Of a DNA stretch of 64,000 nucleotides, positions 1 to 64,000 are shown one piece after another (positions within the stretch are counted from its first letter, which is position 1; each line of letters starts with the position of its first letter). The notes under the pieces were generated by a model. It was given only the letters and a program-made list of their open reading frames with translations. It made no database searches and had not been told where the DNA came from. The stretch covers positions 29,687 through 93,686 of IMG/VR virus record IMGVR_UViG_3300024307_000003, one strand, 5' to 3'. The position numbers were made by a program, and so were the translations under genes. The stretch is from a virus.

Positions 1-1369
1 CATTCACAGCTACAATTCTATTACGAGTGGCTGTGTTAAGGGCTACGAATACAAGTTGTGTGTTATACAACATCTCTCCTATCCGAATTTCATCAAAGAA
101 ATCCTGAAGGCCAGCAACCATTGCCGACCTCTCTAAATTAGAGAGGGGAACTCTATCTGTCGTTCTGTAGTCAATTCTAACATCAACATTCACTTGAACT
201 GCTTTGGAATGTCGGATTGTCTCCGTTCCACCATCAAGGGTGTTGACTGTGTAGCTTGTGCTTCCACTTGTCTGCGTGTTAATTGGTTTAGACGCATATA
301 TAGCTTGTGAGATTTCCGCAGTAGAACCACCAAGCACCACAACATGAAAAGACAGAGCATCAGCATCATCCCGGTTAACAGCCGTAGGGTTGTCATAGAT
401 AGTTACCTTCTCTACTCCACCAACACGAAAGACATTACTCACTACGCCATCTCGGGTAGAAGCCCCTATAGCTTGTATTTCAGAGAAATATCTGTTTCTG
501 TATTCAGCATCTGTCTCCACCTCACTACCAGAGTAGAAAGGAAGGACATTTGTGGCATCTACAAAGCCCGTAAATGTTGGAGTCATTGCATCAATACCAC
601 CAGAAGCCAGAGGATAAAATCCGTCTGTCAAACTAGTGACACCCACTGCTGCCCACTTGTGACCAATAACGGGTGTTATCTGAAACTCTGTTTGTTCCGA
701 AAGTCCTATCAATTGCTTTGAAACGACATAGAATCCAACGTATAAAGTGTCTTCTGTTGTGTCTACAAATACTCTGTCAATATTCCCATCTGTGTAAGTG
801 AGAAACATTGAAGAAATTGCATCAAGCATTAGTCTCTTACTAGCATCTGTTCCATCATTCGTAAACACGAAGTTCTGGGTAGCTCCGTCAATAGTACTCA
901 ACAGGACAACAGAATAGGATGTATCTGTGATTTCAGAGATTGAAAGCTTATATGCAACCACTGTAGTGGTTAATAGAAAATCATCATCAGCTTGATACAC
1001 TTTACCATTAGAAGATGTAAACTGAGTTGTGTCTGGGAGGATTGTATTGTTAGGAGCATCTTCGTCCATTTCAATGTAGACAATCCCTGTCCCCGGTTGC
1101 TTCCCTCTTCGATACACCCCATTCTTTGAGAAGATGTCATCAAGGTAGATCCCCTCAGCACCATCCAGACGCTGAGAAGACCAAATAGCTTCCGCTACAC
1201 GATTATTGTCATTTTGAAGCTTTGCCAGAATAGCCGCAATTTGTCCTAGAGGATTATCATCCCCAAGTTGGGCTTCCACTCCCATATCTTGCCGAAACAT
1301 ATTCTTGATCGTTTCAAGCACTTCTTCATAGGTTTCTCTTTCAAAACCATATCTTGTTATTTCAGCCAT
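1..1369 (-). CDS. Baseplate J-like wedge protein, 3' end runs off the window (not in ORF track)
   Basis: ATG at 1369 after SD TAAGGA; I translated both ends (MAEITRYGFERETYEEVLETIK...AIWSSQRLDGAEGIYLDDIF; ...QLVFVALNTATRNRIVAVN) in the same frame; A-x-G-x-x-L-D motif and position fit baseplate J. Confidence 0.8.
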   Translation of the reverse strand, partial: MAEITRYGFERETYEEVLETIKNMFRQDMGVEAQLGDDNPLGQIAAILAKLQNDNNRVAEAIWSSQRLDGAEGIYLDDIFSKNGVYRRGKQPGTGIVYIEMDEDAPNNTILPDTTQFTSSNGKVYQADDDFLLTTTVVAYKLSISEITDTSYSVVLLSTIDGATQNFVFTNDGTDASKRLMLDAISSMFLTYTDGNIDRVFVDTTEDTLYVGFYVVSKQLIGLSEQTEFQITPVIGHKWAAVGVTSLTDGFYPLASGGIDAMTPTFTGFVDATNVLPFYSGSEVETDAEYRNRYFSEIQAIGASTRDGVVSNVFRVGGVEKVTIYDNPTAVNRDDADALSFHVVVLGGSTAEISQAIYASKPINTQTSGSTSYTVNTLDGGTETIRHSKAVQVNVDVRIDYRTTDRVPLSNLERSAMVAGLQDFFDEIRIGEMLYNTQLVFVALNTATRNRIVAVN

Positions 1370-1377
1370 ACGATTCC

Positions 1378-4300
1378 TTAAATCTTCCCTGAGTCATACA
1401 GAGAAATTATTTTTGCGTCACTCAAGACAGATTCAAATGTTGCTGCTCGTTCAATAGTTCCAGAGAAAAGAACAGTGACATTTGGCACTATTAAGCTATC
1501 TGCTCCATAGAACACATGTTGTGCCCCTGTTGGAATATTCTCCGCCGAGGACCAAGAACCATCTGTTGTAGAAACAGTAGATACACACTCAACTCCATTT
1601 ATAAATAGCCGCAGAGTATTAACAGCATCAAGATCAACAATAGCGGTTATATGGTATGTCGTGTTCAAAGATAAAACATTATTTCCATAGTTTTCACTGA
1701 AACTTCCGCTTGTTCCTTCCGTTACTAGACTAAGAACCCCAGTGTTACTCATTGCTAGAGTTAACCCTGTACGCCCAGCAGAAATCCCATTACCGTTATC
1801 TGACAGTCCCATAATCGGAACAGGGAAAGTGCTAGGAGCAAATGCTGTTGGTCTCACCCAAACGCTGAATGTCCGCTGTCTTCCGTTTGTGGCTGTGAAG
1901 TTAGTTCTTGGTGAACTATTAAATCCACTTATCCCACCAATGCTCCCACGAGTAAGGTCAGTTCCAGAGAAGCTACCATTTCCGTTGTAAGACAACCTGA
2001 ATCCAGCAGTAAGAGATATATCACTCTGATAAGCATAGTCCTGCTCCAATTCAAATCTAATATAAGAACTTGGGGTGGATTCAAAAATATAATTGTCATG
2101 CAGTGTACGATTACCAGTGTTGAATAACAGTCTTGCATTGGCTTCAGATATTGTACTGTTGTAGGTACTTATCTTCTCGAAAGTTCCTGTATAGTTTCTT
2201 CCAACTTGAATACTGTCATAATCACTATTTCCGGGACTCAAAGATTGGAAATATCCTCCAAAGGTTTGTACAGCAGAAACTCTGCTAGCAATAGTTCCCG
2301 GCCAGTTTCCAGTGTATATCTGACACTTGTTAGTTGTGTTGATCTGGTTTGTATCCAAACTCACAGCAATGAAAGTATTCCATCCTGCTGCTAACACTCC
2401 ATTACCTGATGACCATTGAATATAAGCTCCGTTATCGTGGGTATTGTAGTTATAGAGTCTAAACAGAATAGCACCAGCACTGGTGATTCTCAGATCCCAA
2501 TACACCCAGTTTGTTGTACCATCAAAGTTGTACCCAGCCATTAAAGACGCGTCTGTTAATGTTGCCGGTAAAGATGTCCAGAAAGAGATTCCTAATTTAC
2601 CGGAGCCAACTACTGGAGCAACAGGTAACACATCTGTGGGATAAAGGAACACAACAGGTTCAATTCCATTTAGAGAATTAGCTCTTGCTGAGGTTGTTCT
2701 ACTGCCGTCTCGAATGGTTCCAGCTTGACCCACCAAAGCAACTGATCCATATGTTGCAAGATTTGCTAATGGGTTAACATACTCTCTAACATCTGCTGTG
2801 CTGTAATCATTCATCGGATAGAGTGTTTGAGGAATACGAGAAGCTTTCATAGCTTCTAGGTCATAAAGACCACCGGGGAAAATGTTCCCAGTTGTCACAC
2901 TATTTCCATTTAGGATAGTTGCGGACATTGGTTTAACTTTTCCAATTATCCCAGAGGTTGTGCTTATTCCAGATATGGTACTAGATAATCTCTTAGTTGC
3001 CGAGCCAGTTAATGCTCCAGTTCCTGTTATAGTAGCTACCAAGCGTTTTCTCATTGTCCCAGATAACGCACCACTACCTCCAATAGAGGAACTAACAAAA
3101 GTTCTCAGTCCAGATGCTGTGGTTGTGCTAGAGCCAACTATTGTAGCTGCCATCTGCTTCACTTTAGTGAAATTAGCTGTAATGCTCCCTAAACCACTAA
3201 TTGAAGATGAGCCATATTTAATCTTTCTCAGATTAGCACTTACTGTAGAAGTACCAGCGATAGTTGTGTTACTTCCTTTATTAATAGAAGCTACGACACT
3301 GTGGACACTTGCAATGTTAGCGCTAAACCGCTTGGTGATATTGGCCACTACGTTGGAAGTACCAACCATTACCAATCCAGAAGACTTGTTGATGCTTCCT
3401 GTAATGGCTCCATTTCCTGCTATAGTGGAAACCAATCGCTTGTTCAGAACACCGGAGGTTGTTGTGGTTCCTGTCAGAGTTGCAGACAAGGAGTATGCCG
3501 GGCCTGCGCTTACTAAACTTGTTCCAGCAATTGTAGCAACCATGTTCTTTGCTATAGCTGCTGTTACGTTGGAAGTTCCAGAAATAACTGTTCCGCCACC
3601 AAACGCTGGGGCTGCTGTTACATCCGCTGTTCCAGAAATTGTGCTGCTCATCTGTTTGGACACAGACGCTGTTACAACTCCAGCTCCTGTTATGGTGCTG
3701 GCTACTGGTTTATACACAGTAGCAGTTAATGCTCCGCTTGCTGAAATAGCAGCAGACATCACTGTAGACATATTGGCAGTAATAGCGCCAGAAGCTGTTA
3801 TCGTAGCAGATATGGCTTTAACACCATTACCCGCTGACAATGCGCCACTTCCTGTAATTGTAACGCTCTGGAATGTTCTGACAGCCGTTGCTGTAACAGA
3901 AGAAACTCCTGCTATAGGAGCGGAAACAAACGATATATCATCCTTGGTGAGGATAGCTGATATTCCAGAGGTACCTGCAATGAACGCCGCCATAGATTTG
4001 ATAGACGGAGTGACAGGCGGTAAATATTCTTCTTGCGGAGGAAGAGTGTACACAACTTCCTGTGATGGGGTGAGGGCTACACGTCCGCGCTCTGTTCCAC
4101 CAAGTGTTCTCACAACAAATTCTAAATCATATTGTCTGGAGTTTCTGTTGTATCTGGATTCAAAGAACACCAGCTCCAGCACTTCGGGGTTCAAGAGAAT
4201 TGTTCTTCGATACCAAGCATCCACTTCCAATTTGGTGATTCCGGGCTGTGCAATATAATCCCGGTTAATTCCACCAAACTGTGTGTTATTAAACCATTCC

Positions 4301-4428
4301 CCCTTAAAAGCTCTCAGCGTAACCTCAAGCTCTTGTCTGACACGTTTGTTCGTGTCTCTAACAAGGGACAACCCACCATTCTGGTAGGATAAATCCCCCG
4401 TAGTGGGGTCGATATATAAATCGAACAT
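1378..4428 (-). CDS. Baseplate gp25/DUF2634-like wedge protein fused to ~18-aa S/T/G repeats and two LamG/ConA-like domains
   Basis: N-terminal ~120 aa (GDL...VRQELEVTLRAFKGEWF...FGG) typical of the small protein between spike and baseplate J; about 20 repeats; C-terminal FSVWVRP...YHITAIVD...LRLFINGV...FSGTIE LamG signature. Confidence 0.75.
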   Translation of the reverse strand: MFDLYIDPTTGDLSYQNGGLSLVRDTNKRVRQELEVTLRAFKGEWFNNTQFGGINRDYIAQPGITKLEVDAWYRRTILLNPEVLELVFFESRYNRNSRQYDLEFVVRTLGGTERGRVALTPSQEVVYTLPPQEEYLPPVTPSIKSMAAFIAGTSGISAILTKDDISFVSAPIAGVSSVTATAVRTFQSVTITGSGALSAGNGVKAISATITASGAITANMSTVMSAAISASGALTATVYKPVASTITGAGVVTASVSKQMSSTISGTADVTAAPAFGGGTVISGTSNVTAAIAKNMVATIAGTSLVSAGPAYSLSATLTGTTTTSGVLNKRLVSTIAGNGAITGSINKSSGLVMVGTSNVVANITKRFSANIASVHSVVASINKGSNTTIAGTSTVSANLRKIKYGSSSISGLGSITANFTKVKQMAATIVGSSTTTASGLRTFVSSSIGGSGALSGTMRKRLVATITGTGALTGSATKRLSSTISGISTTSGIIGKVKPMSATILNGNSVTTGNIFPGGLYDLEAMKASRIPQTLYPMNDYSTADVREYVNPLANLATYGSVALVGQAGTIRDGSRTTSARANSLNGIEPVVFLYPTDVLPVAPVVGSGKLGISFWTSLPATLTDASLMAGYNFDGTTNWVYWDLRITSAGAILFRLYNYNTHDNGAYIQWSSGNGVLAAGWNTFIAVSLDTNQINTTNKCQIYTGNWPGTIASRVSAVQTFGGYFQSLSPGNSDYDSIQVGRNYTGTFEKISTYNSTISEANARLLFNTGNRTLHDNYIFESTPSSYIRFELEQDYAYQSDISLTAGFRLSYNGNGSFSGTDLTRGSIGGISGFNSSPRTNFTATNGRQRTFSVWVRPTAFAPSTFPVPIMGLSDNGNGISAGRTGLTLAMSNTGVLSLVTEGTSGSFSENYGNNVLSLNTTYHITAIVDLDAVNTLRLFINGVECVSTVSTTDGSWSSAENIPTGAQHVFYGADSLIVPNVTVLFSGTIERAATFESVLSDAKIISLYDSGKI

Positions 4429-4450
4429 CGTTGTTCTCGTTTAAAATGTA

Positions 4451-5035
4451 TTACGGAATGGGAGTGCTTGTTGGGCTACCCGGAGAAGCTGAAGTGTGTT
4501 TATGTGTTTCAATCGGTAAACCATTCAGAATATAACTTCCTGTGTGTGTAATCGTTCCAACGATCTCAATATTCCCATCCAAGCCAAGAGCAATACGAGA
4601 AGCACCACTCTCAATAACAATCTTCCCCGGCTCTATAGGCTTCTCATCAGGGAGAGCGAAGATACAAGGGAGGGCAGCTATAGGGTGAAACTCATGTGTC
4701 TTCAGATCATCAGGGATAGAGACAGAAGCCCCATTCTGAAGCAGGCTACCGTAGTCCCTATCTGAGAACAACACCAGCACCATATCCCCTACACTCACAG
4801 GAACGGTTATACGGCTCGTTCCACCTCCCCCGCTATACACCATAAGGGGTACGTTAGAAATAGGCGGGAAGGGCTGGATATGGCCATCCTTGTACTTGGT
4901 TTGTGTCAGGATAGTGCCTGAGATTCTGTTCCCCACCACTTTAGTGACAACAGCCGGCTTGATCGTGTGAATGTGCCGCATGTAGTTCATTAGGAACTTG
5001 TTTAAAATATACACAGGATCATTTGTATTAGACAT
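4451..5035 (-). CDS. Baseplate central spike (Gp138/gpV-like)
   Basis: VPVSVGDMVLVLFSDRD OB-fold motif; C-terminal THKHT H-x-H metal-binding apex motif. Confidence 0.88.
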   Translation of the reverse strand: MSNTNDPVYILNKFLMNYMRHIHTIKPAVVTKVVGNRISGTILTQTKYKDGHIQPFPPISNVPLMVYSGGGGTSRITVPVSVGDMVLVLFSDRDYGSLLQNGASVSIPDDLKTHEFHPIAALPCIFALPDEKPIEPGKIVIESGASRIALGLDGNIEIVGTITHTGSYILNGLPIETHKHTSASPGSPTSTPIP

Positions 5036-5088
5036 TTGTTACCACTTGTGAAAATCGTTTACGATTGAACAAGAAGGAGGGTATGTGT

Positions 5089-6021
5089 TTACACATACAC
5101 GACTACTTCATCCGCTTCCATGTTCGTTACCCATTCCCCGCCTTCCAAGGTTCCAGAGTGAACCACTGAGGTCACTTTATACCCACCCTTGTAAAATCCA
5201 TCTGAGGATTCCACATACACGGTTTGATTAGGCATAATGGCTCCATTCAGGAGACACTTGATTCTAACGCTCTTCTTGGGGGACGTTTTGTCTTCTGGGT
5301 TGGTGCCCTCACTCTTGTTCAGAGGAGCAATCTCCAATAACCCGCTTTGAGCGGTTAGCTTGATGATTTCTTGTCTGGTGCCTTTATCTTTAGGCATCCA
5401 ACAGACAGCTCCCTCTTGCACACTGAAATCCGAGTTGGTTATCTTGGCTATTCTCCGGAGCTGTTCACAGCTACTCCCGGCAGCATAGAAGTCACTCTTC
5501 GTCACCATCTCTGGGACGTTCAGCAAGCCTCCAGCTTTAGGAAGGCCCATATCCCCTACGATGTCTTCTACAATCGTCTTGTAGGGCGTCCCAAGAGGGT
5601 AGGAGCGTACAGAAACAGTTTCCCGCATGTTGACACTACCATCCCCAAGAGAAAGCTCTAGAATGCTGTCAGGACTATTGAATGTATATGTGTAGCTTTC
5701 AACTGTTCCCTTGAATATCTCTTTGATTCCAGATTCATACCCAGCAGAGAGGATTGCCCCCAAGGGCTTACCATTCAAGTTTTCAAGATACCCGAGAATT
5801 TCCTTGGGCATGTTGTAGATTGTGATGGAACCACTATTGGGGGAATCTGTGACGCTCTTGCGGATATTGAATGAGATGTTGTGTTCTGTCAGGCGGTAGG
5901 CATTGGTGGGACTCTTGGAGTCTACTAACTTCCCAATATCCACCACTTCCGGTGTGACGTAGGTGCGCTTCACTTCAATCGGTTTACCAAAATCCAATTG
6001 ATACTTACGATTAAACAGCAT
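5089..6021 (-). CDS. Baseplate hub protein
   Basis: ISFNIRKS...NSGSITIYN...LSAGY...IFKG pattern; position before spike. Confidence 0.8.
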   Translation of the reverse strand: MLFNRKYQLDFGKPIEVKRTYVTPEVVDIGKLVDSKSPTNAYRLTEHNISFNIRKSVTDSPNSGSITIYNMPKEILGYLENLNGKPLGAILSAGYESGIKEIFKGTVESYTYTFNSPDSILELSLGDGSVNMRETVSVRSYPLGTPYKTIVEDIVGDMGLPKAGGLLNVPEMVTKSDFYAAGSSCEQLRRIAKITNSDFSVQEGAVCWMPKDKGTRQEIIKLTAQSGLLEIAPLNKSEGTNPEDKTSPKKSVRIKCLLNGAIMPNQTVYVESSDGFYKGGYKVTSVVHSGTLEGGEWVTNMEADEVVVYV

Positions 6022-6391
6022 CTCCTACACTCTCCGCCCAAGCGTTGATATCTTCATCTTCGCTAACAAAAATTAAAAAGAATCTACCATCCCGGAAAGT
6101 TCCTTCTTTAGAAGGTCTTCCCCATTGATCATCCATATCTATTACTTTTAGTAGTCCTTTAGGAACTTCATCATAAGCTTTATAAGGAACAAGAAGATCA
6201 ATACCATTCACAATCTTGAACTTCACTCTGGGGTCTTGCCCCAAGAGACCAACGTAGCAATACCAAGCATCTTCAAATGAGTTGTAACGATACCGGAAAG
6301 CATAATATTGATTTCCTATCTGAACACGTACACGTTGATCCTGATAGAGGTTGTTTGAATCAGGCCCACGCATTGGGAGGACAATCGGCAT
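6011..6391 (-). CDS. Small baseplate protein (plug-like)
   Basis: FRYRYNSFEDAWY motif; synteny between Dit-like and hub genes. Confidence 0.65.
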   Translation of the reverse strand: MPIVLPMRGPDSNNLYQDQRVRVQIGNQYYAFRYRYNSFEDAWYCYVGLLGQDPRVKFKIVNGIDLLVPYKAYDEVPKGLLKVIDMDDQWGRPSKEGTFRDGRFFLIFVSEDEDINAWAESVGDAV

Positions 6392-7011
6392 TAGTTGCTC
6401 TCCTGTGATTTCATGTTAGCTTCATATTGTGCATCAGCAGCTTCTTTGTCATTAAGGAGAGGAACTATTTGGGAATGGTTCTTACCATCATTGAGATCGG
6501 TTGGTTGTTCTGCTCCGTTGTCAGTTGTCCCTTTCCCACTTTCTCCTATTTTAGCAGAGTCAATAATTGTCACTGTTATAGATTGGCTCTCAGCTAAACG
6601 AATAACTTGGATGTCACAATTGAAGTTCAAGGCTTCCATAGACTGTGCTGTGAAATCTGTTGTGTAGGTTTGAAGAATACAATTAGTAAACAGATCAAAC
6701 TCAGTGACAACATCAAAAGGAGTTCTTGAGAACCAAAGTTCTTTCAACAAAGCATGAGCTTCGTCAGCCCTATTAATGTTGTTATAACCCACTTCATTAT
6801 TAGGGTACTCAAACACTGGATGATTGGAGACACTTCCTACAATACTGATCGTAGGATTCTCATTGAACACATGGTCACTAATATTGGAACGAGTGTCCAC
6901 AGGATAGGAGGTTATTTGATTGGTAAATGTCTCCTTAACACTCATCACTGCATCAGCAACAAATGATTTTCTGGAGTCATTTCCTCCTGCCATAAAAACT
7001 GTTATTGGCAT
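6391..7011 (-). CDS. Tail tube initiator / Dit-like baseplate protein
   Basis: ITSYPVD...ISDHVFNENP motif; follows tape measure gene. Confidence 0.75.
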   Translation of the reverse strand: MPITVFMAGGNDSRKSFVADAVMSVKETFTNQITSYPVDTRSNISDHVFNENPTISIVGSVSNHPVFEYPNNEVGYNNINRADEAHALLKELWFSRTPFDVVTEFDLFTNCILQTYTTDFTAQSMEALNFNCDIQVIRLAESQSITVTIIDSAKIGESGKGTTDNGAEQPTDLNDGKNHSQIVPLLNDKEAADAQYEANMKSQESN

Positions 7012-7015
7012 AATA

Positions 7016-8875
7016 TTATTCCGTTGTTGCTGTGTTAATGGCTGGCCAAGGATTACTCTGCTTTATTCTTGTTTTTAAATCTTCAGAGGGAGTAATCTGA
7101 ATACTGAGGTTATTTTTGATAGATTCAGCAATCGTAGACCCCATCTTTTCTATATAGCCAAGAATTGCTTGGTCTGAAATCGGGGAAGCAAGTCCCATAG
7201 CTCCAGAAACTTTAGAACCTAAGTTCCCACTAGCTATTCCCAAATAATCATGAATCTCCTTGCGAACATTTTCATCCCCAGCAAGGTAATAAAAGACATC
7301 ATGAAATAGAGCAGGAAGAAGTCTAGCATATGTAGTGACCATCGTAACTAACCAAGATATGGCACTACCAAAAGCATTAAGTAATGGACTAACCATCTTT
7401 AAGAAGAATCCAAGGTTGTCAAACAGGAGCATTAACCTTGGTTCCATTGATTTAAAGAAGGAGTTCATTGTGTCTGCCCACACCATTCCAAGCTTTGATT
7501 TCTTTTGCTCATAAGCAAAGAACTCACTATTCTTGAAATCTCCGGATCTTTCTCGCAATACTTTAGCTAACGCTTTAGCAAATTTCTCTGGAGTGAATTC
7601 TTTATTCTTTAATGCGGCATTAAACTCCGCTCCGTTCCCTTTATATCCTAATGCGTTTTGAAGCAACGCAGAGATACCCGGAATGTGTTCTGACATCTGA
7701 CCATATAATTCTTCAGAGGTAAGAGCACCCTTACCATACGTCTGCATTAAGGCGTGTAAAGTCAAAGCCAACTGTTCTGCTGATAAACCCATAGCCTTAG
7801 AAAAACCAAGCATAGCTGAGAAGAGTTCACGGGTTTCACCCATATTAAACCCACCGAGATCAGCAGATAATCCAATTTTTGTCCATGCTCTTGCTGTATC
7901 AAGAAGACTGGTTCCCAGCGCCTCAGATTCTTTACGAATGTATGCCAACTCTTTTGCAGAGTTTTTTCCAAAGGCTGTTTGCATCATCATATTCATCTGG
8001 TTAAACTTAACACCAGTTTGTTCAGCGCTCATTGCAAGAGAACCAAAACCCACAGCAGCAAGTCCAACCATTCCGGCTTTTACACTACGCAATCCAGCCA
8101 TCATTCCAGCAAAGCCTTGTTTCCCAGCTTTTCTCATCTGAAAGTCAAGGCTAGTTATGCTTTCTTTAAACTTGTTTACTGCGTGCGGGGCATCTCTATA
8201 TTCTCTAATAATCCCTTGCAGAGTTTCATGATGGCGTTTCCATAACCCAGAATCGCTCGAAATATTAAGTTCTCGTGTTGATCTTTCAAATGCTGCGCGA
8301 GCGCGAAAGATCTGCATGTCCTGTTTGCTCTTTGCTCTAGCAATAGCCGCAAGCTGGTTAACAGAACCTTTATTAATATCCTTAGTGTATTTAGGAGGAG
8401 GAACGTTCAGTTGCTTATGAAGGTCACGGGCTTCGCTCTTTATCTTCTTGAGCTGAACAGCAAACTCAGCAGAGATCATTTCTCCGCTCTTTAATCTTTC
8501 CCCATACTTAGCTACAGATTCTGTGAGACGATCCATGTCTGCTTTAGGAATCTTTAGGGTGCGGAAGGTGTTGTGCATACCAGCCTTAGCTGATTCCACC
8601 ATAGCCTCACGCTTACGCATGTTATAGGCAACCTTACCTATGGTGTTCCAATACCACCCTTCTCCTTGTCTTCCACCACCACTTCCTCTGCCCGTTCCTC
8701 CAGAGACAGCGGAGCTTACACGCCCACCAACAGAAATATTAGGAGAGCTTAGGCTCTCCAATTTCTTCTTGAGCTTGTCGATTTTCTTTTCAAACCGATC
8801 AATGTTCCGATAAGCAGATTGATTGATCCTAAAATCTGCTTCAGCGTAAACACTCGCTGCTCTTATTCCATCCAC
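7016..8875 (-). CDS. Tail tape measure protein
   Basis: Helical 619 aa; ALMQTYGKGALTSEELYGQMSEHIPG tape-measure motif; position after chaperones. Confidence 0.88.
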   Translation of the reverse strand: MDGIRAASVYAEADFRINQSAYRNIDRFEKKIDKLKKKLESLSSPNISVGGRVSSAVSGGTGRGSGGGRQGEGWYWNTIGKVAYNMRKREAMVESAKAGMHNTFRTLKIPKADMDRLTESVAKYGERLKSGEMISAEFAVQLKKIKSEARDLHKQLNVPPPKYTKDINKGSVNQLAAIARAKSKQDMQIFRARAAFERSTRELNISSDSGLWKRHHETLQGIIREYRDAPHAVNKFKESITSLDFQMRKAGKQGFAGMMAGLRSVKAGMVGLAAVGFGSLAMSAEQTGVKFNQMNMMMQTAFGKNSAKELAYIRKESEALGTSLLDTARAWTKIGLSADLGGFNMGETRELFSAMLGFSKAMGLSAEQLALTLHALMQTYGKGALTSEELYGQMSEHIPGISALLQNALGYKGNGAEFNAALKNKEFTPEKFAKALAKVLRERSGDFKNSEFFAYEQKKSKLGMVWADTMNSFFKSMEPRLMLLFDNLGFFLKMVSPLLNAFGSAISWLVTMVTTYARLLPALFHDVFYYLAGDENVRKEIHDYLGIASGNLGSKVSGAMGLASPISDQAILGYIEKMGSTIAESIKNNLSIQITPSEDLKTRIKQSNPWPAINTATTE

Positions 8876-8893
8876 TTAATTTCCCCTAGCTTC

Positions 8894-9196
8894 TTATCTG
8901 TGAAGCTTGCTGGCTTGTTGTGCTTTCTCAATTTCTTCTTTGGCCTGTTCATGGTGTAACAATTCAACAGAATTTCTGATTCTCCGAAACTCATTTATCT
9001 TCGATAGAAGATCAAGATCAAGGTCCAGAAGGTTTACAGTTACATTACATTTTTCATCAAAGATGGGTTCAAGCCATAACATATCTTGCGCTGTTAGCGA
9101 TGACTCTTTGTCTATCCTTTCATACAGCGCGGCCTCCTTCCTACTTAGCTCTCGATTGGAGCTGCCGGGAGGAAGAAAGCCAATAAATCTTTTTTT
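8894..9196 (-). CDS. Tail assembly chaperone -1 frameshift extension (GT-like)
   Basis: -1 frame is open from A7 at 9190-9196 (RFIGFLPPGSSNRELSRKEAALYERIDKESSLTAQD) into the 8894..9082 ORF. Confidence 0.7.
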   Translation of the reverse strand, partial: KKRFIGFLPPGSSNRELSRKEAALYERIDKESSLTAQDMLWLEPIFDEKCNVTVNLLDLDLDLLSKINEFRRIRNSVELLHHEQAKEEIEKAQQASKLHR

Positions 9197-9585
9197 AGCA
9201 GTGTACCGTAATTCTGATTGATGATCTCAACACACAGTTGAAGAACACCAGTAAGCCCTACACCTTGTTCTGCCAAAATATCCAGCGTTGCTGGTTTCTT
9301 GGATGCGCCATTTTTGGGACGATACCAAACGCCGTCAATCAAACGATCTGCCAGTTTTTCTAAATCAATTCCAGCTAATGCCCCCATAATCCCTTCGATC
9401 ATGGCAATCACTTGCATTCCTTCTTCAAAGCTTCCTGACACTGCCAGAGCATTTACAAAAGGTTCTTTAATGAGAGGGATAACAATGTTGTTCTCACGGA
9501 GCTGACGACGCAAGTCCCACGAGTTGAGCGTAACTTCTAATTGTGTCCCATCTTCACACGGGACGTGAATAATTTTCTCTTGCAT
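9145..9585 (-). CDS. Tail assembly chaperone (G-like)
   Basis: Between tube and tape measure genes; slippery CTA AAA AAA GAT near its 3' end. Confidence 0.75.
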   Translation of the reverse strand: MQEKIIHVPCEDGTQLEVTLNSWDLRRQLRENNIVIPLIKEPFVNALAVSGSFEEGMQVIAMIEGIMGALAGIDLEKLADRLIDGVWYRPKNGASKKPATLDILAEQGVGLTGVLQLCVEIINQNYGTLLKKDLLAFFLPAAPIES

Positions 9586-9614
9586 ATTTATCTACCTACA
9601 AAAATTTAAACAAT

Positions 9615-9647
9615 AAAAAGGAGGAATGCGATTCCTCACATCCTCCT
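9615..9647 (-). terminator. Rho-independent terminator after tail tube gene
   Basis: GGAGGATGTG-loop-CGCATTCCTCC followed by TTTTTATT. Confidence 0.7.
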
Positions 9648-9702
9648 TTATAATCTCCACTTACAGGAGCGATTTACAACTAGCTAGTTATAGCTATTTA
9701 CT

Positions 9703-10206
9703 TCAAGTTCCCGGAATTCCACCAGAGATTAAATCTGCTGTTTGCGCTGCTACGCTCAGAGCGCTGTTAGACGCAGTGATCAGAGCTACACCAAACAGGC
9801 TATACTCCCTAGCTTCTACGTTATTACTCCAAACCCGTTGAGGGTCTTTCTGAATCCAGCAGTTAGCTACAAACACGGTTTCAAAAGCCGCAGGATCGTA
9901 GATTTCCAGAGTCATCAGAGGAGGAACGGACAAGATGTTCCCTACAACTTTTAAATCTTCAAGCTTCTTAATGGAAGGAGAAGTTTGTTGCAAGCGAAGG
10001 GTGATAGTACAAGTGGCATCACGGTTAGCAGCTCGGCTAACTTCCCCACGAGTTCCAACATGATTATTGAAGAATTCTTGATTGCGTTCAACTGTGATCA
10101 TTTCCCCTTCAGGAAACCCCACCAACTCAACTTTTGCACCAAGTGCTTTCAATGTGATTATAACGTCATTAGGATCATAAGTCCCAAGTAATGCAGGTAT
10201 TGGCAT
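9703..10206 (-). CDS. Tail tube protein (DUF3277-like)
   Basis: TYDPNDVII...VGTRGEVSR...TITLRLQQTSPS motif; follows sheath. Confidence 0.85.
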   Translation of the reverse strand: MPIPALLGTYDPNDVIITLKALGAKVELVGFPEGEMITVERNQEFFNNHVGTRGEVSRAANRDATCTITLRLQQTSPSIKKLEDLKVVGNILSVPPLMTLEIYDPAAFETVFVANCWIQKDPQRVWSNNVEAREYSLFGVALITASNSALSVAAQTADLISGGIPGT

Positions 10207-10223
10207 ATTTTATTCTCCTAATA

Positions 10224-11549
10224 TCACAATTTGACAAAACCGGAAATTTTGAAAGTATGCCAAACTGGATTAATCGTTGCTTCAAACGGAATATCCGGCA
10301 GGAAGCGATTAGCCTTGTTGTTTGTGCTGATGTCAGATGCTTTAGGTGGGAACACTTTGTAAGAAGCAAGCCACCCGTATTTAACAAACTCATCCAGCAC
10401 AACATTCATTTCACTGACAACTTCACGAATACCTTCATCTCCAGCCAGACGTTTCCCCAAGTCGGAAACACGTTTGATCAAACCAAACACGCCTTCCTGC
10501 ATACGGGCTTCAAGAGCCAGAGAACCGTGGATATTATCGAAGAACCTCCCGCTAGAAACCTTACCGTCTTCCATCCAACCCACACCGCCACGACGAACAT
10601 AAATATTCGCAGACTTACCTTTAGCAAAAGTAGCTTCAGTGGTGGAGATAGAATCAACAGCAACACCTATCAGGGTCTTGGCAAACAAGTCACCAGTTCC
10701 GGGGAAGGAAGTTGCGATAGTTCCAAGAGCAGCACCCTCGGCAAATTCTTTATCCGCACCTTTATACGCAACCAACATAACGTTGTCATATTGTGCAGCA
10801 TTCAGAATAGAGGCGATGTCAACAGTGGAGCTAGTGAAGATTGCGCTTTCCTGCGAAGACACAAAATAAATCTTCTTATTGGCAGCAGCATATTCTGCAA
10901 AGTCTTCAATGTCTGTTCCATCGTGGCTATCAGACAAAATGAAGAACCATTGATCATTCACATCCACAATTGCACTCAGAGCCTGAGTTGCAGTTTCACT
11001 CGAAGTGAAGGACAGAGTGATGTTGGAAGTGGAAGCTCCCAAGCTCACCTTACCAGTAGAAGCAGGGGCTACAATCAATGTAGAGGTACTATTGGTTGCA
11101 GTGACAAAAGAGTTGATATCTGTGTCAGCTTCAATCAAAGCAGCCAGCCCAGCAGCAATCTCTGTTCCTGTTGCATCAGCATCGGAAGTGTAAGTAAATG
11201 CTTTATCATAAGAAGCACTACCAGTGTTGACACTCAAGGTGATCGTGTAAGCAGTGGTGTTAGCAACGTCAAAGGTTGCTCTGTAATCAGTGAGCGCTCT
11301 GCGACCAATTACAACTTGATTCGGAGCTTTGATACCTGCAAAAATATCAGCTACCATTTTATAAACCGGGCTACCATCGGCAAAACCATCAGCCAGCAGA
11401 TCATCAGCATCCGTATAAATACGAACACGATCTGTCCACACATTATGTGCAGAAACAATCACTGGGATGTCAAACGATGCTACAGATATTGGTCGATCAC
11501 CAAGGGTGATAACGACATCTACAATATCTTCAATATCAAATGCCATCAA
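10224..11549 (-). CDS. Contractile tail sheath protein (DUF3383-like)
   Basis: IEDIVDVVITL...FDIP, KTLIGV, GKVSSGRFFDNIHG motifs. Confidence 0.88.
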   Translation of the reverse strand: MMAFDIEDIVDVVITLGDRPISVASFDIPVIVSAHNVWTDRVRIYTDADDLLADGFADGSPVYKMVADIFAGIKAPNQVVIGRRALTDYRATFDVANTTAYTITLSVNTGSASYDKAFTYTSDADATGTEIAAGLAALIEADTDINSFVTATNSTSTLIVAPASTGKVSLGASTSNITLSFTSSETATQALSAIVDVNDQWFFILSDSHDGTDIEDFAEYAAANKKIYFVSSQESAIFTSSTVDIASILNAAQYDNVMLVAYKGADKEFAEGAALGTIATSFPGTGDLFAKTLIGVAVDSISTTEATFAKGKSANIYVRRGGVGWMEDGKVSSGRFFDNIHGSLALEARMQEGVFGLIKRVSDLGKRLAGDEGIREVVSEMNVVLDEFVKYGWLASYKVFPPKASDISTNNKANRFLPDIPFEATINPVWHTFKISGFVKL

Positions 11550-11561
11550 TTTCTCCTATTA

Positions 11562-12065
11562 TTATATACTGTAAGAGCCAGTGGCTCCTTCAAATGTTTC
11601 GATGGTGAAAGGAGCTTCGCCCTTTTCAGGTCCACCTTGAATAAATCTAAACTGGCATAGAAACTCATAACGCTTTTCACGTTTGTCTAACCACGAAATA
11701 GATGTGTCTCTAACTGGTGTGCTATTGAAATAAGCAACCCCTTTAGGACGTAGTGTGTTTCTTAAAAGATTCTTATCCCGTAGGGAGCAAGAAATAACTT
11801 GAGCTTTCGTGATGGCATTCTTACCAATAGCAAGAATTCTCATTGTGGTTTCATACGTTGTGTAGTTGTGATAGACTCCGTTGGAGTCGGTGTCATAAGC
11901 ACTATTTCCCCAAGCAATTGGGTTGATAGTCTCAATCTTCACAGCAACATAATCCCCGCAAGGAGGATTGAAATCTTCATCCATCAAATAAGGACGTTCT
12001 TGAATAGCAACGAGAATGAAATCAGAGACAGGATTGAAAAGGAATTCCTCAAGACGTGAACGCAT
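11562..12065 (-). CDS. Tail terminator / neck protein
   Basis: Position immediately upstream of sheath; size. Confidence 0.6.
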   Translation of the reverse strand: MRSRLEEFLFNPVSDFILVAIQERPYLMDEDFNPPCGDYVAVKIETINPIAWGNSAYDTDSNGVYHNYTTYETTMRILAIGKNAITKAQVISCSLRDKNLLRNTLRPKGVAYFNSTPVRDTSISWLDKREKRYEFLCQFRFIQGGPEKGEAPFTIETFEGATGSYSI

Positions 12066-12067
12066 TG

Positions 12068-12433
12068 TTATCTCCCATTCTCACTTACCATGTAAACACA
12101 ATAGTGAGCATCCAAACCATCGAGCCAAGGCTCAACCTTGAACACTGAATACCACACGTCTCTATATTTGATTTTGTCTGGGAGATTAATTGAACCTTCC
12201 TTTCCAGCAATGACTTCTGTTGGAGTGTAAACCTTGAACACAGACTTCACTCTGTATCCTTCTTCCAACGTTAAAAGCTCATTTCCTTTAACAGGTTGAA
12301 CATCCGCATCTTTCACAGTGAAAGAAAATTCTTTTCTTGTGACAGCGTGATACTCATCCTCTTCTTGGAACACACGCTTGGCTTCAAGCTCAATCATTGG
12401 GATAAATTTTCTTACCCAAATACTTCTACTCAT
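12068..12433 (-). CDS. Head closure / head-tail joining protein
   Basis: VQPVKGNELLTLEEGYR...KVYT...PDKIKY pattern; likely start ATG 12433 overlapping the upstream stop. Confidence 0.65.
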   Translation of the reverse strand: MSRSIWVRKFIPMIELEAKRVFQEEDEYHAVTRKEFSFTVKDADVQPVKGNELLTLEEGYRVKSVFKVYTPTEVIAGKEGSINLPDKIKYRDVWYSVFKVEPWLDGLDAHYCVYMVSENGR

Positions 12434-12917
12434 CTGCATCTTTCCTGCGTGTCTTGGTTTTAACGTTCTCAGAGAGCCAGCCAGTTTCATACAACGGCCT
12501 ATCAAAGCCTTTCTGTTCGACTGTATAAGGAGCATTTCTGGAGTAGTTATTAAACAAAATTCTAGTTGCTATCCATCGGGCCATGGCGTCTGCCATTGGT
12601 TTCAGAATAGCTCTTGGTGTTTTCTTTCTTTCTACAAAATTGTAGAAAGCTGAAACATACATAGACCTTAGTTCTATTAAGCTATCCATAGCCCCATCAT
12701 GTATGAAAGGACGAGGAGGAATAAACCCCGGCTTACCGTAGTTGGCTCCATACTCAAGAATATTTGCCAGCTCGGCAGCATTAAGCTTCTTGTTGGGATG
12801 TTTCTGTTCTTGCCAGAATCCAGCCTTACCTGACCAGTCGTCTAGGTTCTTCAGTCTGGCTCGGAGGTTAAGCAACTCTTTCTTGTCACACTTAACCTTA
12901 ACTCTCACAGAGGACAT
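12426..12917 (-). CDS. Tail completion / neck protein
   Basis: LEYGA...IPPRPF...NAPYTVEQKGFDRPLYETG motif. Confidence 0.75.
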   Translation of the reverse strand: MSSVRVKVKCDKKELLNLRARLKNLDDWSGKAGFWQEQKHPNKKLNAAELANILEYGANYGKPGFIPPRPFIHDGAMDSLIELRSMYVSAFYNFVERKKTPRAILKPMADAMARWIATRILFNNYSRNAPYTVEQKGFDRPLYETGWLSENVKTKTRRKDADE

Positions 12918-12926
12918 CTAAACTCC

Positions 12927-13373
12927 CTATGACAAATCGTCATAGAACCAACCAATCTCAGCATTCGCTGGGACATAAGCTGGGTCACATTTCAAATCAT
13001 CCACATAACTCTTCATTGTCCCACCAAACACCGGGAGAACAAAACCACTGGCTCCGGACTCGCTCGGGGGATTCTCTTCCAACCAATCCAAGAGATCAGA
13101 GACAGCTTTATATTTTTCTTGTCTGTATTCTTCTACTTCCCGTCCACCTTCTCTCTCACGTCTACGTGAGCCTTGGACAGCAAACTTGGATTTAATCCAC
13201 TTCAAACACTGAATACTGGATTTATAAACCCTAGTTGTTTGTGTGTCCGAAGAAAACATATCCAAAGAATGAAGAACCATAATATCGGGAAGTTCATAGG
13301 GGACATCAACATCCCCTATGGAAAACCTCACCAACCAACTTTCATCTGTTGCATCAATGACTGGATCAGCCAT
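12927..13373 (-). CDS. Head-tail adaptor protein
   Basis: VRFSIGDVD...L.D motif; synteny. Confidence 0.65.
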   Translation of the reverse strand: MADPVIDATDESWLVRFSIGDVDVPYELPDIMVLHSLDMFSSDTQTTRVYKSSIQCLKWIKSKFAVQGSRRREREGGREVEEYRQEKYKAVSDLLDWLEENPPSESGASGFVLPVFGGTMKSYVDDLKCDPAYVPANAEIGWFYDDLS

Positions 13374-13401
13374 AAATCTTCTCCAATCTCATTGTTGGTT
13401 A

Positions 13402-13782
13402 TTAATCTTCAGTGATGGTGATCTGACCAATCGCGAAGGTACCACTCTCACCGTTGTTCAGGGTGATGTTGGAAGTCAGCGGGCCGTAGTACTTAACATT
13501 TCCACCTGAACCTGTTGCTGCTGAAACAATAAAAATATGCGTAGCTGTTGCCCATGCGCCTCCAGAGGCGGTAAAAGTTACAGCTCCTGTATTGGTAGCA
13601 GTACTCCCAGTTACTGTAAAACTTACAGACTGACGTGTGTAACCATTACCAGTAAGCTCCACAGCCGATATAGTGGTACCAGTGTGAGCATCTGTAGGGG
13701 TTGCACTGCACAGTCCAACCCAGTTGGAACCACCCAGTAAGTTGGTAAGGGCCGCATTTTCTGCGTAATCTGATTTTGGCAT
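13402..13782 (-). CDS. Small virion fibre subunit, paralog 1 (SDY.EN...GY.RQ.V.F family)
   Basis: Aligns end to end by eye with 14159..14566. Confidence 0.65.
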   Translation of the reverse strand: MPKSDYAENAALTNLLGGSNWVGLCSATPTDAHTGTTISAVELTGNGYTRQSVSFTVTGSTATNTGAVTFTASGGAWATATHIFIVSAATGSGGNVKYYGPLTSNITLNNGESGTFAIGQITITED

Positions 13783-13792
13783 TTAATCCTCC

Positions 13793-14137
13793 TTAACAAA
13801 CAGAAACGTAAAGCAGAGGAGATTCACATCCCTCTCCCAATACAATCCCGTTTGGTGTTAAAATATCGTAAATAGTTAGACGTGCAGGAAGTGGTGTACA
13901 ATTCCTTGACGTAAGATAAGGGCCTAGTTTTAACCAGATTTCCCCTGTCTCAAATGGGTCTTCAGGAGTTCCTATCCAAGTGAAAGCATCATCATCAACA
14001 TCGCTGTCAACAAATTCACCATCACACTCAAGGGTCATCCTGAGAACACCAGAGAGGTCTACCGGAATCTCTTTATCCAACACCTTAATTCGGGTTGTTG
14101 TATCTGATCCTGCATAGACTGAAACGAAAATGGTCAT
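13793..14137 (-). CDS. BppU-N-like adaptor beta-sandwich protein
   Basis: PVDLSG...TGEIWLKL pattern; start MTIF after GGAGG. Confidence 0.45.
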   Translation of the reverse strand: MTIFVSVYAGSDTTTRIKVLDKEIPVDLSGVLRMTLECDGEFVDSDVDDDAFTWIGTPEDPFETGEIWLKLGPYLTSRNCTPLPARLTIYDILTPNGIVLGEGCESPLLYVSVC

Positions 14138-14158
14138 ACAAACCTCCAAATGAAGGAG

Positions 14159-14566
14159 TTACGCCACTTCCAGACGCAGTTCACCGATAGGAAACTGACG
14201 TACTTGACCAGAAAGAACAGTAACCGGAGAAGTTAATGCAAAGTGCATAATGACATTACCAGCACCATGTGTGGCACTATCAGTGATAAAAGCATGTGTT
14301 GCAGTTACCCAATCAGCCGATGCTGTAAAGTTTACTGCACCCGTATTTGCAATACGGTTGTTTGCACCTCCAGACGGGGCACCAAAAGTAACCGCTTGAC
14401 GAGCATAGCCGTTAGAGTTGGCCAGCTCGGGAATGGTTGCTCCTGTGTGAGCATCTGTTGTGGCAGACGAAGCCAAACCAACGTACACAGTTGTTGGGGC
14501 TGTAATGTTGGTGCCACGAATCCAATTAAGGATTGCGTTTTCCATATAATCTGAAAAAGCGGACAT
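14159..14566 (-). CDS. Small virion fibre subunit, paralog 2
   Basis: MSAFSDYMENAILNW...YVGL...GYARQAVTF...W.TATH.FI. Confidence 0.65.
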   Translation of the reverse strand: MSAFSDYMENAILNWIRGTNITAPTTVYVGLASSATTDAHTGATIPELANSNGYARQAVTFGAPSGGANNRIANTGAVNFTASADWVTATHAFITDSATHGAGNVIMHFALTSPVTVLSGQVRQFPIGELRLEVA

Positions 14567-14594
14567 CTGTTATTGTTTTCCTCTATGTTGTGCC

Positions 14595-15470
14595 CTAAAG
14601 AGCGTTCCTGTTAATTGAATGAACAAGACGAATTTTTTGTAATCTTTGGAGACGAAGCGATGGGGAACGAATTGTTCCTGAAGCAAATCCACTTCCTAAT
14701 AGCGATCCTGCTAAATCAGACCCAGTAGCCAAGAATGTGGAGTTAACCACTCCAGTTCCTGTTCCAGAAGCTGTCCCTGCAAGGTCAGCAGCTTGAGAAA
14801 GGATTGTGTTTCCTGTTCCAGTGGCTACCCCTTGGCTTTGTCCAGCAAAGCCCGTGTAGAGGCCCCCAGAGGCTATAGCTGTCCCTACGGAGTCCCCAGA
14901 GATATAATCAGGTTGGTCAATTCCCCCTTCTACTAACCCGCTTCCCAGAGCAGAAGCCCTGAAGGTCAGAAGAACTGTTCCTGTTGCGGTAGAGGATGCC
15001 ACTCCAGAGGCTCGTAGAGGCTCATAGAGACCTCCTGATACAAACCCGCTACCTAAGCCTTGGGCACTCCATATTTCGCTAAGGGAAGCTCCACCAGAGC
15101 CTGTGCCTACAGCATCAGCCTTGATGTCTTGGATTGTTGTAACAGAAGCAACGCTTCCAATTCCAACCCCTAGAACCTCTGCTCTAAATACATCATCGTC
15201 TATATTTCCATCAGCTACACCCGAGCCAAGGGCTACGGACTGTAGGGCTGGATAACTTGTGGCCTCTCCTGATCCAACTCCAGAAGCATCAGCTTCCAAG
15301 ACAGAATAGATTCCCCCAGAAGCTAACGCTTGTCCTACAGGGGCGGCAGTGAAGTATTGAACGAGGTTGGCAGTGGCAAATCCACTACCGAGAGCATCAG
15401 CTTCAAACGCGGGTAAGTAATCAAACCCACTATCTTCAGGTGTTAGAAAGCTGCGATCTAAGACAGCCAT
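14595..15470 (-). CDS. G/S/A-rich ~18-aa repeat virion protein
   Basis: About 12-13 repeats of [FL]-x-A-x-x-x-G-S-G-x-A-x-G-x-[IL]. Confidence 0.65.
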   Translation of the reverse strand: MAVLDRSFLTPEDSGFDYLPAFEADALGSGFATANLVQYFTAAPVGQALASGGIYSVLEADASGVGSGEATSYPALQSVALGSGVADGNIDDDVFRAEVLGVGIGSVASVTTIQDIKADAVGTGSGGASLSEIWSAQGLGSGFVSGGLYEPLRASGVASSTATGTVLLTFRASALGSGLVEGGIDQPDYISGDSVGTAIASGGLYTGFAGQSQGVATGTGNTILSQAADLAGTASGTGTGVVNSTFLATGSDLAGSLLGSGFASGTIRSPSLRLQRLQKIRLVHSINRNAL

Positions 15471-15526
15471 ATTATTCTCCTGAGACTTTTAAAGTCGAAG
15501 ACAGCGTGAACATCTTTATGGACACG

Positions 15527-15883
15527 CTACACCTCAACTACTGTGCCTGTTAATCTGAAGTAATGACTCTCATCATCATCAAATGCCACCAAACGGTACA
15601 CTTGTCCTGTTGTAGCAGCACTCAGCGTTATTTCTCCAATCCCGTTAGTGATAACTAGGTTGGTTCCTTTATCCACAGCAGTGATTGCTTGCCCGTTGTA
15701 ATTCGCTATATCAATGTCCGTCTGAGTGATAAACCAGTATTGAAACGTGTGGGTAACAGGATTCCCGGCAGTATTAACTACCGGGTTTCCGCTTCCAATG
15801 ATAATCTTCTTTGGAACATCACCAACTTGAAGAGCACCAGTTAACCATCCATTCTCAACTAAACTACCTGTTAACCATGCCAT
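15527..15883 (-). CDS. Hypothetical virion appendage protein
   Basis: SD AGGGGA; beta-rich; inside the appendage cassette. Confidence 0.55.
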   Translation of the reverse strand: MAWLTGSLVENGWLTGALQVGDVPKKIIIGSGNPVVNTAGNPVTHTFQYWFITQTDIDIANYNGQAITAVDKGTNLVITNGIGEITLSAATTGQVYRLVAFDDDESHYFRLTGTVVEV

Positions 15884-15893
15884 TTAAATCCCC

Positions 15894-18257
15894 TTATAAT
15901 GTGTAGCTAAAACCGGAATAACTTCCGCTTCCGCTATCAGGAAACTCAACGTATACAGTTTCACCAGTAACACCCATCACATTGTTAGTTAATGTCCAGA
16001 TTCCCGAACCATTTGTATTAACTGTGGTACTAAGTGCTATAGTTCCATCTGCTCTACGAATACGTACAGGGATGTTAGATACGCTAGCTCTTATTTGTTT
16101 TGTAGAAGCGTCTCTCATCACTTGACTAGTGATTGTTACGTTTGCGGGGTTAACTGTCAAACCAACTGTGTTGGAATAGACAATACCACCTTCAGAGCTT
16201 GTCACTCGACAATAGAAAGATTTTCCATTATCTCCAAGAACTGTTGTTCTAGCATAAGTAGAAGAAGTTGCTCCTGACACTAATATATCAGTTGTACCAT
16301 TTTCTTCAAACCATTGATAAGCAGAAGCTCCTGTAGCAGACAGAACGAACGAGGCTACTTGACCTGCTGTTACGTTTTGAGCCGAAGGTTGAACAGTGAT
16401 AGTGGGTACGCTAGCTGCCCGTGTAGTTACGCTTACAGAGTCTGTTACTCCTCCCGAAGCTACGCCACCTGTTACAACAGCACCATAAGTACCAGAAGTC
16501 AGTTTCATATAAACTGTCTGACCAAGCTGTCTTACTACAGAACTTCCATATGTTCCGTTGCTTGCATCAGACACTGTAGCACTTCCTGTAGCAGCAAAAG
16601 TAACGTTTGTAGCTGCTGTAGTTCCTGCTACAACAAAAGAACGTATTGTGTCTGTATTAGGATTGGCTCCTGTTACATCAGCTCCAAGATCAAACTGTGT
16701 TGGAATAATGTCTGCTGGTGGATCATAATTTATAGTAGCAAAAGCTGAATGTGCTCCATCCGTCTGATCTACAACTGCAACACTCATCGTTCCATCAAAA
16801 GCGCCCGTGAAGGTTGGAATACCATTCGCAGCAATACTAATTGTGTTGGTTTCATTGTTGTAAACCAACTGATCCCCATTCGCTGCTGCTGGGGATGTCT
16901 CCACCTCTCCTGTAGTAGAAGCTGGATTGTAGCCAGATAAAGTTACATGACTATATCCTGTAGCAGGAGTCATTGATGTTGACCCAGAAGCACTTCCACT
17001 AGTAAGGGTTACAGTTGCACCATAAAGAGTGGCAGGCCAGTTAGAGGATGTTCTAGCTACAGCGGTTGTTGTAGAATTTACAGCAGTGTGTGCACCTTGT
17101 GCAACTCCGTTAATTGTAACTGCCGATAACGACCCCGGCGCTTCATCCCATGTAATCTGAAAACTAGTCTGGTCATAACGGATAGGATTTCCGCCATTGA
17201 TAGACAGGATTGAGTTACTAACTGCCAAAGTAGTTACGTTGACAGAAGCATATATTTTAGCTCCTAAACCCCCTACTTCTTGAGCACGAACCCAGTATCT
17301 TCGTTGTGTATTTGCCGGTAAATCTATAGTGGTGTCATAGAACACAGTAGCCGCCACACTAGTACCATCAGTTGGTGCAGCATCAAAGGTGGCATCCGAG
17401 GGTTGAGCTTGTGATATGTTGTCATAACCGATTATCTTAATAGTGGCAGCAAGGGATGTTGTGAGTGCCATCCTGAAACTACTAGCGGTTATCTGGTCCG
17501 CAGAAGGAGTAGCCAACCAAGACAATGTAGGTGTTGTCGATGGCATCGTATCGTCATCAGCTGCGATAGCAAGTAACACATCTTCAATAGTAGCTTCATC
17601 TAGGGCTGCTGTTTCCCACGCAGCACACTTAATCATTCCTTCGCCATTATCAAAAGCTGTCTGGCGATTACCTATAACTAATTGGGCTGTACCAGTAAGA
17701 CCACTTATGGTAGCGTTCTGTGGGAGAGTATAACCACCATAACCACCATCAGGTGTTATCGGCGTAAGCACACCACCCGACAACGTATAGAACTTTATTC
17801 GTTCCTGAATCGTTGCCTGAGTGGTGTCGATACGGACAGCAATAAGGGATTGGGAATTGTAAAAATTAAAACTATTACCAGCGAAATTAAAACCATGTAG
17901 ACCAAAAACACTACGCTCATACATTAAGGCCGGTGTACCACCATCTGGTCCAAGTATAAACATAGTGGACCAGTCGTCTACAGAATACCCAGCCCATTTA
18001 AGGAAGAATGTTCCTTGGTTTGTTCCATTAAGTTCCGTAGCTATTGTAGAACCAATTGCAGCCCAAGCCCTAGCGTCACTTGTTTCGCTTGCAGCGGTCC
18101 AATTTAAACCGCTACCCTCCCCATCAGCCGAGAAGGCCATTCCTCCCGGACCATAATCGAGCGTTAGAGGTAGAGAAGCAGTGCCTTGGTTGGCAGTAGT
18201 GGTTGGTGTAGTTCCGCTAGTAGCTTCGTCTAAACCGTAGAAAAATTTAAAACTCAT
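15894..18257 (-). CDS. Large multidomain appendage protein (LamG-like N-terminus, Ig-like domains)
   Basis: PTITVQPSAQNVTAGQVASF...YQWF...DNGKSFYCRVT is a clear Ig I-set-like motif; LVIGNR...GMIK fits ConA-like. Confidence 0.7.
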   Translation of the reverse strand: MSFKFFYGLDEATSGTTPTTTANQGTASLPLTLDYGPGGMAFSADGEGSGLNWTAASETSDARAWAAIGSTIATELNGTNQGTFFLKWAGYSVDDWSTMFILGPDGGTPALMYERSVFGLHGFNFAGNSFNFYNSQSLIAVRIDTTQATIQERIKFYTLSGGVLTPITPDGGYGGYTLPQNATISGLTGTAQLVIGNRQTAFDNGEGMIKCAAWETAALDEATIEDVLLAIAADDDTMPSTTPTLSWLATPSADQITASSFRMALTTSLAATIKIIGYDNISQAQPSDATFDAAPTDGTSVAATVFYDTTIDLPANTQRRYWVRAQEVGGLGAKIYASVNVTTLAVSNSILSINGGNPIRYDQTSFQITWDEAPGSLSAVTINGVAQGAHTAVNSTTTAVARTSSNWPATLYGATVTLTSGSASGSTSMTPATGYSHVTLSGYNPASTTGEVETSPAAANGDQLVYNNETNTISIAANGIPTFTGAFDGTMSVAVVDQTDGAHSAFATINYDPPADIIPTQFDLGADVTGANPNTDTIRSFVVAGTTAATNVTFAATGSATVSDASNGTYGSSVVRQLGQTVYMKLTSGTYGAVVTGGVASGGVTDSVSVTTRAASVPTITVQPSAQNVTAGQVASFVLSATGASAYQWFEENGTTDILVSGATSSTYARTTVLGDNGKSFYCRVTSSEGGIVYSNTVGLTVNPANVTITSQVMRDASTKQIRASVSNIPVRIRRADGTIALSTTVNTNGSGIWTLTNNVMGVTGETVYVEFPDSGSGSYSGFSYTL

Positions 18258-18258
18258 A

Positions 18259-19551
18259 TTATCTAGTCCCTAAATCATAGACTTCATATCCCGGCGCGGA
18301 AGCTCCGAATCTACTATCAGCACCATAATCTACGGAAGTCACTAGAAGATTCTGTTCGTAATCGTAGTAAGCACCGCCAATACGATGGTAGTATGCACTT
18401 CGCATAGTGCTATGGTTCCAGTAACCATGCTTGTATGGGCGTATCATGTGCGGAGGATTCAAACTTGGATTACCAAATGAATCTGCTAAATCCTGCAAAT
18501 CAAATAACCAGTAATAGTTTGCGTATGCTTGATGATAATAAGCGCGGTAAGCTTGCGAGGTATCACCATTATCACTAGGTTGACTTGCACCGTAGCAGAT
18601 GAATAAACCACCGGGAGGATTATTGTATGGGGCACGACGGTCTAAATTAGACCCGATACACATCAGTGTATTTGTGTTTGGAAGAATGAAGGCCCCTGCG
18701 ATTGCTGATAGGTGATTCCACAGTTGCGATTGTAAATCATCAGATAGTTGTGTTCCCGGGCCAAAGGGAAAATCCATGGCAGGAGTTGTGCTGATAAGCG
18801 TAGGAGTATCGCTTACTTGCATATCGTCAAAATTAACCGGCCATGCCGTTGGACCAACAGCCATCCGGGAGATGATAGGCCAATATCCTACCCCACCACA
18901 CATTAAGTGGGATGCCCCACCAAACGATGATCGCCATGATGCAGGTAATTTAACTGCGCGCCCAGCACTGCGGGCAGCACCAGAAATCTGGAACATACCG
19001 TAACGTGTGAACGTTGAAAGTGCTGCTGCGTTACGCAATAACGCAGAGTTATATGCATCAAGTGTGTTACTGTAGTAGCTATGACCGCCTAAATGTAATT
19101 GTCCTGTTCCTACATAACTTGGATCAAGCGGATGCGAAACTGCATCATAGGAAATGGCAGCCAGCTTGAAATCGGCGCTCATGTTGGTGAACTGAGTGTG
19201 TAAACGTTTGAACCCCTGCCGATTAGTTCCAACGTTCATCGCCGCACGATTAGTTGTGTTGACCAGCGCCGGAATGTTGAATTCACCCACCGACTGGCGA
19301 CCATTTGTTTCAGTGCCCTGCACAAAAATACGGCCAGTTGCTGTACCTTTGCTGATGCACTGACGACCGATGTAAAACATATCATCTTCGCCGGCAGTGT
19401 TTGGGTCCAGTAAAAAATGACCGATGACGACAGGCGCGGTAACGTCTGGGTCATACAACCCAGCAGAAGCTTGGGGATAAGGTCTGTAAAAACTGTCTGT
19501 ATGTTCGTAAAGAGGAACAGTTGAGCCGGGTACAACAATAGTCTTAGACAT
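18259..19551 (-). CDS. Putative receptor-binding or enzymatic appendage protein
   Basis: 430 aa; shares an N-terminal 26-aa anchor motif with the upstream gene. Confidence 0.55.
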   Translation of the reverse strand: MSKTIVVPGSTVPLYEHTDSFYRPYPQASAGLYDPDVTAPVVIGHFLLDPNTAGEDDMFYIGRQCISKGTATGRIFVQGTETNGRQSVGEFNIPALVNTTNRAAMNVGTNRQGFKRLHTQFTNMSADFKLAAISYDAVSHPLDPSYVGTGQLHLGGHSYYSNTLDAYNSALLRNAAALSTFTRYGMFQISGAARSAGRAVKLPASWRSSFGGASHLMCGGVGYWPIISRMAVGPTAWPVNFDDMQVSDTPTLISTTPAMDFPFGPGTQLSDDLQSQLWNHLSAIAGAFILPNTNTLMCIGSNLDRRAPYNNPPGGLFICYGASQPSDNGDTSQAYRAYYHQAYANYYWLFDLQDLADSFGNPSLNPPHMIRPYKHGYWNHSTMRSAYYHRIGGAYYDYEQNLLVTSVDYGADSRFGASAPGYEVYDLGTR

Positions 19552-20785
19552 AATGGTGTGCCCCTCTCTTAGTTGTGGTTGGTCTTACTGTGTCGTCAAC
19601 ATCGTACAGAACATCCGCTGATCTATTAGAAGATGGGACAGCTGCGCCTCCTGTGGAGTTCAATCTTAGGTTCCCTGTTGAGGGATTTACAAACCACGAT
19701 GAACTTGCGTTTAATGTATTATTGTCTCCAGTATAGTTAGCAGAATCTCTCATTCTTATACTGTCATCAGATAGATTATTATCCACTACTAAACCACTAG
19801 ACCATCTACCTTGGAAAGCATCATTAACTTGGCCATTTGTTACCACGGTATTGTTTATGGCTTTACCATTAGGACAATCCCACAGATTAATTGCTCCATC
19901 TGACCCAGCTATTGTTTCAGCACTGAACCTGCCTGCGGCCATATAAACCATATTGTTTCTAGCAATACCACCATAGCAATCATTTTCTCCGCCGCCCCTT
20001 AAAATCAAACCTAGAGATATAGATCGGGCACAATTAATAAAAGTGTTCTGTTCCACAATAGGGTTTGTTGATCTGTTCCAGAAATAAACGGCTGGGCTAT
20101 ATAAGTAGTAGGTTGCTCCTCCGGGAAGAGCTGCAATTTCTGCTGCTGTTGGAGTGTTCTCAATAAATTGATTCTTTCGTACTACCCAACCACTACTATT
20201 GTGGACATCTATCATTCCACCATAAAAATAACCTGCACCTTCATGGTCTGTTGTAGGGCGTCCGTTTGTATATGCAAAATAACTATTTTCTACAAGTCCA
20301 TTATTAATGGCGTCGGGAAATGCGCTGACTTTCAAAAACTGTTGGCCCATATCCAACATTCTTACGTTTCTTAATGTAGGGCTAGTTGCTCCGGCTCCGA
20401 AGGTAACACCGTGAAAATAAAATTGCTCTATTGTTAAATCTTCTACTGTCAAACCGGGGTATTGGGAATATATACCGTGAGGACAACCACCGTAGCTGGA
20501 GTTGTCCATTCCCCTTCCCCTCAATACAATATCTGAAGCTACTCCAGAGGCACCTTTTATTGTTACATTGCTAGCTGCTGGAACTAAAGTATTATTGAGA
20601 ACATAAACACCCGGCCAGACAATTTCAATTATGTCGTTTGGTTGGGCAGAACTTATAGCCGCCTCTAACCCGGACAAGGTGCCTACTTGTACAATACGCC
20701 CGTTGTATGGGTAAGGATACCAGTACGTATCTGGGTGTTGGTATAAAGTTATTGCCGATCCCGGCACCGTTATTGTTTTAGCCAT
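19544..20785 (-). CDS. Right-handed parallel beta-helix (pectin-lyase-like) protein
   Basis: LEAAISSAQPNDII...PGVY...NVTIKG, Asn-ladder repeats; true start MAKT at 20785 after GAGGG. Confidence 0.75.
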   Translation of the reverse strand: MAKTITVPGSAITLYQHPDTYWYPYPYNGRIVQVGTLSGLEAAISSAQPNDIIEIVWPGVYVLNNTLVPAASNVTIKGASGVASDIVLRGRGMDNSSYGGCPHGIYSQYPGLTVEDLTIEQFYFHGVTFGAGATSPTLRNVRMLDMGQQFLKVSAFPDAINNGLVENSYFAYTNGRPTTDHEGAGYFYGGMIDVHNSSGWVVRKNQFIENTPTAAEIAALPGGATYYLYSPAVYFWNRSTNPIVEQNTFINCARSISLGLILRGGGENDCYGGIARNNMVYMAAGRFSAETIAGSDGAINLWDCPNGKAINNTVVTNGQVNDAFQGRWSSGLVVDNNLSDDSIRMRDSANYTGDNNTLNASSSWFVNPSTGNLRLNSTGGAAVPSSNRSADVLYDVDDTVRPTTTKRGAHHYV

Positions 20786-20860
20786 ATTCCCTCTTCTTAT
20801 TTTGGGGAATGCACATTCGTGCAAAGAAGACCCGTCTTGTGCGTGTCTTCGGAATTCTAT

Positions 20861-20890
20861 AAAGAAAAGGAGGGATTGCTCCCTCCTCTT
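20861..20890 (-). terminator. Terminator after major capsid gene
   Basis: GGAGGGA-GCAA-TCCCTCC then TTTTCTTT. Confidence 0.85.
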
Positions 20891-20905
20891 GTTCTTTAAC
20901 TACTA

Positions 20906-21931
20906 TTAGGTAATAGTAGCTTTTACAATCAACTGAGGCTTGGCACAGAAGTGTGCGAAGTTGGATTCAGTTTCAATGTCATAACCTTGACCACGGTCAT
21001 TCTCATAAACAAAAGCGTACATCGGAACACCAACGGTGTTGACATAGCTGTTGTGTGACATTGGAGCATAAATAGTCTTGAACAGACCACTTACCATCGG
21101 GATAATACGAGCTTCACCAGCAGGAATCAGTGGGGTGCCTTTCATCTGACCGCGATATTCGATGTGCAGAATACCAGCTTGATCAACGAAGGTACGATGG
21201 CCACGACCAACAGTCGGCAGACGATCCCGCAGGAAGTTACCGTTAGCGTTAGTAGCAGCAAACTGACTGTAAGCTTCTTTAACGTTAGTGTTGGTAGTCA
21301 GCTTAGCGAAGAACTCTGGAGAGTCCAGAGAAATAAAGTCAGTTACAATCATACCGTCTTGCAGGTTGTCTTGAATGTAAGCAATAACTTCTTCAGACTT
21401 AGCTTGAGGAACACCAGTACCACCAGTGTCGATATCATAATCTACAACTTTCTGAGTTACACCCAGATCAGTGAAATAGTTGGTAGATACAGTTCCGTTA
21501 GGAGCGTACACAGTACCGTCTTTAATCAGTTGCAGACGCGACCATTCGCGCAGTTGTGCCCAAGAGTTATTGATGCGCAGCAACTCTTCTGCTACTTTAG
21601 CGTCAAAGCTGGAGAACTCCTGATCAGTACCCGGAGCGCGCTGGCTTTGAACGTCTTCTGGCATAATGCGGCCATCAAACGGGAAGTGAGGAATAGAGAA
21701 AGAGAAGGTTTTTACAATCCCTTTATCTACGAACTGATCACGACGGCTTCCCCACATGCGATCTTCTGGCAGACTGAAACCAGACTCAATTTGATCGTAC
21801 TGGAAAGTACGGGTGCGAACACCAGTTTCTTCAAACAAACCCAACTGGTTAACAAGACCATACATATTCTCAATCTTGTTAACGTCCGGGGTACGGTCCT
21901 CAAGGAAATTTGTGTCTTTACGAACTGCCAT
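20906..21931 (-). CDS. Major capsid protein (lambda E-like HK97 fold)
   Basis: IPHFPFDGRIMPEDVQ, EWSRLQLIKDG, IETESNF...PQLIVK; strong codon bias. Confidence 0.92.
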   Translation of the reverse strand: MAVRKDTNFLEDRTPDVNKIENMYGLVNQLGLFEETGVRTRTFQYDQIESGFSLPEDRMWGSRRDQFVDKGIVKTFSFSIPHFPFDGRIMPEDVQSQRAPGTDQEFSSFDAKVAEELLRINNSWAQLREWSRLQLIKDGTVYAPNGTVSTNYFTDLGVTQKVVDYDIDTGGTGVPQAKSEEVIAYIQDNLQDGMIVTDFISLDSPEFFAKLTTNTNVKEAYSQFAATNANGNFLRDRLPTVGRGHRTFVDQAGILHIEYRGQMKGTPLIPAGEARIIPMVSGLFKTIYAPMSHNSYVNTVGVPMYAFVYENDRGQGYDIETESNFAHFCAKPQLIVKATIT

Positions 21932-21956
21932 TAATTATTCTCCTTATTATTCTAAA

Positions 21957-22661
21957 TTACAGCAATGGGCCAAAAGCTTTGGTTTCTGCAACAACAATCG
22001 AAGCAGCTTCCATCGCATCATAGATAACTTGTTTTTTGGTGGCGTTATCGTAAGTGGCATCAAGAATCATGCCTTCTGCGCTCACCATTGCATCCCGTAC
22101 CAGAACAACTACTTGGTAGTCAGTGTTGGCAGCAAAAGTTTGTTCCAATTGTGCATCTTGTGTGCACATAAAAATACCCGCAAAAACTTTACTACCATCA
22201 GTAGCAGTTTCTACAGCAGGCTTGTACTTTTCAGAAGTCTTAACTACAGTGATGTCAAAAGCATCGCCGCCAGCGAAATCGGTAGAACCGTCTGCCAGAG
22301 TAAATGCCAAACCACCAGCAGAGAACGCGGAAGCTACAACACCATAACCGATGATAATACCGTCCGGGTCTTCTACAGAGAAGTCACCGAGGTTAGTACC
22401 GGGTTCCAGAATAGTAAGTTTATATACACCAGCTTTAGCACCACCGGATACAGTTACAGCACCCATGGTTCCGTTACCAGTGTTACCAGCAACAGCTGCG
22501 CCGGAAGCAGTACCAGCAAACAACTTGCCCAGTACAGTACCAACTTTAACTGTGGTTTCTGCGGCTACGCGCAGGGTTACAGTTTTACGGCTCATTCCTT
22601 TCGGCAGTTCAAATTTGACTACGTTAGAAATAGGCTTGATAGAGGTTTCGAGTAATCCCAT
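21957..22661 (-). CDS. Head decoration protein D-like with inserted domain
   Basis: SRKTVT...VGTVLGK...ATDGS...AGI...VVLVRDA motif. Confidence 0.8.
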   Translation of the reverse strand: MGLLETSIKPISNVVKFELPKGMSRKTVTLRVAAETTVKVGTVLGKLFAGTASGAAVAGNTGNGTMGAVTVSGGAKAGVYKLTILEPGTNLGDFSVEDPDGIIIGYGVVASAFSAGGLAFTLADGSTDFAGGDAFDITVVKTSEKYKPAVETATDGSKVFAGIFMCTQDAQLEQTFAANTDYQVVVLVRDAMVSAEGMILDATYDNATKKQVIYDAMEAASIVVAETKAFGPLL

Positions 22662-22671
22662 TTTCCACTCC

Positions 22672-23955
22672 TTATTGTTTTACTTTGATATTTTTGTTTT
22701 TAGCTGCTTGCGCTTGCAAGGCAGCATTAAATCCATCTTTCTTGACTTCTGGTTTGATTTCAGAATCACTAACACCAACTTCCTTCATTGCTTCAACTTC
22801 GTCTTTCATTTTAGCAATAGTGGCGTCTTTAGTGGCGATAACGTCAGCAGCCATTTTCATAGCAGCATCAAACATATCAATAGAGACAGACCCATTGAGA
22901 GCGGAACTTGCATAGGCATTTACATCAACCCCGGCAAACGCCCATTCTTGTGCTTTGGCTTTGAAACCTTCCAGTTTCAGATTATCAGCTTCATCTTTAG
23001 CTGCTTTAAGTTGAGCAGCGAATTCTTCTTTTTGTTTTTCAAAAGCGGCTTGAAGATCAGCAAACTGAGCTTTCAGTTCATTATCTACACCAGCTTTAGC
23101 AGTAGGTTCTGCCATTGGTTTATTTACCCCTTCTTTCAAATAGGAATTAAATTCATCACGGGTCATTAGCTTGTGAACCAAACCCTTTTCTTGTGCTTCT
23201 TGGGCAAGGAACACACCAGCTTTGGTGTTTATAATTGCCTCTTCAGAAAGCCCCATCATTTCAGACGTATATCCAACAAACTCTGAATACAACGTACTCA
23301 CCTTGTTTTGAATATCAGTCAGAAACTCCTCTCTCCATCCACCATCTGCATTGAACGGGATCTTGTTATCCCCAGCAAAGATGTAAGTTCTTTCAACTCC
23401 AGCTTTCTCCAGAGCCTTATTAACGTTCGTGAGCTGTACAACAACTCCAATACTTCCTGCTTGTGCTGAAGGATTCATAATTACTTCATGAGCAGAAACA
23501 GCCAAACCATAAGCAGCAGAAGCAGCATATCCGTCAACATAGGAAATCAGACGAACACCAAACTCGTCTGCTTTAGATCGCATGTAGCGGCCAGTCTCAA
23601 ACATTCCGTAGGCTTCTCCACCCGGAGAATCCACAATCAAAGCAATCGTTTTGTACCCAGCAGCAACTGCTGTATCAAATTGAGTGACAATGGATTGGTA
23701 AGATGTATTCTCTGTGCAGGTGGCCATATCAAAATAAGATTTGTATGTCAGCACACCATCAACATTAATAGCCCCAATCTTGTCATCTCCCGGAATAGGA
23801 TTCCGACGAGCTTCCTTGGTTTGGATGTTGGCAAACTCAATAGCTTCGTCATTACGAGAAGCCAGATACTGCTCAATCCTTTCCAATACATCTGGAGACA
23901 CTAAGTGTGGGGTGTTGTATAATGCTTTTGTAATTCTTAATAGCTGTCGTGCCAT
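22672..23955 (-). CDS. S49 prohead protease with C-terminal scaffold
   Basis: DSPGG, AASAAYGLA, AGSIGV motifs; coiled-coil C-terminus. Confidence 0.9.
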   Translation of the reverse strand: MARQLLRITKALYNTPHLVSPDVLERIEQYLASRNDEAIEFANIQTKEARRNPIPGDDKIGAINVDGVLTYKSYFDMATCTENTSYQSIVTQFDTAVAAGYKTIALIVDSPGGEAYGMFETGRYMRSKADEFGVRLISYVDGYAASAAYGLAVSAHEVIMNPSAQAGSIGVVVQLTNVNKALEKAGVERTYIFAGDNKIPFNADGGWREEFLTDIQNKVSTLYSEFVGYTSEMMGLSEEAIINTKAGVFLAQEAQEKGLVHKLMTRDEFNSYLKEGVNKPMAEPTAKAGVDNELKAQFADLQAAFEKQKEEFAAQLKAAKDEADNLKLEGFKAKAQEWAFAGVDVNAYASSALNGSVSIDMFDAAMKMAADVIATKDATIAKMKDEVEAMKEVGVSDSEIKPEVKKDGFNAALQAQAAKNKNIKVKQ

Positions 23956-25433
23956 TATTTACTCCTGTTCCCGGCAGCTTTATCACCACCACCTGTTCCT
24001 GATCCAGTACCCGATCCCAATCCAGACTCCATACCTTGTCCGGCCTTGGAAGCAGCAGGAGGCTCTTTCACAACCTCTTCAGGATCACCATCAATACTCT
24101 CAAGACCCAACACCTTACGAACACGGTTGTACTCGTCTCTACGGCCTTCTACAGCACCTACAGCGAATATCCGTTGAATGGCTTGGGACATCACATCTAC
24201 ATCTTCTTTCTCAATGTCTCCGTACTTCAGGATAGGAGTTTCTTCCTTGGTCCATTCATTGTAGAGAGCCAGTTGCTCAATCAATTGTTTCTGAAGAGTG
24301 TGGGTGATAAAGGACAAATGTTCTTCTGCGGCTTGTGCTACAAGATTTGTTTTGCTGTCTGCCAGAGAGAAACTACCGTGAGAGTCGTTGCCGAGATTGA
24401 TAAGGTCAGCAAAATAAGCCATCAGTATCTCTGTCTTACGACGCTGTATGATAGCTCCTACATCATGGTTTTTCTTACCTCCGTCAACACCCATAAGGGA
24501 TACGTTGTACAGAGGCTTACCTGTGTCGGTGTAATCTACAGGGCACACAATGCACGATTGGTTTCCATTCTGGAAAGCCTGTGCCTGATTGAACATGGTG
24601 TTGTAGAGAACAGCTTCTTCACTCTTAGGGTCCATAGTGGCCTTAACCATTACAGACTTGGGAAGGTCTACTTTCAGAACACCTGACATGTCCTTGCTGA
24701 TACCTGTTCCTTCAATATCTTCAAAAAGACATTTGAATTTCCAAGTGACGTAAGCTTTAAGTAGAGGAGAGCGCCCTTCTGGATTATTCTTTGTTGAGTT
24801 GTAAGAGAACAATAAGAGTTTAGAGAGTGGAATATCTACTGTTGTAGATACAATCCCATTACCATAAAGCCTACTGGATTTGACGTTCTGTCTAACACCC
24901 TTAAGCTTTCTTCCTGTCTCTTTGTCCCAGAGCCATTTATCAATAGATATTTGTGCTCTTGGTTCTAATCCTTTAACACGATACCAACCTTCGTATTCCC
25001 CTTCTTTGATAGTCTCAAATATCTTTTCAAGGATTGAGAATCCTGCCCAAGAATAGGTTAGAATGTCGTTCTTAACTGTCTGGAAAGATTGTCCATCCAG
25101 ATTGTCAAACATCCAGTTTACGAAGTCAGCGTTGGCTTTCGCCTTTTCGTTTGTTTTATCAAGAGGCTCTGCATAGATAGGGACTTTCTTCACTAGCATT
25201 AAGAACAAGTCCACTGCTGTAGCGACAGAAACATCATAAAGCATCGTCTTGAACGTCTGAATGCTCTGAGGGAATACTAGTTCCCGTTTAGCTTCTTCAT
25301 AGATACGGCCATTAACGATGTTTAATCCTGAGTCCCCTATTGCAGAGTCCTTGAATCTCATCACCCCTGTTGAAAGGTCATAAGAAATACTATCTAACTC
25401 TGACAAGTAACCTCCGGAGGAAATCTCCATCAC
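23955..25433 (-). CDS. Portal protein
   Basis: GFSILEK, NPEGRSPLLKAY, GSFSLADSK motifs; between terminase and protease. Confidence 0.88.
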   Translation of the reverse strand: MMEISSGGYLSELDSISYDLSTGVMRFKDSAIGDSGLNIVNGRIYEEAKRELVFPQSIQTFKTMLYDVSVATAVDLFLMLVKKVPIYAEPLDKTNEKAKANADFVNWMFDNLDGQSFQTVKNDILTYSWAGFSILEKIFETIKEGEYEGWYRVKGLEPRAQISIDKWLWDKETGRKLKGVRQNVKSSRLYGNGIVSTTVDIPLSKLLLFSYNSTKNNPEGRSPLLKAYVTWKFKCLFEDIEGTGISKDMSGVLKVDLPKSVMVKATMDPKSEEAVLYNTMFNQAQAFQNGNQSCIVCPVDYTDTGKPLYNVSLMGVDGGKKNHDVGAIIQRRKTEILMAYFADLINLGNDSHGSFSLADSKTNLVAQAAEEHLSFITHTLQKQLIEQLALYNEWTKEETPILKYGDIEKEDVDVMSQAIQRIFAVGAVEGRRDEYNRVRKVLGLESIDGDPEEVVKEPPAASKAGQGMESGLGSGTGSGTGGGDKAAGNRSK

Positions 25434-27758
25434 TCTCTGTGATGTAAAAATCCACTAATATTTGTAAATTGATTTTGAACTGGTGCCTGTACAGATGCTG
25501 ACATGGCTCCGGCTAATCCTTTAATGTCCACTACTTGTTCTCTAGCGAGGAAATTGAAACACGATGCTGAGCTATCCGCCCAATCAATTTTTACCCGCGC
25601 TGTAGCTTCTTGACCAACAAACTGCTCTAATTCCTTTAAGAAGGCTTCAAGAGATGCTTGGTTTTTGAAAGAGGACTTTACAATCCTCACCAGTCCATTC
25701 ATACATGCAGCAGAAAATGGTTCAAAACGTGTAAGCTTGCTTTTATTTCCCGGCATAGGATCAGCTCTTACAACAAAACCTTTCTCTATAAGTTTTTTTG
25801 CGGACTCAAGAAACTCTGTATCTCCTGCTTGAGCAGGATCGCGGCTGAACACAACGGAACACTCAGGCCCATCTGACTCGGCCTGTTTTTGTATCAGAAG
25901 ATCACGTTCACCCGGAAGCCTTCTGAACTTACCAAAAATACCCGTATCTGCGTCTGTACATTCAGGATGATGATTACCCATCAAATAATAATATCCATCT
26001 TTATCTTTAGCCATATGCGTTGAGGCTGTGTAGTCTGGATACTTATTAATGTCTGTCGGAACTGAAGAGGCTTTATCCCATGCTCTTGCATGTTTAGCGT
26101 TTGCTGGTACTTTATCTACTACAGTCAACCAATCCCTATTGAAATAACTTCCTTCGTTAAGGACGTATTTCCAACACCCATCTAACAATGCAGCTTTCTC
26201 TGCTTTAGTGTTAGCATCAAGAACGTCTGCGTATTCGGGGTTGTTGTCCAACAACTTTTGGTTGTCGGTCAGCTTGGAAGGTATGAAGGTGTAGGTAAGA
26301 GGATTCTTACCGGGGAAGTTAGTGCGGAGTTCTTCTTCACTCCAAGAAGTGAAGAGATTTCCTTCGAAGAATATGAAGTAGCGTATTTTTCCAGACAATT
26401 CCAGAATTGCATAACCATCTTCATCAAGCCAAGGTTCTATCCATTCCTTAATCCAGCAATCAGGTTCAGGGTTACAACTCACCCGAACAAAAGACCTATG
26501 TACGGAAGCAGAACGTGTTCTTGTTCTAACATAATTGAAATGATCGAACTTGAACTGTGTTCCTTCATCGAAATATATACCTGTATACTGAGCACCTTGA
26601 TAAGTCTTCTTGTGCTTATCTAATTCGAGATAAGAAAATTTACAGCTTGCTCCTGAAGGGAATATAATTCTATGGTCTTTCTCTTTTATTCTAGCCTTAC
26701 CTTTAAACTTACCAGTAAGGGGTCCAGAAGTATGAACAAGGAAGGGAAGATAAAGCTCCTGAGCTTCTGGCCATAAAGATTCATCCAGCTGTGTTGTGTT
26801 CTGTCGAAAATAGATAGCTTTGTATTTAGGATCATCTATATACTTCAAGCTATCCATGAGAAGGGCGTAGCTCTTGCCGCCGCCTGCTGCCTATTTGTTT
26901 CTCAAGTCTCCTTGAGGATCGGACTATATCTTCACCCTTTTAGGGGCACCTTGTTTCGGGCTGTAATTACAGCCCTACTCTACTCCCTTCCAGCTATGCC
27001 GTGGTTTCGATAGTCTCTGAACGTAGTTCTTTTGTCAGGTCGCATAACTTCCTGCCAGTAAGAAGTTCACCAATATAGTCTTGTCTGCAATGTAGCCCAA
27101 AGTAATTCTTTATTTCTTTGTAGCTTTTACCTTGTCTGTGCATAACGAATATTGATGTTATCTCATCCATTGATAGGTGAGAAAAGGTCTTACCTTTTGT
27201 TTTTATATTTCCAGTTCTTACAGCGTGACGCACATTCTCATAACCGCTAACATATTCTAAATTTTCGAGCCTGTTGTTGAGTTTTATGCCGTCTTTATGG
27301 TTTACTTGGTGCTTACCTTCTGGTTTTAATATAAATGTTTCAGCAATTAGAATATGCGTCCGTACAGAACGTCTTTTATTGCCATCTACAAGTATAATTT
27401 CTTCGTATCCGTCCCATGTAATTTTACCTTTAAGACGGGCACACCTTTTTCCTTGAATAAAACCTTCACTATCTGCAAAATAACCGGGAAAATTAAAAAT
27501 CTCTTTCTTCAAAAGAACCTCCGCTGCTGATTGTCTAATCTTATTTGTTTTCATACCTTCACGCTCTATGTTACCATACACGTTGTGGTCAAACAAGCTT
27601 TAAAGAGTTTCCAGCAATTAAAGGTGTTTATTTTGACGCATTACTGCGAAAGGTGGCACATTTCTACCACCGTAAAATACTAAATGAATCTCGGTAGGAA
27701 CATTTATGAAAGCCGATTGTGGACCGCGCTGTGGTTGTACAATATAGTATTCACTCAT
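25430..27758 (-). CDS. terL: Terminase large subunit, spliced: exon1 27758-27666, exon2 26890-25430 (517 aa)
   Basis: Joining exons gives ...HLVFYGG|AAGGGKSYALLM (Walker A); FDE Walker B; RAWDKA nuclease motif. Confidence 0.93.
26891..27665 (-). mobile_element. Group I intron (IA-like) in terL
   Basis: P1 GGUGGU/GCCACC with U.G at the splice site; P AAUUGCUGGAAAC 27619-27607; Q AAUCAGCAG 27532-27524; R UCAGAGACUA 27020-27011; S AAGAUAUAGUCC 26932-26921; P9 CUCAAG-GAGA-CUUGAG; terminal G. Confidence 0.95.
26994..27554 (-). CDS. Intron-encoded HNH homing endonuclease
   Basis: HILIAETF...VNHKDGIKLNNRLENLEYV...EN..HA; likely start MKTN at 27554. Confidence 0.9.
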   Translation of the reverse strand: MKTNKIRQSAAEVLLKKEIFNFPGYFADSEGFIQGKRCARLKGKITWDGYEEIILVDGNKRRSVRTHILIAETFILKPEGKHQVNHKDGIKLNNRLENLEYVSGYENVRHAVRTGNIKTKGKTFSHLSMDEITSIFVMHRQGKSYKEIKNYFGLHCRQDYIGELLTGRKLCDLTKELRSETIETTA

Positions 27759-27790
27759 TGTCCCTCCTTAGGTCATAGCCCTTGTATTTA

Positions 27791-29257
27791 TTATTCCCAG
27801 TAATAGTCATACTGGATGTTAGTTGCAATTGTTCCCGAAGTACCTACCGTACCAATATGCTTGACGCACAGCTGAACAAATTCTCCGGGGTTGACATAAA
27901 TCGGGTTCTTAAACGTAGCTACAGGGTTTATTTGAGAAACAATAGTGTTAACAGCTTGTGCAGCTGTCACTGTCTGTGTAAGTTCTGGAAGCAGTACAAT
28001 ACGGCGGGCTTTTGTTGTAGCAGCTTCTGCTGTAGCCAACGATACTGCTGTATGTCCAAACGCCAGAGTAAATATCCGGTTCATAGGTCCACCAGCCAGT
28101 ACAGTTTGAACAAAAGAAGACAACTTAATACCAGTGATAACCAAACGCTTACCTGTTGTGTTGGCACCTGCTGCTGGAACCTGATAAGAATTCAGAATAC
28201 CGTCTGTGTTAACTGCCAACGTAAAAGTTTCCCAAGCCTGACCACCAAGACCGCCCGGTAAGTTTGCAGTGAGGGCAGTGTTAGACGGAACGGCTGCGGT
28301 TGGGTTGGTGGAGTTGGTATAGGTAGCCAAACTACCCATTGTTCCGCCAGTTAAACCTTGGTAACTTCCGTATATACCATTAGCTATATTACCTGCTTCG
28401 CGGGTAATATTCATACCACCTACACGAACGTTATAGTTGGATAGGTTGCAGTTTAGAGTGGCCGAAGCAGCACCACCTACAATTGCGTGCCGCAAGAAAA
28501 CCGGGAGAGCTGGGGAGGCATGTGGTTGTCCTTGACCACTGGGAGTATTTATCACTGCGTAAAGGTCTGTAGATTCACCATCGTTAATCCAGAACTCTGT
28601 GGCCCTGTGGTGAATATAAACAATAAACTGGTATTTCTGGTTAAGAGAGGGGGTAAAGTTCATTACAGAACTAACTCTCTCTGTACCGTTAAAGTTTGAT
28701 ACCCCAAATAAACCTGCCGATGTTACACGGAAATATGCCCCGTCTGTAGGAGCATAGGGGTTCGATGTGGCGTTAAGACCTAAACCAAAATCGACAACTG
28801 TGTTTGCTACTAACCAAGCAGAGAAAGAAATTTCAATATCTGCTGATGTTGTACAAGTTCCGTAAGTAGGAAACGTTGCGTATGTGCGGAAAGATGTTCC
28901 TGTGGTGGTGGTTGTGATATTACCACCATTGGTTTGCATACCAGCAGTACCCCATGTATTTGTCATGGTGGTGTTATGGTATTGATGCTTACCTGTGTTC
29001 TGTGCCGTAGAATTAAGTGTCTCGTCGTCATACATGGTGTCGAGAGCAACCCGAAGACGATAATCTAAATCTGTTTCTGGTGAATACATTTGAGGGTCTG
29101 TTGCAAGGACAGTGCCCGTATCATTCTCAGAATAAATACGAATACCTCCAACAGAGGCAGGTGTATCACTATTTGCTAGAGTAACTTTTGCATAACCGTT
29201 GGCGTCAGCCGTAAGTTCTGTTATTCCACTTCCGAAGCCAATTTTTGCTCCACTCAT
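27791..29257 (-). CDS. Putative virion fibre or receptor-binding protein
   Basis: T/G/A-rich beta protein directly after the collagen gene. Confidence 0.55.
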   Translation of the reverse strand: MSGAKIGFGSGITELTADANGYAKVTLANSDTPASVGGIRIYSENDTGTVLATDPQMYSPETDLDYRLRVALDTMYDDETLNSTAQNTGKHQYHNTTMTNTWGTAGMQTNGGNITTTTTGTSFRTYATFPTYGTCTTSADIEISFSAWLVANTVVDFGLGLNATSNPYAPTDGAYFRVTSAGLFGVSNFNGTERVSSVMNFTPSLNQKYQFIVYIHHRATEFWINDGESTDLYAVINTPSGQGQPHASPALPVFLRHAIVGGAASATLNCNLSNYNVRVGGMNITREAGNIANGIYGSYQGLTGGTMGSLATYTNSTNPTAAVPSNTALTANLPGGLGGQAWETFTLAVNTDGILNSYQVPAAGANTTGKRLVITGIKLSSFVQTVLAGGPMNRIFTLAFGHTAVSLATAEAATTKARRIVLLPELTQTVTAAQAVNTIVSQINPVATFKNPIYVNPGEFVQLCVKHIGTVGTSGTIATNIQYDYYWE

Positions 29258-29258
29258 T

Positions 29259-30227
29259 TTAAATTCCTATACACATAACCGAATACTGGCCTTTAGCCTC
29301 TGCTTCGGAATAGAGGGTTATTGTGAAACCTGTTCCAGCAACAATGTCGCTTACAACAGGTCTGATATTCAGAAGATACATTTCGTCTGGATCAACTCCG
29401 GAGGGGGTTAGAACATTACAAACAACTTCGCTGCTAACACCTACCCAAGATTGTCCTGTTACTATTGTCTGCGCTTTGTCCGTAAAGGAACTACCAAAAT
29501 CACATACAACGTTTACACTACTACCACTTACACCAGCTGGACCAGTAGCGCCCGTAGCGCCTGTTGCACCAGTCTCTCCTTGTATCCCCTGAACGCCTTG
29601 AATGCCCTGAATACCTTGTATTCCCTGCGGACCCTGTAAAGAAGATAATGTTACGATGTTGGTCCACGAAACATCTCCGACATAACGCCACTGAATGTAT
29701 GTACCATTACTTTGAAGCTCTACTTCTCTACCATCAACTCCATTTGTACCTGCCGGACCTTGTATTCCTTGAGCACCAGAAGGCCCTTGAGGGCCAACTT
29801 CGCCTTGTATACCTTGGGGTCCGGTGTTACCCTGAATCCCTTGTGAACCTTGCGGTCCTACTTCTCCCTGTATTCCCTGTATTCCTTGTGGGCCTGTAAT
29901 CTCTGAAAGAAGAATTAAGTTTGTCCAGCTAACATCCCCAACATATCTCCACTGGACGTGTGTAGCAGACTTTTGTAATTCAACTTCCCTTCCATCTACT
30001 CCATCACTTCCGTCAACCCCTGCTGCGCCTGTATCTCCTGTTGGTCCAACCGAACCTGTGGGACCAGTGGCTCCAGTAGGGCCTATAGGCCCTCTTATAC
30101 CTTGTTGGATGGAGGAGACAACACCTCCAGCGTCAACTCCAAAGGAGAGTGTCCCACTATCCCCTTCCTCAAGAAACACTTTCGTGTCAATTGGAGACGA
30201 TTGGAGAATCTTTGTGACAATACTCAC
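29259..30227 (-). CDS. Collagen-like (Gly-X-Y) fibre protein
   Basis: Three Gly-X-Y blocks separated by two copies of DGREVELQ...QWRYVGDVSWTN. Confidence 0.9.
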   Translation of the reverse strand: MSIVTKILQSSPIDTKVFLEEGDSGTLSFGVDAGGVVSSIQQGIRGPIGPTGATGPTGSVGPTGDTGAAGVDGSDGVDGREVELQKSATHVQWRYVGDVSWTNLILLSEITGPQGIQGIQGEVGPQGSQGIQGNTGPQGIQGEVGPQGPSGAQGIQGPAGTNGVDGREVELQSNGTYIQWRYVGDVSWTNIVTLSSLQGPQGIQGIQGIQGVQGIQGETGATGATGATGPAGVSGSSVNVVCDFGSSFTDKAQTIVTGQSWVGVSSEVVCNVLTPSGVDPDEMYLLNIRPVVSDIVAGTGFTITLYSEAEAKGQYSVMCIGI

Positions 30228-30535
30228 TGTGTAACACTCCGAAGAACATTGATTTCAAATGTCTCTGTGTATACGACTTCTGTAGAGGGGAGGGTGTAAC
30301 GAATGTCACAATAGAGAATACATATGGGCCAATCATCTGTAGAGCTGTCTGAGAGAGTGAAAATCCCGTTAACGTTGTCTGTACGTGTGACAGTTAATTG
30401 TGAAACAAGTTTGTTACTCTTGTCTCTAATTTGTGCTGCAATTGTCCAGCTTGCAAAATCGGATGGAACTACTCCATCGGATTTAACGGATATATCACGG
30501 GAGAAGGTGGCTCCACGTTTGTGTGAAATCTGCAT
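30224..30535 (-). CDS. BppU/LtfC-like fibre adaptor
   Basis: KRGATF...WTIAAQIRD...G.FTL...T..W...DIRYT...TETF motif. Confidence 0.65.
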   Translation of the reverse strand: MQISHKRGATFSRDISVKSDGVVPSDFASWTIAAQIRDKSNKLVSQLTVTRTDNVNGIFTLSDSSTDDWPICILYCDIRYTLPSTEVVYTETFEINVLRSVTQ

Positions 30536-30544
30536 GTTCTCTCC

Positions 30545-30577
30545 GAAAGAAAAAAGAAGAGCTACATTTGCAGCTCT
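30545..30577 (-). terminator. Rho-independent terminator
   Basis: AGAGCTGC-AAAT-GTAGCTCT then TCTTTTTTCTTT. Confidence 0.75.
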
Positions 30578-30650
30578 GAGGTAGGAGAGCTAATCTCCTA
30601 TGAGGAGAAAGCTTATCGTTCTTGTTATTGTTCAATGCTTTCTTCGAAAC

Positions 30651-30687
30651 AAAGAAAAGCCCGCAACTAGAAATCTCTAGGCGGGCT
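30651..30687 (-). terminator. Rho-independent terminator ending the tRNA/ncRNA unit
   Basis: AGCCCGC-CTAG-loop-CTAG-TT-GCGGGCT then TTTCTTT. Confidence 0.75.
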
Positions 30688-30800
30688 GAAGGCTCTATAA
30701 CGAGCACCAATAAAAACGGATACGTTAATGTTGGCTATGTCTGCACGGCTGGCACGGCTGTGCTTGTTGTTATTTCCCAAGAGGAGGGCAATGAAATAGT

Positions 30801-31599
30801 TGTGGGTAGTCAGGCCGAACTTCATTTCTGACTCCTGCGACGTTAAGGGTCTGCTTGCAGGCTTTCTCCCTTCGCTTCTACGTGTGGTATCGGATCACCA
30901 ATTTTACCCACACAAATACATTCTCCTAACTAGTATTCAGCCGCTAGGAACCTCCCGGCAACTGTGGAAAATGTATTTATATAGGCACTAGATTTACCAA
31001 CATGCTCTTCGTGGAAACCCACTGTAATATATCCTATGATCTACTCTGTTCTTTCACCAACCACAAAAGTTAACGAACTACTGAGAGTTAGGATATATTA
31101 CGGTGAGGGCCTGTTGATTTCCCTGTTATCAGGCTCAGGGAAGATGCTGGAGGAAATACAGCAAGCATCTCAATTCACTGAATATCTGGATTCTTCCAGT
31201 TTAACATTTATTGATTATGCAGAGTTATACGCTGCAAATAACAATTCTTATAAACCAGAGGATTTTCTTTCCAACCCCTTGTTGGAAAGCTTATTCCTCA
31301 CAACCGCAAGGATTTCTAATTTGTGCAGAACTGGATAACAATCTTTTTTCTCTTGACACGCCATCAATATTTCTATTCATTTCGTGGAATCGGGATTGCT
31401 ATCTCATTCTCTGTCGGCTTTCCTGCTCTTCCAACATCATCTTAGGCGCGACCTAAGCACCATCGAATTTACGTTAGGCGTTGTTGTGTTTCAGCAAGCC
31501 TAGTCCCGGCAGGCCACGCGCATAGCGTCCGGTCTTCTCTACTATCATTGATCACTGCATCAACACAAAGCTGTGATTTTCGAGTAGTCTCTACGTAAA
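30801..31599 (-). ncRNA. Array of structured non-coding RNA domains downstream of the tRNAs (unassigned)
   Basis: Multiple long closing helices, multi-way junctions and loop-loop complementarity; no credible ORF. Confidence 0.6.
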
Positions 31600-31670
31600 A
31601 CTTTTAATATTCTGGTGGCGTTTTATGACGCGAATATCAGCAGACGCTGCCCGTCGCACGGGGCCATAAT

Positions 31671-31745
31671 TGGTGTTCGTGCAGAGAATTGAACTCTGAT
31701 TAACAGGTTGAAAACCTGCTGTCCTCACCATTGGACGACACGAAC
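31671..31745 (-). tRNA. tRNA-Glu(TTC)
   Basis: Cloverleaf GTTCGTG/CACGAAC; loop TT-TTC-AA; encoded CCA. Confidence 0.93.
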
Positions 31746-31751
31746 AATATT

Positions 31752-31825
31752 TGGAGCGGGAAGAGGGGTTCGAACCCTCGCTATCAACTTGGAAGGATGA
31801 AGTGCTACCATTACACCATTCCCGC
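31752..31825 (-). tRNA. tRNA-Gly(TCC)
   Basis: GCGGGAA/TTCCCGC; loop CT-TCC-AA; U73; CCA. Confidence 0.93.
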
Positions 31826-31830
31826 AAATT

Positions 31831-31906
31831 TGGTGCTGCCATCAGGACTCGAACCTGAAACCTACCGCTTACGAAACGGTTGCTCTACCAGTTGAGCTAC
31901 AGCAGC
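31831..31906 (-). tRNA. tRNA-Thr(CGT)
   Basis: GCTGCTG/TGGCAGC; loop TT-CGT-AA; CCA. Confidence 0.92.
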
Positions 31907-31914
31907 ATACTTCG

Positions 31915-32040
31915 TGGGGGAGGCTGGAGTCGAACCAGCAAGCCAGATAAACTACTCACAAGGCTTAAAGCCGGCTGCCTTGTTTTCACTCACGAGACTA
32001 CCCCTCTCTGGGGCTGCGTATCCCATTCCGCCACTCCCCC
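31915..32040 (-). ncRNA. tRNA-like RNA with Leu-type D arm and 76-nt expanded centre
   Basis: Acceptor GGGGGAG/CTCCCCC-A; D arm GCG-GAATGGGATA-CGC; T arm GCTGG-TTCGACT-CCAGC. Confidence 0.75.
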
Positions 32041-32046
32041 GTAATT

Positions 32047-32123
32047 TGGTCGGAGATACAGGATTTGAACCTGTGACATTTTGCTCCCAAAGCAAACGCG
32101 CTACCAGACTGCGCTAATCTCCA
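32047..32123 (-). tRNA. tRNA-Pro(TGG)
   Basis: TGGAGAT/ATCTCCG; loop TT-TGG-GA; CCA. Confidence 0.93.
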
Positions 32124-32128
32124 ATAAA

Positions 32129-32459
32129 CGATCCGGACACCACTTGGAAACAACAACGTTGTCCCTCGGCCCGCCTTGGCGCGAGCACAGGGAAGAGTAT
32201 GAATCCTCCCTGCTGGGTAGCGCTCGATCTCATCCGGTGTTCCCTTTTCAGGGAGTCGCTACGTTCGTGTGTCCAGAAGGGGAGGAACTATGTTCCCACG
32301 AATCTTCTGGCACGCAATTGATTAATCTTAAAATGTGCCTACCCGAAGTTACCTTCCGTCTGCAAGCAACAAACTCCCTTGTCAGTTCAAGGGAAGGTAG
32401 GGCTTAAGTCATCACCGGTATGGAGGCCGGGAGAGGTGTCCTCAGAAGATGGAACACAT
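32129..32459 (-). ncRNA. Structured non-coding RNA domains upstream of tRNA-Pro (unassigned)
   Basis: Nested helices with GNRA tetraloops (TCCCT-GAAA-AGGGA, GAAG-GTAA-CTTC). Confidence 0.6.
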
Positions 32460-32488
32460 AATTAACAAACTTCCCTATTTGTATTTAC

Positions 32489-32517
32489 ATCCTAGCAGAT
32501 TATTTTCTGTTTGTCAA
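32489..32517 (-). promoter_or_regulatory. Sigma70 promoter for the tRNA/ncRNA unit
   Basis: TTGACA-17 bp-TAGGAT with extended -10 TG. Confidence 0.8.
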
Positions 32518-32533
32518 CACCCAATCTGAAATT

Positions 32534-32839
32534 TTATACAGCTACAGGGAAGCGTCTGAATTCGGCTACAACACCTTTCCCAACTTCCTGCTTACGCTCT
32601 TCTTCCCTGTTGGCAGGTTCGCCCATAAGCTTCTCAGCAGCTTGGGCGTACAGCCAATGCAGCTTCAGGATTTTATCCAGAATCCCAGCACGAGTAGCAG
32701 GATTAACCGCAGGATCAAACGCCAGCTTCGACATGGCCTCGTAGGCAGGAACTGCGTCTTTGTTCACCAGATCCTGAAGCTCTGTGATATTGTCAAATGT
32801 CTTCTTGGCTGCTCTTACATTCTTGGATACATTAGCCAT
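32534..32839 (-). CDS. Hypothetical protein, possible terminase small subunit
   Basis: Helical 101 aa, upstream of and co-oriented with terL; function inferred from position only. Confidence 0.4.
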   Translation of the reverse strand: MANVSKNVRAAKKTFDNITELQDLVNKDAVPAYEAMSKLAFDPAVNPATRAGILDKILKLHWLYAQAAEKLMGEPANREEERKQEVGKGVVAEFRRFPVAV

Positions 32840-33134
32840 CTAATTCTTCTTCCTCTCCTGAATCTCTTAGGGCTTGTAGAACATTTTCTAATAGCTCTAT
32901 CAACACCCATGTATCTTGTGTATTGCTTTGGATCAGTTTGTAATTGCTATCATCTTGTAACACTGTAAGTCCTACAGTGGGTTTGAAGTCGTATTCGTTC
33001 CCCTCCTCGTCTCGGAGGTAGATAGCGTTCTCTTCAAGGGCTACTACTAAACTAGCTAGGTTGTTTAGGATGTTCTCTATCTCATCGGCAACAGGAGGAG
33101 AGGAACGTTTGAACTCAAGAATCTTTCCAGACAT
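32832..33134 (-). CDS. Hypothetical acidic protein
   Basis: SD GAGGA; overlaps the next gene. Confidence 0.65.
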   Translation of the reverse strand: MSGKILEFKRSSPPVADEIENILNNLASLVVALEENAIYLRDEEGNEYDFKPTVGLTVLQDDSNYKLIQSNTQDTWVLIELLENVLQALRDSGEEEELDG

Positions 33135-33378
33135 ACTACCAATCCTCTTGTTGTTTTAATCCAGATAAGTTAAAATCTAAAAGAAAGAAAAAGAACCAAA
33201 AAGAAAGAAAATAACTAAATAAGTATATAATACTATAATCTATACATAGCTTTGTACTATACCTTGCTATACTATGCGTTGCTACTTCTTAACCTACTAA
33301 GGAAACTCACTACGTTCGTTTCTATTCCTTGCTTAGGCGGACAATATCGTTTCACTCATTGTCCTGTTCAGTAGGACC

Positions 33379-33407
33379 ATTTTAGCAATAATTTTTTAGT
33401 TTGTCAA
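33379..33407 (-). promoter_or_regulatory. Sigma70 promoter (leftward)
   Basis: TTGACA-17 bp-TAAAAT with TG extension. Confidence 0.8.
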
Positions 33408-33634
33408 TACCTAATTACTAATCTTTACAAAATTAATACTAATTAGTTACATTAGTGTATACTTTATTTACTAGTTGGATTAGGAAAAGATTCGTTAGCT
33501 GTAGACTCTACGCTTCGCTTCGTAGTCTACTTGAAGCTGTGTCCTAGTGAGTCGGACACAGCGAATATAATATAATAATAAAGTAACTTAACTAATATCT
33601 TTGGTGTAAATCTCTTCTTCAAAGAAGAATTGTC

Positions 33635-33662
33635 TTGACTTTGTGTCAGAATCTGCTAAGAT
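33635..33662 (+). promoter_or_regulatory. Sigma70 promoter (rightward)
   Basis: TTGACT-16 bp-TAAGAT with TG extension. Confidence 0.7.
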
Positions 33663-33706
33663 TTGAACATGGGAACTGTTTGTAAAACAAACTGAATGGA
33701 GGAATA

Positions 33707-33874
33707 ATGATCAGTTATTACATTGGTGTATTACAGGACTACCTATCCGAATTTGGACATTTCGTAAACTCCTGTGTTGACAGAATTCTGATGTGGGTGT
33801 TCAATGCAAAGACCCCTGACGCATTGTTCGGAAACATGATCGAATGGGTGGAGAGAACTATCGCATCTAACTAA
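33707..33874 (+). CDS. Hypothetical protein, 55 aa (below ORF-track cutoff)
   Basis: GGAGG SD; MISYYIGVLQDYL... Confidence 0.6.
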   Translation: MISYYIGVLQDYLSEFGHFVNSCVDRILMWVFNAKTPDALFGNMIEWVERTIASN

Positions 33875-33892
33875 TACAACTAGGAGAATTGA

Positions 33893-34796
33893 GTGAATAA
33901 AGATCGAGCATTGGTGTTACAGATGGCTTTGGAGGAGCAATGCCTCCTACGCACACAGGAAGAAATCATCAAGGACGAGATACGAAAGCTCCCGAGCAAA
34001 TACATCCCCGAAGCAGCCAAAGAACGTAATTACATTATGAGCTGTTTCAACCTCTGGACAGAATATGAGCTATACCGTTTCTGTCAATCAACCCAAACTA
34101 ATATTGGGGAAATCAAGAAAAGATCACGTTACGAAGAATAACTACAACAAGGAGAAGTATGAAATACGCTACAGTTTACAAATGGGTAAGTATCTACGAT
34201 TTAATGCGTGTAGGATATGACTTTAAGATTGTTCCCCCTGAAACATCTCAAGACGATTACAAGATTGAATACATCACCCATTGTGGAATGGGGATGACCC
34301 TCGAAACATTCAAAGAACAGCTCTGGCACCTCGGTATTGACACTTCCGTTGCTTTCCTGATGAAGAGCAGCATCCATCGTTCTGTGCAAGATGGGAAACG
34401 CCAGTTTGGCCTTCGCTTTGGTGGCTTGGAACGAGAAGACAATGATTGGATTCAAAGCGGTTTTGCCACTAAGGAAGTGATTATGAAGATGTCTAATTTC
34501 CACGATATGGACGAAGTGGACGAAGCCTTGTCTAATGGGAATAGGGAGGGGTACTAATGTCTATCACGAAAGAAGAAGTTCTTAATTATTTTAAGAAGGT
34601 GGAAGAATACCGGAAAGAGCTTGATGCTCAAATGGCCTTGCCGGATATTGATAGGGTGTTTCATACAGCCTTGAAAACTCTCCCTCCAGATATTCTTGAT
34701 TACGATTTTCAAGAGTGGGGCACGATGATTCGACGGAGTATTACATTTGCTACACAGTTTGTTAATACCTTTGATTTATCGCAAGGACGTGAGTGA
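33893..34796 (+). CDS. Three hypothetical proteins (33893-34141, 34159-34557, 34557-34796)
   Basis: Tightly packed ORFs with GGAG SDs. Confidence 0.7.
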
Positions 34797-35644
34797 TGGA
34801 CTGGCGAGAGGTTGCTGTACTCCTGTCAGAGACAGAGATGAGCTGGAGGCAAATTGCTGATAGGCTGGAAGTTCCCAAAAGCACTCTATCAGATTATTTG
34901 AGAACCTTCTATGCTGAAAAAGGAAATACGCTAGATAGAAACCAGTTTTCCATTAGAGGAAAAGATCAGAATAAAGACAATAGCGTTGTATTATTTATAA
35001 GTGATTTACATGCACCATACAATCACCCAGATGCTCTCGACTTCCTTTCACAACTGAAGGAGAAATACAAACCAACAAGAGTGATTTCACTTGGGGATGA
35101 GCTTGATCAACACGCGCTTAGTTTTCATGATTCTGATCCTGATCTGCCCAGCGCCGGAGACGAGCTTAAAAGAGCTAGAAAGACAATTAAACAATTGCAC
35201 AAGTTGTTCCCTGAAATGGATGTGATTGAATCCAATCACGGAAGTTTGGTGTGGAGGAAAGCGAAAACACATGGGATACCAAGGCACTATATTAAGTCCT
35301 ATAATTCTGTGTTGGATGTTGACGGAGGATGGAAATGGTCTTTTGATTTAACAATAAAGCTCCCAAACGGACAATCGTGTTACATTCATCATGGGAAGAC
35401 GAATAACGTTCTGCGCTTGAGTCAGCTAATGGGAATGTGTGCAGTACAAGGGCACTACCACGAACATTTTAAGATTGATTATTGGAGCAATCCTACTGGA
35501 TTATATTGGGGAATGCAGTGTGGTTGTTTAATTGAAGACAGTAATTATGCGTTTGCTTACAATAATACAAATGTAAAACGCCCAATCATTGGAACTGGGT
35601 TGATTGTTGACAGTAAGCCAATTCTTGAGCCTATGGTTTTGTAG
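34793..35644 (+). CDS. HTH-fused calcineurin-like metallophosphoesterase
   Basis: SWRQIADRLEVPKSTLSDYL HTH; SDLH, GDELD, SNH, HHG, GHYH motifs. Confidence 0.85.
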   Translation: MMDWREVAVLLSETEMSWRQIADRLEVPKSTLSDYLRTFYAEKGNTLDRNQFSIRGKDQNKDNSVVLFISDLHAPYNHPDALDFLSQLKEKYKPTRVISLGDELDQHALSFHDSDPDLPSAGDELKRARKTIKQLHKLFPEMDVIESNHGSLVWRKAKTHGIPRHYIKSYNSVLDVDGGWKWSFDLTIKLPNGQSCYIHHGKTNNVLRLSQLMGMCAVQGHYHEHFKIDYWSNPTGLYWGMQCGCLIEDSNYAFAYNNTNVKRPIIGTGLIVDSKPILEPMVL

Positions 35645-35645
35645 T

Positions 35646-36128
35646 ATGGTAAAATACCCAAAAAGTTGTTCCCGGTGTAGTGTTCTTAAAGAGAGGGAAG
35701 ATTTTCCAAAAAGACACCACGGGGCCTGTTGTCGCCAATGTGTAAACGAAAAACAGAGGATACAACGCAAAGAAAATTCCAACAAGCATTCAAAAGCATA
35801 TGAAAAAGCTCCTTCTGGTTATTTAATGAGAACATACCGAAATATGCTATCAAGAACAAATGGGGTCTTAAAAAGTAAAGCCCATTTATATTTTGGATTA
35901 GAGATAATGAGTAAAGAAGAATTCTATTCTTGGAGTCTAAAAGATGAAGCTTTTCTTTCTTTATTCGCAACATACAAAGAAAGCGGTTGGGATTTTAAAA
36001 ATGCGCCATCAATTGATCGAATAAATACCCAGAAAGGATATACACGAGAAAACTCAAGATGGATTTCACATAAAGAAAACTCAAGACTTGGTGCAATATC
36101 CCGCCACTCAGGAGGTAAGAATGATTAA
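35646..36128 (+). CDS. Free-standing HNH-like endonuclease
   Basis: CxxC...CxxC N-terminus; PSIDRINTQKGYTRENSRWISHKEN. Confidence 0.75.
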   Translation: MVKYPKSCSRCSVLKEREDFPKRHHGACCRQCVNEKQRIQRKENSNKHSKAYEKAPSGYLMRTYRNMLSRTNGVLKSKAHLYFGLEIMSKEEFYSWSLKDEAFLSLFATYKESGWDFKNAPSIDRINTQKGYTRENSRWISHKENSRLGAISRHSGGKND

Positions 36129-36884
36129 TCGGTTATATTTTATATCTACAACTTATGAACTCCACCATGGAGAAATAAAGAGTTGGCGTCTTTACACGTA
36201 TAAATCTTTGTTTGAAGATAGTGTTGCAGCCTTCTACAAAGGCCAAGATATAATTGCAAAAGCAATCATGACATCTGAAGGTTCGTATAAAGAAGACCGA
36301 TTATCTATCGTGTCATTTAATAGGGTGTGATAATGAGACAACTAATTCTAACAACAGAACAGAAGATGATGCTCATCACTCTCTATGTTATGGGCACCAC
36401 TCTAGGAAGCTTTGAAGACTTCTGTAAAGCTGTAAATGGCTTTGAGAAAGATGAAGTGGAGAAAGCATTTGATGCTCTTGAAGCTGAGAGCATGGAAGAT
36501 TTATTGTGTGTTGTAGATAAGCTTCTTGGAGAGATGAATGAAGCCTCTAGGGAGCTTTATGTCTACTGGGAGGAGAAACAAAACTCCTCTAAAGGAGGAT
36601 AAATGCAATACCTATTAATGGGGATGATGACTTTCGCTTTCATCTTTTGTAAGGCGTTTCAACAAAGGAACGTAATTCACAACAATTGGAAGCTGATTCC
36701 GCTGTTTACAGTCTCTATGGCTTTCTTAGAGATCAGTACAGTGGCAATGGGAGTGCTGGACATCTCTACTAATGGGTGGGGAAGCATCCTCCCTATAGCC
36801 TCCGCAAACGGGCTTGGAGGGACGTTCGGTTGTTGGGGAGCTATGTATTTACACAACAAGTATTTTAAACGGGAGGCTGTATGA
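36121..36884 (+). CDS. Three hypothetical proteins; the last (36603-36884) is a membrane protein
   Basis: Packed ORFs; hydrophobic segments in the last. Confidence 0.6.
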
Positions 36885-37531
36885 CAAAAGTGATAGGAAT
36901 AACAGGATTAGCAGGACATGGAAAAACCACTGTAGCAAATATGATTGCAGAATCTTATGGCTACCAAGAGTATGCTCTTGCTTCTCCAATCAAAAACACA
37001 ATCAATAATATGTTTGGTTGGGATGATCGGCATAGTAATGGAGTAATGAAAGAAGAAGAACAGTACACACGAATTGTACACTCGTCTTCTCTCCCTATCT
37101 TCTTGTGGCAGTGCTTCCCAGAAGAGGATTTGGATGTGTCTCTTGCTAGAGATTTCGTTGCTGTGTTCTCTAAATACCAAACGTATGATCTTCATGGGGT
37201 GTTGCAATATAAGATATCCCCGAGGAAGGCATACCAGCTCTTTGGAACTGAGTTTGGTCGTAACTGTGTAGATGATGACGTATGGTTGGACATGATCCCT
37301 AAAGGGAACGTAGTGATCAGCGACATACGTTTTGAGAACGAAGCTAATTACATTGTTCGTAATGGAGGCCGTATTATTAAAGTGGTGTCTGATCGTTCTA
37401 CAACAAAAAATAACTCTCATATTTCGGAGAAGGGTATTGATCTTTCTTATATTTCTGCTACAATCGAAAACAATGGGACGCTAAGACAATTAGAGGAGAA
37501 GGTGAGAGATATATGTTTATTGATGAAGTAA
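36881..37531 (+). CDS. Deoxynucleoside monophosphate kinase
   Basis: GLAGHGKTT P-loop; QLFGTEFGR; ISDIRFENE; HISE. Confidence 0.9.
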   Translation: MTKVIGITGLAGHGKTTVANMIAESYGYQEYALASPIKNTINNMFGWDDRHSNGVMKEEEQYTRIVHSSSLPIFLWQCFPEEDLDVSLARDFVAVFSKYQTYDLHGVLQYKISPRKAYQLFGTEFGRNCVDDDVWLDMIPKGNVVISDIRFENEANYIVRNGGRIIKVVSDRSTTKNNSHISEKGIDLSYISATIENNGTLRQLEEKVRDICLLMK

Positions 37532-38121
37532 ATAAGATTAAGAGTGTGCAGAACATCACAGATTATTCTGCTTATTTGGATGATGTGATTGATTGGAATC
37601 GTACATGCGAAGCAGAGCCTCCCACGCTGGAGAAGCAGATGCGCTTAGTGAAGGAAGAAGCTGCTGAATTGTTTGAAGCCTTTGATGAAGGTAACATCCA
37701 GAACTTCTTTAAAGAGCTTTGTGATTTATTCGTGACAGCGGGATATGCCTCAGTAGTTAAATACAATGAGACAACAGCCACTACTTGCTATCAGGACGAC
37801 ATTGAATACATTCTTAGTTGTATTGAAGATATTGTGTTTGAAGGGAATGCTGTTCGTGCTTTCGATTTAACACTTCAGCTTATGAATAGTGTGAATCAGG
37901 AAGCCCTGCATAAAACAATGAATGCTGTGTTGCGGAGCAACTGGAGCAAGATATTCCCTGTGGGCGAAGCAGACGATGAGTTGCGTTTTGCTAAAGTGGG
38001 GTATCTTGGTAGATACGAAGGCATTTATGTCCAACACAAAGAATCTGGATGTGTTCTGAAGGATAAGAACGGGAAGGTGCTGAAGCCTTCTTCGTATAAA
38101 TCTTATGAGGAGTATCTTTAA
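37513..38121 (+). CDS. MazG-like nucleotide pyrophosphohydrolase
   Basis: EEAAEL...KELCDLFV; SNWSK; GKVLKP. Confidence 0.75.
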   Translation: MFIDEVNKIKSVQNITDYSAYLDDVIDWNRTCEAEPPTLEKQMRLVKEEAAELFEAFDEGNIQNFFKELCDLFVTAGYASVVKYNETTATTCYQDDIEYILSCIEDIVFEGNAVRAFDLTLQLMNSVNQEALHKTMNAVLRSNWSKIFPVGEADDELRFAKVGYLGRYEGIYVQHKESGCVLKDKNGKVLKPSSYKSYEEYL

Positions 38122-38885
38122 TGACACCAGAACAGTTTGTTTATTTTGTAAAAGGGGTGTTGGGGTGGGAAGGTGTTCCAAATAGCATACAAATAAAAAC
38201 TATTGCCGACATTTTGGAACATGTAAAACTAAACGAGTTGACTAAGGTTAATGAGCTTGAAAAGGAAATAGCTAAGGAAATAGAATCTTATCCTGAATGG
38301 TTCCATCCAAAGACCCCTGTCAGCCCTTTTTGGATTGCTCCTGAATACTATCGTCAATATCCTTTTTATGATCCTTATCGAGTTACTTATACAATGCACA
38401 CGGAGGCTATTTCATGAAGATTAAAGATTTGTTAATGGAAATTGGTGAAGTGTTGGTGAAGCACAGCCACAAGCTGGATTGGGGATTTCTAATCCTTATC
38501 GGAGTGTTCTTTCTACCATCTGATGTTTATCAAGGTAGACCACTGATGACCGTTTTTGATTTACTGCTGTTAGGATTAATCGGGTCTTCATTGTATCAAC
38601 ACTATAAGGGAGAGGAAAGTGACCCAACAAAACCCCAAGCTTAAAGTCATTACTCATTATTCCAAAGATGATCCTAAGATGATTGGAGATTATACTGGGG
38701 TTGAAATATTTAAGGAGGAAACAAACGGAATGTTCACTCTCCTGAAGCGTTATGGTGATTATTATCACGATAAAGGTTTGGAAAGAGCTGCTGGCTTCTT
38801 ACAGGGATATTCGGCAGCTTTAGGAGATTGTGACGTTAGTGTAGAAGGAATGGCAGACACTGATGAAGGAGGGGATTGGTTTTGA
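38121..38885 (+). CDS. Three hypothetical proteins (38414-38644 has 2 TM segments)
   Basis: Overlapping ORFs with SDs. Confidence 0.6.
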
Positions 38886-39550
38886 GTATAAAGGTTACAG
38901 ATATAGAGGCTACTTATGTGGATCACATGGGTAGTGACATTAATGTTGTGAATGCTGCTAGGGTATCATTTGCAAAAGAAGTAGACTCCTTTGATGACGA
39001 TAAAGATACCAAGCTGATAAACTACTTGGCTAAACATAATCACTGGAGTCCACTTGCTCACACAAGTATTTCACTACGAATAAAAGCTCCTATTTTCTTG
39101 GCTAGGCAATTTGTCAAACACCAAGTTGGTGGGGTTTGGAATGAAGAGAGTAGGCGTTATGTAGACTTCGAGCCTGAGTTTTATCTTCCTAAGTCGTGGC
39201 GAGAAAAGCCAGAAAATGCGAAACAAGGTAGTGGTGGGGAGCTTAAAGGACAAGAATACTATAATAACACGGTTGAGGATATATCTAATAGTTGTTTGAG
39301 TGTCTATAACAAATTGCTGTCTCATGGAGTGGCCCCTGAACAGGCCCGTATGTGTCTTCCACAAAACACAATGACTAATTGGGTGTGGACAGGTAGTGTT
39401 GTGTTCTTTGCTAGGGTTTGTAAACTAAGGCTAGATAGTCATGCACAAAAAGAAGCTCAAGAGCTTGCTGAAAAGATCAACGATGTTGTGAGTGTTATTT
39501 ATCCCGTAAGCTGGAAGGCTCTTATGGACAATATGAAAGTACAACAATAA
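38876..39550 (+). CDS. thyX: Flavin-dependent thymidylate synthase
   Basis: VNAARVSF, HWSP, RQFVKH...NEESRRY, EQARMCLP, HAQKE. Confidence 0.95.
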   Translation: MVLSIKVTDIEATYVDHMGSDINVVNAARVSFAKEVDSFDDDKDTKLINYLAKHNHWSPLAHTSISLRIKAPIFLARQFVKHQVGGVWNEESRRYVDFEPEFYLPKSWREKPENAKQGSGGELKGQEYYNNTVEDISNSCLSVYNKLLSHGVAPEQARMCLPQNTMTNWVWTGSVVFFARVCKLRLDSHAQKEAQELAEKINDVVSVIYPVSWKALMDNMKVQQ

Positions 39551-39559
39551 GGAGAAGTA

Positions 39560-41470
39560 ATGACCGGCAATGTGTTTAATGATTACCAACAATATATTCA
39601 TAAGAGTAGATACGCCAGATGGAGAGAAAAAGAAAATCGTCGTGAGACGTGGGAAGAAACAGTAAGCAGGTATGTAGATTATTTTCATAGTGATCCAAGA
39701 ACCAGTGCGTTAAATGGAGAAGACTTCTCGGAAATTTACAAAGCAATTGCAAACTTAGATGTTATGCCTTCAATGCGCTGCATGATGACAGCCGGAAAGG
39801 CATTACAGAAAGATCAGGTTGCCGGGTATAACTGTTCATATCTTGTGTTTGATCATCCCCGTGCTTTTGATGAAATGATGTACATTCTGATGTGCGGAAC
39901 TGGGGTGGGATATTCAGTTGAGCGGCAGTATATTGCAAAGCTTCCCGAGATTGCTGAAGACTTTCATCTTACGGACACCGTTATCCGAGTGGATGATAGT
40001 AAGATTGGTTGGGCAAAAGCATTCAGAGAATTACTATCGCTTTTGTGGACAGGCCAAATCCCTAAATGGGATGTGAGTAAAGTAAGACTCGCAGGCACTC
40101 GTCTAAAAACATTCGGGGGATTTGCCAGCGGTCCTGAGCCTTTAGTTGATCTGTTTGAGTTTACTACTAGATTATTTCAACGGGCAGCTGGGAGAAAATT
40201 AAACAGCCTCGAAGTGCATGACATTGCTTGTAAGATTGCAGATATTGTTGTTGTAGGTGGTGTTAGACGGTCGGCGTGTATTAGCCTCTCCAATTTGTCT
40301 GATGATCGTATGCGCAAAGCTAAAAGCGGCGCATGGTGGGAAGAGAATGGTCATAGACGCTTAGCAAACAACAGTGCTTGCTATACTGAGAAGCCAGACT
40401 TTGAAGCTTTTATGGGAGAATGGATTTCATTATATGAGAGTAAGGCTGGTGAACGCGGTATCTTCAGTCGTGTAGCGAGTCAGAGGAAAGCAGCTTCTAA
40501 TGGTCGCCGTGATCCAGATTTTGAATTTGGTACAAATCCGTGTTCAGAAATTATTCTGCGGCCGTACCAATTCTGTAATTTATCTGAGGTGGTTGTACGT
40601 TCCACCGACACACTTGAAGACCTTAAACGTAAAGTTAAGATAGCAACAATCTTAGGAACACTACAATCAACACAGACAGACTTCCGTTATCTGCGAAACA
40701 TCTGGAGAAAGAACACTGAAGAAGAGCGGTTGTTGGGTGTTAGTCTTACAGGAATCATGGATCACCTTGTTCTTAGTGGGCGTCGATATAAAGAAACAGC
40801 AGTTCTGAAAGAATGGCTAGAAGAACTAAAACAAGTTGCTATCGAAACCAATAAAGAGTGGGCAGAGAAACTAGGGATTAACCCGAGTGTAGCAATTACT
40901 TGTGTAAAGCCGTCAGGAACAGTTAGCCAGTTAGTTGATTCAGCAAGCGGTATCCATAGCAGGCACAGCCCTTTCTACGTTCGCCGTGTACGAGGAGATG
41001 TGAAAGACCCCCTTACACAGTTCATGAGGGACCAAGGTATTCCTAACGAAGTTGATGTAATGAATAAAGACAATTATGTCTTTTCATTTCCAATGAAATC
41101 ACCTGATGGAGCTGTATGTTCTAAAGATATTGAAGCTCTCTCTCAGTTGGACCATTGGAAAATCTTCAATGAGTATTGGTGTGAGCATAAACCATCTGTG
41201 ACGATCTACTATAAGGATAAAGAATTCCTTGCATTAGGACAAGAGGTATATAACAACTTTGATTCGATCAGTGGTATTTCTTTCCTACCCTTCAGTGATC
41301 ACAAGTATGTCCAATCACCTTACGAAGAAATCACAGAAGAACAGTATAACAATATGAAGGAATCCTTTCCTGTTGTTGATTGGGAATCCTTCGTCACGTA
41401 TGAGAAGGAAGATACTGTCAGTGGAACAAGAGAGTTGGCCTGTAGTGCTGGCGTGTGCGACATCTTTTAA
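39560..41470 (+). CDS. nrdJ: Class II (adenosylcobalamin-dependent) ribonucleotide reductase
   Basis: YNC, GTNPCSEI, TCVKPSGTVS, EHKPSVT, C-terminal LACSAGVC; no small-subunit gene adjacent. Confidence 0.92.
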   Translation: MTGNVFNDYQQYIHKSRYARWREKENRRETWEETVSRYVDYFHSDPRTSALNGEDFSEIYKAIANLDVMPSMRCMMTAGKALQKDQVAGYNCSYLVFDHPRAFDEMMYILMCGTGVGYSVERQYIAKLPEIAEDFHLTDTVIRVDDSKIGWAKAFRELLSLLWTGQIPKWDVSKVRLAGTRLKTFGGFASGPEPLVDLFEFTTRLFQRAAGRKLNSLEVHDIACKIADIVVVGGVRRSACISLSNLSDDRMRKAKSGAWWEENGHRRLANNSACYTEKPDFEAFMGEWISLYESKAGERGIFSRVASQRKAASNGRRDPDFEFGTNPCSEIILRPYQFCNLSEVVVRSTDTLEDLKRKVKIATILGTLQSTQTDFRYLRNIWRKNTEEERLLGVSLTGIMDHLVLSGRRYKETAVLKEWLEELKQVAIETNKEWAEKLGINPSVAITCVKPSGTVSQLVDSASGIHSRHSPFYVRRVRGDVKDPLTQFMRDQGIPNEVDVMNKDNYVFSFPMKSPDGAVCSKDIEALSQLDHWKIFNEYWCEHKPSVTIYYKDKEFLALGQEVYNNFDSISGISFLPFSDHKYVQSPYEEITEEQYNNMKESFPVVDWESFVTYEKEDTVSGTRELACSAGVCDIF

Positions 41471-41481
41471 GGAGAATATTA

Positions 41482-41868
41482 GTGTCTAATGATGATTATG
41501 TTGTAGGGGAGAATTTCTCCTATGTAACTGCTTGGGGTAAGATGGCAATGCTTCGCGCTGTTGACCACGCTTACAGGAATGGGTATGAAATTGATTTCGA
41601 TAGTGAGTACACAGGAACTATCGGGTTGTCACAGATTAAAGTGATGCTCAAGCCAAAAGATAGTGGACGGGAGAAGAAGATTCGTGCTATCCTACTCAGT
41701 GTGTTGAAAGAACGTATTCCGGAGCTGGATGCCCGCTCCTGCAAGACTGTAGACAACTGCCTAAGTAAATTTGAGGAGCTTGAGAATGCAAAAACTGATG
41801 GACAAATGGACGTACAAACTGGCGGGGATGACGTTGGGGCAACGTCTGATGACAGCAATAGCCCTTGA
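41482..41868 (+). CDS. Hypothetical protein
   Basis: GTG start after AAGGAG. Confidence 0.6.
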   Translation: MSNDDYVVGENFSYVTAWGKMAMLRAVDHAYRNGYEIDFDSEYTGTIGLSQIKVMLKPKDSGREKKIRAILLSVLKERIPELDARSCKTVDNCLSKFEELENAKTDGQMDVQTGGDDVGATSDDSNSP

Positions 41869-41926
41869 TGTTGGTACCATCCTTGTGGTGGGGTATGTGT
41901 TCTTAAAGGTTATGGGAATTATTTGA
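41786..41926 (+). CDS. 46-aa single-TM protein coupled to endolysin (holin-like candidate)
   Basis: GAGGAG SD; MQKLMDKW...IALDVGTILVVGYVFLKVMGII; TGATG overlap with endolysin. Confidence 0.45.
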   Translation: MQKLMDKWTYKLAGMTLGQRLMTAIALDVGTILVVGYVFLKVMGII

Positions 41927-42480
41927 TGAATATCCCTCCTATCACAAAAACCATATCAGACATTCTGGACGAGATTATAGGGGTGGAAGGAGGATACTCT
42001 AACCACTCCTCAGACCTCGGAGGAGAGACGATGTGGGGTATTACAAGGCGTGTTGCGCGTGCTCATGGCTACGAGGGGGACATGAAGTCCCTCTCTAAGG
42101 TCCAAGCGAAGGAAATCTACTACAGCAGTTATGTGTTAGCTCCAAAGTATCACACTATCGAAACAATTAGTTCCAGAATCATGAAACTGCTGATTGACAT
42201 CGAAGTGAATATGGGTCCAATATGGGGTGTGAAGTGGATGCAACGTACCTTGAACCTAACGCTTCCTTTAGATAGACAGCTTGAAGTGGACGGTAAGCTT
42301 GGTCCTAAGACAGTGGACAGCTTGAGGGAGCTAATCCTCAAAAGAGGTCCACAAGGGATTGACTTCGTGTTGAAAGGAATTAATATTTGTAGAGGGCAAC
42401 GTTATTTCGACATCACAGAGATACGTCCTGACAACAAAGCATTTATTGTTGGTTGGATAAATTCAAGGATTAATTTGTAA
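41926..42480 (+). CDS. Endolysin, glycoside hydrolase family 108 with peptidoglycan-binding domain
   Basis: EGGY, DLGGETMWGIT, VNMG, VDGKLGPKT, FIVGWINSR. Confidence 0.92.
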   Translation: MNIPPITKTISDILDEIIGVEGGYSNHSSDLGGETMWGITRRVARAHGYEGDMKSLSKVQAKEIYYSSYVLAPKYHTIETISSRIMKLLIDIEVNMGPIWGVKWMQRTLNLTLPLDRQLEVDGKLGPKTVDSLRELILKRGPQGIDFVLKGINICRGQRYFDITEIRPDNKAFIVGWINSRINL

Positions 42481-43151
42481 ATGATAAAGGGTAAAAAGTA
42501 TGGAAGGTTAACAGTCCTTAGAAAAGAATTTGAAGAAAATGCAGCAAGCTCTACAAAATGGGTGTGTTTATGCGATTGTGGAAAAGAGTTACTAGTAAAA
42601 TACGCATCCTTAATAGGGAACAACACGAAGTCTTGTGGTTGTTTGAAAATGGACATGCTTATTAAAAGGAGTATTAAACATAATAAATCTAATACTCCAA
42701 TATGGACATGCTATAAGAACATGAGAAGTCGTTGCTTAAACCCCAAACATAAACATTATAATTACTATGGTGGTAGAGGAATAACCATTTGTGCTCGTTG
42801 GATGGAGCCTGATGGAAAAGGATTTCTTAATTTTCTAGAGGACATGGGAGACCAACCAACAGGGTTAGAATTGGATAGAATTGATGTTAACGCTGATTCT
42901 CAAAAGAAAACTGTCGTTGGGCAAACCGCAGGATTCAAGCTATAAATAAAAGACCCAGATATAACAGTAAATCAGGTAAAGCTGGGGTATCGTGGTATAG
43001 AAAAATTAGTAAATGGATGGTTAGAATAAGTTTTGAAAATAAAGAAATTTTCTTAGGATACTACGCTGATCTTTCAGAAGCTATCAAAATTAGAGAAGAA
43101 GCAGAAATGAAATACTATGGGCAAATTTTTACAAACAGAATTCATTTGTAG
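42481..43151 (+). pseudogene. Frameshifted HNH-like/AP2 homing endonuclease
   Basis: LDRIDVNAD then, in another frame, SKENCRWANRRIQAINKR...GVSW...W...I...FLG...AIKIREEAE (AP2). Confidence 0.8.
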
Positions 43152-43167
43152 ATAACAGGAGACGAAC

Positions 43168-44285
43168 ATGAAAATGACATCAGCACAGTTTGTAAAATCA
43201 ATTAGCAAAGACATTCCGTCTGGAACGTCTATTCGTGTTCGTCATCCTTACACAGAGGCAACATTTGAATTTGATTCCCTTCCGGAGGAGACATTCCTGT
43301 ATTTGAAGCAACACGCAGATTGTGTCGATAGCAACTTTGACCATTCCCAATACGGGTTTGTTATTGATGCTAAAATGACATTCAAGTGCGTGGGTGAGGA
43401 AACCTACTATGAAGTTATTTGATCATAGCGTGTACACAGCCCTTTGTGAAGCAATAGAATGTGGTTGCACAGTTAAAACCGGGTCTGGCTCGGAGATAGA
43501 CTATGTTGATAAAGACGGCGTATGGTTCTATCGTGCTGAGGATAATTATCCTCAAATGGCTCCTGTTAATTACAAGACAATAATCATGCAAAATTTACAA
43601 GACAATGAAGAATGGGAGATACTGTAAATGACTATTAAGAAATTTGGAACAGCAACAAAACTATGTGAACACTTTAAAGAACATCCAGAATTAACAGTAG
43701 AAGAAATGACTCTCCTGTTAAGTGCGTCTATGATTGAGATCATGGCTCAGCAAATTAAACACACAAAGGATTTGATTTCCGAAGTGTTTGACGAAACCCT
43801 TAATATGTTGGGGTGCGCTTTAGTCTCTTTGGAGAATGAAGAAGATGAATAACAAGAAAGCTAAGCTGCTGCGTAAAGCCGCAAAAGAAATGGTTAAAGA
43901 GCCTGACAACAATCTTGTTCAGTTGGGAAATAGAATGTTAATGTATAAAGTGGGGTCTGTGAACAGTATCTACACGCGCCTGAAACGAGCGTATAGCCGT
44001 CACCAATTCAAAATTTCCAAACAAGGAGAATGAATGGAAACTGTAGAATTCAAACACACACTTGGTTCTGAAGCACAATCCCTAGTTACCAAAATTGTTG
44101 GAACATTAACAGCTAGAAGTGAAAATTTATATGGTTGTAATCGCTACTACATTCAACCTTGTGTAGGGTTAGACATGAAGGTTCCAGAGGGTTGGTGGGT
44201 GGATGAAGATGACATTCAAATTCTTGGAATTAATGTTCAACGCCAAGTAAAAAATACTGGTGGTCCAATGAGTCAAATTTGCTAA
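43168..44285 (+). CDS. Five small hypothetical proteins
   Basis: Abutting ORFs with SDs. Confidence 0.65.
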
Positions 44286-44300
44286 CAAATAAGGAATCCT

Positions 44301-45041
44301 ATGAGCGAGAATGCAGAACGCTTCAAAGCAAAGAAGGAACGAAAGCCAAAAGCCAAGTTTCAAGAACAAAGGGAAGAGGAAATTAAAAGTAATCCCCTTG
44401 TTCCTCTGAATGATAAACAAAGGGATTATATCCGAATGATGGATGATCCGGAATGCGCTCTGATTATTGCTACGGGGTATGCGGGAACTTCGAAAACGTT
44501 TATCCCTGTTGTTAAAGCGTGTGAGTGGTATCGAACAAAGCAAATTGATAAGATCGTTTTCACTCGTCCTAATATCTCAAATAGTAAATCACTTGGGATG
44601 TTCAAGGGAGATTTGATTGAGAAGATTTCCAACTGGCTGATGCCAGTTCTTAACATCCTTCGTGAAAGATTGGGAGATGCTGTTCTGGAGATCGCTATCA
44701 AGCGTGGAGACATTTCTTTTGTTCCTATGGAGATAATCAAAGGGTATAGCGCAGAAGACTGTGTGTTCATTGTGGATGAGGCTGAAGACATCTCGATGGA
44801 TGAGGCTAAGAAAATTGTCACTCGCCAAGGGAAGAATTGCAAGATGGTGCTGGCTGGGGACATTAGCCAAAGTGAATTGAAGTCACAGAGTGGGTTACGT
44901 CATCTTCTAAACATGGCTAATAAATATGATACGCTCAAAGTAGGAATCATCGACTTCAATAACATCAACGATATTGTTCGTTCTGACCAATGCAAACAAT
45001 GGGTGATAGCATATCGCAAGGAGGAAGGCGAGGGAGCATGA
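44301..45041 (+). CDS. phoH: PhoH-like ATPase
   Basis: GYAGTSKT, IVFTRP, VDEAE, TRQG, GDISQ, DIVRS. Confidence 0.93.
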   Translation: MSENAERFKAKKERKPKAKFQEQREEEIKSNPLVPLNDKQRDYIRMMDDPECALIIATGYAGTSKTFIPVVKACEWYRTKQIDKIVFTRPNISNSKSLGMFKGDLIEKISNWLMPVLNILRERLGDAVLEIAIKRGDISFVPMEIIKGYSAEDCVFIVDEAEDISMDEAKKIVTRQGKNCKMVLAGDISQSELKSQSGLRHLLNMANKYDTLKVGIIDFNNINDIVRSDQCKQWVIAYRKEEGEGA

Positions 45042-45610
45042 AGAAAATTATAATGTTGGTGTTTCTCTTGTTGTTTTCAATTCAAGCACAAGCAGGACTC
45101 ACCTTGGTGTCACAACCAAGAGATACGATTCTCCGTGTTGGAGAAAGCACCACCTTTACAATGGGGGCTACGAGCAATCGTAGCCTTCGCTACTACTGGT
45201 ATAAGAATGGGACGATGCTTAGCAACAAAACCAAGAGTATTACCATCAAAGCTGGAGCTGAAGGAGAGACAACATATACGTGTCTCGTGACAGATGGGAA
45301 GGACAAGGCCCGCTGTCAACCTTTCACGCTCTTCGTTGTTAAGGGAGGGGTGATTCAGTTCTCTTGGAACAAACCAACAACAAGAGCAGATGGGACAACA
45401 CTAAAGCCTGAAGAAATCCAGAAATACAGGCTTTATAAGCTAGACCCAGTTACAAAGCAAATGGTGTTCTTGACAGATATTGGTGGATTCCAAGAGACAC
45501 AGGCTGTGTATAATTTTCCTCCGGGGAGTTATACATTCAAGATGTCAACTGTTGACACTAATAATTTGGAAGGGGCTATGAGCGATAGCATTATTCAGGA
45601 AGTGAAATAA
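45038..45610 (+). CDS. Signal-peptide protein with Ig-like and FnIII domains
   Basis: MKKIIMLVFLLLFSIQAQA; SQP...YYWYKNG...YTCLV; SWNKPTTRADGT...GSYTFKMSTVD. Confidence 0.8.
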   Translation: MKKIIMLVFLLLFSIQAQAGLTLVSQPRDTILRVGESTTFTMGATSNRSLRYYWYKNGTMLSNKTKSITIKAGAEGETTYTCLVTDGKDKARCQPFTLFVVKGGVIQFSWNKPTTRADGTTLKPEEIQKYRLYKLDPVTKQMVFLTDIGGFQETQAVYNFPPGSYTFKMSTVDTNNLEGAMSDSIIQEVK

Positions 45611-45637
45611 AGGGAGCTAATGCTCCCTTTCTTTTTA
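45609..45637. terminator. Bidirectional terminator
   Basis: AAAGGGAGC-TAAT-GCTCCCTTT between convergent genes. Confidence 0.85.
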
Positions 45638-46144
45638 TCCGTGTATCCAATCCTCTTTCAGTTTATTCTCCTCTATCCTTGCTCTCACTTCATCAAATGT
45701 AATGGGAGCAAGCCCTACGTTCTCTACACAGCAATTGAAATACCGACTATCTTTGATTGTCTCGTAATGAACATGCCCGTGACACGACACATGTCCTCTC
45801 AGTTCGTCGGGGTGGATCGGGGCATGGCTCATCCACACTCCGTTCTTCTTCCATATCCCATACACTTCGTTAAACACTCCCAGATACTTCCTGATGTTCA
45901 AGACATCATGGTTGCCCCTGATAAGTACCTTCATCCCCTTCAGCTTCTTGATAGCCTCCAGTCCTTCGTCTGTGAAGGCTGCATCCCCTAGAATGTATGT
46001 TGTGTCGTGTTTCTTCACTAAAGAATTCCAAGCCTCTATCACTGCCTCCCTGTGTTCCAGCTCTGTTGTCCAAAGACCTTTCCTGAAGTTAGCAATATTC
46101 TTATGACCAAAATGAAGGTCAGATATAACTCTAACTATTGACAT
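45635..46144 (-). CDS. Metallophosphoesterase, copy A
   Basis: SDLH, LGD, GNHD, SHAPIH, HGHVH. Confidence 0.88.
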   Translation of the reverse strand: MSIVRVISDLHFGHKNIANFRKGLWTTELEHREAVIEAWNSLVKKHDTTYILGDAAFTDEGLEAIKKLKGMKVLIRGNHDVLNIRKYLGVFNEVYGIWKKNGVWMSHAPIHPDELRGHVSCHGHVHYETIKDSRYFNCCVENVGLAPITFDEVRARIEENKLKEDWIHG

Positions 46145-46234
46145 GATTCCTCCTTACAATAGATTTTCGTATAGTGTTTACGTTGTCTGCTCTGCACTCG
46201 TTCGCGTTTTTTCTCATATTCATCTATCCTCCTA

Positions 46235-46263
46235 TTGACATCGTTTATGTGTTGCTCTACTCT
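46235..46263 (+). promoter_or_regulatory. Sigma70 promoter
   Basis: TTGACA-17 bp-TACTCT. Confidence 0.65.
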
Positions 46264-46476
46264 TCACATTATACACACAACAGAGAGGAAAGCAACAATG
46301 CCCTTAGTTAATGAAGATAATATGCACGATGTAATGCACAAGCTCACTGAGGCTCTGATGCGGATAGAAGAGCTGGAAGCAGATGTGAAGCACCTGAAAG
46401 CTTGTCGTGACTTGGTTACAGACATTCTGGAAGGTGTAAACTCTACACTCCGTGTTTTGTGTTTGAGGGTACAGGA

Positions 46477-46908
46477 ATGAAAGGGATTACTAAAGCACTA
46501 GCTCTTGTCGCTCTAGGAATGCTGTTGGTTCTGGCTCTTGTCTCCTTTTCTCCTGAGTGCAAAGCTGATACTCTTTATCTGGGGGCTAAGAGCCACCATT
46601 TCAACCCTGTGGATGATAACATTGTCAGGGAGAGCCATGCTCTCGTTGTCTATGAACACTCCTCTGGGTGGATGGGAGGCTACTGGAGGAATAGCTATGA
46701 CAAGGACACTTTCACTCTCGGGTATCACTATTATTTGTGGAAGACATCAAATAAAGGAGAGCCTGATATGTCTTTGGGCTTGAAAGGTGGGATTGTCTCA
46801 GGGTATAATTACCCTGTGTTTGGAGCTATCAATGTTCAGATGGGGTATTTCGATGTGAATATCGTTCCCACTGAAGTGGTGTCTATCGGACTAAAATTTG
46901 ACTTCTAG
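46477..46908 (+). CDS. Outer-membrane beta-barrel protein, PagP-like
   Basis: Signal peptide; SHH, GGYWRNSY, GIVSGY; C-terminal beta-signal SIGLKFDF. Confidence 0.6.
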   Translation: MKGITKALALVALGMLLVLALVSFSPECKADTLYLGAKSHHFNPVDDNIVRESHALVVYEHSSGWMGGYWRNSYDKDTFTLGYHYYLWKTSNKGEPDMSLGLKGGIVSGYNYPVFGAINVQMGYFDVNIVPTEVVSIGLKFDF

Positions 46909-46916
46909 GAGAAATT

Positions 46917-47483
46917 ATGAAGAATGTAATCGTAGTGCAGGATGTTGACACTATAAATCAACCTATGCCAGATGGACAATCGTTTGTTCAATATTATAAC
47001 CATAAACTAAGATCTGCTCCATCTCCTAGTTTGATGAGCTATGTTGTTGCTGTTGATAACCTACAAGTGTTTTCTGCTTCAACCACAGAGAAGTATGAGA
47101 TACACTCTGAAACAGAGAAGGAACAGCAAGAAGAAATTGAGAGAATTAAAAAAGAAGATCCAGAGGCTATCTACACAGTGGATTCCCCTTGGAACTCTTC
47201 CGAAAAAACTTTGACAAAGACAAAAGAATTTCATTATGCCATTACGAAAGAGGCCATGAAATCTCTTCCGTTTATCGAATACATGCAAAATGAGTTGGAA
47301 TCCCTCCGTTGGGATAATCTATCATTACGAGGGGCTGTATTGAGATGGAAAGGAGTTGTAGAGGAATATCAGGATTACTCCCGGATGGTGGAACATGACG
47401 AGAGATCGCTGCGAGCAAAGCTGAAAGAAATCAAGAATCTCTCATTGTGGAAACGTATCTTTAGTTGGAGGAAATATGCTTAA
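46917..47483 (+). CDS. Hypothetical coiled-coil protein
   Basis: SD AGGAG; C-terminal LSLWKRIF. Confidence 0.65.
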   Translation: MKNVIVVQDVDTINQPMPDGQSFVQYYNHKLRSAPSPSLMSYVVAVDNLQVFSASTTEKYEIHSETEKEQQEEIERIKKEDPEAIYTVDSPWNSSEKTLTKTKEFHYAITKEAMKSLPFIEYMQNELESLRWDNLSLRGAVLRWKGVVEEYQDYSRMVEHDERSLRAKLKEIKNLSLWKRIFSWRKYA

Positions 47484-47925
47484 ATATAAGAAAGGAAATC
47501 TGCTGGACGCTTTTGACAACGGGGAAGTGAATATCGTTGTACACTGTGCTAACTGCTTTCACACCTTTGGTAGTGGGATTGCAAGAGAGATTGCACAACG
47601 GTATCCTGATGCTTATAAAGCAGATCATTGTACACCTTACGCCGATATTAATAAGCTTGGTACGGCTTCCGTTTGTTGGCTTGGTAAATCAAATTGGATT
47701 GTAAACCTATATGGACAATATGATTATGGAAAGAATAAACGGCAAGTGAACTACGGAGCGCTGGGTTCAGGTTTTTCTTCTGTAGTTAAATCCTTTGGGG
47801 AATCTGGAAATTCTTTTGGCTTTCCATTAATCGGCTGTGGACTAGCAGGCGGGGATTGGAGTATAGTGAGTGAATTGATTGAATTCTATTTCCGAGATGA
47901 GGATGTTACAATTTATGAACTTTAA
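47476..47925 (+). CDS. Macrodomain (ADP-ribose processing) protein
   Basis: KGNLL, HCANCFHTFGSGIA, NLYGQ, FPLIGCGLAGGDW. Confidence 0.92.
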   Translation: MLKYKKGNLLDAFDNGEVNIVVHCANCFHTFGSGIAREIAQRYPDAYKADHCTPYADINKLGTASVCWLGKSNWIVNLYGQYDYGKNKRQVNYGALGSGFSSVVKSFGESGNSFGFPLIGCGLAGGDWSIVSELIEFYFRDEDVTIYEL

Positions 47926-48163
47926 AAGAACATTAGTTACCATCACCACAGGAATGCTCCTCTCTGCTTGTCTACAAACTATTGCAGCAGAAACAACCAT
48001 CATCTGTGAGAAAGGACGATTGCATAACACTTGTCTGGATAATGGGAAAACTGTTTCTGTCAGAGCTTATGTAAACGAACATTCAAAGTACAAGAGAGTG
48101 GTTGACACTAAGACAGTGGGTAAATATGATAATCGTAAGGTAGAGATAAAGGTAAAGAAATAA
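47915..48163 (+). CDS. Exported protein or lipoprotein, paralog 1
   Basis: Hydrophobic N-terminus with LSAC; paralog of 48639..48875. Confidence 0.65.
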   Translation: MNFKRTLVTITTGMLLSACLQTIAAETTIICEKGRLHNTCLDNGKTVSVRAYVNEHSKYKRVVDTKTVGKYDNRKVEIKVKK

Positions 48164-48171
48164 AAGACTAC

Positions 48172-48247
48172 GGGGTAGCAATAAGAGTCTTTATGTATGG
48201 GCTTGTAACCCAAGCCTCAGAGGGTTAGGCACCCTCCTACTCCACCA
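48172..48247 (+). tRNA. Atypical tRNA: Ala-type acceptor (G3.U70), TGT anticodon, degenerate D and T loops
   Basis: GGGGTAG/CTACTCC-A-CCA; TGGG-CTTGTAA-CCCA; GAGGG-TTAGGCA-CCCTC; 76 nt. Confidence 0.7.
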
Positions 48248-48275
48248 ATTACAACTGTGAGGTTGAAAAAGCAAC

Positions 48276-48593
48276 ATGCAACTAAAGATAGGAAGACCAA
48301 ACAACTTCCATAAAGTTCTGTTTGCAGTAGACTTGTTTAAGTCTTATTGGAGATACAACGACATTTTTGTGGAGAATGTGAAAGTCAGTTATAATGACTT
48401 TCATAGTTTCTGGGATATATCTGTAAACAGAGGATTATTGTATAAAGAAGGGTGTGGTAGGGGTAGTGTTGAGTATCAGAAGAACAAATGGAGAGATAAT
48501 ATCGAAAAGATAGAACAACTACATCTCACAGCCGAAACAAACGAATCTTGGTCGTGGGAGTTTATAACCGAAGATTGTTACTGTGGATGCTAA
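48276..48593 (+). CDS. Hypothetical protein
   Basis: ORF between the duplicated genes. Confidence 0.6.
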   Translation: MQLKIGRPNNFHKVLFAVDLFKSYWRYNDIFVENVKVSYNDFHSFWDISVNRGLLYKEGCGRGSVEYQKNKWRDNIEKIEQLHLTAETNESWSWEFITEDCYCGC

Positions 48594-48638
48594 CAGCAAC
48601 AAGTCTAAGTTTTCTGGTTCTTATGTGACGGAGATAAA

Positions 48639-48875
48639 ATGAAATCTGTAACCTACGTTATTTTCTTGTTGTTGTTTTCATGTCAACCCTCTTACGCGAA
48701 AGAAACGACTATTGTCTGCCAGAAAGGTAAATATCACAACACATGCCTCTCAGATGGGCGGACAGTGACAACAAGGCAATATATAAAAGAACATTCGAAA
48801 TATCAAAAGATCGTTGACACCAAGACAACTGGTAAATATAATGATCGTAAGATAGAGATAAAGGTAAAGAAATGA
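48639..48875 (+). CDS. Exported protein or lipoprotein, paralog 2
   Basis: LFSC after hydrophobic stretch; ETTIVC.KG..HNTCL...EIKVKK. Confidence 0.65.
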   Translation: MKSVTYVIFLLLFSCQPSYAKETTIVCQKGKYHNTCLSDGRTVTTRQYIKEHSKYQKIVDTKTTGKYNDRKIEIKVKK

Positions 48876-51056
48876 GAACTAAGGATTTAGTTATTGGGGA
48901 GTATTACCGACACAAGGATAATCCTGCTGTGGGTTGGGCTAGGGCGCTTGAGGTGTTACCTCCAAAGCAGAGAGGAAATACACAAAACTGTGTAATTGTC
49001 CGCTGTGAGTGGACAACGCACAAGAACGATAAGTTTGGATTAATCAAACATTTTAGAATTTCAAATCTCGTAAAGGAGAAATAGATGAAAGATTATTGTG
49101 TACAAGGCGTAAAATGGGAAAGTGCTAAAACAGAGAAAGATCTGAAGATTGCAGATAACGTAGTTGTGTCTATTGAAAAACTCGGAAGCAAAATTCAGTC
49201 TGTAACGATCATGGCACAAGACCATACACTCAAGATTGTGACCGGGGATTATGGTAGCGACGGTTTGAAGTTGTTCACTATCGCACCCTCGGAAGCCACA
49301 AAGAAGAAAGTGACGGTTATTGCATCCAAAGGTGGGGATCAAATCCAAGCCACTCGGGATACAATGCAGGAAGCAGAAGAAAAGAAATACGATCTGGAAT
49401 GTGATGGCTGGAAAGCAGAAATCATTGAAACAGAAGAACGTGTGAAGATTGACATCATCTCTGGAAAAGAGGAAGATTTCGATATTCCCTTCTGAGAGGA
49501 GAACACAATGGATTTTTATGGGTTGGATGATTTTCGATTGAAACTGGAGGAGCTTGGATACCGCTCTTATCCTGATCACTTAAAAAGTGATATGAATGAT
49601 TGCAATTGGATTGCTTGTAAACGTGTGCAGGAGCCTTGCAGGGAGTGCGAGACGAATGAACGTAAAGTCCAGTATGTCATCCACCCATACCACTTTACAA
49701 TACACAGCAACACACATAGAAGCTACACTCTGGAGATTGTTGGCGAACATGCCGGTGTATGGTATAAGTTAGAAGCCTACGGTTTGGACGTTGATACTCT
49801 GTCTAATATAAATGAAGTGGAATCCAAACTACTGAAAGCTTGGAATGCCTTGGGAGAACAAATATGAAAGCTAAAGAAATTAAAACAGAGATGATGACTG
49901 GAGTGTGTGATAAGCAAAACATCCACATGCTCATTGAGAGTTTGTATGGAAATAAGTTTTCATTCTCTTATATATGCACTGACGATGGTAAAACTGTGTT
50001 GCAGTTGTCTGTTGCACAATACTACGAGTCTGTTGTAGAAGACAATCCTCCTGAAGTGATGGTGGCCTAATGATTCCTGTAATCTTTACTTTCGTTGTTG
50101 TCGGGGCATTTCTTGGGTGTGTTGTTTGTCAGGGAATCTTGATAACCATCGTGTCTTGCATAGCCTACTTTCTATTGGATGATTGGCGGAATGAATATAA
50201 GGAGAGAGAAGATGACCTTTGAAAAACTACCTCCACTGAAAAAGGGAGAGTTACATATCGGGTGTTTGAATTGTTCATCAGCAGCTCTTGTTGCTCCTAT
50301 GGATATGTTGATTGCTGTGGGATTTGGAGCAGCTTTTGTAACTAAGAATGATGAAATTATTTACAATGAGAGATATGCTGGAGAAGACGAAGAATATTGG
50401 ACAACGCAAGATGCAGAGAACCTTGCTAAACTTGATCCAGATAACGACTGGAGAATTGTGAAACACGGCCCTTTGCACGGAGAGACGTTCCAACGTCAAG
50501 GGGAAAATAACTGGGTGTGTGTTGAATCTAACGAGGGATTTGCATAATATGAGGTTACTCCATGTAGGAAAATGTGAATTCTGTGATCACACTAGGAAAG
50601 TAATAGAATTTGAGACGCGACCAAGAAGCGACTACCCTGATACTATTACGGTGTGTGAGGAGTGCCTAAAAGAAGGCTTGGAGAAGATCAATGACACAAA
50701 TAAATAAAGAGTGGACAATTGAATCTTTGATCAACTCAATGTCCCACAAGGAAACGGTGGACTTTGCTTATTGGCTCTCCCACTTAACTGAGTATGGAGA
50801 GCAAGAGCTGTTGGACTTCTATCGTGATCATATCAATGGGGTGCAGAGCTTCCAATGCTTCTTCCGTCACACGCCTGTGCGTTCTCTCTCGTTTTATTCA
50901 AACGAAGGTATGTATGTTGTGTGTAAAGGAAAGACATTAGAAGACGCTGTTCGTAATTATAAACGTGAATTCGATAAGACACGCTGGAAGGCAGTGGAGT
51001 TCATTACACACGTTGTAAACAAGAACACGCAAGGAGAGAAGAGTGCAAACAATTAA
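48872..51056 (+). CDS. Run of small hypothetical proteins
   Basis: Abutting ORFs with GGAG SDs. Confidence 0.6.
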
Positions 51057-52218
51057 GAATGAACGTCTCACTAAAACAATACAATCTAGTTTGGGGAATG
51101 TCTATGATCTCCTGAAGGAAGAGAAAGCTTTCCTTGCTGGGGGAGCTATTACATCCCTGTTCTGTAATCGTGAAATCAACGATTGGGACATTTACTTCCG
51201 TAGTAAGTGGAGCGCAGGTCGTGTGGCGCTTGACGCATACGAGGACAATGAGTTCTTAAGTTCTCATGAGTTGTTGTTTAATAGTTTGACAGGAAAGAGC
51301 CTGATGTGCACTAGCACTGAGACACAAGCTTCCATTCAACTTATTACATTCCAATATTTCAAAGACGTTGCATCTTTGTTTAATACCTTTGATTTCACTG
51401 TTTGTATGGGAGCTTATGACTTCGAAACGGAGACGTTTATCCTGCATCCGGATTTTATGATGCACAATAGTCAACGTTTCTTGAAGTACAACCCTAAGAC
51501 AGCTTATCCTATGATTTCTGCTCTTCGTGTTCAGAAGTATGTAGACAAAGGCTACACTATATCCAAGCTAGAGATGATGCGAATTCTAGCTACTATCTCC
51601 CAGATCAAGATAGACTCTTGGGGAGACGCAGAAGAACACCTTGGTGGTATGTATGCTCAAACCATTACACAGCTTGAAGAGGCTAATGGGGAGTTCTCGA
51701 TGGATGCTCTGCTGGAAGCTTTAGGTAAAGAGCTGTATAGAGACTCTGTTCTTCAGCAGCTCCCAACTTCCGTTGATCTTAGGGAAGTGATGAAGCACCT
51801 GAGTATTCCTGATTTGGAAGAGCATATAGACAAACAGCACGCAGAGAAAGAAGAGAAGTATGGTAAGTATTACTACAAACGCATAGGTCAGGACTTCAAG
51901 AGCACTAACAATCCTCGCAATGTACTGCCTATCGAATACAAGGAAGGCGAAATAGTCAATGGCGGTAGGAACGGAATCTATTGTAGAAAGTGGGATCGTA
52001 TAGAGCAAGTGGCAACAGAATATAAAGGACCATTTTTCGTTGTAATGGAAAAAGCAGATGAGGTTTGCTACTGGAACGGTGCTTCTCTTATAGGTGATGT
52101 CCGAGTTTTGAAGATAGTGCCTTGGAGTGGTTGTGAAGCTCTGGAATATCGTCAGATGTACAAGAGTGATATATTGAATATGTTGGAGGCTGAAGATGAA
52201 GCCAATGTTAGCTTGTGA
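51043..52218 (+). CDS. Nucleotidyltransferase (CCA/poly(A) polymerase-like head domain)
   Basis: LAGGAI...NDWDIYF and FDFTVCM motifs. Confidence 0.7.
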   Translation: MQTIKNERLTKTIQSSLGNVYDLLKEEKAFLAGGAITSLFCNREINDWDIYFRSKWSAGRVALDAYEDNEFLSSHELLFNSLTGKSLMCTSTETQASIQLITFQYFKDVASLFNTFDFTVCMGAYDFETETFILHPDFMMHNSQRFLKYNPKTAYPMISALRVQKYVDKGYTISKLEMMRILATISQIKIDSWGDAEEHLGGMYAQTITQLEEANGEFSMDALLEALGKELYRDSVLQQLPTSVDLREVMKHLSIPDLEEHIDKQHAEKEEKYGKYYYKRIGQDFKSTNNPRNVLPIEYKEGEIVNGGRNGIYCRKWDRIEQVATEYKGPFFVVMEKADEVCYWNGASLIGDVRVLKIVPWSGCEALEYRQMYKSDILNMLEAEDEANVSL

Positions 52219-53098
52219 TATTGATTTTGACAAAGCACAATACCCGTTATGGGGTTTTCCTAAGCTTGATGGAGTACGAGCTAGTAATTACAACGGAAAA
52301 CTATTAGCCCGAAGCATGGAGCCGCATGAGAACTTGTTTACAACAAACAAATACTCTGGACCATTATTTTCTGGATTAGATGGGGAGCTTGTTGTAGGTT
52401 CTCCAATAGCAGAGGATGTTCTGAACAAGACCTCCTCAGCAACAAGAACTATAAACTGGGAAGGGAATATTTCTTGGTATGTATTCGATTTCATAGGCAA
52501 CTGTATAAACACAAACCCTTCATACGAAGAACGATACAACGCTCTCTTGTATGTTGTAGAAGACTCTAATCTTGCTAAACATAATGTCTATGTTTTAAAC
52601 TACAAAATTGTGAATAGTAAAGAAGAAGCTATTGACTTCTACAAGTCTTGCCTTACCGAAGGATACGAGGGAGCTATCTTTCGTAACCCTAAAGCTAAAC
52701 GAAAGAACGGAAGGTCTTCTGTGAAGTACAACGACTTTCTGAGAGCTAAGCCACAATCAGACAAAGAAGCAAGGATTGTTAGTGTCTACGAGGCTATGGA
52801 AAATCGGAATGAAGCTAAGACAAACGCACTAGGAAGAACAGAGCGAAGCTCCCACAAAGAAAACCTTGTAGGAAAGAACACTCTTGGTGGTATGGTGGGG
52901 ATTGATTTAGAGACAGGACAACAGATCAACATAGCGCCGGGAAAGTTGCTTCACAGTGAACGAGAACACCTGTGGCACAACCAGCAAGAGATTGTAGGAA
53001 AGATTGTTAAATACAGAAGTATGGATAAGGGCGTTAAAGACAAACCCCGTTTCGCTAGGTTCATTTCCTTTAGAAGTGAGAGGGATATGTCCAAATGA
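52196..53098 (+). CDS. ATP-dependent DNA ligase
   Basis: KLDGVR, LDGEL, VFD, EGAIFR, PRF motifs. Confidence 0.93.
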   Translation: MKPMLACDIDFDKAQYPLWGFPKLDGVRASNYNGKLLARSMEPHENLFTTNKYSGPLFSGLDGELVVGSPIAEDVLNKTSSATRTINWEGNISWYVFDFIGNCINTNPSYEERYNALLYVVEDSNLAKHNVYVLNYKIVNSKEEAIDFYKSCLTEGYEGAIFRNPKAKRKNGRSSVKYNDFLRAKPQSDKEARIVSVYEAMENRNEAKTNALGRTERSSHKENLVGKNTLGGMVGIDLETGQQINIAPGKLLHSEREHLWHNQQEIVGKIVKYRSMDKGVKDKPRFARFISFRSERDMSK

Positions 53099-53689
53099 CT
53101 GTAACTCCCGCAAAGACGTACAAGGATTTATTTAAACAATTTAATTGTCTTCTGGATATGTACAATAGGACGGAAGAAATGTTCTATACACAACAAAACA
53201 AGTTAGAACAAGAGAGACAAGAAAGAAAATTCCTGTCTCAAATTCTTGATGATATAGCTGATGTTGTGTTAAAAACAACAGGGCATGTCTGGCACGAAGA
53301 TGTGTATTATGACTCTCTGTTTGATCTGTTCAGAGATACAGTGGGAGTTGAATTTGGAGAAGGAGAGGCTAATGATTCCACAATCAATTGAAGAAGCTAT
53401 TACAAACATTCTGACTTGGGAAGACTTGGAAGATGTGATAAACCAATCTCTCGAAGAGTTCTCTGCTGTTTCACACTTCACAGCCGGAAGATGGATTCGG
53501 AATCAATGGGGACTGTGGCAACAAGAAGGGGGTCTTTACAAAGAGCTTAAAGGTCTTGGATTGACACACGCAGACGACATGAGCGGATATATCTTCACTC
53601 TCGTATGGTGCACCTATCATGATAAGCCATTTAATATGGAAGGGGTCATAGCACAATATAAAGAGCATTGGGATACTTATGGGAATTAA
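53095..53689 (+). CDS. Two hypothetical proteins (53095-53391; 53372-53689)
   Basis: The second has HF..GRWIRNQWGLW...HADDMS. Confidence 0.65.
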
Positions 53690-54251
53690 CTATTGGATAG
53701 GTATTGGTAGTAGAGATATAACACAGGAAGAATACCAATGGGCTGTTCTCGTAGGGGAACAGCTCACTCGTCGTTATGGGATGGTTCTTCGTAGTGGAGG
53801 TGCCGGAGGAGCTGACACAGCTTTCCAGCATGGCGTGTGTAATGTGGACTTCCGTAGGTGTGAGATATGGATACCGTGGGAAGGGTTTCTCCCTGAACAA
53901 GTACATCCAGATTTCGGCGGTTGTGAATATATTGTTGCTGGATACAAAAGAACCCTTGATGCTGGATGGTTTTACACTGAATACACAAACATTATGCCTT
54001 GGTTCAGCAATATGAAAGCAAGTAATCAACTACTTCATGGAAGAAATTATTATCAGGTGGTGGGGAAAGAGAAAGCACCAAAATCCTCTGTCTGCATCTT
54101 CATAGCCGACGAGAACAGCAACGGCGACATCTCAGGAGGCACTAGGAGCGCTGTTCTAGTAGCTAGGCACTACAAGATACCCACTTACAATTTACGCAAT
54201 ACAGAACAGCGTGAGAAGCTGTTCAGCCTTATAGGAGTAGAGTATGCCTAG
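53679..54251 (+). CDS. DprA/SLOG-like Rossmann protein
   Basis: GIGSR, LRSGGAGGAD, RN..QV, SGGT...IPTYNL. Confidence 0.75.
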   Translation: MGINYWIGIGSRDITQEEYQWAVLVGEQLTRRYGMVLRSGGAGGADTAFQHGVCNVDFRRCEIWIPWEGFLPEQVHPDFGGCEYIVAGYKRTLDAGWFYTEYTNIMPWFSNMKASNQLLHGRNYYQVVGKEKAPKSSVCIFIADENSNGDISGGTRSAVLVARHYKIPTYNLRNTEQREKLFSLIGVEYA

Positions 54252-55306
54252 CTTCGAACGAGACAGGGAGTGTGGTGCAGCACCGGGAGTCTGTGGTTGG
54301 TTAGCTTGCCGATATTCTCCCGGCTGTGGATGTGGAGGGAGTACATACGAAGACCCCTTACCTCCAACAATACCTTCAGAATATGAGAATAAATACACAT
54401 ACACGCCTGTTTCTAGGTGGAAGTCAATTTATTTTAATAATCCTAGAAAAGTTCCTATTGGATATGGCCTAGAGGTTACGATAGGAGATAAAACTTTCCT
54501 ATTGAATAAACCATTAAAATTTAAGATTGTTGGAAAACAGAATGTCGTATTTCTTGAAGAGTTAGAACAGTACAACACCATTAGAGATGTATTTATTGAG
54601 GTTACAGGAGCGTGATATGGACAGTGAAGCATTGAAACTTAAGATAGGAAACCTGCCAACAATAAAGAGCGATGTGTTTGAAGACAATATTGCAACAGCT
54701 TTATGTTGTTATTTTGAACGTCATTGTGATAGGCCCATTGACGATCCAGATGATGAAGATTGTCCGGGATGGGGTGTATGGGTAGTGGAGAAAATGAATG
54801 AACTGATAGATAGTATAGTTGATGCTGTTATCGAACATTTAGAAGAGGAAAAGGAATGACACTAACAATAGAACAAATTAAAGAACACCTACTGAAAGGG
54901 AAGTGTGTATCTGTTAATCCTGTTTGGAGATATGGTCTTGGTAAGAGTCTTACTTGGGGTTGGACTGGATGTTCCAGCGATCCGGGGTGTTGTGAAGACT
55001 CTTTTAATACACTAGAAGAACTTCTGGAAAGTATTCTGGAAAGATGCGATGGAGATTTAAGTGAAGTCGGGCTTGAGCAGTAAAGGAGACAATATGTGGA
55101 TTTGTTATGATGAAGAGAAACCAAAGACTCCCGGTTGGTATGCCGTTCTGTATTGCTGGGAGATTCAGGAAGGAGTTTTTAACCAAGCTAGCTACTGGAA
55201 TGACGGGTGGGATGAAAAGCTCCCTATTGGCTTCTGGTGGGGTCCGTTCGACACAGCACAAGAAGCTGAAGAGTACGCAGAAGAATCTAATTGGGATAAT
55301 AGGTGA
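54244..55306 (+). CDS. Four small hypothetical proteins
   Basis: Overlapping ORFs. Confidence 0.55.
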
Positions 55307-55815
55307 TGGCAGGATTATATTTTGCTTCTGACTTCCACTTAGATCATAAGAACATCGGAAAGTACAGATTGGAAGTAAGGGACGCACAAGATAACGAAGA
55401 ACGAATAGAGAAGGTTTGGAAGACAACAATCACTAAACGTGATCTTGTGTATTGTCTTGGGGATATGTGTTTCTCTGAAGCTTCGCTAGATCGTTTTAAG
55501 ACATGGCCCGGAAGGAAGATACTGATATGTGGAAATCACGACAGGGATCACCTGTCTATGCAACAATTAGTGGATTCCTTTGATGAAGTGTATTCTCTGC
55601 TAAAGTACAAAGAGTTCTGGTTGTCACACCCTCCAATACACTCTGATGAGCTACGTGGTAGATATAATCTACACGGTCACTTACACTACCACACAGTTAA
55701 AGATTGGAGATATTATAACTGTTGTGTTGAACACGGTATACTTCATTCTCTGCAAGAGGTAAGAGATGTACTAGAACAACGGAAGAAACAAAGAGAATAT
55801 GAATATGGACTTTAA
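55303..55815 (+). CDS. Metallophosphoesterase, copy B
   Basis: SDFH, LGD, GNHD, SHPPIH, HGHLH. Confidence 0.88.
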   Translation: MMAGLYFASDFHLDHKNIGKYRLEVRDAQDNEERIEKVWKTTITKRDLVYCLGDMCFSEASLDRFKTWPGRKILICGNHDRDHLSMQQLVDSFDEVYSLLKYKEFWLSHPPIHSDELRGRYNLHGHLHYHTVKDWRYYNCCVEHGILHSLQEVRDVLEQRKKQREYEYGL

Positions 55816-55820
55816 GCCAA

Positions 55821-55851
55821 AGAAGGGAGCTAAACGCTCCCTTTCTGTTTT
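55821..55851. terminator. Bidirectional terminator at the strand switch
   Basis: AAGGGAGC-TAAAC-GCTCCCTT then TCTGTTTT. Confidence 0.8.
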
Positions 55852-56105
55852 GCTTTATAATAACAAACATGCCAAAGCCATACAGCGTTAGTTAGAACGA
55901 TAGCCATACCCCCGTACCAACTGAGGTACTGTTCAAGGTTGTAGTAATAAAATAAATTCCATACACCCCAACTCGTAAAGAACACAGTCACCTTCGGATC
56001 AACTCCCTTTACAACCTTGTCTTTACGTATTTGAAAGATATTGGAACAAATCGACACCGCCCCAAACAATTCAAAGCAACCATTTACTAAATCTGGAATG
56101 TTCAA
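55830..56105 (-). CDS. PQ-loop/SemiSWEET-like 3-TM membrane protein
   Basis: Three TM helices; I.KDK.VKGV...W..W...YY...N pattern. Confidence 0.55.
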   Translation of the reverse strand: MNIPDLVNGCFELFGAVSICSNIFQIRKDKVVKGVDPKVTVFFTSWGVWNLFYYYNLEQYLSWYGGMAIVLTNAVWLWHVCYYKAKQKGSV

Positions 56106-56185
56106 TATTAAACTCCTTATTTTGTTTGTTCAATTACAATTTTAAATCCATCTTTACATCTATCGTCATACTTTTTGCAAGTGTT

Positions 56186-58391
56186 TTACGTTTTTTCGTT
56201 CTCTCTTTCAGCCTTAAATTCTTCTATTGTTTTTTCATCAGGTTTAAGTGGCATCAAATACTTCGCTGGTGTGCAGTTGCTAACACTATTGTCTTTATAC
56301 ACAAGAGAAGGGGAGCAAACCCAGAGGTCTACTCCCGCTATATCATCAGGATTCTCACAATGCTCAATACGAAGGCGTTGCCCAGAACGGTAGAAAGCAA
56401 CAGTAGTGACAATCTGATTGCCTACTAGACAAGGGCTGAAAGCAAGACAGAGCTGGTTTGGATAAATATCTCTGCTCATATTAATACTCCAAACTATCTA
56501 GTCTATGAGATGCTTCACGAAGCTCTTGCTGAATACTTCTAATGTCATCATTCAATGAAGAGATTTCATTCTCATATCCAGTAATATCAGATTCCAAACT
56601 TTCTACTTCTTCCTGTAGACAAGTGACTTCAGATTGAGCGCTATCAAGTTCGTTCTCTAGCTCACTGATTCGTTCTTCTGCTGTCTCTAGCTCTTCTTGG
56701 AGCTTCTCAGCTTCTTTCTCCCAATGGCTTCCCCACTCCCTAATCTCAGAATTAGCAGAGCGAATATCTTCAATAGCATCTACAAGAAGTCCTTTTGTAC
56801 TGGTCCAAGAGTAAAGACCTTTCTTACTGAAGAAGTAATCAAGAATATCTTCATAAGGTTCTTCTTGCTTTAATCTTTGTTCTAAATCTCTAAGTTCTCT
56901 GATTAGATCATCAATCATTGGACAAGTTTGTTTAGGCTCTTTCATTCTTAATCTCCTTAGTCTTTTTAAAAACAAGGTATGAATTCCAAACAGAGTTTCT
57001 ACCTGTATAGCAAAACTCCCATCCCCTCTCTTTTAAAAATTTATCCAGAATATCTAATGTAGGTCGCATAGTACAATTGGAAATTAAAATATAACATTCA
57101 GACTCCTCTCCTATATCGTATTCAAAAGTTGGAATTTCTTTCGGTTTGTCCTTTATCTTAAATGGCCACACTTAACGTTCCTCCTCTATGGCAATCAAAT
57201 AACCAATTAGTGTTTTAAATTCTTCGTGTCTCTCTAGGAAAGATAAAGCTATCCTGAACAGCATACACACATTCATTTCCCGGAAACACTATCTTCCCAT
57301 CTGTCGTCTTAGCTGTCTCTGCTATCTTCATTAGGTTGTTTACTTTTCTGTTCATTTCTCCTTTCCTTTCGTTTATCATATTTAGTCAACCACTTACTAA
57401 ACTCAGGCCACACAGGATCATCCTCATCTTCTGGCCAATAAGGACATTCTTCTCCGTTCTTAATTGTGTAGAAGCTAGGACCGCAGTAATCGTGGAAGCT
57501 TACCCAGATGTATCTGTTCCCTACGTGGAGTCTTCCCCAAGGATTGACACAGACAATCCCGTTAGGTATTCGAATACAAGTCATCTTATCCTCCTCAATG
57601 TTTAAGGTAGTAAGCTGCTAAGGTAAATATCCAACCAATTACCACATTACCAATTATCACCCACTTTTCATTTCTAATAAAAAGTAAGAGAAAATACCTG
57701 CAACTGATAAATAGGCTAACAAAAATAACTCCGCTTGTCCTTGATTCATTTCATCCTCCCAACAATTTCTTTAAGGATTTCTTTATCTACTTGCGATATG
57801 TTTTCAATCAACCAACTAGGATCTTCTGAGATCCACTGTACAAGGCAATTGATCAATCCCTTGGAGGTAGTGGCAGGGTGATTCACCCAGTCGTCTAGTG
57901 TGTCTGTCAGGTTCTGGTAGAAGGGGTTTTTCATTCTATTACTCCTATGATGGTTTCTTCATTATCTCTCTTTGGAACATAGAGAGTGTTTAGGGTTTCA
58001 AAACTCCCGTCCTCTGCAACAGAGACAACAGGTGTAGTCAACACCCACCCTTGCTCATAATAAGAGTTCGGGTGGTTGATAGCCCACACGGTAGCATTCC
58101 TCCCTTCCATTATGAAGCTTCCTTGGGTCTTGTCGTATTGGATTGTTTTCTTCATTGTCCCTCCTGTGGGCGTTCTGGTTTAGGTTGTTTGGGAGTGCCA
58201 AAGGCTGCGCCTGAGAAGTAGTGACCGCTAAAGGCACTGTAGAGATCCTTAGCACTTTGTCCAAGTGCTTCCGCTATACCCTGTAGCTCTCGCCCTTTTG
58301 CGTTGCCTGCGCTATACACACGGTGATCATCTGAATAACCGTAGTACCAATCATGTGTTTCTAGCAAGTCATAAAATTTATTGAGAGTCAT
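56186..58391 (-). CDS. Run of small hypothetical proteins, including an acidic coiled-coil protein (56481-56945)
   Basis: Abutting ORFs with SDs. Confidence 0.6.
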
Positions 58392-58508
58392 TACCTATCT
58401 CCTTCTTTCTCTTTGTTTGTTTACTCTGCTCTTTTGGCTCGTAGACCTTGTCGTCGAAGTATTGAGGAAAGTTACCTCACCCAAAAGGACAATTAAACAT
58501 ACATCCTC

Positions 58509-59468
58509 CTATATACTTGACAAAATATGTGATATGACATCCACGGTCCAACCGTTCCCCAGCATCTTATATCGTTGAGAATCGGACACACAAGCAGTGT
58601 AATTGTCAGGAATGGTTTGCAATCTCTCGCACTCAATTGGTGTTAATTTTCTCACCACTCCCTCGCGTAGTAGGAGATTGTTGGCAGGCCATGACGATGT
58701 GGTTAAAGATGGAACCTTCCCATCAATAGCACGTATTCCACCAGCGTTCCCTCCATGTGGCCACTGTAGAATGTATGTACAATTCCATGACAGTTCGGCC
58801 CGAACCGTCAAACATTTTGCTTTCGTTGGATTGAATGCAACATATCCTCCCCTCTCTTTAACTTCTCCGAATTTTTGCAACCAAGACAATCTACCACCCT
58901 TTACATAGTATTTGTCGTCTACTGCGGGTTGGAGAATATCTTGCAATACCAACCCTCTGTCGCTTGGTTGTGTAACAGCAACATTGGACCAATACAATCT
59001 ATACCTATTTTGCGCTGATACAAGGTTAGAGTTTATGACAACAGGCACAACCCCTAGCCGTTTTGTAATTATATCCTTATACTCTTGTTTCATTTTGACA
59101 TTTTCTAGTAACCAATATCTGGGGTTTGTCTCGTTTTTAAGTCTTTCAAACTCAAAGTACAACGCACTTCTGGGATCGTCAAAAGCTAACCCTTTACCGG
59201 CAGTTGAAAATCCTTGGCAGGGTGATCCTGCCAATAAAATGTCCACTTTGCCAATGTATGTCTCGCCATCTTCATAATACAACGTACCATTTTCATACCT
59301 AATCTTTGTCACATCTCCAATATGGGTTATATCTTTCCAGTTGTGCTTGCTTGCTTTAATAGCCCACTTGTCAATCTCTGAAGCAAAATACCGTGTTACA
59401 GGAATTCCTGCTCTTTCTAAGGCAATCCTTCCACAACTCATACCATCAAATAAACTCAGTACAATCAT
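58509..59468 (-). CDS. DNA (cytosine-5) methyltransferase
   Basis: SLFDGM, GSPCQGFS, ENV, Q.R.R, R.LTP.ECERLQ, LGNGW. Confidence 0.93.
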   Translation of the reverse strand: MIVLSLFDGMSCGRIALERAGIPVTRYFASEIDKWAIKASKHNWKDITHIGDVTKIRYENGTLYYEDGETYIGKVDILLAGSPCQGFSTAGKGLAFDDPRSALYFEFERLKNETNPRYWLLENVKMKQEYKDIITKRLGVVPVVINSNLVSAQNRYRLYWSNVAVTQPSDRGLVLQDILQPAVDDKYYVKGGRLSWLQKFGEVKERGGYVAFNPTKAKCLTVRAELSWNCTYILQWPHGGNAGGIRAIDGKVPSLTTSSWPANNLLLREGVVRKLTPIECERLQTIPDNYTACVSDSQRYKMLGNGWTVDVISHILSSI

Positions 59469-59469
59469 T

Positions 59470-60535
59470 AACTCCTCCTATTCAAAGCTCCGACCATTCA
59501 GAGCCACGATAACCCAAAGCTTCGTATCTGTCAAGGGAGCATAATGTAATCCTAACGAATCTCTTCCCTGCTACCTCCTCCCCTCCTACATACCTCCCTT
59601 GCTATATCAATCATAGCTTAGAAATATCCATATAAGAAATATCCTTTGGTGTATACGAAGCCACGTATCTAACAAAGCTTTGTATGTCCGTAGCCACGAA
59701 TACAACGAACAGCATAGCTCTACGTAAGAGCTTTGAATCAGCTATGCGCCTAAGCAGGACAGACCGTATTCGGAGAATATGTGTCTGGACTAAGACAGAC
59801 CAGCTCCTGTGGAGATGTGTCTGGCCCCCCACCCCTGCCCCGTACCTTACCTAGCTAGCTTTTTGGAAATATCCAATAGGCCCTACGGACCTCTTGTTTC
59901 CAATCGTAGCCTTGCTACGGCTGGCCTATGCCATGCCCCTACCTTGTGCCAGCGCTCTTTGCCTTGTGCTGGATACAAAGCCTATACCCTGATTTCCAGC
60001 ATACAAAGCTTTGTACTATTCGTGGCTCTGTATAGTACATGGCAAGGTATATGCAATAGCAATGAATATGCCAATACTAAGGATAGATATAGCTATGTAT
60101 AGCTTTAGCTATGTTACTCACTAGTAAGGTAATGCAACAAAGTGGTGCATGGGGTGGCCTGATAAATCAGTCCCCAATAGACATAATCTATGTGAATATA
60201 CATAGCCTTGACTATTCATAGCAATGATACATACAAAGCCACGTCTGATACAAAGCCACGTATGGTACATAGCCTTGAATAGTGCGTTGATTTATATAGA
60301 TTATTAGGCGTTTTGGTGGATACTTATTAGGTGGGATAAGACAAGACAAAACGCCATGTAAGAATACACAAGACTATTGTTTTGTTTACAGGGTTAAAGG
60401 TAAGAAAGGGAGCATTAGGTTTGCATTACCGATGCCCGTAGGACTGCATAGGAAGGGCTACAGGGAGCGTTTATTAGCTCCCTATAGGGTAGGATAGGGG
60501 AGGGATTAGAAAGGGATTAAAGGGCCTTATCGGAC
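59470..60535. repeat. Non-coding repeat and hairpin region (ATACAAAGCCACGT family, GAAATATCC x3, tandem 31-bp hairpins)
   Basis: Motif copies near 59653, 59973, 60001, 60231, 60248; inverted copy near 60019. Confidence 0.65.
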
Positions 60536-60538
60536 CCT

Positions 60539-63500
60539 TTATATTTCATCCCACTTACAAATAACTTGGCCTTTGTAGGTTAGATTCCCGTTAAAATCAA
60601 TTTTCAGCGCCTTAAAGCGCATACTTTTTCCGTCGTGAATTTTTACTACTCCATTAGGTAGAATCCTTTCAGCGTCCTCTTTGTATCCAGTTAGGGAACA
60701 CACTTTCAACGCGAAGGAAACGCCATTGATAGAACCTGTAGCGTGCATCCACCACAAACATGTCTCGGTATCTTGCACATAAGTGGTAATGGCTGGTAAG
60801 AATTTACCTTTTTCCTTTTTGGCCTTGCCACCTACCTTAGTTATACAGGTATAACCATACACTTTGCCGTTATGAAAGTAAGGGCAAGTGACTTGCTCAC
60901 CACACAAAGCACAAGTGTAAAAAATTGCCTTGTTTGCCATTCTACTATCCTCGGGTTATTTCGTTTCAGTAGGAACAGAATAGACTAATGCCGAACCCCT
61001 TTGCAAGCGAATTCGGCATTTTATTTTATGTATTTCATCTAACGTTATTAGGCTTACATAAAATGCTCCTTTGTTGATTAGGCTAGGATAGGGGAATTAT
61101 TAAGGGGCCATTCAGGCCCCTTTGTTTAAGCTACTTTGATCCATTTAAAGGTTATGCTTCTTGCCGCATTCTACGTGGTATTTGTTCGGAACCTTCGCTA
61201 CCGTCCTGTCACACGCATCTGTGAAAATTTCAGCCAGCGCGCCGTCCTCGACATAGGCCCATGACCTGCATTTGTCGTCGTCCCTTACTAAAACGACGTG
61301 CAACTCTTCCCCTACAGGTACGTTAAAGGATTTAACAAAATTCAAGCAATCTGCGTAAGATTCCTGATGGTAGTGTTCCAATACTTCATCATCGCAGACG
61401 CGTTCCACGTCCCATTCGTGTACTGTTTTCATACCTTTCTACCTTTGGTTGTTTTGTTGTTGTGGGTTAAGGGCGCTGTACGTCATGTGCTTTCGTTTGG
61501 TCTGGCGTTTCCTATGTCCCGCCGCCTTTGCCATCGTTGCCCTAGGCCACAAACCAAGAATAGAGAAAGCCACCTGTGATTGCAAGTGGCTTTTTATAAT
61601 TTATAGTTTTAAACTGTTGTATCCATTATACCAGCCGTGCCAGTAGGCTGTTTTTGCCCACTTAGGCCAGCCTGATGATTCTGACCACTTGAGCCTAAGC
61701 GGTAATCCCTGTTTGGCTTCTGATTGACCAAGCCAATAGAAATACCGCTTTCCTGATAGCTTTTTCATTTGGTTACACTCCGCCTATAGCTTTATTAAAT
61801 ACTGTTGTTATTGCTCATTTGGTCATGATAACCCTTGAACACTTGCTTTAGTGCCCAATTAGGGAATCTGAGGGTTAACCCTTAATCAGCGTAAATAACG
61901 ATTGATATATTCAATAGCTTGTTGTGTATTGATCGGAAAACTACTAATTTCGTTAGGCATTGCCCCTGTTATAATGAGGGCGTTTTGTAGTTCCCGTAGC
62001 TCTACGCTGTACAACTCTGCCGCATAACGTAAGTATGTTTTTGCAGTAATATAGCCTCTAGCCTGTTCCTTTTTTTGCCATGATTTGCCACTCCCAAACC
62101 AATTAATCCCGGCAAGAGCAATAGCCTTTCCTTTGTCCCTGTAATAGGCTTTTGTGTGCATTATGCTTTTCCCTGAATGATCAAGTCGATTGATTGAATG
62201 ATTTTTGTTCGTTGATCAGTCCAATATGTTGCAGCATCATATTCCTGATCATGTGCAAGGTATTCAGCCCTTGTTTTGAGTTTAACAGCTAGAGCCATAA
62301 GGCAAACAATCCTTACCGCGTCACAATACATAGCCTTAATCCTTTCTGTATTCGATTGTGGGAGGCTTTCGCCTCCCTCCCTTGAGTAGCCTTAGCCTAC
62401 CAGATAAGCGGCTTTGCCAGACCATACAGGCTTTAATGCTGCCAGTTTGGCAGCCAAGGGAGCCGCCTTGCGGCTTTCCATCCTGTTTTCACTGATAGCT
62501 TTGCAAGCGCAAGCCGCGCCCAAACGAAAACGAAAAGATCCTTTCATGCTCATAACCTTTTGCATTGTCTGAGTTGCTTTCATTGTCTTGATTCTCGCTT
62601 GTTGGTTTTCAATTATGCCCTGAATCAATAATAGCAGGGCACAACAGAAAAGCAACTAGATTTTATTCAATCCCGTAAAATAGTTTAAACATAGCAAGAT
62701 TTAAATAGTGTTCCTTTGTGATCTTACCTGTATTGAAATCAGACTTAAAGACCACTATTGAACAATTGGGCATTCGTGTGATAGTTATATCACCGCTTTC
62801 AATTGGGATTAGTAATTCCGCAAAACCCTGAACACTGCTAGCAGCCACTTGCATATTATAGAAAGTGGTAGCTTCTGTTTTGTTCAAGATATTGCATACT
62901 GGCAAGTTCCACTTTTGATTGTTCATTTGTTTAGCCTCTTGCCTGAATGCGCTTATCTTTTTCCAGTATGTCACCAACAGACGCAACAATATAACGACCA
63001 TCATACAAACATAGAGTTGGAGTATACATTTCCCCGGTATTGCAGTATTCCAACCAAGGCCAGACTGAGCTACCCTCGAATACGGCTTCTGTACCGAACA
63101 ACTCTAGCAGCTCATTAGCTGCAAACATTCTTATCTCAGATTCAGACGGACGATGATAACATTGTCTAATCAATCTGTTAGTATCAGGGAACTTTTCCGG
63201 CATATCATCAGGGATAACCTCCCCGGAAAGAACAGATCGCAAGAGTTTAGCGTCTTCTTTCGTCAAATCACGAAAGGCAGCACAAAAGGTTTTAATTGAA
63301 GGCAAGCGCATTTGTCAATCCTCGAATGTATGGCGTTGTTTGCGTTCTTTCCTTTGTGTATATTCTTTTTTCCTTTCTTTCTTGTCAATCCTTTTTCCGT
63401 CTACACTGGCGCTAAATTCTTTATTGATTTTAGCCTTGACAATCTTTTGTTTTCCTGTATTGCTTTGCATTTTGTTTTTCCTGTTAGCCGATGGAATAAT

Positions 63501-63915
63501 AAACTTTCTGTGTTTCTGGCACATAAAAGATATTGCCGGAATATGTCCCTTCTTGCTGTCCCTGTTCGGAGGCTTCCCAGTCGATTTCTGACCAATGATC
63601 ATTATCCAAACCAGCATCCCGAATATCGCCGCTGATAAACTGAATCAATAAGGCAATCAATTCTTGATCATTCCAGCCTGCTATTTCATCTTTTTCCCAT
63701 GCACCAAACTGGCCAAACCAATAACGCAAAACGTCCCTACATTCTGTGCCATTGTAGGCTTTTGTGTCAAGCCAATAAAGGTAATTTTCTGCCTCTTTTT
63801 TGGCATTGTTCCATGTAATAGTTCCAGCATTGTCGCCCATTTCAAAACAACTAGCCGAAAAGTTGTAGGGCTCTTCTGTTTGGAAAAAATCTGTAATGTC
63901 AAGTTCTAACATTGT
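60539..63915 (-). CDS. Early-type small genes (60539-60940 Zn-finger-like, 61145-61432, 61601-61768, 61886-62161, 62392-62583, 62663-62926, 62931-63311, 63484-63915)
   Basis: Co-oriented ORFs separated by promoter-like and terminator hairpins (e.g. ~61101-61123, ~61566-61593, ~62359-62378). Confidence 0.6.
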
Positions 63916-64000
63916 TATTGCCTCTTTTTGTCGGCACATATCCACAATAATCAGGGGAATTAACCAAACGAGTTATCAAACGTTTCGCACCCAAAAAAGT

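Follow-up and report, generated by a model that had tools for sequence, protein, structure and literature searches.

What does a protein of 1016 aa do at the position of the sheath initiator, which to our knowledge is regarded as a small, invariant core component in all contractile injection systems? This question is raised by one gene in the stretch of viral DNA analysed here (the window, 64,000 nucleotides), which belongs to an uncultured phage with a contractile tail. The gene occupies positions 1378..4428 on the minus strand (stop codon at 1378-1380) as a single open reading frame with zero internal stops, its GC content is uniform along the whole length, and six full-length homologues are available. 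An earlier note, made from the letters alone, had described four elements in the product, i.e., a baseplate wedge domain, a Pro-rich linker, repeats and two lectin-like domains; all four are present, with corrections which are given below.

Gene order and the N-terminal domain

The fusion gene is flanked upstream by the gene for a central spike with a phi92-type spike N-terminal domain (4451..5035, minus strand; Pfam PF18352, 3.7e-8) and downstream by the gene for a Baseplate J-like wedge protein (2..1369, minus strand, extending beyond the window start; Pfam PF04865 and PHROG 6), the rest of which is visible in locus L003. The gene order, Dit-like, plug, hub, spike, fusion gene, Baseplate J and DUF2612 wedge, is that of gp83-gp89 of P7-1 and also that of 11 long metagenome loci, and known gp25-type initiators hold the same position between spike and Baseplate J. 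Comparison of the first 12 kb with 50,697 phage records by megablast gave 0 matches.

Residues 1-133 (4030..4428, minus strand) match PHROG 120 "baseplate wedge subunit" (6e-11) and PHROG 4233 (2e-18). Over the whole domain they are homologous to P7-1 gp87, called "adaptor-2" (9zd7/9zd8; E 8.4e-12 for 9zd7_K), phi92 gp139 (21vq_L, E 3.7e-9), two proteins named "Sheath initiator protein" (9cuy_n and 9mjn_d6, E ~5e-9) and Pam3 gp21 (7yfz_X), the alignments to solved baseplate proteins spanning aa 2-133. The initiators compared are of the gp25 type and stem from PB1-, KPP10- and phi92-like myophages; the Pa193-type initiator is likewise among those with full-length homology. In an alignment with 10 relatives, Q32, R39, F41 and E44-W45-F46 were invariant. 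At aa ~120-133 lies the conserved C-terminal arm, with the motif T-P-S-x-E-V-x-Y at the start of a Pro-rich stretch (aa 121-141); the motif is common to extended homologues and is found in phi92-like initiators as well. The Pro-rich linker described earlier is real, and the proposed resemblance of the first ~120 aa to a gp25/DUF2634-type protein was borne out by the PHROG matches, by proteins placed in solved baseplates and by the gene position. Direct scans with PF10934 (Sheath_initiator/DUF2634) and PF04965 (GPW_gp25), run on the contig and on the N-terminal domain alone, yielded 0 matches; precomputed database labels list PF10934 for 6/6 homologues, whose identity over the domain is 64-83%. 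The AF2 model of the domain was of low confidence. To judge from the sequence, aa 1-133 are a genuine gp25-type sheath initiator in the canonical gene position. A second initiator gene was not present in the 93.7-kb contig (~69% complete), nor was a slippery site, as for a short isoform, seen by eye at the domain junction; the fusion protein is apparently the phage's own and sole sheath initiator.

In P7-1 and phi92, six copies of the initiator contact both the wedge and the first layer of the sheath; they sit as separate copies atop the wedge ring and are joined to the first disc of the sheath by a beta-sheet handshake (PMC13338283, PMC13450770). The copies of P7-1 gp87 "do not form an oligomer" and move with the wedge ring at contraction (PMC13338283). 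The C-terminal arm of the phi92 initiator touches the wedge, shifts its conformation and passes on the contraction signal (PMC13450770).

Relatives of the fusion protein

The earlier view of the initiator as a stand-alone protein of 110-140 aa holds for the majority, since 28 of the 38 usable metagenome relatives of the anchor are 116-131 aa long, but extended forms of 167-168, 211, 226-273 and, in Barba phages, 441 aa exist. Known initiators have 123-211 aa, compared with which the fusion protein carries ~880 more residues (rod, tether and two LamG domains). An initiator-fused arm is rare, not unique. In gp122 of Rheinheimera phage Barba5S (441 aa, annotated as hypothetical), an initiator domain of 36% identity precedes the arm motif, after which come a Pro-rich linker and further domains rich in beta structure; this shows that the initiator gene tolerates C-terminal additions. 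The extension of ~310 aa gives weak Ig-like signals, has neither 18-aa repeats nor LamG, and bears no sequence similarity to the fusion protein past aa ~148. A beta-helix-to-initiator fusion was noticed in locus L039. The second-wedge proteins found in the relatives L009, L011 and L012 (955-995 aa) were rejected as kin of the arm, with which they have nothing in common.

The same continuous architecture is shared by six divergent full-length metagenome homologues (33-51% identity, separate assemblies), and a further relative is a 94%-identical fragment. Identity declines from the anchor (64-83%) over the rod (38-54%) to the tips (13-36%); family members have one or two LamG tips and ~16 to 20 repeats. 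For the distal part, these alignments support the conserved-anchor/variable-tip pattern of phage adhesins. They bear also on the suspicion of an artefact, i.e., that through chimeric assembly or loss of a stop codon an initiator gene of ~130 aa was fused to a separate downstream fibre gene. A two-gene ancestor is plausible, as in Barba phages the initiator homologue is separated from Baseplate J by an extra gene; however, the architecture is kept in the six homologues with a well-conserved junction (58-75% identical), a split form was found neither among proteins of <558 aa nor among those of 558-1778 aa, and the GC content does not change along the gene. Such an origin is hardly credible, and an assembly error at ~aa 130, as considered in the earlier note, is largely ruled out by the six homologues together with the 94%-identical fragment.

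Rod, tether and LamG domains

A short Pro-containing connector (aa 134-145; 3994..4029, minus strand), visible in the sequence itself and 58-75% identical among homologues, leads to 20 repeats (aa 146-518; 2875..3993, minus strand) of 18-22 aa each. Exactly 18 aa are present in 13/20, and the others have 19, 20 or 22; about 20 repeats of period 18 had been noted before, which is correct, but the variants of 21 aa also mentioned do not occur. Identity at lag 18 was 0.255, the best value in 2000 shuffles over all lags being 0.182 (z = 13.5). The consensus, hydrophobic-S-A-T-I-x-G-T-G-x-V/L-T-A-x-I-x-K-x, agrees with the one read earlier, [LM]-S-A-T-I-x-G-[TS]-[GS]-x-[VL]-T-[AG]. Tandem Repeats Finder detected no tandem repeat at the DNA level, and for this reason the repeat copies must be old. 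The repeat module was not found in shorter proteins, and among proteins of similar length it occurred in the same family only; a look-up of the region in the ESM Atlas returned unnamed clusters only, with scores at chance level.

An AF2 model, based on a 7-sequence alignment and folded as a monomer, gave a two-faced beta-solenoid for aa 146-518 (pLDDT 80-88). Its matches with VIA included curli CsgA (8c50_A, Z 25.4) and MpAFP, the RIV Ca-dependent antifreeze helix (3p4g_A, Z 18.9, rmsd 3.0 over 248 residues), and the matching beta-solenoids have 18-19 residues per turn. The predicted geometry is the same, with a strand-arc-strand turn per 18-19 residues and a Gly-x-Gly arc. This is a likeness of predicted fold only, confined to the AF2 model, and does not speak for amyloid growth or for binding of Ca or ice; a full-length Pfam scan gave no curlin-repeat match, and the rod chain, in contrast to CsgA and MpAFP, is capped by other domains at both ends. 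A repeat stalk of ~350 aa, as had been proposed, is present, but it is predicted to be a monomeric beta-solenoid of ~10 nm length and not a classical trimeric fibre. As a compact, capped and basic beta-solenoid limited to a small family, the rod is structurally interesting in itself.

Oligomerisation of the arms was considered as an alternative: three neighbouring chains, for example, might form a trimeric beta-structured fibre, so that a baseplate would bear two or three fibres and not six rods. Most phage fibres are trimeric, and the repeat, with its alternation of hydrophobic residues and its Gly turn, fits also shafts of the beta-spiral type. Against this stand the confident, self-contained solenoid obtained for the monomer, the connector of only ~12 residues that links the first repeat to the docked arm, and the presence of one initiator copy per wedge, with copies in P7-1 that do not contact each other (PMC13338283). 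We regard oligomeric arms as very improbable.

The rod is followed by a poorly conserved segment of ~90 aa (aa 519-608; 2605..2874, minus strand; 16-27% identity among homologues), which had a pLDDT of <35 in both models and is presumably a flexible tether; it had been missed in the earlier note. Two LamG/ConA-like domains had been suggested for the remainder, and both were recovered. A full-length Pfam scan missed Laminin_G_3, and scanning domain by domain was required: aa 800-1016 alone matched Laminin_G_3 (PF13385) with E 1.1e-10 and 42.3 bits, compared with a cut-off of 27.6. This second domain (aa 844-1016; 1381..1899, minus strand) was further matched by VIA to AbnA domain 4 (Z 15.8) and CBM40 (Z 15.2), and all its remote sequence matches bear Laminin_G_3. 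The first domain, a probable jelly-roll (aa 609-786; 2071..2604, minus strand; AF2 pLDDT ~66-87), was assigned indirectly, by BLASTP alignment of aa ~609-775 (E 5e-10) to the part of homologue P0003 which Pfam calls Laminin_G_3 (2.4e-13), and by its fold. The segment between the two (aa 787-843; 1900..2070, minus strand) had low confidence in the C-terminal model. As a whole, the model of aa 517-1016 resembled tandem LG pairs, CBM40 and arabinan-binding modules, the matches to LG pairs extending over the first domain. Tandem LamG domains are found in many phage structural or adhesin proteins (BFVD matches, including "central tail hub" and "putative adhesin"). A tblastn search of aa 517-1016 against the 50,697 phage records gave 0 matches, and fibre families of Pfam or PHROG were not detected in the part of the fusion protein beyond the N-terminal domain. 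From the fold class, glycan binding by the LamG tips appears probable.

LamG domains, on the other hand, often mediate binding between proteins, and the rod is strongly basic in 7/7 family members (pI 9.6-11.4; 11.4 in the present protein), whereas the other domains have pI values of 4.7-6.1. The arm could be a structural element directed to the virion itself, its basic rod lying along an acidic sheath or baseplate and its LamG domains clasping the phage's own fibres or neighbouring wedges, which would stabilise the extended state or keep the fibres retracted. In P7-1, additional baseplate contacts are known to tune stability (PMC13338283). The tips, however, show the lowest conservation of the whole protein, and close homologues differ in how many LamG domains they have, which would be unexpected for a partner within the same conserved virion; this possibility is considered quite unlikely.

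Possible role of the arm

The interpretation which we favour, and hold to be somewhat better than an even guess, is that the phage carries six monomeric adhesin arms on its sheath initiator, each with a solenoid rod, a tether and LamG tips which probably bind host polysaccharide. Each initiator copy would run beyond the wedge-contacting C-terminal arm into a positively charged, two-faced, monomeric rod of ~10 nm with 20 turns of 18 residues, then into the tether and the two LamG domains. Since there would be one arm per initiator copy, and six copies are present in solved relatives, the arms should leave the tail at the junction of sheath and baseplate, from where they may be able to extend past the baseplate rim. 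The fast-evolving tips would most likely bind a surface polysaccharide of the host, and such binding could provide reversible attachment or orientation before the baseplate is committed. The earlier proposal, recruitment of the wedge protein as the anchor for extra glycan-binding fibres, agrees with the initiator anchor and the adhesin-like variability of the tips; it should be modified in that a monomeric solenoid is predicted instead of fibres, and in that the fold class is what points to glycans.

Core tail proteins with such additions include the "evolved" forms of Dit and Tal in Gram-positive siphophages, and tube, sheath and hub proteins which bear Ig-like or LamG domains. The present case follows their principle, i.e., fast-evolving glycan-binding modules on a conserved structural scaffold. 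The differences are that the spacer is a long repeat solenoid and that the scaffold is the sheath initiator, for which no published example with a long extension was found in the literature searched (not exhaustively).

The canonical fibre genes located 3' of the wedge genes encode only tiny products, one of 197 aa and one of 201 aa that has a Gp10_C domain, and for this reason the arm could be a main host-binding protein and not part of an extra set; the fusion protein is the largest of the tail module. Further appendage genes, among them those for a 787-aa "tail protein" homologue and for Gp80 fibre-like proteins, are located beside the capsid gene. With such small fibres and so large an arm protein, the arm might even be the primary element for both receptor binding and triggering, the bound tips pulling directly on the initiator, in which the C-terminal arm is rearranged upon contraction, and thereby helping to fire the tail; the relay of the contraction signal by the C-terminal arm in phi92 (PMC13450770) would fit. 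But an unstructured tether of ~90 aa would be a poor transmitter of force, the 787-aa homologue and the Gp80-like proteins could be the main receptor binders, and most relatives fire without an arm. Such a primary trigger function is judged unlikely. More specifically, glycan capture by LamG could act on the C-terminal arm of the initiator, the first element to rearrange at firing, and in this way feed directly into the contraction switch, mechanically or allosterically, an idea to which we give only a slim chance. If it were true, host recognition would be wired into the sheath starter, bypassing fibres and wedges, and the beta-helix-to-initiator fusion of locus L039 would then point to a recurrent, undescribed design principle of contractile tails. 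The fusion protein is a natural case in which to ask if the initiator can be a direct entry point for signals to the contraction switch.

If adhesin arms of the favoured kind are built into the virion, host-range determinants would have a new place at which to be attached to the tails of myophages. The prediction of receptor-binding proteins should then cover such genes, which are now labelled "baseplate wedge" or "hypothetical", and this place would be a possible engineering site in phage tails and tailocins.

The fusion gene and its surroundings

A single uninterrupted open reading frame of 1016 amino acids was present at 1378-4428 (minus strand), as the earlier note had proposed, with an even GC content along its whole length. 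The contractile-tail module around it, identified by Pfam and PHROG matches, is also read on the minus strand and contains the genes for sheath (10224-11549), tube (9703-10206), tail assembly chaperone (9145-9585), tape measure (7016-8875), a Dit-like protein (6391-7011), a Pam3-gp18-type plug (6011-6391), hub (5089-6021) and a spike with a phi92-type N-domain (4451-5035). The fusion gene is located between the spike and Baseplate J (2-1369), which runs past the start of the window. The same gene order is found in gp83-gp89 of phage P7-1. The IMG/VR viral contig comprises 93.7 kb, with a completeness estimate of 69%. Its sheath protein showed at most 35% identity to any of 50,697 phage records, and megablast of the first 12 kb against these records yielded no match; judging from such comparisons, no cultured phage is close to this one.

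Three genes follow Baseplate J beyond the start of the window; they encode a DUF2612-type wedge protein of 229 amino acids, a protein of 197 amino acids (PHROG 2725/8270) and one of 201 amino acids with a T4 Gp10 C-terminal domain (Gp10_C, 1.7e-17). Apart from the last (L003:17667-18272, minus strand, in the locus showing the remainder of Baseplate J; contig about 27666-28271), no fibre gene is recognisable in the tail module; both small fibres are unusually short for a myophage of > 90 kb. A cassette located between the neck genes and the major capsid gene (20906-21931) contains candidates for further appendages: two paralogues (13402-13782 and 14159-14566, minus strand; PF23140, 2e-19 and 4e-30) of Gp80, the "fiber I" protein of podophage GP4, and a 787-residue protein of which one region matches PHROG 3995 "tail protein" (15894-18257, minus strand).

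The anchor and its relatives

Residues 1-133 matched PHROG 4233 as well as PHROG 120, a family of baseplate wedge subunits. Alignments over the whole domain were obtained with gp87 of P7-1 (9zd7; E 8.4e-12), gp139 of phi92 (E 3.7e-9) and, at E about 5e-9, the protein named "sheath initiator protein" in 9cuy and 9mjn; the match to Pam3 gp21 was weak. The N-terminal baseplate homology suspected before is thus confirmed, and homology to structurally solved initiators can be regarded as established. Direct scans with the PF10934 and PF04965 models gave no match; database labels list PF10934 for all close homologues. PHROG-based searches of the contig detected no other initiator.

The phi92 initiator sits atop the wedge in six copies, which join the first sheath ring in a four-stranded handshake; its C-terminal arm touches the wedge and is rearranged when the tail contracts (PMC13450770). 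The P7-1 homologue is likewise present in six copies, without mutual contact; it accompanies the wedge ring when the tail contracts, and a hairpin of it is inserted into the first layer of the sheath (PMC13338283). Names differ between these reports: the gp25-type protein gp87 is "adaptor-2" in the P7-1 atlas, which uses "sheath initiator" for the Dit-like gp83 (PMC13338283), and the phi92 and Pa193 homologues of gp87 are called "sheath initiators" (PMC13450770, PMC11456595).

Scans of metagenomes (38) and IMG/VR (two) provided 40 open reading frames related to the anchor, two of which were cut by a contig end. Among the 38 usable sequences, 28 were 116-131 amino acids long; the others had 136-151 (two), 167-168 (five), 211 (two, phi92-like) and 226-273 residues (three), in addition to a fusion in locus L039. 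The view that this component is normally a stand-alone protein of about 110-140 amino acids therefore holds for the majority, but not for the longer forms, which include a 441-residue version in the Barba phages of Rheinheimera (initiator, Pro-rich linker and Ig-like-looking domains). Hub, spike, initiator and Baseplate J followed one another in this order in 11 of the 12 long loci examined; the twelfth, the distant L008, showed no clear order. In alignments, minimal initiators stop near residue 118-120 of the fusion protein, and longer ones share an arm motif, T-P-S/G-x-E-V/I-x-Y-P, beyond which they diverge. From this motif and the graded lengths, it follows that the arm-bearing subfamily already tolerates additions, with 1016 residues as the extreme of the series.

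The L039 frame (5817-8354, plus strand, contig JABAHS010128503.1; 845 amino acids) carries a right-handed beta-helix (Pfam Beta_helix, 4e-9) fused in frame, through a Ser/Thr-rich linker, to the initiator N-terminus; the junction lacks a start codon and Baseplate J follows directly. The same baseplate protein is involved as in the fusion described here, with the opposite polarity. The closest syntenic marine relatives (L009:10003-12870, L011:10020-12905, L012:9998-12985) possess a 168-residue initiator; their protein following Baseplate J has 955-995 amino acids, compared with 229 in the phage studied, and therefore the large extension is placed on another baseplate component. No sequence similarity between these proteins and the initiator arm was detected.

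Predicted rod, tether and tips

The rod (residues 146-518) consists of 20 repeats. The count of about 20 and the predominant period of 18 given previously were correct (thirteen copies have exactly 18 residues), but the others measure 19, 20 or 22 residues rather than 21. Identity at lag 18 was 0.255, compared with a maximum of 0.182 over all lags in 2000 shuffles (z = 13.5). Hydrophobic or small residues occupy repeat positions 1, 3, 5 and 11, 13, 15, positions 7-9 read G-x-G, and Lys is found at position 17 in nine of the 12 exact copies. A tandem repeat at the nucleotide level was not found in the rod DNA, nor was the module found outside the family in shorter or similar-length proteins. 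The rod is strongly basic (25 K+R, 3 D+E; pI 11.4), a property shared by the whole family of seven (pI 9.6-11.4), with every other segment at pI 4.7-6.1. AlphaFold2 modelled it with pLDDT 80-88 on a shallow alignment of the seven family sequences, and beta-solenoids ranked first in a structural search against representatives: Pontibacter curli CsgA (Z 25.4), the cyanophage Pam1 tailspike helix (Z 20.3) and the MpAFP antifreeze helix with 19 residues per turn (Z 18.9, rmsd 3.0 Å over 248 residues). With 20 turns at about 4.8 Å each, the predicted rod would be roughly 10 nm long. An acidic, Gly/Ser/Ala-rich protein of 291 amino acids without family match (14595-15470, minus strand) shows loosely periodic A-x-A-L-G-S-G-like repeats and a charge opposite to that of the rod; contact between the two is pure speculation.

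Residues 519-608, with low model confidence and poor conservation, are read as a flexible tether. A separate model of residues 517-1016, also on a shallow alignment, showed two beta-sandwich domains (pLDDT mostly 60-90). Both LamG/ConA-like domains postulated earlier were recovered: the second alone scored above the curated cut-off of Pfam Laminin_G_3, and the first was recognised by its fold and by alignment to the Laminin_G_3 domain of P0003, a metagenome homologue. Remote sequence matches to the second domain among 1.84 billion representatives all carry Laminin_G_3, and its best structural matches were carbohydrate-binding modules, pentraxins and other ConA-like domains (Z 14-16). LG pairs of laminin (LG4-5), neurexin and Gas6 aligned across both domains, and hundreds of tandem-LamG phage structural or adhesin proteins in a viral structure library matched the tips (E down to 5e-16). 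With the full-length protein, hmmscan found no Pfam family at a threshold as loose as E 0.1, and the C-terminal 217 residues alone gave 42 bits for Laminin_G_3; evidently the filters are triggered by the repeat-rich region, and phage proteins with repeats are therefore best scanned domain by domain.

Variation in the family and proposed role

Six metagenome proteins of 710-967 amino acids share the architecture. Identity to the fusion protein was 64-83% in the anchor, 58-75% in the connector, 38-54% in the rod, 16-27% in the tether, 13-29% in the first and 21-36% in the second LamG domain; two family members have only one LamG domain and five lack four to five repeats. An assembly artefact, one rival to the reading as an adhesin arm, is ruled out by these homologues, together with a fragment of 557 residues that shares 94% identity with the C-terminal part. 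A conserved anchor with variable tips is the signature of a host-interaction protein.

We propose that six monomeric arms, fixed through the essential sheath initiator, would exit at the junction of sheath and wedge. In each, a stiff basic spacer would be followed by a flexible leash that carries two probable lectin modules, which may contact host surface polysaccharide. Less probable rival readings are a primary trigger, a self-directed brace or an oligomeric fibre. Glycan-binding modules on conserved tail proteins are a well-known principle; in the literature searched, neither the sheath initiator as such a scaffold nor a solenoid spacer was described. The present gene, together with the L039 fusion, suggests that attachment of additional domains to the sheath initiator may be a recurrent but unrecognised habit.

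Follow-up and report, generated by a model that had tools for sequence, protein, structure and literature searches.

Two Gp80-family bead proteins and an 18-residue repeat protein as candidate components of a rope-and-bead fibre in an uncultured myophage

Two small paralogous proteins of an uncultured, contractile-tailed myophage are, judged by their sequences, members of the Gp80 bead family (PF23140), and the gene next to one of them encodes a 291-aa protein of 18-aa repeats that is very probably the rope for these beads. Together, the three proteins are likely to build a chain-like accessory fibre of the type known from phages GP4, Bas63 and A1002. The window that we analysed comprises 64,000 nt of the 93.7-kb IMG/VR record IMGVR_UViG_3300024307_000003, and the features relevant to this fibre are as follows.

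13402..13782 (-), bead paralog 1, 126 aa, Gp80 family (PF23140)
13793..14137 (-), 114-aa beta protein between both bead genes, conserved in relatives
14159..14566 (-), bead paralog 2, 135 aa, Gp80 family (PF23140, phrog_240)
14595..15470 (-), candidate rope A, 291 aa, with 18-aa repeats, adjoining bead paralog 2
15527..20824 (-), accessory cassette of ORFs reaching from the major capsid gene to the rope gene
4090..4428 (-), gp25/W-like wedge domain, residues 1-113 of fusion B (phrog_120)
2881..3981 (-), 20 basic 18-aa repeats, residues 150-516 of fusion B (repeat HMM)
1381..2838 (-), two predicted LamG/ConA-like lectin-type domains, residues ~531-1016 of fusion B (Foldseek, VIA-align)

A full-length alignment of the 126- and 135-aa proteins gives 45% identity (E 1e-26), and the shared motifs listed in the preliminary description fall within it, which bears out the paralogy claimed there. 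Bead paralog 2 matches PF23140 with an E value of 3.8e-30 (105.3 bits) and bead paralog 1 with 1.7e-19 (70.9 bits; the cut-off is 27), and these are the only two matches in the whole 93.7-kb record. A profile built from 23 members of the bead family recovers GP4 gp80 (8jou_a) at full length (E 5.4e-24) and A1002 gp41 (26la_U) at E 0.012, while detecting no sequence similarity to the Bas63 whisker. The two proteins had been proposed to be bead subunits of a repeat-templated fibre, and both the family assignment and the cryo-EM precedents support this. Both beads are acidic, and the label of the family in PHROGs is "head protein". In the relative L003, the orthologs of paralogs 2 and 1 (the latter 122 aa long) are 73% and 75% identical to the proteins studied here, i.e., more similar than the sheath (62%) and the capsid protein (61%). 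The bead tree places the paralogs as sister lineages that were duplicated within this lineage only, and it gives no assignment of one to a neck type and the other to a baseplate type. The earlier suggestion that each template has its own dedicated paralog thus gains no support from the tree, and in A1002 a single rope bears two paralogs. An IMG/VR scan with bead paralog 2 returned one useful relative, and a scan with the protein-database homolog P0013 returned none.

Periodicity was assessed by BLOSUM autocorrelation against shuffled sequences. The 291-aa protein shows peaks at lags 18, 36, and 54 (z 5–6), and an iterated repeat HMM delimits 12 units in residues 24–271 (nt 14658–15401); with an extra degenerate stretch at residues 96–119, the total is about 13 units. 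The repeats are Gly-centred and acidic (net charge -14), with Pro in about one-third of them, and are flanked by a conserved N-terminal tag and a basic, conserved C-terminal tag of about 22 aa. Of the 72 ORFs in the window that start with ATG and encode 110 aa or more, this protein ranks fourth for periodicity of 16–22 aa, and the baseplate-wedge fusion described below ranks first; the second rank is taken by an antisense shadow of the fusion gene. Thus, both sets of 18-aa repeats noticed earlier were recovered, the acidic set of the 291-aa protein with about 13 units and the basic set of the fusion with 20. Tandem Repeats Finder detected no 54-nt DNA repeat in either gene, and hence the periodicity is old and maintained at the protein level rather than a product of recent slippage. 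A lag-9 signal is likewise absent from the autocorrelation of both arrays, so that the two half-sites within a repeat differ.

The gene of the 291-aa protein lies 28 nt upstream of that of bead paralog 2, and no natural in-frame read-through from rope to bead was found. The protein has no match in Pfam, PHROG, or PDB (the last searched up to E 10). Between its orthologs, of 291, 292, and 271 aa, sequence identity in the repeats falls to 23%, and only the overall length, both ends, and the placement of Gly and hydrophobic residues are conserved, a pattern more consistent with backbone-bonded strands than with a packed core. The ESM Atlas model is solenoid-like, at low confidence (pLDDT 0.50).

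The principle of a repeat-templated rope with beads is already published from cryo-EM. In GP4, Bas63/Sf14, and A1002, the beta-sandwiches of Gp80-like dimers are incomplete and receive their missing strands from the rope on which the dimers are mounted (PMC12609058, PMC13730344). The dimers of the Bas63 whisker are "like beads on a string", the rope "completing the incomplete sandwiches" (PMC12609058), and in A1002 each of the 11 dimers takes part in an augmented beta-sheet with the rope (PMC13730344). [quoted passage not shown]

From these fibres we infer how the present one might be put together. Each bead would be an incomplete beta-sandwich that dimerises by way of its N-terminal helices, and the rope would pass through the grooves of successive dimers, donating the missing strands by beta-augmentation. 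Most likely, what sits on each 18-aa repeat, with its two short strands and Gly hinge, is a dimer and not a single subunit, because 226 rope residues serve 11 dimers in A1002 and two dimers in Bas63 are accommodated on fewer than ~52 residues. The ~13 repeats would then hold about 13 dimers (26 subunits) per rope, and repeat number would set the length of the fibre. Of the earlier suggestion that a repeat strand completes one small subunit, strand completion agrees with the cryo-EM relatives, whereas the single subunit per repeat gives way to a probable dimer; the notion of repeat number as a ruler for fibre length is plausible. The conserved terminal tags of the rope would provide attachment to the virion and to the tip, and both paralogs may share the 291-aa rope, as they do in A1002.

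Comparison with individual systems brings out both likenesses and differences. The beads of GP4 fibre I (PDB 8JOU), which are gp80, belong to the same Pfam family as those studied here, and its rope, too, is encoded separately beside the bead gene, although downstream of it rather than upstream. A 325-aa gene adjacent to GP4 gp80 bears Gly-centred repeats of 20 aa, compared to 18 aa here. On the other hand, GP4 is a podophage of Ralstonia with five dimers, whereas the present phage has a contractile tail, ~13 repeats, and two bead paralogs; GP4 also has the adaptor gp77 (PF23148), of which our record contains no homolog. By sequence, gp77 and gp80 are the only GP4 proteins present in 8JOU, and PDB sequence searches with Bcep22 gp61 and with GP4 gp79, the repeat protein beside gp80 and a candidate for the GP4 rope, gave no match. 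Unlike the two arrays here, which lack a signal at half their period, GP4 gp79 shows a lag of 10. Bas63 and Sf14 (Felixounavirus) are myophages with Gp80-like dimers roped at the neck, but their rope, a short extension at the N-terminus of an Ig-like collar protein, holds only two dimers, in contrast to the free-standing 291-aa protein with ~13 units. The Pseudomonas podophage A1002 has in common with our locus two bead paralogs and the order rope, bead, bead; its rope, with ~20 aa per dimer, is acidic, like the 291-aa protein, and, being fused to a tail part and ending in a binding-type domain, it has the layout of the baseplate fusion. Both A1002 paralogs, however, occupy one nozzle-fused rope, while the rope here is free-standing; the fused array here, which is possibly no rope at all, extends from a wedge protein of the gp25/W type.

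The position of the rope gene between the capsid and head-tail adaptor genes, together with the precedents of GP4 and Bas63, suggests that the fibre is located at the neck. The gene order is retained in L003 (small protein, rope, bead, 110-aa protein, bead, adaptor). The cassette at 15527..20824 encodes a 426-aa beta-helix-like protein, a 430-aa protein, a 787-aa Ig-domain protein that matches the tail protein family phrog_3995, and a 118-aa protein; these products are possible tips or cargo of the fibre, and L003 has a cassette at the equivalent position with other large proteins. PF23148, the Gp77-type Ig-like fibre-tail adaptor, is absent from the 93.7-kb record at E values up to 1 (the record is estimated to be 69% complete), and hence the anchor must differ from that of GP4 or be encoded outside the record. 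A speculative candidate for an anchor or adaptor of the rope is the 114-aa protein encoded between the bead genes, which is kept in eight relatives and at the equivalent position in L003, and has three invariant cysteines, one of them the C-terminal residue. It shows no similarity to GP4 gp77/PF23148 (hhalign probability 0.6%) and no match in PDB and Pfam profile searches; its AF2 model has a pLDDT of 44, and ESM Atlas offers only a BppU_N-like lead.

The preliminary description had also anticipated that the bead family would co-occur with repeat proteins, and this is what we observed. Nine other bead loci, representing several unrelated phage groups, were ranked for 16–22-aa periodicity, and in eight of them (L003, Bcep22, GP4, C72C1, CRP-5, Lietuvens, PVJ1, and yong2) a gene beside the bead gene came first or second in the locus. 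KPP25 ORF005–007 served as a sequence proxy for A1002 and as a positive control: ORF005, 006, 007, and 008 (620, 147, 171, and 398 aa) match A1002 gp39–42 in length, the rope gene is followed by the two bead genes, and within the fibre-dock region the autocorrelation is strongest at lag 20, compared to 20.5 aa per dimer in A1002 (226 aa for 11 dimers). In Lietuvens and PVJ1, Mu-gp48-like baseplate proteins encoded directly after the bead gene carry a basic N-terminal extension of about 125 aa with a 20-aa period, and a 1038-aa protein of yong2 has a comparable periodic, bead-adjacent extension. Charge complementarity between bead and rope was rejected as a rule, the proven A1002-type rope being acidic like its beads and the baseplate-fused candidates basic. 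The period is 18 aa in both arrays here and in L003 and about 20 aa in the other bead-adjacent proteins examined, and this difference speaks against the proposed fibre, as do the absence of a Gp77 anchor from the record, the solenoid-like ESM model of the 291-aa protein, and the finding that repeat HMMs of the 291-aa protein match no other rope candidate, including the L003 ortholog; yet ropes diverge too fast for undetectable similarity to imply non-membership.

The second repeat array belongs to a 1016-aa fusion protein (1378–4428), the gene of which lies between a spike gene (4451–5035) and Baseplate_J (2–1369). Its N-terminal domain matches the baseplate wedge family phrog_120 (E 7.6e-13) and phrog_4233 (E 4e-20); neither this domain nor the C-terminal lectin-type region has a Pfam match. 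Residues 131–520 give autocorrelation peaks at lags 18 (z 10) and 36 (z 8.9), and the repeat HMM finds 20 units in residues 150–516, with a net charge of +22. Homologs of the wedge domain are mostly stand-alone proteins of 110–170 aa, whereas in fusion homologs the repeat region spans about 270–580 residues, or roughly 15 to 32 units. Eleven other wedge-repeat fusions (P0124–P0134) are present among protein-database homologs, and a metagenome scan with the wedge-fusion alignment yielded a single 1.6-kb fusion fragment. The C-terminus is predicted to form a pair of LamG/ConA-like lectin-type domains: Foldseek matches this region to the laminin LG4-5 and neurexin LNS pairs in PDB (E ~1e-7), and VIA-align gives Z scores of 13–14 to CBM40 and sialidase lectin domains, with mixed pLDDT (30–84) over these domains.

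The AF2 monomer model, based on an alignment of 12 sequences, folds residues ~200–430 of the fusion into a beta-solenoid with a pLDDT of 80–90. The modelled array (~156–519) superimposes on MpAFP (3P4G) with Z 22.4 (rmsd 2.3 Å over 256 residues) and on CsgA (8C50) with Z 25.4, and shares with both turns of 18–19 residues. Unlike MpAFP, the repeats have no conserved acidic position, so that the Ca-binding acidic turn has no counterpart, and they lack the Gln/Asn ladder of CsgA; in contrast to both, they are strongly basic, and their fold is a prediction. We downweight this prediction for two reasons: the flanking globular domains score lower than the array, and ESMFold draws the probable true rope as solenoid-like, too. 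Repeats that fold alone as a beta-solenoid are what the preliminary description had named as evidence against its model, and the proposal that the baseplate array is a second template has thus lost ground; a monomer prediction is, however, compatible with bead binding.

What the fusion array does is a close call. In the wedge, a protein of this type is present in a single copy (T4 gp25, P2 gpW). The known rope carriers are single-copy as well, which speaks for a monomeric rope rather than a trimeric shaft. It is possible, at somewhat less than an even chance, that the 20 basic repeats form a second rope in addition to the fibre on the 291-aa protein, loaded with about 20 dimers, perhaps of the other paralog; the phage would then bear six beaded tail fibres with two lectin-type tips. 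Such a system would account for the 18-aa period common to both arrays here and to both in the relative, where other bead-adjacent proteins have ~20, and for the lineage-specific duplication that produced two bead paralogs. Fusions of ropes to tail parts are plausible in A1002, Lietuvens, PVJ1, and yong2. Moreover, Barba5S, used as a negative control, has a wedge homolog without repeats and a genome without PF23140, and among 80 IMG/VR wedge loci both a repeat extension on the wedge protein and a bead gene within 10 kb of the wedge gene occur only in one, the relative. A solenoid, in addition, would stack about 16 Lys/Arg residues in register with no acidic partner, while the beads are acidic. 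Against this stand the confident solenoid model, which exceeds the flanking globular domains in pLDDT, and the distance of 9 kb between the fusion gene and the bead genes, all other candidate ropes being adjacent to theirs; the co-occurrence is limited to one lineage, the repeat HMMs link the two arrays neither to one another nor to other ropes, and charge follows no consistent rule. The circumstantial evidence points to a second rope; on the evidence as a whole, a beta-solenoid stalk that folds by itself, measures about 10 nm, and carries the two lectin-type domains is slightly more likely, the two being close.

It is improbable, in our judgement, that both arrays fold by themselves, as beta-solenoids or as trimeric beta-spiral shafts, and that the beads bind something else, e.g., as a ropeless capsid or neck decoration whose adjacency to the repeat gene would merely be modular synteny. 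A pitch of 18 residues per turn is typical of solenoids, and structure prediction draws both the baseplate array (AF2) and the 291-aa protein (ESM) as solenoid-like; the PHROGs name "head protein" would suit a decoration, and the fibre dimers of phage VP1 have no identified rope protein (PMC13730344). But the recurrence of a periodic gene beside the bead gene across unrelated phage groups (eight of the nine loci) speaks against such a role, as does the structurally proven rope of A1002/KPP25, which agrees with the 291-aa protein in gene order and in its class of period. The weakness of the ESM model, the frequency of Pro, and the sequence drift of the repeats at conserved length and termini argue in the same direction. 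Hence the fibre of Gp80-family beads on the 291-aa rope remains our preferred explanation.

Rope-and-bead fibres were recognised in 2023–2026, with four phages solved. This locus and the small survey indicate that a gene of strand-type repeats of ~20 aa usually lies beside a gene of the bead family, and suggest that the rope may be free-standing or grafted onto a collar, a nozzle, a Mu-gp48-like baseplate protein, or an esterase fibre, the gp25-like wedge protein being a possible further graft site. The resulting genomic rule is simple: it would annotate many "hypothetical" repeat proteins and allow the length of a fibre to be predicted from its number of repeats. Should the baseplate array be a rope, too, this would be the first contractile phage with a primary tail fibre so built; the sheath-initiator/wedge protein itself would extend into a 20-unit rope, and the main host-binding fibre would be a beaded chain, its length written in the repeat number.

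The neck fibres of cyanophage A-1(L), named in the preliminary description as a possible precedent, proved to be the wrong comparison: they consist of gp82, gp81, and gp80 trimers in a ratio of 1:14:1, arranged head-to-tail without a template (PMC10966104). About 14 gp81 trimers lie, with no rope, between the gp82 anchor and the gp80 tip, whereas the beads here belong to the dimer-forming GP4 Gp80 family and are accompanied by a repeat protein. The likeness would lie in the beaded appearance in EM, the neck location, and the myophage morphology. The shared name gp80 in A-1(L) and GP4 is a coincidence.

The IMG/VR virus record that contains the window is 93.7 kb long, with a completeness estimate of 69%, and the minus strand of the window carries a myophage structural module. 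A search of the GenBank phage collection revealed no close relative of this phage. One IMG/VR contig (L003/L017, G001) represents a relative with protein identity of about 60–75% and the same gene order, i.e., small protein, candidate rope, bead, 110-aa protein, bead, and adaptor.

Genes of the structural module and domain layout of B
Portal, protease/scaffold, lambda-D-like decoration protein, and major capsid protein (the latter at 20906-21931), (-)
13402-20824 (-), 7.4-kb accessory cassette
19544-20785 (-), 426-aa beta-helix-like protein, from internal Met 'MAKTITVPGS...'
18259-19551 (-), 430-aa protein, 'MSKTIVVPGS...'
14595-15470 (-), A, 291-aa repeat protein
14159-14566 (-), bead paralog 2, 135 aa
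13793-14137 (-), conserved protein of 114 aa, flanked by the two bead genes
13402-13782 (-), bead paralog 1, 126 aa
Head-tail adaptor, neck, and terminator genes, tube, tape measure, sheath (10224-11549), and baseplate (1-6391), (-)
1378-4428 (-), B, 1016-aa baseplate-wedge fusion, encoded between the spike and Baseplate_J genes
B residues 1-113, gp25/W-like wedge subunit (phrog_120)
B residues 150-516, repeat array
B C-terminus, pair of LamG/ConA-like domains

The two small proteins, described from the outset as paralogs, are indeed such (45% identity, E 1e-26), and both far exceed the cut-off of the Pfam family PF23140 (Podophage GP4 fiber I protein gp80). Compared with the PDB, a 23-member profile of the family matched the solved GP4 chain 8jou_a (E 5.4e-24) and A1002 gp41 (E 0.012). 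At 73–75% between the phage and its relative (L003:10001-11118), the beads surpass every other protein of the module in conservation; the capsid protein is at 61% and the sheath at 62%. In the tree, both paralogs and their orthologs form sister lineages inside one clade, placing the gene duplication within this lineage. By the initial suggestion, each template could have a paralog of its own. Charge does not discriminate between the paralogs for rope assignment, and A1002 demonstrates that a single rope can serve two bead paralogs. The bead profile also yielded weak PDB matches to CsuA/B (E about 0.013–0.016, profile positions 66–117), an archaic chaperone-usher pilin that polymerizes by donor-strand complementation. 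CsuA/B and the beads have in common the principle that an Ig-like sandwich is made complete by a strand from another protein; homology between them is putative.

The strand-threading mechanism proposed in the preliminary description exists and is already published. In the myophage Bas63, the collar protein has an N-terminal 'rope domain' that whisker dimers wrap 'such as beads on a string'; this rope threads grooves and completes incomplete sandwiches (PMC12609058). The precedent named there, A-1(L), proved to be of a different, template-free design, in which gp82 and gp80 bracket a row of about 14 head-to-tail gp81 trimers (PMC10966104). Rope-and-bead fibres are a kind known from the literature, to which this locus adds a further member. 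Compared with the solved fibres of this kind, its combination of features is still unsolved: two paralogs and a free-standing rope of about 13 units in a myophage, with Gp77 missing.

A has an 18-residue period (z 5–6), and repeat HMMs delineate 12 units plus one degenerate stretch at residues 24–271 (net charge -14). The same period is found at residues 131–520 of B (z 10), with 20 units at residues 150–516 (net charge +22). The initial description, with about 12 acidic and about 20 more basic repeats of ~18 aa, was accurate. Neither gene contains a 54-nt tandem repeat at the DNA level. Repeat identity to the relative falls to 23% in A and is 34% in B; orthologs of A (291, 292, and 271 aa) retain a conserved tag at each terminus, the C-terminal one basic, as well as the positions of Gly and of hydrophobic residues.

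No homolog of A with a known function was detectable, and hence the case for A as a rope rests on anatomy and co-occurrence. As a positive control we used KPP25, from the same genus as A1002. Its ORF005-008 (620, 147, 171, and 398 aa) equal A1002 gp39-42 in length, in the order rope, bead, bead, and the fibre-dock region (residues 243–468) has its strongest self-similarity at lag 20. Nine other Gp80-encoding loci were scanned for periodicity of 16–22 residues. A bead-flanking gene ranks first or second within its locus in eight of the nine, spanning about six unrelated phage groups, which bears out the suggested co-occurrence of the bead family with repeat proteins.

Bead-flanking genes with first- or second-ranking periodicity
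Relative (L003), bead-flanking gene: lag 18, z 7.6
GP4 gp79: lag 20, z 6.0, lag-10 sub-period
Bcep22 gp61
C72C1 bead-flanking gene
CRP-5 gp55
Lietuvens ORF27 (L008:8403-9326)
PVJ1_58 (L011:8402-9427)
yong2 1038-aa protein (L012:4866-7982): lag 20, z 8.0; gene located upstream of the bead gene

Judged by these features and by the gene order and ortholog termini conserved in the relative, A is quite probably the rope. In two Bacillales myophages, Lietuvens and PVJ1, the bead gene is directly followed by one for a Mu-gp48-like baseplate protein (PF10076), whose N-terminal extension of about 125 aa is strongly basic and 20-aa-periodic; in Microcystis phage yong2, 20-aa repeats occupy residues about 70–190 of a 1038-aa 'carbohydrate esterase'. 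Lietuvens ORF27, PVJ1_58, and the yong2 protein are likely tail-anchored ropes not annotated as such.

Three lines point to a rope length of about 10 residues per subunit: A1002, where 226 residues for 11 dimers give 20.5 residues per dimer; Bas63, where two dimers share an extension that stops ahead of the globular-domain residue Cys52 (PMC12609058); and the lag-10 sub-period of GP4 gp79. This implies that one 18-aa repeat should carry a dimer and not, as first proposed, a single subunit. A lag-9 signal was sought in A and B and not found; thus, the two half-sites of each repeat differ, as expected for an asymmetric strand crossing a two-fold dimer. With one dimer on each repeat, A would hold about 13 dimers. 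If each took up about 27 Å, as in A1002 (300 Å, 11 dimers; PMC13730344), the fibre would be about 35 nm long; full extension would bring it to as much as about 75 nm.

The GP4 and Bas63 precedents, together with a gene location that has the capsid genes on one side and the adaptor genes on the other, suggest a place at the neck. No homolog of the GP4 anchor Gp77 (PF23148; 8jou_D) was found in the 93.7-kb record, estimated as 69% complete. An obvious candidate anchor is the 114-aa protein, which has no similarity to gp77; its only lead is a BppU_N-like match in the ESM Atlas, the AF2 model being unusable. It has three cysteines that are invariant in nine homologs, namely C80, C104, and C114 at the C-terminus; the Bas63 collar ring is tied by disulfides, and GP4 gp77 likewise ends in Cys, which suggests a disulfide-linked ring or anchor. 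The 426-aa and 430-aa proteins, elsewhere unrelated, have in common an N-terminal peptide of about 26 residues (KTIxVPGSxxxLYxHxDxxxxPYP), a possible docking strand for fibre or beads. The 'GS...LY' core of this peptide bears a loose likeness to some A repeats.

The wedge-plus-repeat layout of B is common to about a dozen database clusters (696–964 aa, with repeat regions of about 270–580 residues), while nearly all other wedge homologs are stand-alone proteins of 110–170 aa. The B array may be a self-folding stalk, a reading on which we are evenly divided. AF2 (12 sequences) folds residues about 200–430 with pLDDT 80–90, above the flanking globular domains, into a two-sided beta-solenoid similar to MpAFP (Z 22.4, rmsd 2.3 Å, 256 residues) and CsgA (Z 25.4). 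Regular strand repeats are prone to come out as solenoids in structure prediction, and A, the probable true rope, is also drawn by ESMFold as a weak solenoid; the AF2 solenoid of B is therefore discounted somewhat. In favour of a rope, a solenoid would put about 16 basic residues in register.

That the B array is instead a second rope is a tentative and slightly less probable reading. In its favour, A and B have the 18-aa period in both the phage and its relative, whereas all other bead-adjacent arrays have a period of about 20, but the two repeat types have no sequence similarity. The bead duplication arose within this lineage, and the wedge protein is single-copy per wedge, like other rope carriers. 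Candidate ropes fused to tail parts adjoin bead genes in Lietuvens, PVJ1, and yong2, while the B gene lies 9 kb away from the beads. The Barba5S wedge homolog lacks repeats and its genome lacks PF23140, and of 80 IMG/VR wedge loci only that of the relative combines the repeats with a bead gene, although this co-occurrence comes from one lineage.

In Barba5S, the wedge-extension gene is intact (441 aa), with Ig-like C-terminal domains in place of repeats; in Rheinheimera phage Barba28S (L015, MK719746.1 64083-66662), its homolog is apparently split by an opposite-strand ISAs1-family transposase gene. Past Baseplate_J, locus L016 (G000:C1:14000-30000) contains no long tail-fibre gene but only genes for proteins of 229 aa (baseplate protein), 197 aa (acetyltransferase-like), and 201 aa (tail-fibre-like), and hence host recognition may rest on B and the cassette proteins. 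A 154-aa ORF at 56481-56945 (-), with lag-21 periodicity (z 5.8) and many weak coiled-coil-type PHROG matches (SbcC-like, tape measure), is probably a coiled coil unrelated to the fibre.

Follow-up and report, generated by a model that had tools for sequence, protein, structure and literature searches.

The DNA analysed here, a window of 64,000 nt, comes from an uncultured river phage, and on its minus strand the stretch 30545-32517 is a phage tRNA operon. The evidence supports a promoter-to-terminator unit that consists mostly of non-coding sequence: four canonical tRNAs and one tRNA-Leu look-alike are accompanied by ~1.4 kb of untranslated flanks, and ~70% of the unit consists of sequence that encodes neither tRNA nor protein. 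Its upstream end is marked by a sigma-70-type promoter (32489..32517, minus strand; TTGACA-17-TAGGAT with an extended -10 TG, 10/12 matches) that a sequence-only reading of the window had already recognized, and the position of this promoter places the expected transcription start at ~32482. A second promoter of sigma-70 type was found at 33407-33379, upstream of two small ORFs. Both terminators proposed in the same reading were also confirmed on the minus strand. T1 (30651..30687), read from the sequence, combines a GCCCGC / GCGGGC outer stem with a CTAGA / TCTAG inner stem followed by UUUUCUUU, and the 160-nt segment covering this region (30560-30719) has a folding z-score of -4.5. T2 (30558..30577) is an 8-bp stem followed by UCUUUUUUCU and precedes the start codon of a 103-aa gene by 22 nt. 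The strand-switch region at 33135-34158, 2 kb off, bears an AT-rich structured element of its own. A riverine metatranscriptome (RNA run X2) contained 0.40 of the sampled words, and groundwater and drinking-water runs contained 0.21-0.23, values that are word shares and serve as leads only.

The four canonical tRNAs, all on the minus strand and all with an encoded CCA, were called by ARAGORN, by Rfam and by a tRNA covariance model of our own, which was built from 90 tRNAs of relatives and run with filters off. They are tRNA-Pro (UGG; 32047..32123; 75.3 bits with our model), tRNA-Thr (CGU; 31831..31906; 73.8 bits), tRNA-Gly (UCC; 31752..31825; 65.4 bits) and tRNA-Glu (UUC; 31671..31745; 66.7 bits), with anticodons taken from ARAGORN and scores of 64-68 bits against Rfam model RF00005, for which the threshold is 29. 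Together they span 302 nt, in agreement with the ~300 nt of canonical tRNA estimated in the sequence-only reading. At the gathering threshold these four tRNAs were the only Rfam matches in the stretch, with no other family represented, and a cmscan search of positions 30000-33000 with permissive filters added only scattered weak sub-threshold matches up to E = 10. From the gathering threshold to E = 10, no Rfam match was obtained for tmRNA, RNase P RNA, SRP RNA, 6S RNA, hammerhead, HDV-like or twister RNAs, and ARAGORN found no tmRNA, which bears out the earlier statement that tmRNA, RNase P, SRP, hammerhead and HDV-like signatures are absent. An HDV-like or theta ribozyme 3' of tRNA-Glu was considered and rejected (P1 partner absent by inspection, Rfam without match), as was a diversity-generating retroelement (DGR) template or other repeat, the genome being without self-similarity.

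Element B, a tRNA-like RNA of 127 nt (31915..32041, minus strand), was delineated from its sequence and from an alignment with tRNA-Leu genes of related arrays. Its acceptor stem is a perfect 7 bp (GGGGGAG / CTCCCCC) with A73, its D arm is of the Leu type and aligns with those tRNA-Leu genes, and its T arm is canonical (GCTGG-TTCGACT-CCAGC). Where a tRNA has its anticodon and variable region, element B has ~76 nt between the D and T arms, comprising a GCCCC-AGAGA-GGGGU hairpin (5-nt loop AGAGA) and then further helices. There is no 7-nt anticodon loop. At the 3' end (A-CGA), CCA is not encoded, and the sequence there recurs as a direct repeat where tRNA-Gly and tRNA-Thr end. Element B was called neither by ARAGORN nor by the Rfam tRNA model, and produced partial matches only, to tRNA-Sec (Rfam, 19.4 bits) and to our own tRNA model (11.9 bits). 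It is a tRNA-Leu derivative in which the top half of the molecule (acceptor, T and D) is retained, and it is unable to decode. Since bacterial LeuRS does not read the anticodon, element B, with its A73, could possibly be charged without decoding. A second tRNA locus of the same genome bears further tRNA-like minis.

Much of the remaining sequence had been described in the sequence-only reading as consecutive self-contained folds with GNRA loops. When compared with shuffled sequences, this description held for the leader, for two hairpins (H1 and H2) and for a hairpin cluster at 31300-31170, but not for the four-way junctions at 31599-31468 (z -0.75) and 30912-30801 (z -1.9) or the segments 31670-31600 (z -0.5) and 31200-31110 (z -0.9), none of which folded better than shuffles. 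The untranslated leader (~360 nt; 32124..32482, minus strand) is structured by both fold z-score and GNRA count. Over 365 nt (32488-32124) its minimum free energy is -127 kcal/mol (z -3.5, 0/100 shuffles as stable), and the operon strand folds better than the opposite strand (z -1.8). Within the leader lie a terminator-like hairpin (32395-32374) and a long-range closing helix of 7 bp between 32441 and 32135. The leader is also the only part in which GNRA tetraloops are enriched (2 observed vs 0.29 expected, p about 0.04), which qualifies the earlier claim about such loops.

The untranslated trailer (~980 nt; 30690..31670, minus strand) was characterized by z-score, blastn and the tRNA model. 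Taken whole (971 nt), its z-score does not lie far outside the range of eight coding controls of trailer length (+0.8 to -3.45) and is alike on both strands (-4.8 on the operon strand, -5.5 on the plus strand). Decayed tRNA genes in the trailer were rejected as a candidate because the covariance model of 90 relatives' tRNAs, with filters off, found no tRNA remnant above 6 bits in either leader or trailer. The hairpin cluster at 31170..31300 (minus strand) contains a perfect 9-bp stem (CUUUCCAAC / GUUGGAAAG) and is strand-neutral, as its z-score is -3.4 on the minus strand and -5.1 on the plus strand; when read on the plus strand, it scans terminator-like.

Hairpin H1 (31016..31109, minus strand) has an AU-rich closing stem of 5 + 13 + 5 bp, whose outer arms are 94% complementary, around an inner helix of 10 bp with four G.U pairs. 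Its energy of -32.7 kcal/mol (z -5.1) was reached by 0/200 shuffles and is about equal on the plus strand, and because of this equal stability H1 is possibly a DNA-level palindrome. Hairpin H2 (30903..30989, minus strand) has an uninterrupted 22-bp stem with four G.U pairs and an inner hairpin of 7 bp + 4 bp. Its stability depends on the strand, with -40.1 kcal/mol and z -6.85 on the operon strand vs -17.6 kcal/mol and z -2.1 on the plus strand, and all four non-Watson-Crick positions of the stem are G.U on the operon strand only. A plus-strand reading of 30603-31124 was rejected, as H2 is much weaker when read that way. Measured against the length of an RNase III stalk (at least 20 bp, about two turns), H2 offers 22 consecutive pairs and H1 5 + 13 + 5 pairs, making H2 a candidate stalk of the RNase III type. 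The two hairpins have stems unlike each other, and exact two-arm patterns of either stem gave no match in IMG/VR. Overall, stability resides mainly in the leader and a small number of local hairpins rather than in one large fold, and the data support an operon that carries, besides its tRNAs, several truly stable RNA elements, at least one of them operon-strand-specific.

Two arrangements had been proposed in the sequence-only reading, the first being one large non-coding RNA with the tRNAs in a linker. GOLLD and ROOL are large ornate RNAs that phages carry close to tRNAs (PMC5737381; bioRxiv 10.1101/2024.12.08.627333), and the present locus resembles them as a phage non-coding RNA beside tRNA genes. 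However, neither model (GOLLD, RF01998; ROOL, RF03087) was matched up to E = 10 in the cmscan of 30000-33000, and stability here is local, so that a single large RNA is not supported. The second arrangement, a battery of RNAs released by tRNA processing, best fits the layout and has a precedent in phage T4, whose RNAs C and D carry tRNA-like ends and are freed by tRNA-processing enzymes. Both are products of the T4 tRNA region and have no known role (PMC3014915). As in T4, a phage tRNA transcription unit here includes non-tRNA sequence, but the two regions have no sequence kinship, and the non-tRNA part is far larger in the present operon.

Homologues of the non-tRNA parts were sought at several levels. 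Against 50,697 GenBank phage records, blastn of the whole stretch matched the tRNAs only, and neither the leader alone nor the trailer alone gave a match. A megablast search with the 16 kb around the stretch left the non-tRNA parts without a homologue, blastn and tblastx against 150 related loci (fetched via TerL and its 488-aa neighbour) left the window without a match, and an all-against-all comparison of tRNA-masked arrays returned none for its non-tRNA spacers. Exact-pattern scans were negative for the 5' half of element B in IMG/VR, for two patterns in JGI contigs (the H2 apex and the junction of tRNA-Thr with tRNA-Gly) and, in GTDB genomes, for the D arm of element B, and single-protein locus searches (TerL, 103-aa and 101-aa proteins) in IMG/VR yielded no close relative. 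The leader and trailer thus gave no homologue in GenBank phages, IMG/VR or JGI contigs. It is only in Logan or ENA contigs that the closest relatives of TerL (84% and 82%) and of the 488-aa protein (78% and 77%) occur, and TerL relatives at 71% and 70% are encoded there too. The 488-aa protein is a poor marker, being common to otherwise unrelated phages, and the sequence of L082, the best relative among those retrieved (TerL 63%), begins with TerL itself and so lacks the upstream region. The terminase was also considered as split or intron-bearing, which was rejected because TerL homologues are equal in length.

TerL is 42-44% identical to that of phAPEC8/rV5-like phages, and many TerL relatives in IMG/VR have a same-strand set of 4-23 tRNAs that precedes TerL by 2-7 kb. 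In phAPEC8, a divergent region is followed by three small ORFs, 11 tRNAs in 2 kb without CDS, small ORFs, TerL and portal, and here too a tRNA cluster lies on the TerL strand, upstream of a homologous TerL and after small ORFs past a divergent region. This context, which the sequence-only reading had missed, marks the locus as the tRNA-array locus of the phAPEC8/rV5-like lineage in reduced form. The likeness to these myoviruses (Stephanstirmvirinae and relatives) includes array position and strand, upstream of the terminase-portal module, a span of ~2 kb without CDS, non-tRNA gaps inside the array and, in some relatives (L096, L120 and L132), the same Thr-Gly-Glu tRNA order. Related arrays all have such gaps (150-640 nt), which hold conserved non-tRNA elements, one of them a stem-closed hairpin. 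In contrast, the arrays of phAPEC8/rV5-like phages contain 11-23 tRNAs vs four here, where ~70% is non-tRNA; they share no sequence with the present leader or trailer, and the conserved motif of relatives' arrays is absent from this operon.

Taken together, the locus is probably a phage tRNA operon, a reduced phAPEC8/rV5-like array whose stable flanking parts serve as processing or stability elements. In those myoviruses, the array has several small early ORFs on one side and the module of terminase and virion genes on the other. We infer that host RNA polymerase most likely starts near 32482 at the sigma-70-type promoter, that read-through from the promoter at 33407 probably adds transcription, and that transcription most likely stops at T1 and T2, which would give a primary transcript of ~1.83 kb. 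RNase P and 3' trimming would then release four decoding tRNAs (Pro-UGG, Thr-CGU, Gly-UCC and Glu-UUC), and the same processing would release the 127-nt, non-decoding tRNA-Leu derivative. Of the stable parts, the leader fold and especially the long stems H1 and H2 most likely help to process and stabilize the RNA, as double-stranded RNase III-type stalks that would cut the long transcript and protect the ends of the pieces. Known RNase III stalks include the leader-trailer stems of rRNA operons and the sites in phage T7 early transcripts. H2 (~22 bp) and H1 (~23 bp in segments) resemble these in length, in their place inside a long polycistronic RNA and in their folded interior; however, the predicted H1 and H2 stems enclose ~40-50 nt and not a large RNA. 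Cleavage at the stalks may also free small RNAs of unknown use.

One open reading frame complicates the picture of an RNA-only operon. A possible ORF of 52 codons (30667..30825, minus strand) has an AGGAG 6 nt before its ATG and its stop codon inside T1, and could be a real small protein gene, with the nearby structure acting as its translational control and terminator. Such a gene is doubtful, and this account of the region somewhat unlikely. The ORF was called by the source's gene caller (it has a record in the protein collection), and phAPEC8 also has small ORFs directly after its array, but among 1.84 billion representative proteins the only match was to itself, and Pfam and PHROGs gave no match for this or any other ORF in the stretch. 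With codon log-odds of 5.3, it ranks among the top 1-5% of shadow ORFs (95th to 99th percentile), a score that chance could still reach. Because it covers only 159/1,973 nt, the ORF cannot explain the rest of the stretch. The earlier claim that the region has no credible ORF is thus upheld by the domain searches and qualified by this one borderline case, which slightly weakens the "RNA-only" label.

Alternatively, the non-tRNA parts (the leader, the H1- and H2-closed cassettes and the tRNA-Leu mimic) may be new functional structured RNAs acting in trans, for example as decoys or sponges against host defences that target tRNAs or sense RNA, with the tRNAs as release punctuation. Phage tRNAs counter anticodon nucleases, PARIS and retron effectors (PMC10264068, PMC11464382, PMC11555353), which lends this idea a known background, but no target or partner gene was identified here. 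While two features are consistent with such RNAs, namely that a compact phage genome dedicates a strong promoter to ~1.4 kb of non-coding sequence and that the stability of H2 and of the leader is specific to the operon strand, half of the proposed modules are no more stable than shuffles, and the H1 and H2 stems differ, with neither recurring in IMG/VR. Element B, with perfect acceptor, D and T arms and a replaced anticodon domain, and the further tRNA-like minis at the genome's second tRNA locus also argue for RNAs acting in trans; against this, no homologue, and therefore no covariation, is available. On balance, we consider a trans-acting role unlikely. Quite unlikely is its more specific form, in which the operon would be a delivery vehicle for new phage RNAs (a ~300-nt leader, at least two stalk-closed RNAs and a possibly chargeable tRNA-Leu mimic) that would be freed by tRNA-processing enzymes and RNase III and serve as decoys against tRNA-targeting or RNA-sensing defences. 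That the flanks represent a new RNA family is possible but unproven.

It also seems rather improbable that the leader and trailer are mostly functionless spacer left by a larger ancestral array, with hairpins that are incidental or leftover terminator or processing signals. In relatives, this position is taken by arrays of comparable or greater size with 11-23 tRNAs, several modules have z-scores near zero and no conservation was shown, yet the covariance model of 90 tRNAs found nothing above 6 bits in leader or trailer. Likewise, element B resembles a damaged tRNA-Leu without CCA, but it is altered in the anticodon domain only, which is not uniform decay, and the continuous 22 bp of H2, in which every non-Watson-Crick pair is a G.U on the transcribed strand, differ from what random decay predicts. 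Finally, H1 and the neighbouring inverted repeats are very unlikely to act as DNA (a replication origin, packaging site or protein-binding palindrome): although H1 and the 31170-31300 cluster are equally or more stable on the plus strand, the trailer z-score is alike on both strands and the site lies upstream of packaging genes, H2 and the inner helix of H1 need G.U pairs that are present in operon-strand RNA only, iterons and direct repeats are absent, and the strand-switch region with its AT-rich structured element lies 2 kb away (33135-34158).

The locus is a single orphan sequence and as such a lead rather than a discovery. Phage tRNA clusters are usually annotated as tRNAs alone. If the pieces described here are stable RNAs, they would strengthen the case for RNA cargo other than tRNAs in phage tRNA operons, and the operon would provide a compact case for testing the role of a tRNA "top-half" mimic.

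The minus-strand stretch 30545-32517 of this river phage, whose IMG/VR virus record spans 93.7 kb and is ~69% complete, is bracketed by a sigma-70-type promoter (32517-32489; TTGACA-17-TAGGAT with a TG extension; promoter scan) and two intrinsic terminators, T1 (30687-30651), read by eye from the sequence, and T2 (30577-30558), found by terminator scan. ARAGORN, Rfam and our own covariance model (trained on 90 tRNAs from related phages) each identified four canonical tRNAs on the minus strand, namely tRNA-Pro-UGG (32123-32047), tRNA-Thr-CGU (31906-31831), tRNA-Gly-UCC (31825-31752) and tRNA-Glu-UUC (31745-31671), each with an encoded CCA. Rfam returned nothing beyond the tRNAs at gathering thresholds, and the extra matches from a permissive scan to E = 10 were weak, sub-threshold and not credited. 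Thus, the sequence-only reading was correct on the promoter and terminators, the tRNAs and the lack of other known RNA families.

Downstream, the same strand encodes a 103-aa ORF product, a collagen-like fibre protein, a conserved 488-aa protein, an HNH endonuclease, TerL and the portal; upstream, it carries a pair of small ORFs (33134-32832 and 32839-32534, both minus strand) served by a separate promoter at 33407. The TerL shares 42-44% identity with its counterparts in phAPEC8-like phages, and in phAPEC8 itself the layout is comparable: a divergent region is followed by three small ORFs, 11 tRNAs in 2 kb without CDS, small ORFs, TerL and portal. Many IMG/VR contigs with this TerL family carry 4-23 tRNAs on the same strand, 2-7 kb upstream of TerL, and the tRNA order Thr-Gly-Glu is also found in three related loci (L096, L120 and L132). 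Because relatives and phAPEC8 carry tRNAs at this position and the Thr-Gly-Glu order recurs, 30545-32517 is, judging by gene order, the tRNA-array locus of the lineage, in this phage poor in tRNAs and rich in non-tRNA sequence.

The HNH endonuclease is a free-standing ORF (26994-27596, minus strand) between the 488-aa gene and TerL; a split terminase was ruled out, TerL being full length relative to its homologues. The 488-aa protein (27791-29257, minus strand) had no sequence match in Pfam, PHROG or PDB and has >2,400 metagenome homologues (54-82% identity), also in phage contigs that otherwise share no gene with this phage. Its gene often follows a collagen-like fibre gene and is sometimes tandemly duplicated (L003, L065), and the protein resembles a mobile module of the virion or fibre. 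Synteny across the fibre and 488-aa module was seen in a single IMG/VR contig, L002, where a non-coding segment (L002:300-400) upstream of a 110-aa ORF contains a T-arm-like GGTTCAAGTCC motif that ends with CCA; the contig end truncates this segment, and neither ARAGORN nor Rfam called a tRNA there. Transcription switches direction within an ORF-free divergent region (33135-34158). Immediately 5' of the promoter at 33407-33379, this region includes an AT-rich minus-strand segment (33450-33595) that contains two strong hairpins, one of them with a perfect 9-bp stem (GCUGUGUCC / GGACACAGC). The segment, with a folding z of -4.0 on the minus and -2.5 on the plus strand, may be a control region or an origin.

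No ORF within 30545-32517 matched Pfam or PHROGs, and tblastx of the stretch against 150 related loci gave tRNA-derived matches only. A codon log-odds score trained on 41 long ORFs of this phage genome picked a single candidate, a 52-codon ORF on the operon strand (30825-30667) that ranked at the 95th-99th percentile of shadow ORFs, with an AGGAG 6 nt upstream of its ATG and its stop codon within T1. When compared to 1.84 billion representative proteins it matched its own record only and no homologue. This ORF, which would span 8% of the stretch, is rather unlikely to be a real gene.

The sequence-only reading had also proposed an array of unexplained structured RNAs, which was only partly borne out by predicted thermodynamics of a single orphan sequence. 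The 365-nt leader 5' of the tRNAs (folded as 32488-32124) reached -127 kcal/mol versus -108.6 +/- 5.2 kcal/mol for shuffled sequences (z = -3.5; 0 of 100 as stable; opposite strand z = -1.8), and contains two GNRA tetraloops where 0.29 are expected. Two adjacent hairpins with different stems in the trailer (31670-30690, 3' of the tRNAs) also outperformed shuffles: H1 (31109-31016; z = -5.1) and H2 (30989-30903; z = -6.85). The H2 stem has 22 unbroken pairs, all four non-Watson-Crick positions being G.U on the operon strand, and its DNA folds to -40.1 kcal/mol on that strand versus -17.6 kcal/mol on the plus strand; together, these features argue for H2 as a putative RNA-level element on the tRNA strand. 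Folding of H1 and of a cluster at 31300-31170 was strand-neutral. Neither the H1 nor the H2 stem recurred in an exact-pattern scan of IMG/VR. Conversely, two proposed "four-way junctions" (z = -0.75 and -1.9) and two more drawn segments were no better than shuffles. The z-score of the whole trailer (-4.8) adds little, since eight equal-length coding controls reached -3.45 and the plus strand gave -5.5.

In element B (32041-31915), between the Pro and Thr tRNAs, the 7-bp acceptor stem is perfect, the discriminator is A, the T arm is canonical and the D arm aligns with tRNA-Leu genes from related arrays. About 76 nt separate its D and T arms, starting with a hairpin of 5 bp and a 5-nt loop; the gene encodes no CCA, and neither ARAGORN, Rfam tRNA nor our own tRNA model called it. 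By its sequence, element B is best described as a tRNA-Leu derivative that would be unable to decode normally. With the damage limited to the anticodon domain and the three other arms perfect, a retained "top half" is a better reading than uniform decay. Outside the window, the phage carries another tRNA locus (L158; G000:C1:25700-27000), in which an unusual 92-nt tRNA-Met call, a 159-aa ORF and tRNA-Leu (UAA) are accompanied by two tRNA-like minis whose acceptor and T arms are intact and which ARAGORN misses. In the first (L158:991-1069; 30 bits), a 7-bp acceptor stem, T arm and CCA are combined with aberrant D and anticodon regions, and the second (L158:844-901) has little besides acceptor stem and T arm.

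Leader and trailer had no match among 50,697 GenBank phage records or in the 150 related loci, and exact-pattern scans found nothing in IMG/VR, JGI contigs or GTDB genomes; closer relatives are known from Logan or ENA contigs only. A riverine metatranscriptome shares 0.40 of sampled words and is a lead only. Arrays of relatives have non-tRNA gaps of 150-640 nt, some with elements conserved between divergent phages. One such element within tRNA arrays of rV5/phAPEC8-like phages (L087:5482-5571 and L120:5431-5519) has a 12-bp closing stem with compensatory differences between both loci; the 37-nt interior of the stem is almost the same in the two, and a U run comes next. The element occurs unannotated in 62 GenBank phage records. 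Several divergent arrays share a ~50-nt motif (CGAACGUAG ... GUCACUGUCCCA) in the Thr-Gly gap (L091:6718-6810, L120:5227-5322, L132:5362-5406 and L103:707-754), followed in L091 and L120 by a TTGACA-17-TATAGT or TAGAGT promoter; the motif is absent from the window.

Overall, we somewhat favor a tRNA operon that would be transcribed into one long primary RNA and then processed to give the four tRNAs and the tRNA-Leu mimic, with the leader fold and the two stalks, H1 and H2, as putative RNase III-type processing and stability elements that may also release small RNAs. The T4 tRNA region is a known analogue, a tRNA unit that also yields non-tRNA RNAs (RNA C and RNA D, role unknown; PMC3014915). 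The more novel reading, trans-acting decoy RNAs, builds on the established action of phage tRNAs against tRNA-targeting defences (PMC10264068, PMC11464382, PMC11555353) and is possible but unsupported. Were leader and trailer left from lost tRNA genes in a decayed array, H2 would be unexplained; moreover, our own tRNA model with filters off found nothing above 6 bits in either, and therefore any lost tRNA genes left no trace. Neither the permissive Rfam scan nor the local folding tests supported a single large GOLLD- or ROOL-like ncRNA, which the first interpretation had offered. The tRNA operon of this phage is real and somewhat unusual, carrying a small number of truly stable RNA elements as well as a tRNA-Leu look-alike incapable of decoding.

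Follow-up and report, generated by a model that had tools for sequence, protein, structure and literature searches.

The closest published objects to the RNA described here are the TLD-only (message-less) tmRNA of mycobacteriophage DS6A and other CDS-less tmRNAs (PMC4131195, PMC11915505). The tRNA-like domain of tmRNA has no anticodon arm, so that SmpB can fill the space (PMC4131195). In bacteria, alanine identity is set by A73, G2-C71, G3.U70, and G4-C69 (PMC9976931), and AlaRS reads only the acceptor stem and ignores the anticodon, minihelices being alanylated as well (PMC9976931 and references within). Natural tRNAs of dual identity are also known, e.g., the Thr-to-Pro tRNAProX of Streptomyces; tRNAs of this type have working anticodon arms, and their mistranslation was shown (PMC10404621). 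Phage T4 encodes rnaC and rnaD, also called species 1 and 2, which the record NC_000866 describes simply as small, stable RNAs.

A 76-nt element of a tailed phage was compared with these systems. It resembles the DS6A TLD-only tmRNA in being phage-encoded, in its alanine-type acceptor with G3.U70, T arm, and CCA, and in the lack of decoding and of a tag frame, but it differs in the four-arm cloverleaf, the conserved pentaloop hairpin, and the non-canonical T loop, and tmRNA models give it and a relative 13-14 bits. The T4 RNAs offer a further likeness, being small tRNA-like phage RNAs with a tRNA-type 3' region that adjoin tRNA genes. A relation to them was rejected, as they are 119-139 nt long, their ends are not of the alanine type, and the motif UUG-UAACY-CAA is absent. 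With moderate confidence, we interpret the 76-nt element as an anticodon-less, alanine-type, non-decoding tRNA mimic that belongs to an undescribed family in phage-type contigs, the role of a decoy or competitor being our best guess.

The window, i.e., the whole stretch of 64,000 nucleotides analyzed, corresponds to bases 29687-93686 of a 93,686-bp IMG/VR record estimated to be 69% complete. Terminase, portal, protease, major head protein, and tape measure are encoded on the minus strand, and a plus-strand block comprises genes for dNMP kinase, ThyX, ribonucleotide reductase, endolysin, PhoH, a macro-domain protein, and ATP-dependent DNA ligase together with small genes. The terminase is 42-44% identical to those of cultured phages (phAPEC8-like, ICP1), therefore the phage has no close cultured relative. 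ARAGORN called six tRNAs in the record, and the four in the window (31671-32123) have canonical T loops and encoded CCA. Between the tRNA-Pro and the tRNA-Thr, there is a tRNA-like sequence of ~126 nt (31912-32040, minus strand) with a GGGGGAG/CUCCCCC acceptor, a canonical T arm, a long insert at the anticodon-arm place, and no terminal CCA, which weakly matched a single-sequence model (14.8 bits). Outside the window, ARAGORN called a tRNA-Met(CAT) of 92 nt with the anticodon at position 38 (G000:C1:25994-26085), which is unusually long and therefore may hold an insert.

Table 1. Location of the 76-nt element, its parts, its surroundings in the window, and its relatives.
Feature	Position	Strand	Length	Description	Basis
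tRNA-shaped RNA gene	48172..48247	+	76 nt	four-way junction, encoded CCA	sequence, geometry scan versus random genomes, fold, homologous elements
Acceptor 5' strand	48172..48178	+		GGGGUAG	pairs with CUACUCC at 48237-48243
Hairpin 1 (D-arm position)	48181..48194	+		AUAA / GAGUCU / UUAU, without G18 G19	sequence, fold
Hairpin 2 (anticodon-arm position)	48199..48217	+		stem GGGCUUG/CAAGCCU of 7 bp, pentaloop UAACC	energies, pair probabilities, covariation
T arm	48220..48236	+		GAGGG / UUAGGCA / CCCUC, T loop non-canonical	sequence
Discriminator A73 and encoded CCA	48244..48247	+			sequence
Promoter-like site	48102..48130	+		sigma-70-type, TTGACA-17-TATGAT (11/12)	consensus match only
Small upstream ORF	47912..48163	+		signal peptide, lipobox-like LLSAC, paralog of 48639-48875	
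Downstream ORF	48276..48593	+	105 aa	no known family; start codon 28 nt past the RNA	
Second copy of the 61-bp stretch 48101-48161	48813..48873	+		89% identical; perfect TTGACA-17-TATAAT promoter-like site	
Relative L032	L032:4646-4720	-	75 nt	starts GGGG; JGI metagenome homolog	
Relative L113	L113:7608-7683		76 nt	canonical T loop UUCGAUU	
Relative L106	L106:1618-1694		77 nt	identical copies in L067 and L056	
Relative L093	L093:4469-4540		72 nt	T loop UUCGAAU	
Relative L098	L098:91-180		90 nt		

The element fills most of a 112-nt gap between plus-strand ORFs about 16 kb from the tRNA cluster, in agreement with the remote position given to it in the initial annotation. The 76-nt cloverleaf with encoded CCA reported there was also found. 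A deliberately loose cloverleaf scan of both strands of the whole 93.7-kb record, which required a complete 7-bp acceptor stem, a 7-nt T loop closed by 5 pairs, 4 pairs in the D stem, and no fewer than 4 of the 5 pairs in the middle stem, matched only the four cluster tRNAs and the 76-nt element, all with CCA. In 200 Markov-1 random genomes used as the control, the same scan detected 0.175 cloverleaves per genome, in no case followed by CCA. The result is far beyond chance, hence the element is a genuine tRNA-shaped gene and not a chance fold.

The acceptor stem consists of seven pairs, G1-C72, G2-C71, G3.U70, G4-C69, U5-A68, A6-U67, and G7-C66, and the element has the cloverleaf, the 7-bp acceptor stem, the 5-bp T stem, and the 3' CCA of canonical tRNAs. 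The canonical elbow nucleotides are missing: the D loop, GAGUCU, has no G18 G19, the T loop, UUAGGCA, lacks T54-Psi55-C56 and A58, and C stands in place of U8. ARAGORN made no call on the element either at default settings or with -ps85. No match to it was obtained in Rfam at gathering thresholds, nor did the tRNA model RF00005 match at E ≤ 10 on a 401-nt stretch holding the element. The sole Rfam similarity was to the 3' end of permuted tmRNA, at 13.3 bits.

The middle arm had been read in the initial annotation as an anticodon arm with the loop CT-TGT-AA displaying a threonine anticodon, UGU. The string CUUGUAA is present, but the MFE fold of the element contains GGGCUUG-UAACC-CAAGCCU and not a 7-nt loop. 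The energy of the whole structure was -24.6 kcal/mol in the pentaloop register versus -17.4 to -19.5 kcal/mol in the tRNA register, i.e., an advantage of 5-7 kcal/mol for the former, and the isolated arm gave -9.2 versus -2.0 kcal/mol. The pair probability was 0.99 for G34-C40 of the pentaloop register and 0.001 for G30-C38 of the tRNA register. Since MFE alone is weak evidence for tRNAs, relatives of the element were needed.

Two search patterns were productive. The first, composed of the T loop and CUCCACCA, was searched in JGI metagenomes and gave 36 matches with one clear homolog (L032). The second, TTGTAACNCAA followed after 25-45 nt by CTCCACCA, was searched in IMG/VR and gave 65 matches, approximately the number expected by chance, among which four lineages stand out (L113, L106, L093, and L098). 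As both patterns demanded CTCCACCA, the conservation of the 3' acceptor strand, A73, and CCA is built into the search, which would miss any member that lacks alanine identity. In hairpin 2, the loop and its three adjoining pairs were likewise fixed by the second pattern, and the 5' GGGG was forced by neither.

Other candidates were rejected. L003, L046, L047, and L048 were chance matches, L028 and L038 from the JGI metagenomes were weak, L013 and L035 are internal to long ORFs (and L035 gave no cloverleaf fold), and L109, L055, L104, L107, and the remaining IMG/VR matches were without the family architecture. A weak model match in the window (55779-55852) was discarded, as it runs into the end of an ORF and is without CCA. 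The pattern GGGCTTGTAACCC...CCACCA gave chance matches only, and among 185,579 GTDB genomes of bacteria and archaea 11 pattern matches were obtained, none of them convincing (L118 and L124 were inspected). No match was found by blastn with the window, L106, and L098 elements against 50,697 GenBank phages, or with the 1.7-kb region around the element. Extra copies of the 11-nt hairpin motif occurred in the whole records of the relatives at the frequency of the control.

The homolog from the JGI metagenomes has the T loop, the inner four T-stem pairs, and the 3' end identical to those of the window element. Its hairpin at the anticodon-arm position has 9 bp, ACUUCUUUG / UAACU / CAAGGAAGU, for which a 7-nt-loop alternative cannot be drawn. 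The contig is phage-like, as indicated by PHROG matches, and it has nothing in common with the window phage at the protein level, the RNA being the only noteworthy nucleotide match. In this contig, the RNA starts right behind the stop codon that ends a hydrophobic ORF of 24 codons (L032:4724-4798, minus strand; MEVIITLILVIAGMVYLNNDSARS), and a terminator-like hairpin with a U run lies downstream of it (L032:4600-4645, minus strand). The four IMG/VR relatives have the GGGG start at a tRNA-like distance, each of them lies inside a phage tRNA cluster of 7 to 36 genes, and ARAGORN calls none. No Rfam family covers the relatives, and the only Rfam similarity of L113 was to the tmRNA 3' end (14.1 bits). 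Such genes are thus overlooked by tRNA finders and Rfam, even within annotated tRNA clusters.

Altogether, six lineages, all from phage-type contigs, have in common the acceptor GGGG...CUCCACCA and, as the 11-nt core of the hairpin, UUG-UAACY-CAA. The six elements show 59-71% pairwise identity, and each alone MFE-folds to one topology, a four-way junction of the acceptor stem, the short hairpin 1, the pentaloop hairpin 2, and the T arm. Acceptor pairs 5-7 vary between the members with pairing mostly kept. On these sequence features, we propose a family defined by the GGGG...CUCC-ACCA acceptor with G3.U70, the UUG-UAACY-CAA hairpin with a covarying extension, the T arm, and a length of 72-90 nt. 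The window element has all these traits, part of the motif having been fixed by the search patterns. No description of a UAACY-pentaloop alanine-type family was found in the literature, and this family of tRNA mimics is previously undescribed.

Some further observations were made in the records of the relatives. The phage with the L106 member carries another tRNA-like gene of the alanine type, 82 nt long (L106:245-326, minus strand), with the acceptor GGGGCGC...GCGCUCC-ACCA and the T loop UUAGAUU; in its middle arm UUG...CAA is kept, but the loop has 14 nt and starts with UAAU. In L098, an uncalled tRNA-like gene of 85 nt (L098:6249-6333, minus strand) adjoins a normal tRNA-Ala(UGC) and has the acceptor GAUGUAC/GUGCAUC with ACCA; its 9-nt loop, AUUGUAAAC, sits on a CCGG/CCGG stem. 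In several members, CCA is followed by AUU and an A-rich stretch (window 48247-48262, AUUACAAC; L106, AUUUACAAC; the L093 flank likewise), which may reflect a common context for 3' processing or coincidence.

The search for homologs with stem covariation, proposed in the initial annotation, thus found relatives, and the covariation favored the pentaloop hairpin. On the alignment A7 of five family members of similar length, 91% of the cells of hairpin 2 were paired, and four of the seven pairs were changed on both sides, i.e., in a compensatory way. Its covariation score was reached by none of 500 shuffles, and slid controls were 20-54% paired. The anticodon stem in the tRNA register was paired in 36% of the cells, the level of the shuffles and slid controls. 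The GGG/CCC pairing that closes a 7-nt loop can be drawn only in the copy from the window and in none of the other members, because the fifth loop base of this copy is C and not U. U33 and G34 of the proposed UGU are inside the 7-bp stem; as this stem is dominant and covarying, the triplet straddles the stem-loop boundary and there is no anticodon. Hence, the stems described as largely preserved in the initial annotation proved intact for the acceptor, D-type, and T stems, but the anticodon stem was not supported, and the threonine anticodon could not be upheld. In E. coli tRNA-Thr, the acceptor elements are G1-C72 and C2-G71. The window element does not display UGU at positions 34-36, and its 2:71 pair is G-C, not C-G.

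These results bear directly on the proposal that the element is a mistranslating tRNA, charged with alanine and reading the Thr codons ACA/ACG through UGU. CUUGUAA does fit the Y32-U33-NNN-R37 scheme, a 4-bp GGG(U)/(A)CCC stem is drawable, the alanine acceptor set is present, and in this reading the element would be like tRNAProX in combining the acceptor identity and the anticodon of different amino acids (PMC10404621). However, tRNAProX-type molecules have a functional arm where that of the 76-nt element lacks support, the tRNA register being 5-7 kcal/mol worse with a pair probability of about 0.001 and its stem being paired across the family at the background level. The D- and T-loop consensus, on which the ribosome and tRNA models rely, is absent as well, and both RF00005 (E ≤ 10) and ARAGORN were silent. 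We regard a mistranslating tRNA as extremely improbable; nothing in the data points to programmed Thr-to-Ala mistranslation, and this claim of the initial annotation was abandoned, UGU being partly in the dominant covarying stem.

A decaying, non-functional tRNA-Ala pseudogene would also account for the D and T loops without consensus, for the silence of the tRNA finders, and for a string in the anticodon region that is a few changes away from the UGC alanine loop. It is hard to reconcile with the perfect acceptor stem, T stem, and CCA, and with the recurrence of the unusual middle hairpin, with compensatory changes, in five other lineages at 59-71% identity, one of which (L032) is an unrelated contig with the RNA alone in common. 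Decay is therefore very unlikely.

The bacterial alanine acceptor set, A73, G2-C71, G3.U70, and G4-C69, is complete in the 76-nt element, so the alanine identity noted in the initial annotation, G3.U70 included, was borne out. Position 20, where G20 is a minor alanine determinant, is not assignable since the D loop is non-canonical. Judging from the acceptor nucleotides, the RNA is probably chargeable with alanine. The same four elements make it alike to tRNA-Ala and alanine minihelices; unlike tRNA-Ala, it is without an NGC anticodon and a 7-nt anticodon loop, G18 G19 and T54-Psi55-C56 are absent, and tRNA models do not respond to it. The non-canonical D and T loops might be a handicap for RNase P, AlaRS, or EF-Tu.

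The initial annotation also pointed to a pairing between the D loop and the T loop. The complementarity exists, GUCU of the hairpin-1 loop matching AGGC of the T loop over 4 nt, but taken alone it is unremarkable, as a run of at least 4 complementary nucleotides occurs in 17% of random loop pairs. In the family, complementarity extends over 4 nt in the window element (chance 0.17), 4 nt in L032 (0.27), and 6 nt in L106 (0.016), where AUCCAA faces UUGGGU, and its sequences differ between the three members. These three are the members with non-canonical T loops; L113 and L093, with a canonical UUCGA-type T loop, showed no complementarity between hairpin 1 and the T loop. The pattern of loop sequences suggests a rebuilt tertiary elbow in the members with non-canonical T loops.

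The likeness to tmRNA raises the question of a ribosome-rescue RNA, either a tag-less minimal analogue of tmRNA or an inhibitor of trans-translation like the TLD-only tmRNA of DS6A. The acceptor end is identical in type to that of tmRNA and the T arm is present, the only Rfam similarities were to tmRNA 3' ends (window element and L113, at the scores given above), the conserved loop contains UAA, and, besides the reported DS6A RNA, a similar molecule inhibits tmRNA (PMC4131195, PMC11915505). At the place left to SmpB in the tRNA-like domain of tmRNA (PMC4131195), however, the family has a hairpin of 7-9 bp. The 13.3 bits are far under the 47 bits set as the tmRNA threshold, a tag reading frame is lacking, and the record encodes no SmpB. 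A ribosome-rescue RNA is thus an unlikely identity for the element.

The surroundings of the element were analyzed for signals and partners. The promoter-like site lies within the 3' end of the upstream ORF, 42 nt upstream of the RNA, and the predicted transcription start is about 35 nt upstream of the RNA. The downstream ORF, probably co-transcribed with the RNA, had a single relative (P0004, 73% identical) among 5.8 billion proteins. The 61-bp stretches that hold the two promoter-like sites are the 3' ends of the paralogous lipoprotein-like ORFs 47912-48163 and 48639-48875, so that these sites are inside coding sequence; beyond the 61 bp, no DNA similarity between the two ORFs was detectable.

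Two genes upstream of the RNA, a macro-domain protein is encoded (47476-47925, plus strand) that resembles the DarG antitoxin macro domain. It matched NCBIfam NF048014 (E 1e-10, below the cut-off) and the phage 'phosphatase' phrog_335, and it may act in counter-defence against DNA ADP-ribosylation. Searches for syntenic relatives via the downstream ORF in IMG/VR and JGI metagenomes, via the macro-domain gene (L004-L006 are without a tRNA-like element), and via the terminase gave none, and no conserved protein partner of the RNA was found. Three further readings were rejected. A tRNA-repair context did not apply, the neighbors being the DarG-like macro-domain protein, PhoH, ATP-dependent DNA ligase, and unknowns, with nothing tRNA-specific. 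An attachment site was discarded, as the record has no integrase and the element is a full-length cloverleaf. The same was true for a Ro60 partner or a mimic of the YrlA, Y-RNA-like kind, since the record gave no TROVE match and the element has ordinary, unpermuted tRNA ends.

The location downstream of a promoter-like site and 28 nt ahead of the start codon of the following ORF would suit a cis-acting tRNA-like element of the mRNA that serves RNase P cutting or transcript-end protection and has no role as a free charged RNA, and so would the L032 copy, placed between the 24-codon ORF and the terminator-like hairpin. The full alanine set and a pentaloop hairpin conserved in sequence would be needless for such a role, and four relatives are free-standing genes among tRNAs. 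A purely cis-acting element is, in our estimation, improbable.

Altogether, we favor the non-decoding Ala-tRNA mimic, for which we infer the following course. The RNA would be transcribed from the promoter-like site jointly with the downstream ORFs, RNase P would cut its 5' end at G48172, and the encoded CCA would be kept. Host alanyl-tRNA synthetase would then load alanine, which is to be expected because AlaRS reads only the acceptor stem. The product would be an Ala-tRNA mimic that cannot decode because it has no anticodon loop. It may serve as a decoy or competitor for a host factor engaging tRNA acceptor ends, with a tRNA-directed defence toxin and the trans-translation machinery as candidates. 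The conservation of the hairpin core suggests that it is probably a specific contact site. The RNA may be a toxin decoy, may disturb or take over trans-translation, may supply alanine to an aminoacyl-tRNA transferase, or may be a cis processing signal, roles between which the neighboring genes do not discriminate; the ideas of a non-ribosomal Ala donor or a decoy, also put forward in the initial annotation, suit an anticodon-less mimic better than a decoder.

A more speculative reading, which we consider quite unlikely, is that the pentaloop U-AAC-Y is a displayed codon (Asn AAC or the stop UAA). The alanine-charged RNA would then either dock through loop-loop pairing on the GUU anticodon of a host or phage tRNA, as a sponge or as protection from anticodon-directed defence, or occupy vacant A sites as a minimal rescue RNA, tag-less and with its own stop. 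If true, it would be a new phage route to manipulate translation with a 76-nt RNA.

The family is a compact object of 72-90 nt whose invariant hairpin core offers a functional handle. If the RNA is made and alanylated, several unrelated phage lineages keep a molecule that hijacks an anticodon-blind synthetase and yet does not decode. It would then represent an unrecognized phage interface with host tRNA handling, be it charging, EF-Tu, ribosome rescue, tRNA-directed toxins, or aminoacyl-tRNA transferases.
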